Shown: piece by piece, positions 1-64,000 of the stretch
Layout: the number at the start of each line of letters is the position of its first letter
Numbering within the stretch: the first letter of the stretch is position 1
Source: Nemertoderma westbladi
Taxonomy: Eukaryota; Animalia; Xenacoelomorpha
Assembly: GCA_032718475.1 (NCBI GenBank)
Contig: JAUCBJ010009120.1
Location: forward strand, 41,909 to 105,908
Direction: 5' to 3'
DNA: 64,000 nt
Program-made: the position numbers and the translations under genes
The notes under the pieces: generated by a model
The model's input: the letters and a program-made list of their open reading frames with translations, nothing else
Told to the model about the DNA's origin: nothing
The model's database searches: none

Positions 1-3000
1 GTCAATGAGTTTCATCATGAGTTAGTTGAGTCAATGAGCTTCCTCACGAGTTAGGTGAGCCAATGAGCTTCCTCACGAGTTAGGTAAGTCAATGAGCTTC
101 ATCATGAGTTAGGTGAGTCAATGAGCTTCCTCACGAGTTAGGTGAGTCATTGAGCTTCCTCACGAGTTAGGTAAGTCAATGAGTTTCATCATGAGTTAGG
201 TGAGTCAATGAGCTTCCTCACGAGTTAGGTGAGTCCATGAGCTTCCTTACGAGTTAGGTAAGTCAATGAGCTTCATCTTGAGTTAGTGAGTCAATGAGCT
301 TCCTCACGAGTTAGGTGAGTCAATGAGCTTCGTCACGAGTTTGGTGAGTCAATGAGCTTCCTCACGAGTTAGGTGAGTCAATGAACTTCCTCACGAGTTA
401 GGTGAGTCCATAAGCTTCCTCACGAGTTAGGTAAGTCAATGAGCTTCATCATGAGTTGGGTGAGTCAGTGAGCTTCCTCGTTAGTTAGGTGAGTCATTGA
501 GCTTCCTCACCAGTTAGGTAAGTCAATGAGCTTCATCATGAGTTAGGTGAGTCAATGAGCTTCCTCACGAGTTAGGTGAGTCAATGAGCTTCCTCACGAG
601 TTAGGTGAGTCATTGAGCTTCCTCACGAGTTAGGTGAGTCATTGAGCTTCCTCACGAGTTAGGTAAGTCAATGAGCTTCCTCACTAGTTAGGTGTGTCCA
701 TGAGCTTCCTTACGAGTTAGGTAAGTCAATGAGCTTCATCTTGAGTTAGTGAGTCAATGAGATTCCTCACGAGTTAGGTAAGTCAATGAGCTTCCTCACG
801 AGTTAGGTGAGTCAATGAGCTTCCTCACGAGTTAGGTGAGTCCATGAGCTTCCTTACGAGTTAGGTAAGTCAATGAGCTTCATCATGAGTTAGGTGAGTC
901 AATGAGCTTCCTCACGAGTTAGGTGAGTCCATGAGCTTCCTTACGAGTTAGGTAAGTCAATGAGCTTCATCTTGAGTTAGTGAGTCAATGAGCTTCCTCA
1001 CGAGTTAGGTGAGTCAATGAGCTTCGTCACGAGTTAGGTGAGTCAATGAGCTTCCTCACGAGTTAGGTGAGTCAATAAACTTCCTCACGAGTTAGGTGAG
1101 TCCATAAGCTTCCTCACGAGTTAGGTAAGTCAATGAGCTTCATCATGAGTTGGGTGAGTCAGTGAGCTTCCTCGTTAGTTAGGTGAGTCATTGAGCTTCC
1201 ATACGAGTTGGGTGAGTCAGTGAGCTTCCTCGTTAGTTAGGTGAGTCATTGAGCTTCCTCACGAGTTGGGTGAGTCAGTGAGCTTCCTCGTTAGTTAGGT
1301 GAGTCATTGAGCTTCCATACGAGTTGGGTGAGTCAGTGAGCTTCCTCGTGAGTTAGGTGAGTCATTGAGCTTCCTTATGAGTTAGGTAAGTCAATGAGTT
1401 TCATCATGAGTTAGTTGAGTCAATGAGCTTCCTCACGAGTTAGGTGAGCCAATGAGCTTCCTCACGAGTTAGGTAAGTCAATGAGCTTCATCATGAGTTA
1501 GGTGAGTCAATGAGCTTCCTCACGAGTTAGGTGAGTCATTGAGCTTCCTCACGAGTTAGGTAAGTCAATGAGTTTCATCATGAGTTAGGTGAGTCAATGA
1601 GCTTCCTCACGAGTTAGGTGAGTCCATGAGCTTCCTTACGAGTTAGGTAAGTCAATGAGCTTCATCTTGAGTTAGTGAGTCAATGAGCTTCCTCACGAGT
1701 TAGGTGAGTCAATGAGCTTCGTCACGAGTTTGGTGAGTCAATGAGCTTCCTCACGAGTTAGGTGAGTCAATGAACTTCCTCACGAGTTAGGTGAGTCCAT
1801 AAGCTTCCTCACGAGTTAGGTAAGTCAATGAGCTTCATCATGAGTTGGGTGAGTCAGTGAGCTTCCTCGTTAGTTAGGTGAGTCATTGAGCTTCCTCACC
1901 AGTTAGGTAAGTCAATGAGCTTCATCATGAGTTAGGTGAGTCAATGAGCTTCCTCACGAGTTAGGTGAGTCAATGAGCTTCCTCACGAGTTAGGTGAGTC
2001 ATTGAGCTTCCTCACGAGTTAGGTGAGTCATTGAGCTTCCTCACGAGTTAGGTAAGTCAATGAGCTTCCTCACTAGTTAGGTGTGTCCATGAGCTTCCTT
2101 ACGAGTTAGGTAAGTCAATGAGCTTCATCTTGAGTTAGTGAGTCAATGAGATTCCTCACGAGTTAGGTAAGTCAATGAGCTTCCTCACGAGTTAGGTGAG
2201 TCAATGAGCTTCCTCACGAGTTAGGTGAGTCCATGAGCTTCCTTACGAGTTAGGTAAGTCAATGAGCTTCATCATGAGTTAGGTGAGTCAATGAGCTTCC
2301 TCACGAGTTAGGTGAGTCCATGAGCTTCCTTACGAGTTAGGTAAGTCAATGAGCTTCATCTTGAGTTAGTGAGTCAATGAGCTTCCTCACGAGTTAGGTG
2401 AGTCAATGAGCTTCGTCACGAGTTAGGTGAGTCAATGAGCTTCCTCACGAGTTAGGTGAGTCAATAAACTTCCTCACGAGTTAGGTGAGTCCATAAGCTT
2501 CCTCACGAGTTAGGTAAGTCAATGAGCTTCATCATGAGTTGGGTGAGTCAGTGAGCTTCCTCGTTAGTTAGGTGAGTCATTGAGCTTCCATACGAGTTGG
2601 GTGAGTCAGTGAGCTTCCTCGTTAGTTAGGTGAGTCATTGAGCTTCCTCACGAGTTGGGTGAGTCAGTGAGCTTCCTCGTTAGTTAGGTGAGTCATTGAG
2701 CTTCCATACGAGTTGGGTGAGTCAGTGAGCTTCCTCGTGAGTTAGGTGAGTCATTGAGCTTCCTTATGAGTTAGGTAAGTCAATGAGTTTCATCATGAGT
2801 TAGTTGAGTCAATGAGCTTCCTCACGAGTTAGGTGAGCCAATGAGCTTCCTCACGAGTTAGGTAAGTCAATGAGCTTCATCATGAGTTAGGTGAGTCAAT
2901 GAGCTTCCTCACGAGTTAGGTGAGTCCATGAGCTTCCTTACGAGATAGGTAAGTCAATGAGCTTCATCATGAGTTAGGTGAGTCAATGAGCTTCCTCACT

Positions 3001-6000
3001 AGTTAGGTGTGTCCATGAGCTTCCTTACGAGTTAGGTAAGTCAATGAGCTCCATCTTGAGTTAGTGAGTCAATGAGATTCCTCACGAGTTAGGTAAGTCA
3101 ATGAGCTTCATCATGAGTTAGGTGAGTCAATGAGCTTCCTCACGAGTTAGGTGAGTCCATGAGCTTCCTTACGAGTTAGGTAAGTCAATGAGCTTCATCA
3201 TGAGTTAGGTGAGTCAATGAGCTTCCTCACGAGTTAGGTGAGTCCATGAGCTTCCTTACGAGTTAGGTAAGTCAATGAGCTTCATCTTGAGTTAGTGAGT
3301 CCATGAGCTTCCTTACGAGTTAGGTAAGTCAATGAGTTTCATCATGAGTTAGTTGAGTCAATGAGCTTCCTCACGAGTTAGGTGAGCCAATGAGCTTCCT
3401 CACGAGTTAGGTAAGTCAATGAGCTTCATCATGAGTTAGGTGAGTCAATGAGCTTCCTCACGAGTTAGGTGAGTCCATGAGCTTCCTTACGAGTTAGGTA
3501 AGTCAATGAGCTTCTTCATGAGTTAGGTGAGTCAATGAGCTTCCTCACGAGTTAGGTAAGTCAATGAGCTTCATCTTGAGTTAGGTGAGTCCATGAGCTT
3601 CCTTACGAGTTAGGTAAGTCAATGAGCTTCATCTTGAGTTAGTGAGTCAATGAGCTTCCTCACGAGTTAGGTGAGTCAATGAGCTTCGTCACGAGTTAGG
3701 TGAGTCAATGAGCTTCCTCACGAGTTAGGTGAACCAATGAGCTTCCTCACGAGTTAGGTAAGTCAATGAGCTTCATCATGAGTTAGGTGAGTCAATGAGC
3801 TTCCCCACGAGTTAGGTGAGCCAATGAGCTTCCGCACGAGTTATGTGAGTCAATGGGCTTCATCATGAGTTAGGTGAGTCAATGAGCTTCCTCACGAGTT
3901 AGGTGAGTCAATGAGCTTCCTCACGATTTAGGTGAGTCCATGAGCATCTTTACGATGTAGGTGAGTCAATGACCTTCCTCACGTGTTAGGTGAGTCAATG
4001 AGCTTCCTCGCGAGTTAGTTGAATCCATGAGCTTCCTCATGAGTTAGGTGAGTCCATGAGCTTCCTCACGAGTTAGGTGAGTCCATGAGTTTCCTCACAG
4101 GTTAGGTGAGTCCATGAGCTTCCTCACGAGTTAGGTGTGTTCGTGAGCTTCCTCACTAGTTAGGTGAGTCAATGAGCTTCCTCACGAGTTAGGTGAGTTA
4201 TTGAGTTTCCTCGTGAGTTAGGTGAGTCATTGAGCTTCCTCGTGAGTTAGGTGAGTCCATGAGCTTCCTCGCGAGTTAGTTGAGTCAATGAGCTTCCTCA
4301 CGAGTTAGGTGAGTCTATGAGCTTCCTCACAAGTTAGGTGAGTTATTGAGTTTCCTCGTGAGTTAGGTGAGTCCATGAGCTTCCTCGCGAGTTAGGTGAG
4401 TCAATAAGCTTCCTCACGAGTTAGGTGAGTCCATGAGCTTCCTCACGAGTTAGGTGAGTTATTGAGTTTCCTCGTGAGTTAGGTGAGTCATTGAGCTTCC
4501 TCGTGAGTTAGGTGAGACATTGAGCTTCCTCACGAGTTAGGTGAGTCCATGAGCTTCCTCGCGAGTTAGGTAAGTCCATGAGCTTCCTCACGAGTTAGGT
4601 GAGTCAATGAGCTTCCTCACGAGTTAGGTGATTTCATGAGCTTCCTCACGAGTTAGGTGAGTCCATGAGGTTCCTCACGAGTTAGGTGAGTCAATGAGCT
4701 TCATCATGAATTAGGTGAGTCATTGAGCTTCCTCGTGAGTTAGGTGAGTCCACGAGCTTCCTCACGAGTTGGGTGAGTCAGTGAGCTTCATCATGAGTTA
4801 GGTGAGACCATGAGCTTCCTCACGAGTTGGGTGAGTCAATGAGCTTCATCATGAGTTAGGTGAGTCATTGAGCTTCCTCGTGAGTTAGGTGAGTCCACGA
4901 GCTTCCTCACGAGTTGGGTGAGTCAATGAGCTTCATCATGAGTTAGGTGAGACCATGAGCTTCCTCACGAGTTGGGTGAGTCCATGAGCGTCTTCACGAG
5001 TTAGGTGAGTCCATGGGCTTCCTCACGAGTTAGGTGAGTTATTGAGTTTCCTCGTGAGTTAGGTGAGTCATTGAGCTTCCTCGTGAGTTAGGTGAGTCCA
5101 TGAGCTTCATCATGAGTTAGGTGAGTCCATGAGCTTCCTCACGAGTTAGGTGAGTCAGTGAGCTTCCTCACGAGTTAGGTGAGTCAATGAGCTTCCTCAC
5201 GAGTTAGGTGAGTCAATGAGCTTCCTCACGAGTTAGGTGAGTCCATGAGCTTCCTCACGAGTTAGGTGAGTCCATGAGGTTCCTCACGAGTTAGCTGAGT
5301 CCATAAGCTTCCTCACGAGTTAGGTGAGTCCACGAGCTTCCTCACGTGTTAGGTGAGTCCATGAGTTTCCTCACGAGTTAGGTGAGTCCATGAGTTTCCT
5401 CACAAGTTAGGTGAGTCAATGAGCTTCCTCACGAGTTAGGTGAGTCCATGAGCTTCCTCACGAGTTAGGTGTGTCCACGAGCTTCCTCACGAGTTAGGTG
5501 AGTCCATGAGCTTCCCCACGAGTTAGGTGAGTCCATGAGTTCCCTCACAAGTTAGGTGAGTCAATGAGCTTCCTCACGAGTTAGGTGAGTCCATGAGCTT
5601 CCTCACGAGTTAGGTGAGTCCATGAGGTTCCTCACGAGTTAGCTGAGTCCATAAGCTTCCTCACGAGTTAGGTGAGTCCACGAGCTTCCTCACGAGTTAG
5701 GTGAGTCAATGAGCTTCATCATGAGTTAGGTGAGACCATGAGCTTCCTTACGAGTTGGGTGAGTCCATGAGCGTCTTCACGAGTTAGGTGAGTCCATGAG
5801 CTTCCTCACGAGTTAGGTGAGTTATTGAGTTTCCTCGTGAGTTAGGTGAGTCATTGAGTTTCCTCACGAGTTAGGTGAGTCATTGAGCTTCCTCGTGAGT
5901 TAGGTGAGTCCATGAGCTTCCTCACGAGTTAGGTGAGTCCATGAGGTTCCTCACGAGTTAGCTGAGTCCATAAGCTTCCTCACGAGTTAGGTGAGTCATT

Positions 6001-9000
6001 GAGCTTCCTCGTGAGTTAGGTGAGTCAGTGAGCTTCCTCGCGAGTTAGGTGAGTCAATGAGTTTCCTCACGAGTTAGGTGAGTCCATGAGCTTCCTCACG
6101 AGTTAGGTGAGTCCATGAGGTTCCTCACGAGTTAGCTGAGTCCATAAGCTTCCTCACGAGTTAGGTGAGTCCACGAGCTTCCTCACGAGTTAGGTGAGTC
6201 CATGAGTTTCCTCACGAGTTAGGTGAGTCCATGAGTTTCCTCACAAGTTAGATGAGTCCATGAGCTTCCTCACGAGTTAGGTGAGTTCGTGAGCTTCCTC
6301 ACTAGTTAGGTGAGTCCATGAGCTTCCTCACGAGTTAGGTGAGTCCATGAGCTTCCTCACGAGTTAGGTGAGTCCATGAGCTTTATCGCGAGTTAGGCGA
6401 GTCCATGAGCTTCCTCATGAGTTGGGTGAGTCAGTGAGCTTCCTCGTGAGTTAGGTGAGTCATGGATCTTCCTCGTGAGTTAGGTGAGTCCATGAGCTTC
6501 CTCACGAGTTAGGTGAGTCCATGAGCTTCCTCACGAGTTAGGTGAGTCCATGAGTTCCCTCACAAGTTAGGTGAGTCAATGAGCTTCCTCACGAGTTAGG
6601 TGAGTCCATGAGCTTCCTCACGAGTTAGGTGAGTCAATGAGCTTCCTCACGAGTTAGGTGAGTCCATGAGCTTCCTCACGAGTTAGGTGAGTCCATGAGG
6701 TTCCTCACGAGTTAGCTGAGTCCATAAGCTTCCTCACGAGTTAGGTGAGTCCACGAGCTTCCTCACGAGTTAGGTGAGTCAATGAGCTTCATCATGAATT
6801 AGGTGAGACCATGAGCTTCCTCACGAGTTGGGTGAGTCCATGAGCGTCTTCACGAGTTAGGTGAGTCCATGAGCTTCCTCACGAGTTAGGTGAGTTATTG
6901 AGTTTCCTCGTGAGTTAGGTGAGTCATTGAGTTTCCTCACGCGTTAGGTGAGTCATTGAGCTTCCTCGTGAGTTAGGTGAGTCCATGAGCTTCCTCACGA
7001 GTTAGGTGAGTCCATGAGGTTCCTCACGAGTTAGCTGAGTCCATAAGCTTCCTCACGAGTTAGGTGAGTCATTGAGCTTCCTCGTGAGTTAGGTGAGTCA
7101 GTGAGCTTCCTCGCGAGTTAGGTGAGTCAATGAGCTTCCTCACGAATTAGGTGAGTCCATGAGCTTCCTCACGAGTTAGGTGAGTCCATGAGGTTCCTCA
7201 CGAGTTAGCTGAGTCCATAAGCTTCCTCACGAGTTAGGTGAGTCCACGAGCTTCCTCACGAGTTAGGTGAGTCTATGAGTTTCCTCACGAGTTAGGTGAG
7301 TCCATGAGTTTCCTCACAAGTTAGATGAGTCCATGAGCTTCCTCACGAGTTAGGTGAGTTCGTGAGCTTCCTCACTAGTTAGGTGAGTCCATGAGCTTCC
7401 TCACGAGTTAGGTGAGTCCATGAGCTTCCTCACGAGTTAGGTGAGTCCATGAGCTTTATCGCGAGTTAGGCGAGTCCATGAGCTTCCTCATGAGTTGGGT
7501 GAGTCAGTGAGCTTCCTCGTGAGTTAGGTGAGTCATGGATCTTCCTCGTGAGTTAGGTGAGTCCATGAGCTTCCTCACGAGTTAGGTGAGTCCATGAGCT
7601 TCCTCACGAGTTAGGTGAGTCCATGAGTTCCCTCACAAGTTAGGTGAGTCAATGAGCTTCCTCACGAGTTAGGTGAGTCCATGAGCTTCCTCACGAGTTA
7701 GGTGAGTCCATGAGGTTCCTCACGAGTTAGGTGAGTCCACGAGCTTCCTCACGAGTTAGGTGAGTCAATGAGCTTCATCATGAGTTAGGTGAGACCATGA
7801 GCTTCCTCACGAGTTGGGTGAGTCCATGAGCGTCTTCACGAGTTAGGTGAGTCCATGAGCTTCCTCACGAGTTAGGTGAGTTATTGAGTTTCCTCGTGAG
7901 TTAGGTGAGTCATTGAGCTTCCTCGTGAGTTAGGTGAGTCCATGAGCTTCATCATGAGTTAGGTGAGTCCATGAGCTTCCTCACGAGTTAGGTGAGTCAT
8001 TGAGCTTCCTCGTGAGTTAGGTGAGTCAGTGAGCTTCCTCGCGAGTTAGGTGAGTCAATGATCTTCCTCACGAGTTAGGTGAGTCCATGAGCTTCCTCAC
8101 GAGTTAGGTGAGTCCATGAGGTTCCTCACGAGTTAGCTGAGTCCATAAGCTTCCTCACGAGTTAGGTGAGTCCACGAGCTTCCTCACGAGTTAGGTGAGT
8201 CCATGAGTTTCCTCACGAGTTAGGTGAGTCCATGAGTTTCCTCACAAGTTAGATGAGTCCATGAGCTTCCTCACGAGTTAGGTGAGTTTGTGAGCTTCCT
8301 CACTAGTTAGGTGAGTCCATGAGCTTCCTCACGAGTTAGGTGAGTCCATGAGCTTCCTCACGAGTTAGGTGAGTCCATGAGCTTTATCGCGAGTTAGGCG
8401 AGTCCATGAGCTTCCTCATGAGTTGGGTGAGTCAGTGAGCTTCCTCGTGAGTTAGGTGAGTCATGGATCTTCCTCGTGAGTTAAGTGAGTCCATGAGCTT
8501 CCTCACGAGTTAGGTGAGTCCATGAGCTTCCTCACGAGTTAGGTGAGTCCATGAGTTCCCTCACAAGTTAGGTGAGTCAATGAGCTTCCTCACGAGTTAG
8601 GTGAGTCCATGAGCTTCCTCACGAGTTAGGTGAGTCCATGAGGTTCCTCACGAGTTAGGTGAGTCCACGAGCTTCCTCACGAGTTAGGTGAGTCAATGAG
8701 CTTCATCATGAGTTAGGTGAGACCATGAGCTTCCTCACGAGTTGGGTGAGTCCATGAGCGTCTTCACGAGTTAGGTGAGTCCATGAGCTTCCTCACGAGT
8801 TAGGTGAGTTATTGAGTTTCCTCGTGAGTTAGGTGAGTCATTGAGCTTCCTCGTGAGTTAGGTGAGTCCATGAGCTTCATCATGAGTTAGGTGAGTCCAT
8901 GAGCTTCCTCACGAGTTAGGTGAGTCAGTGAGCTTCCTCACGAGTTAGGTGAGTCAATGAGCTTCCTCACGAGTTAGGTGAGTCAATGAGCTTCCTCACG

Positions 9001-12000
9001 AGTTAGGTGAGTCCATGAGCTTCCTCACGAGTTAGGTGAGTCCATGAGGTTCCTCACGAGTTAGCTGAGTCCATAAGCTTCCTCACGAGTTAGGTGAGTC
9101 CACGAGCTTCCTCACGAGTTAGGTGAGTCCATGAGTTTCCTCACGAGTTAGGTGAGTCCATGAGTTTCCTCACAAGTTAGGTGAGTCAATGAGCTTCCTC
9201 ACGAGTTAGGTGAGTCCATGAGCTTCCTCACGAGTTAGGTGTGTCCACGAGCTTCCTCACGAGTTAGGTGAGTCCATGAGCTTCCCCACGAGTTAGGTGA
9301 GTCCATGAGTTCCCTCACAAGTTAGGTGAGTCAATGAGCTTCCTCACGAGTTAGGTGAGTCCATGAGCTTCCTCACGAGTTAGGTGAGTCCATGAGTTCC
9401 CTCACAAGTTAGGTGAGTCAATGAGCTTCCTCACGAGTTAGGTGAGTCCATGAGCTTCCTCACGAGTTAGGTGAGTCCATGAGGTTCCTCACGAGTTAGC
9501 TGAGTCCATAAGCTTCCTCACGAGTTAGGTGAGTCCACGAGCTTCCTCACGAGTTAGGTGAGTCAATGAGCTTCATCATGAGTTAGGTGAGACCATGAGC
9601 TTCCTCACGAGTTGGGTGAGTCCATGAGCGTCTTCACGAGTTAGGTGAGTCCATGAGCTTCCTCACGAGTTAGGTGAGTTATTGAGTTTCCTCGTGAGTT
9701 AGGTGAGTCATTGAGTTTCCTCACGAGTTAGGTGAGTCCACGAGCTTCCTCACGAGTTAGGTGAGTCAATGAGCTTCATCATGAGTTAGGTGAGACCATG
9801 AGCTTCCTCACGAGTTGGGTGAGTCCATGAGCGTCTTCACGAGTTAGGTGAGTCCCTGAGCTTCCTCACGAGTTAGGTGAGTTATTGAGTTTCCTCGTGA
9901 GTTAGGTGAGTCCATGAGCTGCCTCACGAGTTAGGTAAGTCAATGAGCTTCATCATGAGTTAGGTGAGTCCATGAGCTTCCTTACGAGTTAGGTAAGTCA
10001 ATGAGCTTCATCATGAGTTAGGTGAGTCAATGAGCTTCCTCACGAGTTAGGTGAGTCCATAAGCTTCCTTACGAGTTAGGTAAGTCAATGAGCTTCATCA
10101 TGAGTTAGGTGAGTCAATGAGCTTCGTCACGAGTTAGGTGAGTCAATGAGCTTCCTCACGAGTTAGGTGACTCAATGAGCTTCCTCACGAGTTAGGTGAG
10201 TCCATGAGCTTCCTCACGAGTTAGGTGAGTTATTGAGTTTCCTCGTGAGTTAGGTAAGTCAATGAGCTTCATCATGAGTTAGGTGAGTCCATGAGCTTCC
10301 TTACGAGTTAGGTAAGTCAATGAGTTTCATCATGAGTTAGTTGAGTCAATGAGCTTCCTCACGAGTTAGGTGAGCCAATGAGCTTCCTCACGAGTTAGGT
10401 GAGTCAATGAGCTTTCTCACGAGTTAGGTGAGTCAATGAGCTTCCTCACGATTTAGGTGAGTCCATGAGCATCTTTACGATGTAGGTGAGTCAATGACCT
10501 TCCTCACGTGTTAGGTGAGTCAATGAGCTTCGTCACGAGTTAGGTGAGTCAGTGAGCTTCATCATGAGTTAGGTGAGACCATGAGCTTCCTCACGAGTTG
10601 GGTGAGTCCATGAGCGTCTTCACGAGTTAGGTGAGTCCATGAGCTTCCTCACGAGTTAGGTGAGTCCATGAGCTTCCTCGCGAGTTAGCTGAGTCAATGA
10701 GCTTCCTCACGAGTTAGGTGAGTCCATGAGCTTCCTCACGAAGGTGAGTCCATGAGGTTCCTCCGAGTTAGTTGAATCCATGAGCTTCCTCATGAGTTAG
10801 GTGAGTCCATGAGCTTCCTCACGAGTTAGGTGAGTCAATGAGCTTCATCATGAGTTAGGTGAGACCATGAGCTTCCTCACGAGTTGGGTGAGTCCATGAG
10901 CGTCTTCACGAGTTAGGTGAGTCCATGAGCTTCCTCACGAGTTAGGTGAGTTATTGAGTTTCCTCGTGAGTTAGGTGAGTCATTGAGCTTCCTCGTGAGT
11001 TAGGTGAGTCCATGAGCTTCCTCACGAGTTAGGTGAGTCCATGAGCTTCCTCACGAGTTAGGTGAGTCCATGAGTTCCCTCACAAGTTAGGTGAGTCAAT
11101 GAGCTTCCTCACGAGTTAGGTGAGTCCATGAGCTTCCTCACGAGTTAGGTGAGTCAGTGAGCTTCATCATGAGTTAGGTGAGACCATGAGCTTCCTCACG
11201 AGTTGGGTGAGTCCATGAGCGTCTTCACGAGTTAGGTGAGTCCATGAGCTTCCTCACGAGTTAGGTGAGTCCATGAGCTTCCTCGCGAGTTAGCTGAGTC
11301 AATGAGCTTCCTCACGAGTTAGGTGAGTCCATGAGCTTCCTCACGAAGGTGAGTCCATGAGGTTCCTCCGAGTTAGTTGAATCCATGAGCTTCCTCATGA
11401 GTTAGGTGAGTCCATGAGCTTCCTCACGAGTTAGGTGAGTCAATGAGCTTCATCATGAGTTAGGTGAGACCATGAGCTTCCTCACGAGTTGGGTGAGTCC
11501 ATGAGCGTCTTCACGAGTTAGGTGAGTCCATGAGCTTCCTCACGAGTTAGGTGAGTTATTGAGTTTCCTCGTGAGTTAGGTGAGTCATTGAGCTTCCTCG
11601 TGAGTTAGGTGAGTCCATGAGCTTCCTCACGAGTTAGGTGAGTCCATGAGCTTCCTCACGAGTTAGGTGAGTCCATGAGTTCCCTCACAAGTTAGGTGAG
11701 TCAATGAGCTTCCTCACGAGTTAGGTGAGTCCATGAGCTTCCTCACGAGTTAGGTGAGTCCATGAGGTTCCTCACGAGTTAGGTGAGTCCACGAGCTTCC
11801 TCACGAGTTAGGTGAGTCAATGAGCTTCATCATGAGTTAGGTGAGACCATGAGCTTCCTCACGAGTTGGGTGAGTCCATGAGCGTCTTCACGAGTTAGGT
11901 GAGTCCATGAGCTTCCTCACGAGTTAGGTGAGTTATTGAGTTTCCTCGTGAGTTAGGTGAGTCATTGAGCTTCCTCGTGAGTTAGGTGAGTCCATGAGCT

Positions 12001-15000
12001 TCATCATGAGTTAGGTGAGTCCATGAGCTTCCTCACGAGTTAGGTGAGTCATTGAGCTTCCTCGTGAGTTAGGTGAGTCAGTGAGCTTCCTCGCGAGTTA
12101 GGTGAGTCAATGAGCTTCCTCACGAGTTAGGTGAGTCCATGAGCTTCCTCACGAGTTAGGTGAGTCCATGAGGTTCCTCACGAGTTAGCTGAGTCCATAA
12201 GCTTCCTCACGAGTTAGGTGAGTCCACGAGCTTCCTCACGAGTTAGGTGAGTCCATGAGTTTCCTCACGAGTTAGGTGAGTCCATGAGTTTCCTCACAAG
12301 TTAGATGAGTCCATGAGCTTCCTCACGAGTTAGGTGAGTTCGTGAGCTTCCTCACTAGTTAGGTGAGTCCATGAGCTTCCTCACGAGTTAGGTGAGTCCA
12401 TGAGCTTCCTCACGAGTTAGGTGAGTCCATGAGCTTTATCGCGAGTTAGGCGAGTCCATGAGCTTCCTCATGAGTTGGGTGAGTCAGTGAGCTTCCTCGT
12501 GAGTTAGGTGAGTCATGGATCTTCCTCGTGAGTTAGGTGAGTCCATGAGCTTCCTCACGAGTTAGGTGAGTCCATGAGCTTCCTCACGAGTTAGGTGAGT
12601 CCATGAGTTCCCTCACAAGTTAGGTGAGTCAATGAGCTTCCTCACGAGTTAGGTGAGTCCATGAGCTTCCTCACGAGTTAGGTGAGTCCATGAGGTTCCT
12701 CACGAGTTAGGTGAGTCCACGAGCTTCCTCACGAGTTAGGTGAGTCAATGAGCTTCATCATGAGTTAGGTGAGACCATGAGCTTCCTCACGAGTTGGGTG
12801 AGTCCATGAGCGTCTTCACGAGTTAGGTGAGTCCATGAGCTTCCTCACGAGTTAGGTGAGTTATTGAGTTTCCTCGTGAGTTAGGTGAGTCATTGAGCTT
12901 CCTCGTGAGTTAGGTGAGTCCATGAGCTTCATCATGAGTTAGGTGAGTCCATGAGCTTCCTCACGAGTTAGGTGAGTCAGTGAGCTTCCTCACGAGTTAG
13001 GTGAGTCAATGAGCTTCCTCACGAGTTAGGTGAGTCAATGAGCTTCCTCACGAGTTAGGTGAGTCCATGAGCTTCCTCACGAGTTAGGTGAGTCCATGAG
13101 GTTCCTCACGAGTTAGCTGAGTCCATAAGCTTCCTCACGAGTTAGGTGAGTCCACGAGCTTCCTCACGAGTTAGGTGAGTCCATGAGTTTCCTCACGAGT
13201 TAGGTGAGTCCATGAGGTTCCTCACGAGTTAGCTGAGTCCATAAGCTTCCTCACGAGTTAGGTGAGTCCACGAGCTTCCTCACGAGTTAGGTGAGTCAAT
13301 GAGCTTCCTCACGATTTAGGTGAGTCCATGAGCATCTTTACGATGTAGGTGAGTCAATGACCTTCCTCACGTGTTAGGTGAGTCAATGAGCTTCCTCGCG
13401 AGTTAGTTGAATCCATGAGCTTCCTCATGAGTTAGGTGAGTCCATGAGCTTCCTCACGAGTTAGGTGAGTCCATGAGTTTCCTCACAGGTTAGGTGAGTC
13501 CATGAGCTTCCTCACGAGTTAGGTGTGTTCGTGAGCTTCCTCACTAGTTAGGTGAGTCAATGAGCTTCCTCACGAGTTAGGTGAGTTATTGAGTTTCCTC
13601 GTGAGTTAGGTGAGTCATTGAGCTTCCTCGTGAGTTAGGTGAGTCCATGAGCTTCCTCGCGAGTTAGTTGAGTCAATGAGCTTCCTCACGAGTTAGGTGA
13701 GTCTATGAGCTTCCTCACAAGTTAGGTGAGTTATTGAGTTTCCTCGTGAGTTAGGTGAGTCCATGAGCTTCCTCGCGAGTTAGGTGAGTCAATAAGCTTC
13801 CTCACGAGTTAGGTGAGTCCATGAGCTTCCTCACGAGTTAGGTGAGTTATTGAGTTTCCTCGTGAGTTAGGTGAGTCATTGAGCTTCCTCGTGAGTTAGG
13901 TGAGACATTGAGCTTCCTCACGAGTTAGGTGAGTCCATGAGCTTCCTCGCGAGTTAGGTAAGTCCATGAGCTTCCTCACGAGTTAGGTGAGTCAATGAGC
14001 TTCCTCACGAGTTAGGTGATTTCATGAGCTTCCTCACGAGTTAGGTGAGTCCATGAGGTTCCTCACGAGTTAGGTGAGTCAATGAGCTTCATCATGAATT
14101 AGGTGAGTCATTGAGCTTCCTCGTGAGTTAGGTGAGTCCACGAGCTTCCTCACGAGTTGGGTGAGTCAGTGAGCTTCATCATGAGTTAGGTGAGACCATG
14201 AGCTTCCTCACGAGTTGGGTGAGTCAATGAGCTTCATCATGAGTTAGGTGAGTCATTGAGCTTCCTCGTGAGTTAGGTGAGTCCACGAGCTTCCTCACGA
14301 GTTGGGTGAGTCAATGAGCTTCATCATGAGTTAGGTGAGACCATGAGCTTCCTCACGAGTTGGGTGAGTCCATGAGCGTCTTCACGAGTTAGGTGAGTCC
14401 ATGGGCTTCCTCACGAGTTAGGTGAGTTATTGAGTTTCCTCGTGAGTTAGGTGAGTCATTGAGCTTCCTCGTGAGTTAGGTGAGTCCATGAGCTTCATCA
14501 TGAGTTAGGTGAGTCCATGAGCTTCCTCACGAGTTAGGTGAGTCAGTGAGCTTCCTCACGAGTTAGGTGAGTCAATGAGCTTCCTCACGAGTTAGGTGAG
14601 TCAATGAGCTTCCTCACGAGTTAGGTGAGTCCATGAGCTTCCTCACGAGTTAGGTGAGTCCATGAGGTTCCTCACGAGTTAGCTGAGTCCATAAGCTTCC
14701 TCACGAGTTAGGTGAGTCCACGAGCTTCCTCACGTGTTAGGTGAGTCCATGAGTTTCCTCACGAGTTAGGTGAGTCCATGAGTTTCCTCACAAGTTAGGT
14801 GAGTCAATGAGCTTCCTCACGAGTTAGGTGAGTCCATGAGCTTCCTCACGAGTTAGGTGTGTCCACGAGCTTCCTCACGAGTTAGGTGAGTCCATGAGCT
14901 TCCCCACGAGTTAGGTGAGTCCATGAGTTCCCTCACAAGTTAGGTGAGTCAATGAGCTTCCTCACGAGTTAGGTGAGTCCATGAGCTTCCTCACGAGTTA

Positions 15001-18000
15001 GGTGAGTCCATGAGGTTCCTCACGAGTTAGCTGAGTCCATAAGCTTCCTCACGAGTTAGGTGAGTCCACGAGCTTCCTCACGAGTTAGGTGAGTCAATGA
15101 GCTTCATCATGAGTTAGGTGAGACCATGAGCTTCCTCACGAGTTGGGTGAGTCCATGAGCGTCTTCACGAGTTAGGTGAGTCCATGAGCTTCCTCACGAG
15201 TTAGGTGAGTTATTGAGTTTCCTCGTGAGTTAGGTGAGTCATTGAGTTTCCTCACGAGTTAGGTGAGTCATTGAGCTTCCTCGTGAGTTAGGTGAGTCCA
15301 TGAGCTTCCTCACGAGTTAGGTGAGTCCATGAGGTTCCTCACGAGTTAGCTGAGTCCATAAGCTTCCTCACGAGTTAGGTGAGTCATTGAGCTTCCTCGT
15401 GAGTTAGGTGAGTCAGTGAGCTTCCTCGCGAGTTAGGTGAGTCAATGAGTTTCCTCACGAGTTAGGTGAGTCCATGAGCTTCCTCACGAGTTAGGTGAGT
15501 CCATGAGGTTCCTCACGAGTTAGCTGAGTCCATAAGCTTCCTCACGAGTTAGGTGAGTCCACGAGCTTCCTCACGAGTTAGGTGAGTCCATGAGTTTCCT
15601 CACGAGTTAGGTGAGTCCATGAGTTTCCTCACAAGTTAGATGAGTCCATGAGCTTCCTCACGAGTTAGGTGAGTTCGTGAGCTTCCTCACTAGTTAGGTG
15701 AGTCCATGAGCTTCCTCACGAGTTAGGTGAGTCCATGAGCTTCCTCACGAGTTAGGTGAGTCCATGAGCTTTATCGCGAGTTAGGCGAGTCCATGAGCTT
15801 CCTCATGAGTTGGGTGAGTCAGTGAGCTTCCTCGTGAGTTAGGTGAGTCATGGATCTTCCTCGTGAGTTAGGTGAGTCCATGAGCTTCCTCACGAGTTAG
15901 GTGAGTCCATGAGCTTCCTCACGAGTTAGGTGAGTCCATGAGTTCCCTCACAAGTTAGGTGAGTCAATGAGCTTCCTCACGAGTTAGGTGAGTCCATGAG
16001 CTTCCTCACGAGTTAGGTGAGTCAATGAGCTTCCTCACGAGTTAGGTGAGTCCATGAGCTTCCTCACGAGTTAGGTGAGTCCATGAGGTTCCTCACGAGT
16101 TAGCTGAGTCCATAAGCTTCCTCACGAGTTAGGTGAGTCCACGAGCTTCCTCACGAGTTAGGTGAGTCAATGAGCTTCATCATGAATTAGGTGAGACCAT
16201 GAGCTTCCTCACGAGTTGGGTGAGTCCATGAGCGTCTTCACGAGTTAGGTGAGTCCATGAGCTTCCTCACGAGTTAGGTGAGTTATTGAGTTTCCTCGTG
16301 AGTTAGGTGAGTCATTGAGTTTCCTCACGCGTTAGGTGAGTCATTGAGCTTCCTCGTGAGTTAGGTGAGTCCATGAGCTTCCTCACGAGTTAGGTGAGTC
16401 CATGAGGTTCCTCACGAGTTAGCTGAGTCCATAAGCTTCCTCACGAGTTAGGTGAGTCATTGAGCTTCCTCGTGAGTTAGGTGAGTCAGTGAGCTTCCTC
16501 GCGAGTTAGGTGAGTCAATGAGCTTCCTCACGAATTAGGTGAGTCCATGAGCTTCCTCACGAGTTAGGTGAGTCCATGAGGTTCCTCACGAGTTAGCTGA
16601 GTCCATAAGCTTCCTCACGAGTTAGGTGAGTCCACGAGCTTCCTCACGAGTTAGGTGAGTCTATGAGTTTCCTCACGAGTTAGGTGAGTCCATGAGTTTC
16701 CTCACAAGTTAGATGAGTCCATGAGCTTCCTCACGAGTTAGGTGAGTTCGTGAGCTTCCTCACTAGTTAGGTGAGTCCATGAGCTTCCTCACGAGTTAGG
16801 TGAGTCCATGAGCTTCCTCACGAGTTAGGTGAGTCCATGAGCTTTATCGCGAGTTAGGCGAGTCCATGAGCTTCCTCATGAGTTGGGTGAGTCAGTGAGC
16901 TTCCTCGTGAGTTAGGTGAGTCATGGATCTTCCTCGTGAGTTAGGTGAGTCCATGAGCTTCCTCACGAGTTAGGTGAGTCCATGAGCTTCCTCACGAGTT
17001 AGGTGAGTCCATGAGTTCCCTCACAAGTTAGGTGAGTCAATGAGCTTCCTCACGAGTTAGGTGAGTCCATGAGCTTCCTCACGAGTTAGGTGAGTCCATG
17101 AGGTTCCTCACGAGTTAGGTGAGTCCACGAGCTTCCTCACGAGTTAGGTGAGTCAATGAGGTTCATCATGAGTTAGGTGAGACCATGAGCTTCCTCACGA
17201 GTTGGGTGAGTCCATGAGCGTCTTCACGAGTTAGGTGAGTCCATGAGCTTCCTCACGAGTTAGGTGAGTTATTGAGTTTCCTCGTGAGTTAGGTGAGTCA
17301 TTGAGCTTCCTCGTGAGTTAGGTGAGTCCATGAGCTTCATCATGAGTTAGGTGAGTCCATGAGCTTCCTCACGAGTTAGGTGAGTCATTGAGCTTCCTCG
17401 TGAGTTAGGTGAGTCAGTGAGCTTCCTCGCGAGTTAGGTGAGTCAATGAGCTTCCTCACGAGTTAGGTGAGTCCATGAGCTTCCTCACGAGTTAGGTGAG
17501 TCCATGAGGTTCCTCACGAGTTAGCTGAGTCCATAAGCTTCCTCACGAGTTAGGTGAGTCCACGAGCTTCCTCACGAGTTAGGTGAGTCCATGAGTTTCC
17601 TCACGAGTTAGGTGAGTCCATGAGTTTCCTCACAAGTTAGATGAGTCCATGAGCTTCCTCACGAGTTAGGTGAGTTCGTGAGCTTCCTCACTAGTTAGGT
17701 GAGTCCATGAGCTTCCTCACGAGTTAGGTGAGTCCATGAGCTTCCTCACGAGTTAGGTGAGTCCATGAGCTTTATCGCGAGTTAGGCGAGTCCATGAGCT
17801 TCCTTATGAGTTGGGTGAGTCAGTGAGCTTCCTCGTGAGTTAGGTGAGTCATGGATCTTCCTCGTGAGTTAGGTGAGTCCATGAGCTTCCTCACGAGTTA
17901 TGTGAGTCCATGAGCTTCCTCACGAGTTAGGTGAGTCCATGAGTTCCCTCACAAGTTAGGTGAGTCAATGAGCTTCCTCACGAGTTAGGTGAGTCCATGA

Positions 18001-21000
18001 GCTTCCTCACGAGTTAGGTGAGTCCATGAGGTTCCTCACGAGTTAGGTGAGTCCACGAGCTTCCTCACGAGTTAGGTGAGTCAATGAGCTTCATCATGAG
18101 TTAGGTGAGACCATGAGCTTCCTCACGAGTTGGGTGAGTCCATGAGCGTCTTCACGAGTTAGGTGAGTCCATGAGCTTCCTCACGAGTTAGGTGAGTTAT
18201 TGAGTTTCCTCGTGAGTTAGGTGAGTCATTGAGCTTCCTCGTGAGTTAGGTGAGTCCATGAGCTTCATCATGAGTTAGGTGAGTCCATGAGCTTCCTCAC
18301 GAGTTAGGTGAGTCAGTGAGCTTCCTCACGAGTTAGGTGAGTCAATGAGCTTCCTCACGAGTTAGGTGAGTCAATGAGCTTCCTCACGAGTTAGGTGAGT
18401 CCATGAGCTTCCTCACGAGTTAGGTGAGTCCATGAGGTTCCTCACGAGTTAGCTGAGTCCATAAGCTTCCTCACGAGTTAGGTGAGTCCACGAGCTTCCT
18501 CACGAGTTAGGTGAGTCCATGAGTTTCCTCACGAGTTAGGTGAGTCCATGAGTTTCCTCACAAGTTAGGTGAGTCAATGAGCTTCCTCACGAGTTAGGTG
18601 AGTCCATGAGCTTCCTCACGAGTTAGGTGTGTCCACGAGCTTCCTCACGAGTTAGGTGAGTCCATGAGCTTCCCCACGAGTTAGGTGAGTCCATGAGTTC
18701 CCTCACAAGTTAGGTGAGTCAATGAGCTTCCTCACGAGTTAGGTGAGTCCATGAGCTTCCTCACGAGTTAGGTGAGTCCATGAGTTCCCTCACAAGTTAG
18801 GTGAGTCAATGAGCTTCCTCACGAGTTAGGTGAGTCCATGAGCTTCCTCACGAGTTAGGTGAGTCCATGAGGTTCCTCACGAGTTAGCTGAGTCCATAAG
18901 CTTCCTCACGAGTTAGGTGAGTCCACGAGCTTCCTCACGAGTTAGGTGAGTCAATGAGCNNNNNNNNNNNNNNNNNNNNNNNNNNNNNNNNNNNNNNNNN
19001 NNNNNNNNNNNNNNNNNNNNNNNNNNNNNNNNNNNNNNNNNNNNNNNNNNNNNNNNNNNCACGAGTTAGGTGAGCCAATGAGCTTCCTCACGAGTTAGGT
19101 AAGTCAATGAGCTTCATCATGAGATAGGTGAATCAATGAGCTTCCCCACGAGTTAGGTGAGCCAATGAGCTTCCTCACGAGTTAGGTGAGTCAATGAGCT
19201 TTCTCACGAGTTAGGTGAGTCAATGAGCTTCCTCACGATTTAGGTGAGTCCATGAGCATCTTTACGATGTAGGTGAGTCAATGACCTTCCTCACGTGTTA
19301 GGTGAGTCAATGAGCTTCGTCACGAGTTAGGTGAGTCAGTGAGCTTCATCATGAGTTAGGTGAGACCATGAGCTTCCTCACGAGTTGGGTGAGTCCATGA
19401 GCGTCTTCACGAGTTAGGTGAGTCCATGAGCTTCCTCACGAGTTAGGTGAGTCCATGAGCTTCCTCGCGAGTTAGCTGAGTCAATGAGCTTCCTCACGAG
19501 TTAGGTGAGTCCATGAGCTTCCTCACGAAGGTGAGTCCATGAGGTTCCTCCGAGTTAGTTGAATCCATGAGCTTCCTCATGAGTTAGGTGAGTCCATGAG
19601 CTTCCTCACGAGTTAGGTGAGTCAATGAGCTTCATCATGAGTTAGGTGAGACCATGAGCTTCCTCACGAGTTGGGTGAGTCCATGAGCGTCTTCACGAGT
19701 TAGGTGAGTCCATGAGCTTCCTCACGAGTTAGGTGAGTTATTGAGTTTCCTCGTGAGTTAGGTGAGTCATTGAGCTTCCTCGTGAGTTAGGTGAGTCCAT
19801 GAGCTTCCTCGCGAGTTGGGTGAGTCAGTGAGCTTCCTCACGAGATGGGTGAGTCAGTGAGCCTCCTCGCTAGTTAGGTGAGTCAATGAGCTTCCTCACG
19901 AGTTAGGTGAGTCCATGAGCTTCCTCACGAGTTAGGTGAGTCCATGAGGTTCCTCACGAGTTAGCTGAGTCCATAAGCTTCCTCACGAGTTAGGTGAGTC
20001 CACGAGCTTCCTCACGAGTTAGGTGAGTCCATGAGTTTCCTCACGAGTTAGGTGAGTCCATGAGTTTCCTCACAAGTTAGGAGAGTCCATGAGCTTCCTC
20101 ACGAGTTAGGTGAGTTCGTGAGCTTCCTCACTAGTTAGGTGAGTCCATGAGCTTCCTCACCAGTTAGGTGAGTCCATGAGCTTCCTCACGAGTTAGGTGA
20201 GTCCATGAGCTTCCTCGCGAGTTAGGTGTGTCCATGAGCTTCCTCATGAGTTGGGTGAGTCAGTGAGCTTCCTCGTGAGTTAGGTGAGTCATGGATCTTC
20301 CTCGTGAGTTAGGTGAGTCATTGAGTTTCCTCGCGGGTTGGGTGAGTCATTGAGTTTCCTCGCGGGTTAGGTGAGTCAGTGAGCTCCCTCGTGAGTTAGG
20401 TGAGTCAATAAGCTTCCTCACGAGTTAGGTGAGTCAGTGAACTTCCTCGTTAGTTAGGTGAGTCATGGATCTTCCTCACGAGTTGAGTGAGTCATTGAGT
20501 TTCCTCGCGGGTTGGGTGAGTCATTGAGTTTCCTCGCGGGTTGGGTGAGTCATTGAGTTTCCTCGCGGGTTGGGTGAGTCATTGAGTTTCCTCGCGGGTT
20601 GGGTGAGTCATTCAGTTTCCTCGCGGGTTGGGTGAGTCAGTGAGCTTCATCGTGAGTTAGGTGAGTCAGTGAGCTTCCTCACGAGTTAGGTGAGTCATTG
20701 AGTTTCCTCGCGGGTTGGGTGAGTCATTGAGTTTCCTCGCGGGTTGGGTGAGTCATTGAGTTTCCTCGCGGGTTGGGTGAGTCATTGAGTTTACTCGCGG
20801 GTTGGGTGAGTCATTGAGTTTCCTCGCGGGTTGGGTGAGTCATTGAGTTTCCTCGCGGGTTGGGTGAGTCATTGAGTTTACTCGCGGGTTGGGTGAGTCA
20901 TTGAGTTTCCTCGCGGGTTGGGTGAGTCATTGAGTTTCCTCGCGGGTTAGGTGAGTCAGTGAGCTCCCTCGTGAGTTAGGTGAGTCATTGAGTTTCCTCG

Positions 21001-21174
21001 CGGGTTGGGTGAGTCATTGAGTTTCCTCGCGGGTTGGGTGAGTCATTGAGCTTCCTCACGAGTTGAGTGAGTCATTGAGTTTCCTCGCGGGTTGGGTGAG
21101 TCATTGAGTCTCCTCGCGGGTTGGGTGAGTCATTGAGTTTCCTCGCGGGTTGGGTGAGTCATTGAGTTTCCTCG
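1..21174 (+). repeat. 29-bp tandem satellite, about 730 visible units, consensus CATGAGCTTCCTCACGAGTTAGGTGAGTC; intronic in the SLC39A gene; runs off the left edge
   Basis: Period of 29 read directly (AGTTAGGTGA at 541 and 570). Variant units and higher-order blocks are present. Copy number is array length divided by 29. Confidence 0.99.
18960..19059. other. Assembly gap (100 N) inside the satellite
   Basis: Run of exactly 100 N, so the true array length is unknown. Confidence 0.99.
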
Positions 21175-21301
21175 GGGATTAATCTGCTCCACTATGAATT
21201 ACGTGAGCCAGGGATATTCTTATAAGCATAAGCGATTATATTACAGTAATGCGTGAAGCTATTTTGAGCGACTGTTTATTTGATTTTACTTTTTCCCCCA
21301 G

Positions 21302-21489
21302 GCGACTTTGCTGTACTGTTAAGCAGCGGTATGTCGGCCCGACAAGCGCTGGTTTACGCCGGTCTCTCTTCCTTTCTCAGCTACGTAGGATTGGTGATTG
21401 GGCTTCTAACCGGAGCAATTTCCGGGTCCACACTCTACATATTCGCACTGGCCGGTGGTTTATTTCTATATATCGCCTTGGTTGATATG
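21302..21489 (+). CDS. Penultimate coding exon of a LIV-1 subfamily ZIP (SLC39A) zinc transporter
   Basis: Acceptor TTTTACTTTTTCCCCCAG, phase 1. Encodes (G)DFAVLLSSGMSARQAL...IFALAGGLFLYIALVDM, typical of ZIP TM5-TM7. Donor ATG|GTAAGT at 21490. Paralogue cannot be assigned. Confidence 0.95.
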
Positions 21490-21598
21490 GTAAGTTTAGT
21501 GTTTGTTACTCTGTTAGGTTTCTCCTTGGTTGTCTAAAACTCCGCGGTTACAATGTCGGTTACAATGTCGGTTACAATATTTTAATGTTCCTTCGTAG

Positions 21599-21757
21599 AT
21601 TCCCCACATGCAGTCCACTGCTCTGTCTGACCAACGAGAACACAACAGCAGTATGGGTGCCTTACTAATCGCCCAGGCTACCGGGTTGCTTTCCGGTCTA
21701 GCCATTATGGTTCTCATAGCAACGTTCGAGGATGACCTCAGCTTTGACCTCGAATAG
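21599..21757 (+). CDS. Terminal coding exon of the ZIP/SLC39A transporter
   Basis: Acceptor TTCCTTCGTAG, phase 0. Translates IPHMQSTALSD...LLIAQATGLLSGLAIMVLIATFEDDLSFDLE*, matching the ZIP TM8 pattern Q..GLL.G..IM.LIA.(Y/F)E. Not shown in this frame in the ORF track. Confidence 0.92.
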   Translation: MPHMQSTALSDQREHNSSMGALLIAQATGLLSGLAIMVLIATFEDDLSFDLE

Positions 21758-21984
21758 TCCATCGTGTATAGACATGGGAACTTACAGGGCTGATCCGCGT
21801 AGTCATACCGACTTGAACCGGAAGTCCACCGCTTAGAAGAATTTTTAAAGATCTGTTACATGGATTTAATATTGTTATTGTAAGGAAAGAAGAGTTTTAC
21901 ATTGAAAACAATAGTGTTCTGTAAATAAGAGTTTAATAACTGATCATTCATATTAATACAGATTTTCCTTATTTTGCCAAAAAA

Positions 21985-22007
21985 AATAAATGTTAAATTA
22001 AAATAAA
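21985..22007 (+). promoter_or_regulatory. Candidate polyadenylation signals (2x AATAAA) for the ZIP gene
   Basis: AATAAA at 21985 and 22002, about 230 nt after the stop. The AT-rich context lowers specificity. Confidence 0.45.
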
Positions 22008-22989
22008 TGCATTAACGACGGATTAGTTTCCCAGTTTTTATTTTTACCCCTAACATCACATTGTAAATCACAAAATGTAAGATGATTATAAACTACGTGC
22101 ATTGAAATAATAAATATCAAATATTATACAACATACTATTTTTTTACCATTATCAAAAAATGTACCGTTTTAAAAATGTGCAATTAAAATATATAACATA
22201 TTATGTAAAAAATATTTTACATTGGGAGCTATTATCGTAAATGTTTTTATAAACGGATTTAACCTAAAATCAATGATATTCAACTACAATCAATTAAATT
22301 AATTTTATATGATAACTTTTTGAATTGTAATTTAATGTTATGAGATCGGATATACTCAATTTCGTTATCACTCGGTTCACATAGATTTATAAGATTTCGC
22401 AGACCGGAATATTGGCATCCGGGTTGATACCCGAATATTTTGTACGATAGAATTATAACCTACATTGGATACTGGGATTTCTTGTGGTTAAATAGAAAAT
22501 TTAGCGGAATATTTACATTTCTCAGCTTTCCATTTTAAAGAAACAACAACGTAAGAAATCACCACGAGTCCCTATGAATGACCCAGTTGAGTGTCTATTG
22601 TGTCACTGGATTGGTTTCGTATTTTGCATTGTAATCTAATGAATTAGGTCGGTAATTTTGTTAAAGTATAATTTTGTTTTTACATTATGTCTCACAAGCG
22701 CGTAGACGAAGTACACGATAATCTCTCTGCTTTGCGGTTTTTTGTAGTTTTTATAAGTTTAGTCAAGCACTGGTATATACATATTTATGTTTTGTCGCCC
22801 CAAAACATTTACATACAGTAAATAATAAATGTTTTCATAATGATAAAAATAATACATTGATGCTTCACGGTGCGCCAGTATATCGACAAAGAATTTTGTA
22901 CTACTTTTAGTAGACCTGTTTTTTGTACTTCTAAAATACTCATAAATAGATAGATACAGGGTGTCGCATTATTCATTTTTTAGCGGATA

Positions 22990-23212
22990 GGGGGAAAACT
23001 GGACGCAATAAAAATTCATCGCTCTCCAGGGGAAATTGGACGCAAATAACAGCTGATTACTCTCAAAAATAAAACTGTAACCTGTTCTATTGTATTTAGT
23101 TTATTGTTTTGGTTAAAATAACGTGCCACTGTAACCTGCTCCTTTCCCTAAATTGAGAATTTAACATTTAGGCGGGATATTAATTCGCCAGGATGGGATT
23201 TGCGTCCAGTTC
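22990..23212. repeat. Dispersed repeat (MITE-like), with inverted copies near 35520-35610 and 36330-36490
   Basis: TTTTGGTTAAAATAACGTGCCACTGTAACCTGCTCCTTTCCCT recurs reverse-complemented near 35525 and, more diverged, near 36394. Boundaries are approximate. Confidence 0.7.
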
Positions 23213-24113
23213 CCCCCCCCCCCCCCCTGTCTCTTTTTTTAGACTTCAATTATTTAGATTTTTGTTAGTTTGAGTGAATTAATTCTTGGCCTTTTTAGTT
23301 TCCCGGTAACATACCGGGGGTTTGGTTGCCTTGGTACCACGTACCTCATTAATATTATGTTGAATAATACATCATGAAATTTAAATTATTAATATTTTTG
23401 TGCAGAAAATCCTGTTTTATAGTAAAAACGTATTTTTGGCCAGATTTTTTGATTCAAAGATTTACTAGTGACCTACACTGATACACGACCTACTATTAAC
23501 TTTTATAGTACGTCATTATTGAAAACTTTAACTGTATTTTTGTACAGGTAGACCTATACGGAGTTACAATGACTTCGTAATCTCAGGCATTGTTTGTAAC
23601 GTGTTTTGGAGTATATTAAGTAATTGATAATAATATGTATTGAATTGATATTAAATAGTATTAACAAAATCGTATTATTAAAGTGGTTGTTCCTCTTTCT
23701 TAATATGATTTAGCGTAAATGGTTTTAACGTGGTGTTAATAATTGTATTACCAGTAATCACTACAGTTAACTATTGTACTTTATGAAATGCTCATTAGAA
23801 ATCACTTTGTATTATTCAATTAAATGTTCTTGTTTATAAACAAGATGTTCTAAACACAAATGTTTAGAATCTCTTAGTTTAAAATCATATGTTGGCTAAT
23901 ATACTTATTAATTTATATATATATAATTATTGTAACAATGAAAATGTAATCTTTGGAGCGCAAAGTGCTGCTTTACTTATATTAATTTTTTATTATCAAT
24001 AATAATTTGACAATTATTTATTTGGTGCGATCCTGCCCGTTGCCACTGTAATAATAATGATTGCCTATTGTGTACCGGTACCGGTATGTGTGGTGTGTAG
24101 GCCGACATGAACG

Positions 24114-24710
24114 TAGTGTTTATATGGGATCAGACTTTCCGGGATTTTCGGGATCGGGATTATCACTCTGGGGATCCCGATTTTCGGGATCGGGATTATC
24201 ACTCTGGGGATCCCGATTTTCGGGATCGGGATTGCAATTTTGAATTAAATTATTAGTTAGTATAAGTTCATAGTATATGTGGCGGGTTTTGGGTAACACA
24301 CTTTATCTTACACTTCAGAAATATTAGTAATATAAATTTATATTAAAATTATTTTGCAATTGATTACTGGATGGTTTACTTACATAAAAATTCGATATAA
24401 TCAAAACATTTCCGTTCTGCTGGAACTATTTATCAGATATTCAACAAATTTACTTAAATATATATTATATTATTCGGGATCCCGTTCTAAATAAGTCGGG
24501 ATCGGGTCCGGGATTTCCATTTTTCGCCGGGATCCCGGTTTTTCGGGATCGGGATCCCGTTTAAACACTAAAATGTAGTTAATTTTGTACTAAAGTATAC
24601 AATGTCCGGGACCGCAATCTCAATATATTGCAGAGTGGACATGGGAGTCTAGAGTTTAAACGGGACCCGATCGCGGAACTCCCGGTAAGTCTGATCCCGT
24701 TTAAACATTA
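24114..24710. mobile_element. Non-autonomous DNA transposon with GGGATCCCG/CGGGATC subterminal repeats (possibly hAT-like)
   Basis: Imperfect inverted ends TAGTGTTTATATGGGATCAGACTTTCCGGGA and TCCCGGTAAGTCTGATCCCGTTTAAACATTA. Extra internal ends near 24570 and 24650. No clean TSD seen. Confidence 0.6.
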
Positions 24711-25365
24711 GTGAACACTAACACTCAGGGTCTGATGCGTTGGAATGGTTTGTTACGTATATCGTTATTGTGAATGATCTGATGCTATTATCTGAAAGTG
24801 ATTTACCCAACGAATTCTAACTCTAGTTCCAGACACTTATTGTTTAATGAATGCTTCATAGTCTGGTGTTTATTACCTGTTAGACAAAGAATAACGTGGC
24901 GCTTCGTTTTGAATTGAGTGTTTGTAATTGTGAATAATGATAATAGATTTTGAAATCTGTAAGTAAGTGTTTATTCTACAAAATGTTTTTGTATTGCAAA
25001 TTTAGCGGCATATTTATATTTTGTTGCATCTCATATATTAACGTATTGATTTATTGCCATGCCAATTTAATCTACTTTTCATTTATATTTTACGGCACAA
25101 AAGTTGTGTTGAACTTTGTTACTGTTGGTAAAAATTGTAGAAGGCCTAGTAGGATAATTAATGGGCTTTGGCTAGTTTTTTTATTGTTTTATAAAGAAAA
25201 ATTTATTAAATAAAATTGTTTTAAAAACACCCTTGTAGCCATTTTCGTTTGGAATGTACCTCTAAAAGTTAAAAAAAAGTCGCCACTAAAACTTTCGAAA
25301 CGTTGATTAAAAGTCGCTTCAAAGTGGGGACTATTTTTTGAAAAGGAAAAATAGAAGCTGAGCAG

Positions 25366-26078
25366 CATTGTTCCATTTATGGTGTAACTTTATGGTTCAT
25401 TGTTCCATTTATGGTGTAACTTTATGGTTCATTGTTCCATTTATGGTGTAACTTTATGGTTCATTGTTCCATTTATGGTGTAACTTTATGGTTCATTGTT
25501 CCATTTATGGTGTAACTTTATGGTTCATTGTTCCATTTATGGTGTAACTTTATGGTTCATTGTTCCATTTATGGTGTAACTTTATGGTTCATTGTTCCAT
25601 TTATGGTGTAACTTTATGGTTCATTGTTCCATTTATGGTGTAACTTTATGGTTCATTGTTCCATTTATGGTGTAACTTTATGGTTCATTGTTCCATTTAT
25701 GGTGTAACTTTATGGTTCATTGTTCCATTTATGGTGTAACTTTATGGTTCATTGTTCCATTTATGGTGTAACTTTATGGTTCATTGTTCCATTTATGGTG
25801 TAACTTTATGGTTCATTGTTCCATTTATGGTGTAACTTTATGGTTCATTGTTCCATTTATGGTGTAACTTTATGGTTCATTGTTCCATTTATGGTGTAAC
25901 TTTATGGTTCATTGTTCCATTTATGGTGTAACTTTATGGTTCATTGTTCCATTTATGGTGTAACTTTATGGTTCATTGTTCCATTTATGGTGTAACTTTA
26001 TGGTTCATTGTTCCATTTATGGTGTAACTTTATGGTTCATTGTTCCATTTATGGTGTAACTTTATGGTTCATTGTTCC
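25366..26078. repeat. Perfect 32-bp minisatellite, about 22 copies (CATTGTTCCATTTATGGTGTAACTTTATGGTT)
   Basis: Period 32; no variant units seen. Confidence 0.98.
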
Positions 26079-28657
26079 TAAATTTTTGAAACTTTTGGTG
26101 TGACTTTTTGAACTTTTGCGAAAACCTTTAGCTTCCATCAAAAATTTTGCTTAAATAATCGTAATTTAGGAGAATTCAAGAAACATTTTCTATAATTTAG
26201 AGTTATTTCTTACCATATTTTGTTTTATATTTCATGTAAAATATACAATAAACTTAACCAACTTAGAAATTAAATATTCTAGAATTTTCTATAATTAATT
26301 TGGGTACAAAAATAGTACTTAGTATTGACTTCATTATTATGTTGTAGAAACGATAAGCTACTACCAATGCGTTCTAGAACTACTGTAGTTCTAGAACGCC
26401 TTGGCTACTACCTAATTAAGTAGTGTTTTTTTAATCACCGGTGCTTTTTTCCCGCCCAACTGTTTGTATCAGGCAGTAGCACAAATTTGTAAGTATTTAT
26501 GTTATTGTATATTTTTAACGTGCTTATCGGCCTTAAGTTTATTTATTTGGTTAAGAAAAGTTCGTCCTGTTGTTATATTATACGCACGCAGTCAATTTAA
26601 TCCTTTTTATATTTATCGATGGGACTAATTGAATTCGGCGAACGTGTGCTAGAGTCAACCAAAACTATCGGCGAAGGCGGGTAGTAACGCCATATTCAGT
26701 TCCTGTACCCTCGAAAAGGGAAAATAATTCATGATATATTCAATATAATTGAATGAGGTGAATGTATTTTGAATGATAAGAGTTATATCATATATCGTTG
26801 TGCTCCACCTTATTTGTATTTATTTTAAACATGAATATAATTAGTGCCCCCGCAGAAAAAAATTCGCAGTGGCCGTATTACGATATTTGTCCACATATTT
26901 TTTTAAAAAAATTGCTACAACATGCTTGTATGCATGCATAGTGCATGCGGGATTGTTTAGCACTATCGACTAAGTGAAAATCCATTGTTATAGTAACTGA
27001 GGAAAGTTGCACCACATGTTTAGGTAACTCGTAAGGAAATATTAACTTTTACAATTATTCACGAGTGTATAAAAACAATAAAAAAACATTATCTAGGGAT
27101 TGCCTGAGCTGTATTGTCTCAAAGACAGAGCTGACTAACTAATCAATAAATAATTGAACATAACACATCATACTTAATTACAACCACAAACCGGGTCGTT
27201 AAAAATTAAGCCTCACTGGGGACATTGTGACGTCACAAAATGACGTAGATAATGTGTGTATACTTATCACTGTTATAGTGTTATAGTGCATCAATATTTA
27301 CACCCCATACACACCGAACACATACGAGTGCGGCTTAACACAAACAATGTGGGGACTGAGCCTAAATACGGTGAAATTTCATATTTAGACTAATTTGGCA
27401 ATGAAGATTTCGAATTTCCAGTCAGAACGTTATGGGGACGCCCCTTATTGTCACTTGTGGGCCACCGTGAGTGAACTTGAACGAACAGTAGCGAACAGAA
27501 GAGTGAACTTCTGACGCATTTGCCGTGCTCCTTCTATTCCTATTCCAGTATTCAATTCAATGTATTCATATTCACTTAAACAGTACTGGTAGCACTGTGA
27601 AAGGCAGAAAGAATAATTTATTATCCGTATTTTCCACTATATCGTTATTAGTCGAGTCAATCTAGCAAAAAACCCATAAGTATTTCGCAATCAATCCGAA
27701 CCACACATTTTGGTTTCTATATTACCTTATAAATGACCAAAAAAGTCTATAAAATTTTATTTTGCGGATCATATGTTTATTCATGGAAATTCTGCGTAAA
27801 TTTGCATAACACAAGCCAAACAAAAGGAACAGTAAGGAAAGTAAGTAGCAAATTGGTGATGTTCCAGAATAATTTAATTAATTTCACAATAAGCTGTGAT
27901 TCAATGGGAAATTAGTCATATTTACACTGGCGTGTCACATTGCTATATCTCGGAAACTAGAAGTCGCATCAAATTTTTAAATTTATCAAAAACTTCACGT
28001 TATATTAAGGAAACTGTTGTAAAAAAAATTATACAATTCCACTGCAAGGAAATTTCATAATTTCCATTAATGTTGGTGAAGATTTTTCACATAATTAAAT
28101 TGTGATTGCTCTATTGATTTTAGGTGTAATTTATTTATTTGTTTTAGTTTGAAAACCACAATAGTTTATCATATAACGAATAAATTTTTTGGGGATAAGG
28201 CTTTTTGAGGTCAATAAATCCGATGGGCGAGGTTACATGCACCCGTTTAGTAGAGAAGTTGTGTAAATAAGGTCCTTATATTGTACCAGCAAAATTGGTA
28301 TTAAAAATGGATAAATCATTAGATAAATTTCCGTTGCTCTGGAAACTAAATTGGTAACCATATAGAAGTGCATACTTCTGTCAATCGATAGTCATTAGAG
28401 TAAAGTTTGTCTGTACCAAATTTGGATAAAATCCCACCAAAAGACCCCTTGTTGCTATGTAAAATCCATGTTGCTATGGAAAGAAACAGGAAATTGAAGG
28501 TGATCCGCATAATATATTTTTATAGACTTTTTTGGGGGTATTAACAAGGAAGGTAATGTAGAATAAAAAAAGTTGGTTTGGATGAATTGCGAATTTGTTA
28601 TGGGTTGACCCCCTTTTTCGGCTAGATTGACTCGCCTATACACTGTAGCAGCTGCAG

Positions 28658-28658
<1 letters not shown>

Positions 28659-28690
<32 letters not shown>

Positions 28691-29495
28691 GGTCGAGCGA
28701 ACTCGGACAGTGGAAATGAGATCCTTCCAGGCTTCCCGATTCTCCATAGTTGTCGCAATTTCGTTTCTCCCAAGTTCAGTATCCCTTTCAAGTTGATCTA
28801 TATATGTTATGGCAGGTCGTCCACGACTACGCTTTCCATGAGTTGGTTGCCAGAGAAGTAGATCTGGTATGACCTCGTCTTTACTTCGCCAGCAGTGCCC
28901 ACTGAATCTTAATCTGCGTTCACGGAGGGTGGTTGATACAGGCGGTATTGTACCATAAAGCTCGGCGTTTGTCATGTGTTGTCTCCAGCTGATGTTTAGG
29001 GCTGCCCTTAGTAGTCTTGTGTAGCAACCATCAATTCGTTGTTCAAGTGATTTAGTCAGTGTCCAGGTCTCACCCCCGTATAAAAATACACTTTCCACTG
29101 TGGCTCGAAAGAACTTGGTCTTCAGGTGCCTGGAGAGATCTGATTTCCAGATGGTATCCATTTTTGATAGAGCTACCCAAGCCTTTGGTTTCCTAACTTC
29201 TATGTCCTTTTTGCTACTCTCTATCCATGATCCAAGGTACTGGAAGTCATCGACCTGCCTTAGTTGATTATTATCAATGGTTGTCAAGTTTCCATCAACA
29301 TTAAAGGTCATGAATTCGGTCTTGGTAGCATTTATATGCAATCCAACCTCCTTAGCAGCCCTCTCCACTTTATTTAGTAGAAGCTGTGCCTCTGCTAGCG
29401 TATTAGAGAGCAGGGCGATGTCATCCGCAAAGTCGGTGTCTGTGACTGTAGTTGCCGGATATCTACTACTTCTGCGTTCTTGAAGTGTGATCAAG
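28659..29495 (-). mobile_element. 5'-truncated RTE-type non-LTR retrotransposon (C-terminal RT part) with (TAG)n tail
   Basis: ORF 28688-29494 has DFADD, FQYLGS and RLRFSGHCWR...GRP motifs. The (TAG)n tail begins at the stop codon. GCTGCAGC at 28651 and 29496 is a candidate 8-bp TSD. Confidence 0.93.
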
Positions 29496-29535
29496 GCTGC
29501 AGCAGTACTGCTAAAATAGTCGCCCCAAAAGTTTT

Positions 29536-31196
29536 GGGTACATCTTTTGCGTAGAGGTATAGCCTACATAGAGGCTTCATGTAGGTATGTGTAGCCTACA
29601 TGTAGATGCACGTGTAGGGTGAATGTAGGTAGGTGTAGTCCCATAGATATTAATGTAATTTATGTGTCAACTTGCAGTAACGTGATACACGGTCGTCAAT
29701 CAGGATGTATGGCAATAATCTCTGATCTCCACGGTACAATACGGTACATCAACCTGCAGACCTGTCTGCTGTCAGACAACAGGTTTTACTGCATACTGCA
29801 GTACTGTATAAATATCAAACATCGCGTTCTGATTATACTAAAGTCCCTTACTCGTCATAAATATTATGCCGTAATAAATTTGAGTATGCTAACGCCACGA
29901 AAGGCATCGTTCCATTAGATTAACTCGTTCTGATTTATATGTTTATTAAGTAAGAGTAACCTAAACAAGAACAGCCATCATCGCGGGGACTATAGTCTAC
30001 CAGAAACCCTGACCCCCATCTGCCCCTCTTTATCTGTTTATCAACCACACATCCATGGGACTTGAACAGTACTTCAGCTTTGAAATGTTTTGGACGTTTT
30101 GTTTTGAAAGTAAAAATATAGAAGTCTGGAAGTTTTGTTTGTTTTAATTTTTCAGGCAGTCACATTCCACCAACCAGCAACAGTCCCATCCCTTCCCACT
30201 ATCCCGCGGACCACCACACTGTTTCATTATAAAGTATTCCCATCTCGATGATGGGAATTAATCAGTAATCCGATGGGATTCAAATCCCATCTCGAAGTAA
30301 CAGCAAAACAATAACACGAAAGTCAATAGCTTTACAGTTATATTTGATTGCATTGAAAGTTAATAGAAAGAAGAAGTTAAATTGCATATCCATTAAAATC
30401 TCATGAAATTGATACGGCAGTTTAGTAGATTAAAACGGCCACAGCAAGATTTATAAAATGAAAAATAAGTAAAATCAGCACAGCACACAATATTATCAAT
30501 ATAGACATTGAAGACAATTTAATAAACAAATACTATAAAAAAATATCTACTAACAATCAATACATGATATATATATATATATATACATCAGCGACTACCA
30601 TCGCCACTCTGGTTCAATCAATCAGTCCGGTATCATTGTTAGCGTTTTGTTGAATTACCCACTCATCCTCAGACCCACATGGACACCGACGACGAGCTCT
30701 AACCCTAACCGTTAGTCGATTCCTACTTGACTGGAAACATCAGGTTCGGGCCGTTCGGCCCATACAAAGTCATTAGCCTCCATGCCTGAACCCGCAGGAT
30801 CATAAGATCTACAGTATGTATCGGTATATCGTTCAGTCGTTTTTTCCTTTGTCAGTACTGTAGAATTGATAGGCTCCGTCTCGTGGGTATTCAGGGGACC
30901 CCCATTCGACGTATTCGCATCTCCTCCTGGTTGTTTCGGGTACCACCGCCCGCCATAGGCGCATCTCTTCGTGGTTGTTCCGGGTACCACCCCCGTTCGC
31001 CGCATTCGCATCTCATCGAGGAAGTTCGGGTCCGGGTACCCCGTGTAGGCCTATTCATTCATCATTGTTGTTTTTAAAGACCTACCTACACCTACCTACA
31101 TTCACCCTACACGTGCATCTACATGTAGGCTACACATACCTACATGTAGCCTCTATGTAGGCTATACCAGTATACCTCTACGCAAAAGTTATACCC
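29536..31196. mobile_element. Non-autonomous TIR transposon (about 100-bp TIRs, 9-bp TSD; Mutator- or Merlin-like)
   Basis: Starts GGGTACATCTTTTGCGTAGAGGTATA and ends TATACCTCTACGCAAAAGTTATACCC. AAAAGTTTT directly flanks both ends. Confidence 0.88.
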
Positions 31197-31353
31197 AAAA
31201 GTTTTAGCTGTTTAGGGGCTAGGGCTAGCAGTTTAGCAGCCGGCTGCATGGCATTTCTTCTAGTACAGTACTGCAGTGGTACCGGTACTGTACTGTAGTA
31301 CCGGTAGACCTTGATCGTGATATTCTACCAAATGTACAGGTACAGGTACTGTT

Positions 31354-33574
31354 GGGTAAATCTTTTCGACCTACGCGTAGGCCTACGCGTAGCTACGCGT
31401 AGCTACGCGTAGCTACGCGTAGTTCGCAACATTGGGTCATATATCACCAGTTTCAGAGTTTTAACAATAACTACGCGTAGGTGCTACGCGTAGCTACGCG
31501 TAGGTGCTACGCGTAGCTACGCGTAGGTCCTACGCGACCTACGCATAGGTGCTACCCATAACTATGCCTATACGTCGTTTATCATTAGTAGGCTTACGTA
31601 TTCCAAGCGAGTCAGTACTAAAATAAGGGTAAATCTTTTCGACCTACGCGTAGGCCTACGAGTAGATACGCGTAGCTACGCGTAGTTCGCAACATTGGGT
31701 CATATATCACCAGTTTCAGAGTTTTAACAATAACTACGCGTAGGTGCTACGCGTAGGTGCTACGAGTAGCTACGCGTAGCTACGCGTAGGTCCTACGCGA
31801 CCTACGCGTAGGTGCTACCCATAACTATGCCTATACGTCGTTTATCATTAGTAGAGGCCTACGTATTCCAAGCGCGTCAGTACTAAAATAAGACACAATA
31901 CGGTATGTTCAATAAACAACCCACAACCACCAAATGCTTTCAACAGTAATGTATCCTATACTCAATAGAGGAATACGCTAAGACTACATATTCTTCACTT
32001 CATGCGTTGCGGGCGGTAAAATGTGTTAATAATTAATGTTTAGAGTTCAAAAATAGTTTACAAAGGAAATAGGCCGATGGTTCTTATCGATTCTCTATGC
32101 TTTTTATTGCCTTTGTTCACGATAGGGCAAGGATATACTGTATTTAATATGTTAACCCCTTGACAAGGGAAGGGGGAGACTAAATTGTCTACCATGATTG
32201 GTTGCACTTGTTATTTGACCAAACAATTTGATTATATGCAGTATTTATCAGCTTTCGCTTAACCTCTTCACCGGTAGACTGGTCGCTTTATTTACTACTG
32301 TTCAATATTTAAATAATCCAATGGAAACAAAGATACTTGAATCATGAGACGTGAATTTTAAGTTTACTTTTTATTCATCCTCTGTGTTTGTATGTGAAAG
32401 AGCCGAATATTATTTATTACCAGTGCTGTATGTAGAGATATGAGTTTCCGATTCTGTTATTACATTTGTCTGATAATCAGATACCTGACATATACCGATA
32501 CTTGCCTAACAACTCAACCCTACCGGACCTGAAATGAAAAATCATTGTTATCAGGACTGCTACGCGTAGCACCTACGCGTAGCTACGCGTAGCACCTACG
32601 CGTAGTTTCAAAATACCTACGCGTAGTTCCAAAATAACTACGCGTAGTTTTAAAACACCTACGCGTAGTTGTTAAAAAGGCAGTAAGTCTGGCCCTACCG
32701 GTAAATGACAGGAATGGAAGTTACAAACTACGCGTAGCTACGCGTAGCTACGCGTAGCTACGCGTAGGCCTACGCGTAGGTCGAAAAGATTTACCCCTAA
32801 AATAAGACACAATACGGTATGTTCAATAAACAACCCACAACCATCAAATGCTTTCAACAGTAATGTATCCTATACCTGTATACTCTATATAGAGGAATAC
32901 GCGAAAACTACATAATTCTTCACTTCATGCGTTGCGGGCGGTAAAATGTGTTAATAATTAATGTTTAGAGTTCAAAAATAGTTTACAAAGGAAATAGGCC
33001 GATGGTTCTTATCGATTCTCTATGCTTTTTATTGCCTTTGTTCACGATAGGGCAACTAGGATATACTGTTTTTAATATGTTAACCCCTTGACAAGGGAAG
33101 GGGGAGACTAAATTGTCTATCATGAGACGTGAATTTTAAGTTTACTTTTTATTCATCCTCTGTGTTTGTATGTGAAAGAGCCGAATATTATTTATTACCA
33201 GTGCTGTATGTAGAGATATGAGTTTCCGATTCTGATATTACATTTGTCTGATAATCAGATACCTGACATGTACCGATACTTGCCTAACAACTCAACCCTA
33301 CCGGACCTGAAATGAAAAATCATTGTTATCAGGACTGCTACGCGTAGCACCTACGCGTAGCTACGCGTAGCACCTACGCGTAGTTTCAAAATACCTACGC
33401 GTAGTTCCAAAATAACTACGCGTAGTTTTAAAACACCTACGCGTAGTTGTAAAAAAGGCAGTAAGTCTGGCCCTACCGGTAAATGACAGGAATGGAAGTT
33501 ACAAACTACGCGTAGCTACGCGTAGCTACGCGTAGCTACGCGTAGGCCTACGCGTAGGTCGAAAAGATTTACCC
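31354..33574. mobile_element. Non-autonomous TIR transposon with CTACGCGTAG palindrome arrays (outer copy)
   Basis: TIR GGGTAAATCTTTTCGACCTACGCGTAGG and its reverse complement; 8-bp TSD GTACTGTT on both sides. Confidence 0.92.
31627..32796. mobile_element. Same-family transposon nested inside the outer copy
   Basis: Same TIRs; 9-bp TSD CTAAAATAA; internal sequence nearly identical to the outer copy. Confidence 0.92.
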
Positions 33575-33699
33575 GTACTGTTAGCGTTCGTTACTTGTAG
33601 GTACTGTTCTGTCTACTACTGGCTTACTGGCATACCTGCATACAGGCATAATCAGACATTCAGATGAGATAGGCCTACCGGTCTGCCGGTAATGCAGTA

Positions 33700-34746
33700 A
33701 TGGATTTAATTCTGAACATGATGACATCGTTGCTCCTATGCCTTTGTTTATTTGCTATCTCATTAAATGCTGCCGATTCGGATTCTTTCCTTTCCGTTAT
33801 AAACAAACCGGGTTCGGTTCACCTCCGACCGACCGAAGCAGTTTTTCCTTCCCGCGACGTCGACCAACTGGTTTCCTTATCCTTGGGATTTGACGGCGCC
33901 ACCGAATGGCCTGGACTTCTCGCCACCACCGATATATTCCACCGTCCCAAAGCCAACGTTCTGTTGGAGATTCATAGCGCCGATGGGTTCCCTCTGCCTG
34001 ACGCGACCGATCGCTTCCCTATGAGCTACCGAGGCGGCGTGAGTTTGCGGACGACTGCGCGACGAATTGAATCTCTATTCCCTTCGGGCCAACCGATTAT
34101 CTACATCCCTTCGCGGGTGGACCGAGACGCGACGAAACTAAACCAACTGAACTCCCCCGGCGAATCGGAACTAACGGAGTTCGACGTGACCGATCCGTCG
34201 CAACGCGAGTTCCTTCTCGACCTCCACTCCCTCCATCTTCTCGCCAACCTCCTCGACTCTTCTCTCTACCCCGCCGTCGTCGACGCCTTCCCTGATCTCT
34301 TTCACCTCCGTCTCGCCTCCCTCCGTCGCCTTTCCGATTCCCGCGGTCTCGACTCCCCGATCTACCGCTCCGCTGTTCGACTTCTCTCCGACGGAGTCGC
34401 CGACCTTGTCTCTCGGTTCGTCCGTCTCTACGGCGTCGACGGGGTCCTTATAGAAGCGGCCGTGTTCCCCGGATCCTCGGCGGATCTGTTGTTCCAAGAG
34501 TCCCCGCTGGAGGACTCTGGACCCCATGTCCGTGTGGTTAGAGACACCCAATCAGCGGGCGATAAGGATCTCAACCTAGCCGCACCCTACTCGTCTAACT
34601 TCCCGGTAATGTTTAATATTATCCTTTGGACCGTGGTTATTCTCATCTTGGCGTTCTACGCCGTAGCCGTCGGCATGTGGAACATGGACCCCGGGAGGGA
34701 CTCTGTCATATACAGAATGTCTCAATCCAGGTTGAAGAAAGATTGA
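33700..34746 (+). CDS. ATP6AP2: (Pro)renin receptor / V-ATPase accessory protein 2, single-exon CDS
   Basis: Signal peptide, IFHRPKANVL, basic RVVR site and the diagnostic C-terminus NLAAPYSSNFPVMFNIILW...WNMDPGRDSVIYRM...KKD. Start could be a downstream Met. AATAAA at 35281. Confidence 0.95.
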   Translation: MDLILNMMTSLLLCLCLFAISLNAADSDSFLSVINKPGSVHLRPTEAVFPSRDVDQLVSLSLGFDGATEWPGLLATTDIFHRPKANVLLEIHSADGFPLPDATDRFPMSYRGGVSLRTTARRIESLFPSGQPIIYIPSRVDRDATKLNQLNSPGESELTEFDVTDPSQREFLLDLHSLHLLANLLDSSLYPAVVDAFPDLFHLRLASLRRLSDSRGLDSPIYRSAVRLLSDGVADLVSRFVRLYGVDGVLIEAAVFPGSSADLLFQESPLEDSGPHVRVVRDTQSAGDKDLNLAAPYSSNFPVMFNIILWTVVILILAFYAVAVGMWNMDPGRDSVIYRMSQSRLKKD

Positions 34747-36733
34747 AGTATCTAATTATTCGAAATAATCAGCCATTCCCATTCCGTGTACTTTCATTGA
34801 TGAGTTACTAATTACGTGGATATTTCATTATAATGGGTATTAGTTAGGTACTGACTCTATTAGGTCATCACTTTTATTTATTTATTTTTCAGGAGGCTAA
34901 TAATAATACTGTAATAAGTCCTCAGGACTTTTCAACCTTGTATACCGGGGTAACTACTAACTAGTTGCAGCATTTCGATTTCATATCATATTGTAATTTA
35001 TTGTTAATTGGACTGAAATACCCAATAATTAAGAAAGAAAAAAACACGACCGTGTATAAACTATAAACGCATTTACAGTAACCATCCTTGGATTAGAGTC
35101 CAATAATATTTAGTTGTTATTTTATGTTATTGATTATTTTTTGTTATTTTAGTCTCTGTGTGCTGGTAGGATATATAGTACAGTCGTATAGGAGGTTGTA
35201 GAAGCCGTTACTTTATTATTACCTCACTACTCTACCGTATTAATATAATAGTAATAGTAAGCAGTATCTTATGGTTCATCAATAAATTATTGTGCTTTAA
35301 TATTAAATGTATTGTATTCCAAACTTTACATATTTCCACCGCGACTAATTCTCTCCACGTTGTTATAGACATCTCATCCGTCGCAACCCCCGCAGCTAAT
35401 GGTGGAATTTATTAACAACTTCGAACCCTCGCATCAGTTGCACATATTATTATGTTGAATGATTTTTATTTATGCGGCTAGATGTAAACGCGGATCCGGA
35501 TCCGGATTCCAAAATTATCAATTAAGGGAAAGGAGCAGGTTACAGTGGCACGTTATTTTAACCAAAACCATAAACTAAAGTCAATAGAACAGGTTATAGT
35601 TTTATTTTTGGGAGTTATAAAAATGTAAAAAAATCGACTTCCGTTGAGACAATGTTAAATGTAGAATCCGGATCCGCGTTTTACTCTGACCCTATTTATG
35701 TTTCTTACAAAGCTTAGAGATCCACTGTCGGCCATTTATAGAGATTCCATCCATAATAATTCACTGCACTTTTTTTAAAACAAAAAAAATAATATAGGTG
35801 TTTTTTTCATCAGTAATAATTGCTTCAAGGTGATACATTAAAACTAAACTACAACACAATACTGCTACATAAGTACAACCTTACAATGCTCCCATCCTCG
35901 TGTCTTTATTGGACTCAGTACGCTCGTTCGTTTAATCAATCAACTTGGATCAGCACACTGTAAAGTGCCACACAATAATTTGTAAATAAGTAGCTACCGA
36001 GCCGTGTTGAATGTATCTATCCATCCAGCCATAACATAATTGATAGTAATTACTAATTATTAGCAAAATATCAATCGATTATGTTATTTCTATTTTTAGT
36101 GATACGGTAGTTTTTTTTTAAATAATTTGTCACCTATTACTTGCACTTAGTAATTACTGTTCTTGTAATTGTTTAATTGTCGGCTATTCGATAAACTTGA
36201 GATAAATTCAATTCGTTTTGCAGTATAACAAATCTCATTGTTAATGTTAATTGCGTTAATATAAATATATCATTTGATTTTTCAACCAGTTCTATAGCAT
36301 TTTCTTATCCAATGCATACAAACATGGGTGGAAACTGGACGTAAATCCCAGCTCGGCGAATTATTATACCGCCTCAATCTTTAAAATCAATTTAGGGAAA
36401 GGAACAGGTTACAGTTTCACGTTATTCTAACCAAAACAATCACCTGTTATTTGCGTTGATTTTACCCTGGAGATGGGATGGATTTTTATTGAGTCGAACC
36501 CCCCCCCCCCCCCCCCCCCCTACTTTATGCTGCATGGAGGAGGCAATTTTTCTGTATTAATGTTCCAGAATACCTGACCTGACCGGTTGTAGCTTAAGAT
36601 TGAAAGCGAAAATAATAATTGTGACTCACCCACTGAGGAGAAGAGAGGTCAAACAACCTCTGTTCACGCAATATCGTTACAATTTGTAGAAAAATGGGGG
36701 GGGGGGGGGGAAACTATATAGAATAGATATAGA

Positions 36734-36789
36734 TCAAAGGATGGTATGCTTGAGCATGTGGATGACTTCTGTTACCTGGGATCATGGAT
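36734..36789 (+). mobile_element. 56-bp fragment of the RTE family found at 49038-50771
   Basis: Encodes SKDGMLEHVDDFCYLGSW and is nearly identical to the reverse complement of about 49606-49661. Confidence 0.85.
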
Positions 36790-37441
36790 TACGAGGTTTC
36801 AGTGCAGCAAGCCGATTATAGTAGTGGTAGTACGTCAGCCAGTCGTGAAGTTATTCTTGAATATCTTAAGCGATTCGTTGGTACCGTTGTTGGAGAGAGG
36901 ACAATGCATTGATTCCAAATATGTAACACAATTTGAATTTCGTTGCGAATATGGGTTTTTAGAAAAAAATTTATTGATGATTTAATTTATGGAAATTTAT
37001 TATATTTTAATATTAATACAGATAAGTATTCAATCTATCTCAGTTGCAAATTTCATTCAATCTCATTAAGATTTGTATAAAAATTTGCGGGGGGGGGGGG
37101 GTTGCTATTGAATTATGCTATTATATTCCGCGGCATGGTGTACACTTAATTGTTTGTAAGAACTGCCAATTTTAAAAATTTAATTTTTCTTAATTGAATT
37201 GTAAGATTTGTAAATAAAGGTGTGCTTCTATTAACAGTATCAATTGAAATACATACGAAACCGAGAAAGAACAGTTCCTATGGATTCTGACATCCATATT
37301 CTAGAATATTGTGAAAAATAAAGATACTAAGATGAATAATGATACTAAGGACTGTATATTAGTCGTAGCACAGTTAACATAATGCAGAATAATACGTATT
37401 AGCTATTTATCTGCTTATTTTCCCGCACAAATCGTAAGGTA

Positions 37442-37592
37442 ATGGCTGTGACTGACGCAATAAAGAAACGAGCCGTTTTAAACGAGATAACAGTTATAGT
37501 TTGCTGTGCGGTCTGGTGTTTGTTTATAGTTGGGGTAATATTCGCCTACTATAGAGATTATACTAATACTCAGAGATGGTTTACTATATTAG
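37442..37592 (+). CDS. Putative upstream exon (TM1) of the polycystin-1-like gene
   Basis: N..hydrophobic helix..AYYRD resembles PKD1-family TM1. A phase-1 donor TTAG|GTTGGC joins the phase-1 acceptor at 41984 to give RDYTNTQRWFTILVDQYKDMDHLYEVDIYTG. The donor is weak and the splice is inferred. Confidence 0.6.
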
Positions 37593-37711
37593 GTTGGCTT
37601 AATATAATTAATTTAATTAATAATAATTTTAAGAAATGGGATAGTGTGCCTACCAATGCACAGCCATCTGTACTAGTGCAGTAAGCGTACACCCCCACCA
37701 ACGTTTTATAC

Positions 37712-38738
37712 GGCTAGAGTTCCGTATAGAACTGCATTTTAAAACATATGTCATTGTTACTATGGCAACATTGAAGAGTTCTAGAACAATAGAAAAGTAT
37801 TATATACTATTCTAGAACATAAATAAAATAAAAAATAGAATGTTCTAGAAAATATAGCTACAGTAGTTTTTTTTAATTTTAAAATAGCTAGTAAATTTAA
37901 AAAAATATCCAATTTGGTAGATAAATTTTCTAATAAATAAATAATATAAATAAATATATTTTTTTGTATTACTAGCTATTCTAAATTTGAAAAATAACTA
38001 GCTATATGTTCTAGAACATTATATTGTTTGTATTATTTATGCTCTAGAATAGTGTATAATACATACAATATTACATAAGTAAAATAAAAATAATAATGTT
38101 CTAAAACATATAGCTAGTTTTTTAATTTAAAAATAGCTAGTAAATTTAACAAATAATACAATTTGGTACTGGTAGATAAATTTATTAATAATAATATAAT
38201 TAAATAAATTTTTTTTATTACTAGCTATATTTTGTTATATTTTTGTATATTGTTATTTATATTATTATTAAAAAATTGATCTACCGGTACCAAATTGTAT
38301 TATTTGTTAAATTTACTAGCTATTTTGAAATTAAAAAAATAGCTATATGTTTTAGAACGATATTATTTTTTATTTTATTAATGTAATATTATATGTATTA
38401 TACATAAATATGCATAAATAATACAAATAATTCAATGTTCCAAAACATATAGCTAGTTATTTTTCAAATTTAAAATAGCTAGTAATACAAAAAAAATATT
38501 TATTTATATTATTTATCTATTAGAAAATTTACCTACCAAATTGGATATTTTTTTTAATTTACTAGTTATTTTAAAATTAAAAAAAAACTAGCTATATGTT
38601 CTAGAACATTATATTTTTTATTTTATTTATGTTCTAGAATAGTATATAATACTTTTCTATTGTTCTAGAACTCTTCAATGTTGCCATAGTAACAATAACA
38701 TATGTTTTAAAATTGCAGTTCTATACGGAACTCTAGCC
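37712..38738. mobile_element. About 1-kb AT-rich foldback/MITE, almost fully palindromic
   Basis: GGCTAGAGTTCCGTATAGAACTGCA...TGCAGTTCTATACGGAACTCTAGCC, with inverted symmetry continuing for several hundred bp. A related fragment lies near 48085-48185. No TSD recognised. Confidence 0.88.
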
Positions 38739-39248
38739 AAAAAAAAAAAAAATTACAGTTAGGTGTTATACAGTATAATCACAATGATAATATTTATTTG
38801 AACCTGTAACCATAGCAACTTATTCTGAAATAAATTCATAAAATAAAGTTGTAGCCTAGTAGGAGTTGAATAAGGAAGGGAAGTTTATAGGCCTATTTGA
38901 TAAAAATTGCTTTTTTAAAAAATAATAGGTTTCTTGCAAAATCGCTAGCTAGCATGAAAATTGGTACCGGTAGTTATTAATGCTTATTGGTAATTAAACA
39001 ATATATTACACATAATAATAATTTCTAATAAAATTAGGCAATTAAAAAAAATGTTCTAGAACAAAAATTATTTGTTCCAAATACAGTAGCAGTAGAGTCA
39101 GATATGGGGACCATCACCCACAGCTACTCTGACTCTGAAACACATGCCCCGACCTGTTGTAAAATGTAAATTTTCTTCGGCCGCTAGGCCAGGGATTACG
39201 CACAAAGTCTGACGACTTATTTCCAGTACTCATTTAGCTACCACTTAA

Positions 39249-40801
39249 CCCTATTAAACCCGGGGGGGGGGTCAATATGACCCCCCCCGTGGTTTTTTTA
39301 TTATAATTCTGAAACAAAGGCAGTTGGGAATCTGAAATTTTATGACTTTTCCTAAAAATCTATTGTCTTCCTAGTAGTGAAAACCGTTTTCAAAAATATT
39401 GGGTACTTTTCGAGTTATAGCACCATTTTTTAACCCTACTTTTGGCACTTTTTTTGAGACGTTTTTTGAAAATTACATTTCATTAAATATGAATTGTAAC
39501 ATCTCTATTTTTGATTTACACCGGTTTTTTGGTGTTAGAAATTTGATGGAATTCATATAAATTGATTTAGAAATTTCAAACTTGTTTTTTTCGGCGGGTG
39601 CCAAATTTTGGTGCCAGCACCAAATTTCGAAATAAGTCAATTTTGTAAATTGATCGTTTGAAACTTGTTTTTTACGCAATTGGGGTTTTTTGGGTTTCTG
39701 GATTCGATGAAATATATACGAGTTGCACCAAGCGTATCAAACTTGTATTTTTCGGTGCTGTGTGCAAATTTTGGTGCTAGCACGAAATTTTGAAAATCCA
39801 TTCAATAGATAAAATTGCTTGTGACAATTTATTTCTTGCGTTTTAGAGGTTTATGGCTGTTCTGAATTCAATGGAAAATATAATTATCGATCTAGACATC
39901 TCAAACTTGTATTTTTCGGATGTGGGTGCAAAATTTGGTGCTAGCACCAAATTTTGAAAACCATCAAATATATAAATTGATTGTGTCACCTTGTTTCTTG
40001 CGTTATACGGGTTTGTGATGGTTCTGAATTCAATGGAATCAGTAAAAATTTCATAAGAGTTCTCAAACTTGTATTTTTCGCCGGTGGGTGAAAATTGTTG
40101 TGCCAGCACCAAATTTTGGAAAATATGCAAATTGATAAGTAGATAGTATCACCTTGTTTCTTGCGTTATACGGGTTTATGAGGGTCCTGAATCCGATGGA
40201 ATCAATAAAAACAGCACTGGACATCGCAAACTTGTACTTTTTGGTGATGGGTACGAAATTTGGTGCTAGCACCAAAATTTGCCAAATTACGCCGAAAAAT
40301 ACAAGTAGCAATGATCTGGCATATTAGAAATGTATTCCATTAGAATCAGCGCCCTCGAAAACCTGAAAATGTGAATTTATAGCATCGTATAAGTGAATTA
40401 CAAATTTTGTGTTCTAACTGAAAAGTGCTGGTTACTTGTTTTTTTCATTTTTTTCCTACGCAGAGAGGACTAAACAGCCATTTATAGTAATCATATCATT
40501 TTTTAATATTTTCCAATGTATTTTGCACCCCAGAAAACCTGTATTGAAAAATAATTAGCCGAAAATGTAACTTTCAAATTTTGTGAAAATTGTGCACTAC
40601 TTGTAATTTTGGTGCTGCAATATAACCACCCCAGTACATTTTTTCGAAAATTTTTTTTTTCGGTCGGATCCAGACAAGTGATACCTACGTACAAACAAAA
40701 AATCAGACGTTTTCGTAAATATTTGTAGATTTTAGAGGGGGGGGTCAATATGACCCCTCCCCGGTATTTGTACAACATTTTATAGCCCGGTACTAATAGG
40801 G
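39249..40801. mobile_element. Non-autonomous piggyBac-like element
   Basis: TTAA at 39245 and 40802; ends CCCTATTA...TAATAGGG; GGGGTCAATATGACCCC subterminal motif at both ends; internal degenerate repeats of about 170-180 bp. Confidence 0.88.
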
Positions 40802-40805
40802 TTAA

Positions 40806-40945
40806 GGATGCAAGGCAGAGATGCGCCCTCGCTGGTCCCTTTAAAGCATCGTGCCGAAACGAAAACTGCCCTGGCCAATGTGAGGATCGAACCCACGACC
40901 TACGGGAGATGTGAATTCAATGCAACCACTACACCAAGGTGGAAC
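40806..40945 (-). mobile_element. tRNA-derived SINE head; body probably continues at about 39080-39244 beyond the piggyBac-like insert
   Basis: Minus strand has A box TGGTGTAGTGG (40926-40936) and B box GGTTCGATCC (40884-40893) without a full cloverleaf. Confidence 0.7.
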
Positions 40946-41983
40946 CTTGTGTTGGGCCATGGCCTACACTCCTGCCTGCCACATGCAGGTCGCATTGGAG
41001 TGCACCTTAATGGAAATGATAGCACATCTACTCCTTACCAGCCATTCATAAATTACTACATATTTTAAAGAAAATCTCATTTTCGCCTCACTTATTAGGC
41101 CACACCTCACTCTTTATATGGCCTATTGTATTTATACATTTTTTAGATCGAGAATACAACTTGAAATAAATAGTTTTTTTCACATCAGTCACCCATGAAG
41201 GTCGATTAGGGTGTATGAAAAACACTGGACAACTGGTACCATATCTTACCTCGGCCTAAACTATGATAAATTTCCCGATTTGGTTGCCAAACATAAATAC
41301 ATTTATCGAATTGAAAATAATTATAGTTGAACCAATTAGAGTGATGCTATGCAGTTGATTTTTAGCTCATTGTAACTGCAGTGGTCGTGGATATAGTTGT
41401 AGTGGAGTCAGGTGTGGACAATATTTTTAGTGCTTCAAGTAATAAGGTCTAATTTACAATACACTCGCGACTGAAGGCTTTCACATTGATTCATATTATA
41501 GTTGGAACATTTTTGGTTGAGATATTAACTTATTTGCAGCTGATTGTAATCGCAATGGTGAAGTTGGAGTGGAGACATGTTTTGGGCAGGAAATACTTTA
41601 AATTTGAGAATGTATGGTAGATTTTCAAATATAGGGTACTTTGTACTCTTACAATTCAAAATGGTCTTCATTGTAAATTATTTTACAGTATATCCATCAT
41701 TGCGGTTGCATGAGCCCTAGATCGCTTCACAGCGCCACCCAAGTAATTAATAGTGCTATAAGTGGATACTGAAATAGCAGTGAGGTTGGGACGGGGCAAA
41801 TATTGATATAGTGGGCTGAAAATTGGTGTGCAAATGTTTTTCCACGCGGGTGTTACTTGCCACTTTAGAGACATAAAAAAAATGGGCCATTTATGTCCCT
41901 CCCTTTTGAGGGTGATGAAATTTCTTTACAATTATTTAATAACATCGCTTTGTTTTAGTAATAATAATATTTGTATTTCCTAG

Positions 41984-44900
41984 TTGACCAATACAAAGAT
42001 ATGGATCATCTGTATGAGGTCGATATTTACACAGGTAACCGGTGGGGATCGTCGACTAAATGTAAAGTTTTTATCACACTCATCGGAGATTTAGGGAAAA
42101 GCAGCGCATATGAAATCGTTGATAACCATAAAAATCTGTTCCAGAGATCTAATAGAGATGTTATCATAATTGCTACCCGAAATCTTGGCAATATCCAAAG
42201 AGTACAACTCACCATCTTACCTTGTAAGGGTAGAGACAATGAATGGTATCTCAGTCGTATCCACGTCTTAGATATTCATACACATAACACATGGTACTTT
42301 CATTACGGTAATTGGATCCAGCCTGCTCAATCCGATATATCCACTGAATTGAAAATTATCATGGATGGCACACCAAATGAGTTAGTTCAACGTAAAGAGT
42401 TACTTCCTCAATTCTTCCGATTATTTTGTGTTCACCATGCGACATATTCCATATTCTCATCACAATCGATAAAACAATTCACTTACATCCGCAGGATCAC
42501 CTTCATACATCTCCTAATAACATCAATGATAGCATTTAATACGTACAGGTTTTTTAAGAAATCGTCTGGCGTTAAGAATGCACGAGGTTGGTTTAGATTA
42601 ACTTCTGAGTTCGGCACTGAACCTTATATTTTAGTAGAATCAATCTATTCAGCAACCGTTGGATTTATTGTTTATAGTATTTTTGTGGGGGCATTCATGT
42701 TTGTCCGCGAGAAAATGAATGTAGTGAGAATACAAAGAAAACAACGATATCGCTTGTCGGATTCCGCTAATGAGTCGAAGAAAGGATTCGAGAAATTAAA
42801 TATTCCAGTTGATTCCGAAAAATATGACAGTAGTGTTCCCAATTCTCCCTTATCAGTATTGGAATCAATTCAGTTTTATATTTGGGTGGTAGCTCTAATT
42901 ATTTGTATACTCAATACCATATATGTACTTGTCATGACTTTGTACGACAGAGACCACCAAAAGTACCTAGATTTGTTAATGACAACTATTATAGGTTTTA
43001 TTATATGGATTTTAATTCTGGAACCTCTCAAAGTTATTGCAATATTTTCCTATCCTTTTTATTTCTCAAAGAAGCCCAAGTTAGAACATGGCGACGCGGT
43101 GAAACTGAGTGAAGATATGAAGGATCTGCAAGATGATTACAACCAAGGACACAAAACCAAAATAAAACGTTCCGCAATAAGTCCAACCATGAAGAATCTA
43201 ATTAAAATGATCTTTTACTTTCTCATTGTAGCTAATGTCTCGGTAATAGCTTACTACAAAGAAACGAGGATCGCATATAAAGCAGTTACTAATGTTAAAG
43301 ATAATTTTTTTGGAGAAGTTGATTTGGTAGAAAATAAAGATGATTTCTGGCTTTGGTTGTACTATGGTTTCCTTCCCAGTGTGTATAGTACAGCTGACAA
43401 GAGCATAGATGGAAATATAGTACCAAAAGCCGACCAAATGGGAAAGCGTGTTGGAGCAGTGCGTTTAAGGCAGCACCGTGTTAAACCATGGAGTAAAGAC
43501 AAACTCACCCTGCAATACAGCTTACTTAGAACCAAGGGTCACCATCTAATTCCTCTAAGTGAAATCAGGAACAAATGGGATGACAAATTGATAAGAAGAA
43601 ATCGAGAATTTTCTAGATCCATTTTGAGTAGCAGTAGAAAAAGAAGACGGTTACTTTCAGCGAAAGCTGTTTCTCTGGATAATAAAGAGATTCAAAGAAA
43701 TTCAGCAGTGAGATCTAAGTATTCCCTAGAATTAAACAGTCCGTTAAATAGCAGCCAATGTTCGTGGCTTAGCGATCACTGCCGCCCTAAATACACCACA
43801 GACACAGCCGATAAGGAATGTTATTCTGAAGGTTACAAAGATGTGCGAAACACAGTACCAAAGGACACCAAAGGATGGTTCTTTTGCCATTCAGAATCGA
43901 AAGAGGGAAGTGATCCGACAGTAGGCTATTTTTCGAATTATCCCCAAGGAGGATATACAGCTGTCCTAAGAGATGAACTCTCAAATGTTTCATTTTATAA
44001 TGAAATCTCCCACGTAGTAAGTGAGCATTTGAGGGATACATATTGGATTGACGAATATACTAGAGCTGTGTTTGTGGAATTTACTTTGTATCATGCCAAT
44101 TACGATCTCTTGTGTCCATCAAGCGTTTTGTTCGAGTTTGGGGCATCTGGAAACACAGTGACTAAGGTCTATGTAGATGCGATGCCCATGCATCAGTATG
44201 GCATGAAGATAATTATTGTGCAGGCATTATTTTATGTCCTCGCAATAATACAATTTCTAGAATTGTTGAATGAGTTTATGGAAGCTAAATTCCAGTTCAT
44301 GATTCGGTATCGTTTTGATAACATAATATTTCTAGGAAGCTCGGTATCCGAAATGTACTATTTCAGTTTACGGGATTCTTCGGCTAGAGAGGTGATTCAC
44401 ATGCTGAATACGAGAGATCCTTCCGAGTACATATACCCTTGGAATCTGGTACATGCAGAGAATTACTTGAATCTAAGCATGGGTCTCATAATATTTAACC
44501 TTACTCTGAAACTCATTAGCCTCCTCAGTAAGGAACGCGCTATACGAACCATCTTATTGACTATGAAACTTGCCGGAAGTTCTATAATTGCCGTATGGGT
44601 GTTGTTCTTTCTTATGAGTCTATTTTTTGCGCTTGTTGGTCAAATGTTGTTGTGCAACAAAGATGTTAACTATAGTTCTTTGTCTCGTTCGATAGCCTCT
44701 GTGTATCTCTTCACTCTAGGAGAAGTTGATTATGAAGCGATTATGTCTCTAGGAAAGTTAGGATATTTCTACTTTATTGTAATATCATGGGTTCTAATCT
44801 TTGTCATGTTTCCACTTAAAGCCGCTATTATTGTAACCACCTACCGACAAGCGATAGAGATGGAGGATGAAGATCTTGTCGAAGATGCTTTTGAGATGAT

Positions 44901-45066
44901 GGAGAGATTAGTAAAGGCGACGATCAAGGAAATTGAAAGCGTGTTTCGTTTCGTTGGAGATAATACAGAGAGCCAAACAAGCAGTAAGAAACTGACGAAA
45001 CATAAACGTAGGCCAACTGGGGGGACAGCAGAATCAGGAGTGTCTGTGGAACCTCCTACTGGGTAG
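41984..45066 (+). CDS. Polycystin-1 family (PKD1L/PKDREJ-like) large terminal exon: PLAT domain, TM segments, polycystin channel domain
   Basis: YEVDIYTG...WYLSRIHV (PLAT), LEPLKV, GAVRLRQHRVK, Y..GGY, WIDEYTRAVFVEFTLY. In-frame stop at 41965 and acceptor TTGTATTTCCTAG ending at 41983 indicate the TTG start in the ORF track is not real. Confidence 0.93.
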
Positions 45067-47560
45067 AAGGACAGCCTACTCTTCTATAGAGGTCAAGAAT
45101 AAACAAGATTCACAAGAATAGAATACATATTATACTGTATGTAAACTGCAACTAATACATATAAACTGTAAAGTAATTATAAATACAAATGTATGTAAGT
45201 ATAAACTATAATGCAACTAACAACAATGTACGTAAACTGTGAAACCATAATGCACCCTGTCCTGGTACATCCGTGAGTTGGAGTGAGTCAGAATTTTTAT
45301 ATTCTCTTTCATTCTTTAGCTACAAGCGTTTGTAAAAAGTGTCTCTGTCGGTATTATGCACCAGTTACACCGGAGTTATTCTTCAACCTTATAGTGATTT
45401 TTTGGTACAGTTAGAAAGAAAGCTGGCCATGCATGGATTCAAAATAAGTAACACATTCTGTTGAAAAATAGCTGCTGATATATGAGCGTTCAAATGTTGC
45501 ATGGTTTTGCACCTTCGCGAGGCTATTTTATTTTATTTCCTCGTTCTCATTTCAGTAACGCGGCTAGTTCAAGGGGCCGGTCGCAGTCAGCTTAGGTCGT
45601 GAGAACACCGAAGTCACTGCTGTACCACTTGTAATAGTAACCGTGTCTCCAGAACATTTACCAGGTACGCCACGAGGTACAAGTACTAGTAATTATTGAA
45701 ATCCCACCATTCGGCGCCAATACGTCTTTGTGCGGGGAAAGATTCACAAATGCTGCCCCCCCCCCCCCCCGCTTTACCCCCTACCACTCTGCACACTCCC
45801 CCCTTTGTCCCACAGAGTTCCAATGCTCCCAATGTTAACCCTTGTTGCTTCCACTATAGATAATCGCGATTTATAGCGCTGAGTTAAGTGCTCCAACTTT
45901 ACAATGTCGCATTAAACTATTCCAGAATTTTCTACAGGCCCGTATAATTGATGGTCGCAGGTTAACCTAGAACCTTTTGATGGTATCGCTGCTAAATGGC
46001 CTGGATTTATCATCTAGTTTGAAAGCGTTATATCACGATACCGTTCCATCACTCGCTTTAAAAATGGCTATTAAGACGTTTATATTGCTATACGCATTTA
46101 GTTACTAATGAGTCTAGCAAACAACTTAAAAACCTACCTGAAGTAAAAATGGGTTAAACACATTATGCCACTTTGAAAGAATTTTCAATAAAACACAACT
46201 GGTGCTATTATCAGATTAAAACGATGCGGTTATACCGTCGAATTGTTTGCTAACAACAACATTGATGACGTCATGGCAACAATTATAGTAAAGGAGTTTT
46301 AGATAATCGTCCCCAACAACCATCACTAGAACATTTAAATAGTTGGATTGCATAAAACTAGAACGCGCTAGAATTGCTGATGGCAGTTTACAGGCGGCAA
46401 GTAGTAATAAACTCAATATTTCGGAAAAGTCGGTTCAGTCAAATAAAAAAAATGCACCACGAATAGAAATAAAATCAGATTTCCGACAATGGTCTAACTA
46501 GAACGCCATCAAGATGGCTTTAAACGAACCTGTCTTACACAGACTCCAAGAAACAGATGGGATTGGAAGATGCAAACCAAGAATGACTTGCATCAACCAA
46601 AAAACTGCCTCCCATCTAATGTAATACACATTCGCCTAGGCAAACAAATCATAATCACAATTACTACGATGATGTGTGAAATGGTATCCATATCCGCAAC
46701 CTGAGAAACGGCCCAAAAGAGCAGTTTATTCTGCGGAGGGGTCTTTTCTGTATTAGATAAATAAAATAAAGAACACTATAATTACAGTATTTATACCTGA
46801 TACATTCTCAGTTAGCCTAATAAAAACATCGGAGCAACCAATATAATGTACATGTACAAGCATCCTATGAAAGTTTGTGAAATGTTCCCTTAAGTCTACC
46901 CAACAGCCGTTGGTACCCGGCTGGCAGCCACCCTGGTTCAGTTTTATGGTTTTGTTAGTTTAATCGACAGCTGTTGTAAACGTCCCAGATATACAAAACC
47001 TACTAAGCCTTTGCATTACAATTGAGCTTAGCCTAAGTTGATGACAGTATTATAACGATGACAATTAGGCCCTATAGATACATACGATATATAAATGATG
47101 TACTGCTTGACATTACACTAACTGGCTGAATAGAGATAGAACTATAATAATACGTTTGGCATTCTGTCAGATTTCAGTAGTAAGTAACCTCATAATAATT
47201 GCTAAATATCAATCACCTGAAAAACATTTCAAGCAAGGGAGTTGTGGGTATTTAATTTCGCGTTCAATAATGTTGAAAATATGCAAATATTTCGAATATC
47301 GCACTTCGAATCGTTCCCAACTTTTTTATTCAACAACTAGACAACAATTGATAAATACTTGCGTTTACAATTTTACAATGCATGCAAGTGGTTTCAAGCC
47401 ATTTGGTGAACATACATAGTGAGTGATATAGTGACATATATAGTGATATAGGTAAATATATCCATCGTGTTTTTGCCGGCCTCAGCTTTAGACAAAAACT
47501 ACCCAGTCTAAAGACAGGTTCGTTATTACTATACATGCGCCTACAATAGCAGCAATTCAT

Positions 47561-47574
47561 GCGCCATCTAGTGG
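47561..47574 (-). promoter_or_regulatory. CTCF-like motif CCACTAGATGGCGC
   Basis: Matches the CTCF core consensus CCASYAGRKGGCRS. Motif only, no functional evidence. Confidence 0.3.
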
Positions 47575-48190
47575 TGAAACTTTAAATTGAAATAATTTGA
47601 AAATCAAAGCGGTTCAAAAACAAAAATAATAATTATTTAAGTGGTGGCAAAAAAAGTAGACTTTTTGTTGAGCGTAGCGAGACAAATAAGAAAGCAAAAC
47701 TAAAATGTTACTCTTTGACACAACTTACGTCGTTTTATTGTTGTAAGTTTTCTATCACTTGTATCTGGGCCTATTTCAGCACAAATATCGTCCATCTAAG
47801 CTTCTCTCATAGTGAAATACAGGCATTACTACACCTTGGGTACCCATATTTTGACCAATTTTTTTCATATGAAAACGGCTGTTATAATGAGGTTTTTTTT
47901 TCTGAAATAAGTATTTGACCTTCTAACGGTAGGATGGTATTTTTTCCAAAAAATGTTCTTGAAAAAAATGTCTTCTAGAACAAAAATATTTATCAAAATT
48001 GATAACTAACACTTCTTCAATAACATTTAATAAAATAGTAGAAAAAAGGGTAACTGTTCCGTGTGCCACTACACTTTTTAAACATAAATCATTGTTTCTA
48101 TGGCAACCATGGAGAATTCTAGAACTCCATATAAATGTTATTTAGCTATTCTAGAACATAAATAAAATAAAATATAATGTTCTAGGTTCT

Positions 48191-48812
48191 AGGTTCTGCA
48201 AGGTGACACATTAGCACCATTACTATTTGTAATTGTGCTGGATTACGTAATGAGGACGGCCACAAAGGGTGAAGATCTGGGATTCACACTTCAAGAACGC
48301 AGAAGTTGTAGATATCCGGCAACTACAGTCACAGACACCGACTTTGCGGATGACATCGCCCTGCTCTCTAATACGCTAGCAGATGCACAGCTTCTACTAA
48401 ATAAAGTGGAGAGGGCTGCTAAGGAGGTTGGATTGCATATAAATGCTACAAAGACCGAATTCATGACCTTTAATGTTGATGGAAACTTGACAACCATTGA
48501 TAATAATCAACTAAGGAAGGTCGATGACTTCCAGTACCTTGGATCATGGATAGAGAGTAGCAAAAAGGACATAGAAGTTAGGAAAGCAAAGGCTTGGGCA
48601 GCTCTATCAAAAATGGATACCATCTGGAAATCAGATCTCTCCAGGCACCTGAAGACTAAGTTCTTTCGAGCCACAGTGGAAAGTGTATTTTTATACGGGA
48701 GTGAGACCTGGACACTGACTAATTCACTTGAACAACGAATTGATGGTTGCTACACAAGACTACTAAGGGCAGCCCTAAACATCAGCTGGAGACAACACAT
48801 GAGAAACGCCGA
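48191..48812 (+). mobile_element. Internal fragment of the same RTE family as 28659-29495
   Basis: GVLQGDTLAP, DFADD and YLGS motifs; protein nearly identical to ORF 28688-29494; homology ends after ISWRQHM.NA with no tail. Confidence 0.92.
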
Positions 48813-49037
48813 CGCCTTGCAGCTACGTATTGTTATAAACAAAATGTTCCAGAATATGGTACATTATTAAAAAGAATAAATGACATGCATGGGAAACAAA
48901 TACAGTACATGAAACATTACAATGCCCATTTCAATATTGACACAGCACAATATGAAATGACAATTCAAAATTCCCTCTCCACAAATACATACAATTTGAT
49001 TGGATTTAATCCAATGTACCACCAGTACACATCATTT

Positions 49038-50771
49038 TAGTAGTAGTATCGGCATGCGAGTTGCAGCTGCATTTTTAAGAATGCTGTGCCGGCTTGTCGA
49101 CAAAATTGCGCCGCCACAACTCCCTATCACCCATGACATTTGCTAGATCATCCGCATCTTCAAGGCCAGTGTCCTTTAAGATGCGTCTCAAGAAAGTCAT
49201 GGGCAGTCCACCATGATTATTCACTCCATGAGGCTGCCAAAGTACAAGATTATGCACTGGCTGGTCCTCACGGCGAAAGCAATGTCCTGCAAAGCGGAGG
49301 CGATTTTGTTCTAGTGTCAAGCTTTGGAGAACCAATGAGACACCTCCAATGTTATATAGTGTCTGGTTGGAGATGTGTGCATTGTACTTGACACAATGAA
49401 CCCGGTGTAGCATTCTTGTGAAAGTGCCATCCAGAGATTTGGTGTCCTCAGCAGTTAGAGCACAGCATGGACTCCCATAGATGAGTACTGGAACTACTGC
49501 TGCTCTAAATAATCGGACCTTAAGTTTCCGATTAATTCTCGGCGACTTCCAAATCCTGGAAAGCCTATTCAAGGCTGCCCATGCCTTTCCCTTACGTATT
49601 CGAAGGATCCATGATCCCAGGTAACAGAAGTCGTCCACATGCTCAAGCATACCATCCTTTGAGCTTATGCTCATCCGATCAGAGACTTGCTGAGAACTTT
49701 CAAAGTTAACTGTCAAAATTTTGGTCTTTCTGGAGTTAATAAAAAGACCAACACTAGAAGCAGCATGTTCTAATGAGCTGAGGAGCCGTTGGGCTCCCTC
49801 TAGTGATTCTGACAGTACTCCTAAGTCATCAGCAAAGTCTAGATCAGTTAGGTACTTGGCAGGATTTCCTCGACTTCTGGAGCCAGTAGGTGGAGTTATC
49901 ATCACCCCATCATCATTATGATGATCTAAGGACATGCGTAGAACATAGTCAACCACAATAATGAACAAGAATGGTGCAAGTGTGTCTCCCTGGAGGACGC
50001 CCCATAACACTTCAAATGGTTCTGTGTCACCATCAACAGTAGACACAAATGTTGTCGAACCATCGTATACTGATCTGATTACTGCAATAATTTCATCAGG
50101 AATCCCATATAATGAAAGTATGCTGAACATACGTGAGCGGGAGACTGAATCAAAGGCCTTGAAGAAGTCAACAAAGATAACAGCCAGATGCCTGTCTTTC
50201 TTTTTTTGATAACTCTTCAATTATCCTTCTAAGTGCCAAAATGGGCTCCATGGTCCCACGACCTTTACGGAACCCATTCTGATTTCCACGGAGCAGTCTC
50301 TCAATGGGATCCCTGATGCGATTTAATAGAATTCTATTGTATAGCTTTGCAGCAATCGAGATCAATGAGATTCCCCGAAAAGAACCATAGAGTGTTAGGT
50401 TGCCCTTCTTCGGAACTGGCACCAACTTATTTGTTTTCATTTCTTGTGGAACTCTTGTTTCTTCGGTACATGTCTACTATGATGGGATAGATGGGCTTTA
50501 AACACTCAGGTATTTTAAAGACCTCAGGGGGAACACCATCTACTCCACTGGCACGATTGGTCTTAATGCTCTTTGCAGCAGCCTTCACTTCTGCAAAGGA
50601 GATATCGCCAATTGGAATATCTGGGAGTACAGACTCAGACACTTTTACTTCTATAAAGTTATCAGGCAATACCCTGTCATTATTGAGGAGCTTTTCAAAG
50701 TGGGCCTTCCAACCATTGAGGCGATCGGCTGGTGATTCAGCCTTAACCTTGCAGACAAGGTTCTCGAGCAC
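49038..50771 (-). mobile_element. Degenerate second RTE-type LINE family (frameshifted RT)
   Basis: Three overlapping ORFs (ASGVDGVPPE; VPKKGNL..FRGISL..QNGFRKGRG; FVDFFKAFDSV, QGDTLAP, DFADD) form one RT with two frameshifts; short (CTA)n tail. Confidence 0.92.
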
Positions 50772-51318
50772 TAATTAATGACTCGCGGGCACTAAAGACC
50801 TGAGACATTAGTGGCCGCGGCCACGGACACTAACTGCGAGAGGCACTAATGTCCCCCAATCTTTAAAATATATTCCAAAACTGCCGCATGGTGGTGGACT
50901 GTAAATTACTCCACACATGTAAACAAAGCAGCCTGGCAGCATAGTAAAATTATTACCATGGCAATCAAATTCAAAGGGCAATGTGTCGAGTAATGGAATA
51001 TTCGCCTACCCATACCTAATGAGTGAGAGAGGAGCCACACATTTAACTACAATCAGCCAATAGCAGAATAGTAAGGAACTGATCCAAATTGTCAACATTT
51101 TAGTGAATGATAATATTCAGGCTAGTTCACGTTAGCAAGCTCAGTAATATTGTAAATCTATCCCACTTACCAACAGCCAACGTCATTGAATTAATGAGAA
51201 AGTTTAGAAAGTATTTCTGTCTAGCCAATATAGCAATCATCACATCTGCATCTCTGGTGCATTATTACCTCATTACTGCTATTGTTACGCTTCTATTTAT
51301 ATTAAACTGTACTATTCC

Positions 51319-51475
51319 TTTGTCTACACGTTCTATTATACTGTACGCTGGTACTAATCCTTTGTCTAGACGTTATATTAAACAGTACTATTATTTTGTC
51401 TAGACGTTATATTAAATAGTACTATTATTTTGTCTAGACGTTATATTAAATAGTACTAATATTTTGTGCAGACGT
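51319..51475. repeat. Short 34-bp minisatellite (TTTGTCTAGACGTTATATTAAAYAGTACTATTAT), about 4 copies
   Basis: Units at 51361, 51395 and 51429, with a diverged unit upstream. Confidence 0.85.
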
Positions 51476-52791
51476 CTAGACGGCGTTGTATTGCAATATT
51501 GTTATATAGGCATCGATGCGAACTGCGCTAATACATAAATAAAGGTGAATCATTACAAAGAAGGTCACTCTTGAAGGTGAGTGTAGTTACTTAGTTACCG
51601 TACGTCTTTTTTTCTACTTCATTCATTTCATACTTTGTCAGAGTGTTTTATAATTATATAATACAGTAATATGGCGTTATATTATAAAGAGAGGTTATAA
51701 CTACGTATTACTGTATTACCAATTTGCTTATAATTCATAATTCACGCTACGTTATTTTTTTGTAATTTTGGGTATTGTAAATAGATAGTAAAACAAAATG
51801 TTATATAGACAAATTGAATTCAAAATATGGAAATTAATGGACTATCTACAGACAAGGTGGCAAAGGAAAGGTAAGATTCTTAGTTAATTGTAATGTAAAA
51901 TAAAGTTACCGGTTGGGTTTTAGAAAATTATTTGAAATTAAAAAAACGGTAAGGGGAAGTAGCTTTTTACCCAAAGCAATAATCGAAACTTTATTTCACT
52001 TTGCGCTGAAAAGGTGAATTTGCACTAGAGACCACTTTTTTCACATGCGTCAAATTGACTATCTGAAGATTATATAGGACAGAGTGGTCCCATATGAAGT
52101 ATACCAAGACTTTCTGCTGTTATATTTCACTTTGCAGTTTACCGCCTTGTGAAGAATACCAGGTTTCACTAAAACCACAGGTTTCAGGTCACATATACTG
52201 TGTACACCATCAGTCCCGTCCCGGAATATAGTGTCTTGATTCAGTGACTTGACCCGACCAAAATGTTGCATGATTTTGAATTCGCGCGTAACTAAAAATT
52301 AAAGCGTAAAGCGTAACTAAACAATATGTGGGAACATTTTGTTTATACCTGAATACTGAATAGCTACATAATTGTTTCCCACCTGCACCTACTCATGAAA
52401 TAAATATAACATTATTATGCGTATATATTAAATAGAATTCCGTGTGCCCGGCACGAGTTGCGAATAGGTAGTTAAGTTAGTTGTAGTAAGGAACTACTGT
52501 CATACTCATTATTAATAATACAATACCATTCACTCTAGCTTTAATAACGGGTATTTCTATACAACAATCTGTCTATTCTTCACATGGCAGCATGGGCCCA
52601 TAAATCGCTATTTTAATTATAATATTAAGGTTATGTTTCTTATAACCCAATTTCACTTTTCGGTGAAAAATAAATTGTAGGGCCTATATTTTTTTTTAAA
52701 TATCTAAGATAATTCATCGCCCAGGTTACGGGAGCAATCATAGTTATATAAGTTGAATGTGGTCTATATCACGTAATCGGTATATAATAAT

Positions 52792-52835
52792 ACTAATGCT
52801 ATATTTCAGCCAACAGGCCTTTATCAAGCAGTAAT
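52792..52835 (-). ncRNA. Candidate minimal type I hammerhead ribozyme (U3-A8 variant)
   Basis: Minus strand: UGC UUGAUAA A GGCC UGUU GGCU GAAA UAUA GCA, giving stem I, core, stem II, GAAA and a palindromic AUAU stem III. Confidence 0.72.
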
Positions 52836-52999
52836 CAAATATGGGTCTAACCGGTAAGGATACTAGAAACTATACTACTGAAAACTATACTACTGACAAC
52901 TACTGCACCAATGACAAAAATACTGCTACCGGTAGGTATCTAGGTTGCACCTACCCCCCCCCCCCCCCCCCCCCCCTACTACTGTATAAAAGTTAATTT

Positions 53000-55705
53000 T
53001 CACCACCCCGCATCGTGTTCTTTTAGGTATTGGGTGTTGAGTGTTGGTCTGTCTCTTTTAATATAGAATTTCTCCGCTAATTTACGTTCTGTCCAGTCTT
53101 TACATATGCGCTTAATTTGTACTGTAAATGGGTTGGTGTAATTAGTATTCCCCGGGTGTTTATCTACGTAGTGCTCCCCTATAGCTTCCTTTCTATTCCC
53201 TTGCCTCACGGAGTTCTTATGTCTGTTAATCCTTTCGCGGAGGGGCCCTACAGTTTCTCCAATATAATTCTCTACGTGTTGGGTGCAAGCCGTGCACCTA
53301 ATCTCATAGACAGCGTTCCTCACTGTACACTTTGTTACGCCGTTGTTACACGTGTAACAGATAGTTCCGGCAGTAGACGGACACCTCTCGGGTTGAAGGC
53401 TGGATCTGATTAGAAGCTGGCGGAGTTTAGTGCCAGGTGTACATACCAACCTTGCCGAGCTTCCTATTGGGGAGTTCCTAATAGCGCGTTCCACACCCCG
53501 TTTCAATCCTTCGTTAAAAAATGGTAAAACTAATGGAACTTTATTGTCCAGGGTTCTAGAAGTGGTATTCCTGTTATTATGTACTCTACCCATTTCTTCA
53601 TTACGTATAAGTGCATTAATTATATATGGGGGGTAGTCGTTATTACTGAGCATATTATATATTTTATCCAAACTGCGCCCTCTGCCTTCTACTGTAGAGC
53701 TATTGCGTATAGCTCGCTTAACTGCGGAACGTGCGGTGGCTGTAATAATGGTGCGTGGGTGGCTACTATTATAGTTAAGTATAATCCCAGCATTAGTGGG
53801 TTTAATGTATAATTCAAAATCAATAGAACCATGGCTATTAACACTTGTAAGGACATCCAGAAACGGAAGGCTAGAGTAGGACTTTTCTAGTGTATATTTA
53901 ATGGTGGGGTGGCAACTATTCAAATATTCTAAAAATAGCACCAGTTCGTCCTCCCCATGCGGCCATATCGCCCATCCATCATCATAAAATCTAAACCAAC
54001 ATTTAACAGACAATTGGTAGTTCCCCAAATATTCGGTTTCTTTGACATGAATAAATATTACGGCAAATGGTGCAGCCAATCTGTTACCCATTCCCAGGCC
54101 GTCTTTTTGCTTATAGAATTTACTGTTAAATTGAAAAAATGTGAATTTTAAACTAAGTTGTAAAAGCCCATAAAACTCCGGAATCTCGAGTCCGAACATA
54201 TTGATATCGTATTGATGTTTCTTAACAAAACTGGTCACTACGTCGATGCCGTCTTGAACCGGTATGTTGGTGTACATCGATACGATATCTGTACTAAAAA
54301 TAATATCACCGGGATCTAGCTTAGGTAGATTATTAACACGATGCATAAAATCTTGAGTATTTTTAAGCCTCTCGGGTATAAACTGCAGGACCTGGGTCAG
54401 GATCCGACTGATAAACCACGCCGGTTTCTCGGCCGCAGAACCGGTGCCGGATGAGATTGGTCGCATCGGTTGTCCGGGTTTGTGTGTTTTGGGGTTTCCG
54501 TAAAGTTCGGGAACTCTCGGATGCGAAGACTTAAGGATAACAGCGAGTCCGGTTTGTTCGGGACGTACCATTGTACTCTTTATGCCCGCATTGATATGCA
54601 GTCTAGCCTGCGGATTTGGGTTGCGTTTTATGGATTCGTAGGCGTCGGTGTCCGCTAATATATCGGAATTTACTTTCGAAATGTATGTCGTCCGGTCCAT
54701 AATGGCAAAACCACCACTTTTGTCACCCTTTTTAATAATAAACTCCTTCGATTTCTGTAATTCCTTAAGTGCGCGTTGCTCGCTACGGGTTAGATTAGGT
54801 TTCGGAATGTGTGTTGTTTGCTTATGTTGCAGGAACACTGCTAGTACCCTGGATTTAAGTTCGTCGATGTCCCGTTCAGCGTGTGGAGATGCTGCCGGGG
54901 CCTTGAATTGAACGGTGTCTGTAAAGGGAATCTTCCCCAAACCTCCTTGGGTAGGCGGTTCGATCGTGGGGGTGGTGTCTGCCGGTGTTGCGGGTGTCCG
55001 TCGATGTGCGTCTGCAGATATCCGCCGTTCTTTGTGATCGAGACCCCATCGTAGGCCGTGGGCGAATCGTTCGATCGCGATCTCAATGTCCGCTAGAGCG
55101 TCAGAGTTCAACTCTCTTGGGGTAGCGAACTGTGGTCCCTTACTTAGTAAACTGTAGGTGCCTTCCGGTAGAGGAGCACTTGTTAGGACGCTAACGCGGT
55201 CTGCTAAATCCGTCTGCGTTGGTCCCGCCGGGGTTGCGGTCGTGTTGGGTGCTGTGTGGGGTTTCAGGTGTGCGAGTTTAAATGTGTGTCTACGTAGTGT
55301 TGCTTTCTGCGTTACTTCATCGATCCTAGTATAGTACGATTGCATTTCCGTGGTTATCGACGCGGGTAGGTGAAAATCCTCGATTGTGTCTCGGAGGAAG
55401 TGTTTGTGTTCCTCAAGTTTGTGTAGTCTGGCGTGTACCGCGCTGACTGCGGTGGCTAGGGCGCGCCGTTTGAAGTTCCAGACGACACGTCGGAAACCGG
55501 GATGCGCTATACCGATACTAATAGATTTCTCGATAAAGCGGGGGAATTTGCGTTGGTGCTGACAGGTCATCAGGAATTGTCTGTGTAGTAGGTTTCTAGT
55601 GAGTTTCTCGGTAGTTAGACACATACCAATTAGGGCGTACCGCTGATCGTGCGGGAGGGATAAACGTCTAAGATAATTCATCGCCCAGGTTACGGGAGCA
55701 ATCAT
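53000..55705 (-). CDS. Intact Penelope RT + GIY-YIG endonuclease polyprotein (901 aa)
   Basis: KGDKSG, LYGNPKTHK, PMRPI, DIVSMYTNIP, GLGMG, RFYDD, LPFLDV; C-terminal Cys motif, VYEI...YIGET, R...H, E...I...P.LN. Confidence 0.96.
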   Translation of the reverse strand: MIAPVTWAMNYLRRLSLPHDQRYALIGMCLTTEKLTRNLLHRQFLMTCQHQRKFPRFIEKSISIGIAHPGFRRVVWNFKRRALATAVSAVHARLHKLEEHKHFLRDTIEDFHLPASITTEMQSYYTRIDEVTQKATLRRHTFKLAHLKPHTAPNTTATPAGPTQTDLADRVSVLTSAPLPEGTYSLLSKGPQFATPRELNSDALADIEIAIERFAHGLRWGLDHKERRISADAHRRTPATPADTTPTIEPPTQGGLGKIPFTDTVQFKAPAASPHAERDIDELKSRVLAVFLQHKQTTHIPKPNLTRSEQRALKELQKSKEFIIKKGDKSGGFAIMDRTTYISKVNSDILADTDAYESIKRNPNPQARLHINAGIKSTMVRPEQTGLAVILKSSHPRVPELYGNPKTHKPGQPMRPISSGTGSAAEKPAWFISRILTQVLQFIPERLKNTQDFMHRVNNLPKLDPGDIIFSTDIVSMYTNIPVQDGIDVVTSFVKKHQYDINMFGLEIPEFYGLLQLSLKFTFFQFNSKFYKQKDGLGMGNRLAAPFAVIFIHVKETEYLGNYQLSVKCWFRFYDDGWAIWPHGEDELVLFLEYLNSCHPTIKYTLEKSYSSLPFLDVLTSVNSHGSIDFELYIKPTNAGIILNYNSSHPRTIITATARSAVKRAIRNSSTVEGRGRSLDKIYNMLSNNDYPPYIINALIRNEEMGRVHNNRNTTSRTLDNKVPLVLPFFNEGLKRGVERAIRNSPIGSSARLVCTPGTKLRQLLIRSSLQPERCPSTAGTICYTCNNGVTKCTVRNAVYEIRCTACTQHVENYIGETVGPLRERINRHKNSVRQGNRKEAIGEHYVDKHPGNTNYTNPFTVQIKRICKDWTERKLAEKFYIKRDRPTLNTQYLKEHDAGW

Positions 55706-55755
55706 AGTTATATAAGTTGAATGTGGTCTATATCACGTAATCGGTATATAATAAT

Positions 55756-55799
55756 ACTAATGCTATATTTCAGCCAACAGGCCTTTATCAAGCAGTAAT
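55756..55799 (-). ncRNA. Second identical copy of the candidate hammerhead, just upstream of the intact ORF
   Basis: Same sequence at +2964, about 50 nt upstream of the ATG at 55705. Confidence 0.72.
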
Positions 55800-55963
55800 C
55801 AAATATGGGTCTAACCGGTAAGGATACTAGAAACTATACTACTGAAAACTATACTACTGACAACTACTGCACCAATGACAAAAATACTGCTACCGGTAGG
55901 TATCTAGGTTGCACCTACCCCCCCCCCCCCCCCCCCCCCCTACTACTGTATAAAAGTTAATTT

Positions 55964-58120
55964 TCACCACCCCGCATCGTGTTCTTTTAGGTATTGGGTG
56001 TTGAGTGTTGGTCTGTCTCTTTTAATATAGAATTTCTCCGCTAATTTACGTTCTGTCCAGTCTTTACATATGCGCTTAATTTGTACTGTAAATGGGTTGG
56101 TGTAATTAGTATTCCCCGGGTGTTTATCTACGTAGTGCTCCCCTATAGCTTCCTTTCTATTCCCTTGCCTCACGGAGTTCTTATGTCTGTTAATCCTTTC
56201 GCGGAGGGGCCCTACAGTTTCTCCAATATAATTCTCTACGTGTTGGGTGCAAGCCGTGCACCTAATCTCATAGACAGCGTTCCTCACTGTACACTTTGTT
56301 ACGCCGTTGTTACACGTGTAACAGATAGTTCCGGCAGTAGACGGACACCTCTCGGGTTGAAGGCTGGATCTGATTAGAAGCTGGCGGAGTTTAGTGCCAG
56401 GTGTACATACCAACCTTGCCGAGCTTCCTATTGGGGAGTTCCTAATAGCGCGTTCCACACCCCGTTTCAATCCTTCGTTAAAAAATGGTAAAACTAATGG
56501 AACTTTATTGTCCAGGGTTCTAGAAGTGGTATTCCTGTTATTATGTACTCTACCCATTTCTTCATTACGTATAAGTGCATTAATTATATATGGGGGGTAG
56601 TCGTTATTACTGAGCATATTATATATTTTATCCAAACTGCGCCCTCTGCCTTCTACTGTAGAGCTATTGCGTATAGCTCGCTTAACTGCGGAACGTGCGG
56701 TGGCTGTAATAATGGTGCGTGGGTGGCTACTATTATAGTTAAGTATAATCCCAGCATTAGTGGGTTTAATGTATAATTCAAAATCAATAGAACCATGGCT
56801 ATTAACACTTGTAAGGACATCCAGAAACGGAAGGCTAGAGTAGGACTTTTCTAGTGTATATTTAATGGTGGGGTGGCAACTATTCAAATATTCTAAAAAT
56901 AGCACCAGTTCGTCCTCCCCATGCGGCCATATCGCCCATCCATCATCATAAAATCTAAACCAACATTTAACAGACAAATGGTAGTTCCCCAAATATTCGG
57001 TTTCTTTGACATGAATAAATATTACGGCAAATGGTGCAGCCAATCTGTTACCCATTCCCAGGCCGTCTTTTTGCTTATAGAATTTACTGTTAAATTGAAA
57101 AAATGTGAATTTTAAACTAAGTTGTAAAAGCCCATAAAACTCCGGAATCTCGAGTCCGAACATATTGATATCGTATTGATGTTTCTTAACAAAACTGGTC
57201 ACTACGTCGATGCCGTCTTGAACCGGTATGTTGGTGTACATCGATACGATATCTGTACTAAAAATAATATCACCGGGATCTAGCTTAGGTAGATTATTAA
57301 CACGATGCATAAAATCTTGAGTATTTTTAAGCCTCTCGGGTATAAACTGCAGTACCTGGGTCAGGATCCGACTGATAAACCACGCCGGTTTCTCGGCCGC
57401 AGAACCGGTGCTGGATGAGATTGGTCGCATCGGTTGTCCGGGTTTGTGTGTTTTGGGGTTTCCGTAAAGTTCGGGAACTCTCGGATGCGAAGACTTAAGG
57501 ATAACAGCGAGTCCGGTTTGTTCGGGACGTACCATTGTACTCTTTATGCCCGCATTGATATGCAGTCTAGCCTGCGGATTTGGGTTGCGTTTTATGGATT
57601 CGTAGGCGTCGGTGTCCGCTAATATATCGGAATTTACTTTCGAAATGTATGTCGTCCGGTCCATAATGGCAAAACCACCACTTTTGTCGCCCTTTTTAAT
57701 AATAAACTCCTTCGATTTCTGTAATTCCTTAAGTGCGCGTTGCTCGCTACGGGTTAGATTAGGTTTCGGAATGTGTGTTGTTTGCTTATGTTGCAGGAAC
57801 ACTGCTAGTACCCTGGATTTAAGTTCGTCGATGTCCCGTTCAGCGTGTGGAGATGCTGCCGGGGCCTTGAATTGAACGGTGTCTGTAAAGGGAATCTTCC
57901 CCAAACCTCCTTGGGTAGGCGGTTCGATCGTGGGGGTGGTGTCTGCCGGTGTTGCGGGTGTCCGTCGATGTGCGTCTGCAGATATCCGCCGTTCTTTGTG
58001 ATCGAGACCCCATCGTAGGCCGTGGGCGAATCGTTCGATCGCGATCTCAATGTCCGCTAGAGCGTCAGAGTTCAACTCTCTTGGGGTAGCGAACTGTGGT
58101 CCCTTACTTAGTAAACTGTA
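55964..58120 (-). pseudogene. 5'-truncated second copy of the Penelope ORF
   Basis: Nearly identical protein (G/S and Q/H differences) lacking about 180 N-terminal residues. Confidence 0.93.
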
Positions 58121-61100
58121 TTACATTGAATAGTGTTCCTAAGAGTCATTGGAAGTGGCTGAACTGGTTACATTGAATAGTGTTCCTAAGAGTCAGAGGG
58201 AGTTGCTAAACTGGCTACATTGAATAGTGTTCCTAAGAGTCAGTGGAAGTGGCTGAACTGGTTACATTGAATAGTGTTCCTAAGAGTCAGTGGAAGTGGC
58301 TGAACTGGCTACATTGAATAGTGTTCCTAAGAGTCAGTGGAAGTGGCTGAACTGGCTACATTGAATAGTGTTCCTAAGAGTCAGTGGAAGTGGCTGAACT
58401 GGTTACATTGAATAGTGTTCCTAAGAGTCAGTGGAAGTGGCTGAACTGGCTACATTGAATAGTGTTCCTAAGAGTCAGTGGAAGTGGCTGAACTGGCTAC
58501 ATTGAATAGTGTTCCTAAGAGTCAGTGGAAGTGGCTGAACTGGCTACATTGAATAGTGTTCCTAAGAGTCAGTGGAAGTGGCTGAACTGGCTACATTGAA
58601 TAGTGTTCCTAAGAGTCAGTGGAAGTGGCTGAACTGGCTACATTGAATAGTGTTCCTAAGAGTCAGTGGAAGTGGCTGAACTGGCTACATTGAATAGTGT
58701 TCCTAAGAGTCAGTGGAAGTGGCTGAACTGGCTACATTGAATAGTGTTCCTAAGAGTCAGTGGAAGTGGCTGAACTGGTTACATTGAATAGTGTTCCTAA
58801 GAGTCAGTGGAAGTGGCTGAACTGGCTACATTGAATAGTGTTCCTAAGAGTCAGTGGAAGTGGCTGAACTGGTTACATTGAATAGTGTTCCTAAGAGTCA
58901 GTGGAAGTGGCTGAACTGGTTACATTGAATAGTGTTCCTAAGAGTCAGTGGAAGTGGCTGAACTGGCTACATTGAATAGTGTTCCTAAGAGTCAGTGGAA
59001 GTGGCTGAACTGGCTACATTGAATAGTGTTCCTAAGAGTCAGTGGAAGTGGCTGAACTGGTTACATTGAATAGTGTTCCTAAGAGTCAGTGGAAGTGGCT
59101 GAACTGGTTACATTGAATAGTGTTCCTAAGAGTCAGTGGAAGTGGCTGAACTGGCTACATTGAATAGTGTTCCTAAGAGTCAGTGGAAGTGGCTGAACTG
59201 GCTACATTGAATAGTGTTCCTAAGAGTCAGTGGAAGTGGCTGAACTGGTTACATTGAATAGTGTTCCTAAGAGTCAGTGGAAGTGGCTGAACTGGCTACA
59301 TTGAATAGTGTTCCTAAGAGTCAGTGGAAGTGGCTGAACTGGTTACATTGAATAGTGTTCCTAAGAGTCAGTGGAAGTGGCTGAACTGGCTACATTGAAT
59401 AGTGTTCCTAAGAGTCAGTGGAAGTGGCTGAACTGGCTACATTGAATAGTGTTCCTAAGAGTCAGTGGAAGTGGCTGAACTGGCTACATTGAATAGTGTT
59501 CCTAAGAGTCAGTGGAAGTGGCTGAACTGGTTACATTGAATAGTGTTCCTAAGAGTCAGTGGAAGTGGCTGAACTGGCTACATTGAATAGTGTTCCTAAG
59601 AGTCAGTGGAAGTGGCTGAACTGGTTACATTGAATAGTGTTCCTAAGAGTCAGTGGAAGTGGCTGAACTGGCTACATTGAATAGTGTTCCTAAGAGTCAG
59701 TGGAAGTGGCTGAACTGGTTACATTGAATAGTGTTCCTAAGAGTCAGTGGAAGTGGCTGAACTGGCTACATTGAATAGTGTTCCTAAGAGTCAGTGGAAG
59801 TGGCTGAACTGGCTACATTGAATAGTGTTCCTAAGAGTCAGTGGAAGTGGCTGAACTGGCTACATTGAATAGTGTTCCTAAGAGTCAGTGGAAGTGGCTG
59901 AACTGGCTACATTGAATAGTGTTCCTAAGAGTCAGTGGAAGTGGCTGAACTGGCTACATTGAATAGTGTTCCTAAGAGTCAGTGGAAGTGGCTGAACTGG
60001 TTACATTGAATAGTGTTCCTAAGAGTCAGTGGAAGTGGCTGAACTGGTTACATTGAATAGTGTTCCTAAGAGTCAGTGGAAGTGGCTGAACTGGCTACAT
60101 TGAATAGTGTTCCTAAGAGTCAGTGGAAGTGGCTGAACTGGTTACATTGAATAGTGTTCCTAAGAGTCAGTGGAAGTGGCTGAACTGGCTACATTGAATA
60201 GTGTTCCTAAGAGTCAGTGGAAGTGGCTGAACTGGCTACATTGAATAGTGTTCCTAAGAGTCAGTGGAAGTGGCTGAACTGGCTACATTGAATAGTGTTC
60301 CTAAGAGTCAGTGGGAGTGGCTGAACTGGCTACATTGAATAGTGTTCCTAAGAGTCAGTGGAAGTGGCTGAACTGGCTACATTGAATAGTGTTCCTAAGA
60401 GTCAGTGGAAGTGGCTGAACTGGTTACATTGAATAGTGTTCCTAAGAGTCAGTGGAAGTGGCTGAACTGGCTACATTGAATAGTGTTCCTAAGAGTCAGT
60501 GGAAGTGGCTGAACTGGCTACATTGAATAGTGTTCCTAAGAGTCAGTGGAAGTGGCTGAACTGGCTACATTGAATAGTGTTCCTAAGAGTCAGTGGAAGT
60601 GGCTGAACTGGTTACATTGAATAGTGTTCCTAAGAGTCAGTGGAAGTGGCTGAACTGGTTACATTGAATAGTGTTCCTAAGAGTCAGTGGAAGTGGCTGA
60701 ACTGGCTACATTGAATAGTGTTCCTAAGAGTCAGTGGAAGTGGCTGAACTGGCTACATTGAATAGTGTTCCTAAGAGTCAGTGGAAGTGGCTGAACTGGT
60801 TACATTGAATAGTGTTCCTAAGAGTCAGTGGAAGTGGCTGAACTGGCTACATTGAATAGTGTTCCTAAGAGTCAGTGGAAGTGGCTGAACTGGCTACATT
60901 GAATAGTGTTCCTAAGAGTCAGTGGAAGTGGCTGAACTGGCTACATTGAATAGTGTTCCTAAGAGTCAGTGGAAGTGGCTGAACTGGTTACATTGAATAG
61001 TGTTCCTAAGAGTCAGTGGAAGTGGCTGAACTGGTTACATTGAATAGTGTTCCTAAGAGTCAGTGGAAGTGGCTGAACTGGTTACATTGAATAGTGTTCC

Positions 61101-64000
61101 TAAGAGTCAGTGGAAGTGGCTGAACTGGCTACATTGAATAGTGTTCCTAAGAGTCAGTGGAAGTGGCTGAACTGGCTACATTGAATAGTGTTCCTAAGAG
61201 TCAGTGGAAGTGGCTGAACTGGTTACATTGAATAGTGTTCCTAAGAGTCAGTGGAAGTGGCTGAACTGGTTACATTGAATAGTGTTCCTAAGAGTCAGTG
61301 GAAGTGGCTGAACTGGTTACATTGAATAGTGTTCCTAAGAGTCAGTGGAAGTGGCTGAACTGGCTACATTGAATAGTGTTCCTAAGAGTCAGTGGAAGTG
61401 GCTGAACTGGTTACATTGAATAGTGTTCCTAAGAGTCAGTGGAAGTGGCTGAACTGGCTACATTGAATAGTGTTCCTAAGAGTCAGTGGAAGTGGCTGAA
61501 CTGGCTACATTGAATAGTGTTCCTAAGAGTCAGTGGAAGTGGCTGAACTGGCTACATTGAATAGTGTTCCTAAGAGTCAGTGGAAGTGGCTGAACTGGCT
61601 ACATTGAATAGTGTTCCTAAGAGTCAGTGGAAGTGGCTGAACTGGTTACATTGAATAGTGTTCCTAAGAGTCAGTGGAAGTGGCTGAACTGGTTACATTG
61701 AATAGTGTTCCTAAGAGTCAGTGGAAGTGGCTGAACTGGTTACATTGAATAGTGTTCCTAAGAGTCAGTGGAAGTGGCTGAACTGGCTACATTGAATAGT
61801 GTTCCTAAGAGTCAGTGGAAGTGGCTGAACTGGTTACATTGAATAGTGTTCCTAAGAGTCAGTGGAAGTGGCTGAACTGGCTACATTGAATAGTGTTCCT
61901 AAGAGTCAGTGGAAGTGGCTGAACTGGCTACATTGAATAGTGTTCCTAAGAGTCAGTGGAAGTGGCTGAACTGGTTACATTGAATAGTGTTCCTAAGAGT
62001 CAGTGGAAGTGGCTGAACTGGTTACATTGAATAGTGTTCCTAAGAGTCAGTGGAAGTGGCTGAACTGGCTACATTGAATAGTGTTCCTAAGAGTCAGTGG
62101 AAGTGGCTGAACTGGTTACATTGAATAGTGTTCCTAAGAGTCAGTGGAAGTGGCTGAACTGGTTACATTGAATAGTGTTCCTAAGAGTCAGTGGAAGTGG
62201 CTGAACTGGCTACATTGAATAGTGTTCCTAAGAGTCAGTGGAAGTGGCTGAACTGGTTACATTGAATAGTGTTCCTAAGAGTCAGTGGAAGTGGCTGAAC
62301 TGGTTACATTGAATAGTGTTCCTAAGAGTCAGTGGAAGTGGCTGAACTGGTTACATTGAATAGTGTTCCTAAGAGTCAGTGGAAGTGGCTGAACTGGCTA
62401 CATTGAATAGTGTTCCTAAGAGTCAGTGGAAGTGGCTGAACTGGCTACATTGAATAGTGTTCCTAAGAGTCAGTGGAAGTGGCTGAACTGGCTACATTGA
62501 ATAGTGTTCCTAAGAGTCAGTGGAAGTGGCTGAACTGGTTACATTGAATAGTGTTCCTAAGAGTCAGTGGAAGTGGCTGAACTGGTTACATTGAATAGTG
62601 TTCCTAAGAGTCAGTGGGAGTGGCTGAACTGGCTACATTGAATAGTGTTCCTAAGAGTCAGTGGAAGTGGCTGAACTGGCTACATTGAATAGTGTTCCTA
62701 AGAGTCAGTGGGAGTGGCTGAACTGGCTACATTGAATAGTGTTCCTAAGAGTCAGTGGAAGTGGCTGAACTGGCTACATTGAATAGTGTTCCTAAGAGTC
62801 AGTGGAAGTGGCTGAACTGGTTACATTGAATAGTGTTCCTAAGAGTCAGTGGAAGTGGCTGAACTGGTTACATTGAATAGTGTTCCTAAGAGTCAGTGGA
62901 AGTGGCTGAACTGGTTACATTGAATAGTGTTCCTAAGAGTCAGAGGGAGTGGCTGAACTGGTTACATTGAATAGTGTTCCTAAGAGTCAGTGGAAGTGGC
63001 TGAACTGGTTACATTGAATAGTGTTCCTAAGAGTCAGTGGAAGTGGCTGAACTGGTTACATTGAATAGTGTTCCTAAGAGTCAGTGGGAGTGGCTGAACT
63101 GGTTACATTGAATAGTGTTCCTAAGAGTCAGTGGGAGTGGCTGAACTGGTTACATTGAATAGTGTTCCTAAGAGTCAGTGGGAGTGGCTGAACTGGTTAC
63201 ATTGAATAGTGTTCCTAAGAGTCAGTGGAAGTGGCTGAACTGGTTACATTGAATAGTGTTCCTAAGAGTCAGAGGGAGTGGCTGAACTGGTTACATTGAA
63301 TAGTGTTCCTAAGAGTCAGTGGAAGTGGCTGAACTGGTTACATTGAATAGTGTTCCTAAGAGTCAGTGGAAGTGGCTGAACTGGTTACATTGAATAGTGT
63401 TCCTAAGAGTCAGTGGAAGTGGCTGAACTGGTTACATTGAATAGTGTTCCTAAGAGTCAGTGGAAGTGGCTGAACTGGCTACATTGAATAGTGTTCCTAA
63501 GAGTCAGTGGAAGTGGCTGAACTGGCTACATTGAATAGTGTTCCTAAGAGTCAGTGGAAGTGGCTGAACTGGTTACATTGAATAGTGTTCCTAAGAGTCA
63601 GTGGAAGTGGCTGAACTGGCTACATTGAATAGTGTTCCTAAGAGTCAGTGGAAGTGGCTGAACTGGCTACATTGAATAGTGTTCCTAAGAGTCAGAGGGA
63701 GTGGCTAAACTGGCTACATTGAATAGTGTTCCTAAGAGTCAGTGGAAGTGGCTGAACTGGTTACATTGAATAGTGTTCCTAAGAGTCAGTGGAAGTGGCT
63801 GAACTGGTTACATTGAATAGTGTTCCTAAGAGTCAGAGGAAGTGGCTGAACTGGTTACATTGAATAGTGTTCCTAAGAGTCAGTGGGAGTGGCTGAACTG
63901 GCTACATTGAATAGTGTTCCTAAGAGTCAGTGGAAGTGGCTGAACTGGCTACATTGAATAGTGTTCCTAAGAGTCAGAGGGAGTGGCTGAACTGGTTACA
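58121..64000. repeat. 47-bp satellite, about 125 visible units (YTACATTGAATAGTGTTCCTAAGAGTCAGTGGAAGTGGCTGAACTGG); runs off the right edge
   Basis: Period 47, highly homogeneous, with one common C/T variant. Confidence 0.99.

Follow-up and report, generated by a model that had tools for sequence, protein, structure and literature searches.

Tandem repeats that begin with a unit straddling an exon-intron boundary form a described class of minisatellites (PMC1557585). In intron 7 of human F7, a 37-bp VNTR carries five to nine identical donors, and when constructs with up to 12 were examined, the most upstream functional donor was the one used (Borensztajn et al. 2006, PMC1557585). The 31-bp VNTR of human CBS intron 13, c.1444_1467+7(16_21), is composed of 24 exon and 7 intron bases and runs to 15-21 units (PMC2630376); use of two of its later donors has been reported (cited in PMC1557585). 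The 25-bp VNTR of human ABCA7 intron 18 ranges from 12 to ~427 units and reaches 10678 bp; use of its second donor leads to a premature stop, and VNTR length alters skipping and expression (De Roeck et al. 2018, PMC5954066). Junction minisatellites in IFI6 (6-16), LMNB2 and PDGF reiterate the donor within the intron in 10-26 units (cited in PMC1557585), and the lancelet 'mirages' are known from Adh3, troponin C, the globins BflGb6 and BflGb9, and PGBD5 (PMC3087553, PMC3902484). Among these precedents are cases in which splicing uses the first donor only or mostly (PMC1557585, PMC3087553, PMC3902484); in CBS, IFI6 and ABCA7 there is some use of later donors (PMC1557585, PMC5954066).

The array described here lies in a 64,000-nucleotide stretch of the Nemertoderma westbladi genome (hereafter the window), and is likely an unusually long example of this class. 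It is a head-to-tail 29-nt repeat whose unit combines an exon end and a donor in the phase of the host gene. As in F7, where the first monomer spans the exon-intron boundary and the pseudo-donors are identical, the donor is repeated with the unit, although F7 has only five to nine units with four exon bases each and was tested in mammalian cells. The 22+7 build of the unit is close to the 24+7 of CBS, which likewise has a donor in each unit, but CBS has 15-21 units whereas the window array has at least 72 contiguous and ~730 assembled. ABCA7 also repeats the donor in each unit and becomes very long; its array begins at the donor and its unit is described as starting with GT, whereas the window unit contains seven codons, and at about half the assembled length of the window array it is the case in which effects on splicing and expression have been measured. 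The intron also reiterates its donor in the manner of IFI6, LMNB2 and PDGF, unlike them in exceeding 10-26 units. With the mirages it shares an invertebrate host, a probable duplication of an exon-intron boundary and diverged edge units; mirages show concerted evolution and no reported harm to splicing, but they have few copies where these were counted (3-6 for BflGb6), and the window array exceeds them in length by two orders of magnitude and has kilobase higher-order repeats. The novelty implied by the initial annotation is not supported: junction minisatellites are a described class, splice choice has been studied experimentally in F7 (PMC1557585), and ABCA7 attains half the length of the window array (PMC5954066). 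Our literature search found no junction repeat in a ZIP/SLC39A gene and, among the papers it listed, no junction array longer than this one, although longer alleles may be given in supplements.

Tandem Repeats Finder, applied to the 64-kb window, identified a period-29 array at 1-21173 (730.6 copies, 88% matches), and tiling resolved it into 726 units (Table 1). The giant 29-mer array of the initial annotation is thus real, although it ends at 21174 and not at 21489, and a gap at 18960-19059 had gone unmentioned. The array runs off the left end of the window, and the upstream exon is outside it.

Table 1. Coordinates of the array and of the adjoining gene, numbered from the first base of the window.
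Feature	Position	Strand	Basis
29-nt array, left of gap, 654 tiled units	1..18959	+	TRF, tiling
Assembly gap of 100 N within array	18960..19059	.	
29-nt array adjoining ZIP exon, 72 whole units and 14-nt final partial unit	19060..21174	+	
Near-exact copy of 3884-9571, offset 9388, 7 mismatches in 5688 nt, stopping exactly at gap	13272..18959	+	
Exact higher-order duplication, offset 1389, 1-1537 = 1390-2926 (1537 nt)	1..2926	+	
Diverged 3' array edge, 31 units, mean 5.6 mismatches per unit versus ~2 in interior, GT in 31/31	20262..21174	+	
Unique remainder of intron, 127 nt, pyrimidine tract and AG acceptor	21175..21301	+	
ZIP (SLC39A, probably LIV-1 type) exon, phase 1 start GC GAC, DFAVLL...YIALVDM	21302..21489	+	
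109-nt GT-AG intron, skipped in contig 25 of run X4	21490..21598	+	
Last coding exon, in frame to stop codon	21599..21757	+	

The commonest unit (86 of 731 tiles) consists of CAT GAG CTT CCT CAC GAG TTA G followed by GTGAGTC and, as had been read initially, translates as HELPHEL and the first base of a G codon, followed by the donor GTGAGT in phase 1. When the unit was shuffled 20000 times, no shuffle allowed a parse into codons plus donor in any rotation or on either strand (analytic estimate 3.5e-9), which places the parse far beyond chance. The proposed division into 22 coding and 7 intronic bases is uncertain by one base: most homologues have a Cys codon ahead of HEL, and the final C may be its third base. 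GT is kept in 668 of 726 units and a full N-R-G + GTRAGT donor in 606 of 726; exact matches to [HE]E[LFI]PHE[LFIM]G+GTRAG are confined to 193 units, all within 4026-20259, and were absent from 100 shuffles. Across the 112 distinct unit types there was no preferential loss of GT from the pseudo-donors, the two positions being changed in 7 (+1) and 2 (+2) types against a range over all positions of 0-69. A search of 21174-64000 that allowed up to 4 mismatches per 20 bases found no copy of the unit. We also note 263 occurrences of TGAGTCA in the array (1-21173), which a single common substitution creates where units meet, and two, in either orientation, in the remaining 43 kb; we take this to be an AP-1-type motif.

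Repeated offsets of 605, 928, 1389 and 9388 nt reveal higher-order structure within the array. Its homogenised interior and diverged 3' edge probably correspond to the pattern described for lancelet mirages (PMC3087553). The 3' end falls inside the exon-like portion of a unit, with no donor after it, which indicates that the end was cut or rearranged after the array was born. The units at the left end of the window lack the exact exon codons, so that either unit 1 lies at some distance from base 1 or drift has affected the left edge as well.

The exon that follows the array begins with GC GAC in the expected phase, as had been claimed, follows a pyrimidine tract and AG, and is recognised as Pfam Zip (PF02535, E 3.3e-10, 40.1 bits versus a cut-off of 35.1). 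All 113 homologues found are ZIP proteins, those with names being ZIP10-, ZIP14- or foi-like, and the best are 65-68% identical over 62 aa. In 98 of the 113, [HE]E[LFI]PHE[LIM]G stands immediately ahead of the D at which the exon starts; the sequence before G-DF is unrelated in 13, which are gene models entering the intron (two with full read-through), and two are without the motif. HEXPHEXGD is the LIV-1 ZIP motif, and with the upstream exon outside the window it arises here only on joining an array unit to the exon at 21302. Judged from its sequence, the host gene is likely a ZIP transporter of LIV-1 type.

We scanned metagenome contigs for the motif followed by a donor and obtained 108 loci, with 2-kb flanks that hide longer introns. 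A ZIP filter kept 85 of the 108, in 47 groups that are clusters of similar exon ends and not species; the 23 dropped were mostly chance matches and included some true ZIP loci (L013, L038, L089 and L094). A downstream acceptor and an exon beginning with D/N-F in phase 1 were present at 51 of the 85 ZIP-like loci, with introns of 47-1774 nt, and this conserved phase-1 position means that the array stands where its own sequence predicts. Of the 46 ZIP groups in which 150 nt or more follow the donor, two have independent arrays at the HELG donor.

In four of the loci (L003, L030, L043 and L091), from another animal, the unit is 31 nt long, with 19 bases from the exon and 12 from the intron. At L043 (2001-2950), an intact exon passes without a break into unit 1 and is followed by 27 donors, unique intron sequence, an acceptor and the next exon, with a stop in the array 26 nt past donor 1; whole introns hold 16 donors at L003 versus 27 at L030 and L043. 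As L043 and L091 are located on opposite strands of one 112-kb contig, two gene copies carry the 31-nt array. At L071 (1180-1690, minus strand), the exon again runs directly into unit 1, and three further copies of exon end plus donor follow at steps of 145, 152 and 141 nt. At the contig end of L071, 91 nt of the next exon also appear to be repeated. Both L043 and L071 display directly the exon-into-unit-1 architecture that had been inferred for the window. The L043 unit differs from that of the window at 7 of 22 positions, and the exons of the array-bearing loci are identical to the window exon at 16-23 of 62 residues; unit length, codons and exon identity show separate origins of the arrays.

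Arrays thus recur at the HELG donor. When all 108 loci were rechecked, no further ZIP array was found, L088 being a non-ZIP repeat, and at the control sites of the same loci, 32 acceptors and 26 next donors, no junction was repeated. The resulting comparison, 2 of 46 HELG donors versus 0 of 58 controls (Fisher p=0.19), does not support a hot spot at this donor. We regard as unlikely the broader proposal that junction repeats have a tendency to arise at the HELG donor in different animals (three independent arrays, with units of 29, 31 and ~145 nt), perhaps because the HEL-P-HEL codons beside the donor form a short internal repeat, and that the window array, with more than 700 donors and 21 kb, is the longest known, its length setting zinc-transporter output.

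Sequence contigs from four runs bear on the splicing and the right-hand junction. Those of runs X1-X3 end no more than ~30 nt after entering the array, which confirms the right array junction in two samples, possibly the sources of the assembly. Run X4 comes from another sample (S3) and study, is labelled 'DNA?' and may not carry the array. The run has no cover at 21150-21248. Its 5240-nt contig skips the 109-nt intron and begins to match at 21300, which is position 2125 of the record; an AG therefore stands directly before the exon, as the end of the unit predicts. Another 2124 letters of other sequence precede 21300; the contig does not distinguish donor 1 from donor 2, and the pre-acceptor length, 2126 nt versus 897-2052 coding nt in 74 homologues, is compatible with a few extra units. 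Because the contig skips the next intron and has these upstream letters, the species has a spliced form that includes sequence from upstream. The contig continues beyond 24100, and its stretch past the stop codon is likely 3' UTR. A 272-nt, very high-copy element at 22985-23256, within the likely 3' UTR, is missing from the X4 contig and so represents a presence-absence insertion; run X4 accordingly holds at least one other allele.

Taken together, we consider it likely that the array is a minisatellite in the conserved HELG/DFA intron of a LIV-1-type ZIP gene, derived from the last 22-23 coding and the first 6-7 intron bases and spliced only at its first copy. The 3' end inside the exon-like part of a unit and the less exon-like units at the left end of the window weigh against this reading. 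The origin from the gene's own exon end and donor, which the initial annotation had put forward, holds up on the parse of the unit, the conserved position and phase of the intron, the lack of other copies in the window and the precedents of L043 and L071. A single short duplication across the donor would have been followed by growth via unequal exchange or slippage, which would have left the higher-order repeats of 605, 928, 1389 and 9388 nt. The most upstream donor would then win, as it did when F7 was tested, through 5'-to-3' scanning together with exon definition, the latter limiting the competition to the first few units. On read-through from 678 possible starting units, the first in-frame stop is met in unit 2 in 615 cases and in unit 3 in 63, which leaves the first donor as the sole one able to yield a transporter; rare use of donor 2 or 3 would lead to a stop codon and a transcript likely cleared by nonsense-mediated decay. 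Since later donors would seldom be used, they would be under little selection, GT would be kept, and the array is likely near neutral. Neutrality is probable, with a counterweight by analogy in the later donors used in CBS, IFI6 and ABCA7 and in the expression effect of ABCA7 length, which make it uncertain.

Several other readings of origin and function were weighed against this one. The HELPHELG motif is common to LIV-1 paralogues, and the unit might have come from such a paralogue, or the array might belong to a dispersed satellite family that is also present here; given that the array occupies exactly the intron, strand and phase its sequence predicts, that the window holds no copy elsewhere, and that the units of L043 and L071 are the ends of their own host exons, we consider this highly unlikely. 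Less probable still is stepwise removal of the intron with TAG + GT of the unit as a recursive splice site. AG does directly precede GT in 587 of 726 units, but an additional AG is present at -20..-3 in 584 of 588 unit sites versus 3 of 47 real acceptors of the HELG intron, and unit sites mostly have 8-9 pyrimidines of 16 at -20..-5 versus a median of 12 in the real acceptors; the array units thus lack the strong acceptor expected of recursive splice sites. A regulatory role is somewhat easier to entertain: the array might tune ZIP output through stop-containing transcripts made from later donors, exon skipping promoted by the long intron, or an enhancer or sink made of TGAGTCA, so that its length would set the transporter level. 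The stop in every read-through and the concentration of TGAGTCA in the array are in keeping with this idea, as is ABCA7, in which VNTR length tracks exon skipping and lower expression (PMC5954066). Yet selection is not needed to explain why a 29-nt frameshift leads to a stop, the TGAGTCA count is explained by one base change copied through amplification, arrays of this kind are absent from 44 of 46 ZIP gene groups, and the window's non-coding DNA has grown other arrays, of 32 and 47 nt, which indicates a genome that readily expands minisatellites; tuning appears to us unlikely. Masking of donors by hairpins was also considered and set aside: a 5-pair stem is possible over each donor, but donor 1 would be masked too, and the fold of four units is no better than that of shuffles (z -0.07).

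Whatever its function, an origin from the exon end is compatible with several lengths. Only 72 units (2.1 kb) are contiguous with the ZIP exon, owing to the 100-N gap, so that the array is certainly 2.1 kb, would be ~12 kb if the 9388-nt copy is false, and is more than 21 kb as assembled. It is possible, though we think it the weaker case, that the length is inflated or mis-joined and that the real array is ~12 kb or, at this place, only 2.1 kb. The gap interrupts the array, the copy at offset 9388 terminates exactly there, and a 1389-nt duplication within the array is exact; the X1-X3 contigs stop too soon after entering the array to speak to its length. However, the 751 nt right of the gap extend the higher-order pattern, with 9 mismatches to 10273-11023, a continuation to be expected of a real 9.4-kb duplication with ~700 nt missing, and the number of unit types together with regional shifts in consensus require an array that is genuinely long.

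The rest of the window contains repeats and genes of other kinds. A perfect 32-nt array occupies 25366-26078 (22.3 copies, 100% identical), and a 47-nt array at 58122-64000 (at least 125 copies, 98%) runs off the right end. The latter abuts a 5'-truncated Penelope-like element, from which its derivation was ruled out; two tandem, near-identical Penelope-like ORFs of 910 and 718 aa, with GIY-YIG domains (Pfam), lie at 53000-58120 on the minus strand. Fragments of non-LTR retrotransposon reverse transcriptase are present at 28688-29563 (RVT_1 confirmed), 48193-48870 and 49075-50774. An ATP6AP2 (renin receptor)-like frame of 357 aa at 33673-34746 is without introns, its best relatives being 27-29% identical; the vertebrate ATP6AP2 gene has several exons. 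An uninterrupted frame of 1032 aa at 41968-45066 has PLAT, polycystin and PKD channel domains.

A large tandem array can here probably be traced to the exact coding bases from which it arose. Should its length be as assembled, the longest junction repeat we found described (ABCA7, 427 units) is about half as long, and a single intron of this animal accommodates intact donor copies by the hundred. The locus would then be a natural stress test, outside mammals, of the rule that the first donor wins, and the recurrence of arrays at one ZIP donor among unrelated animals raises the question of whether some junctions are prone to such duplication.
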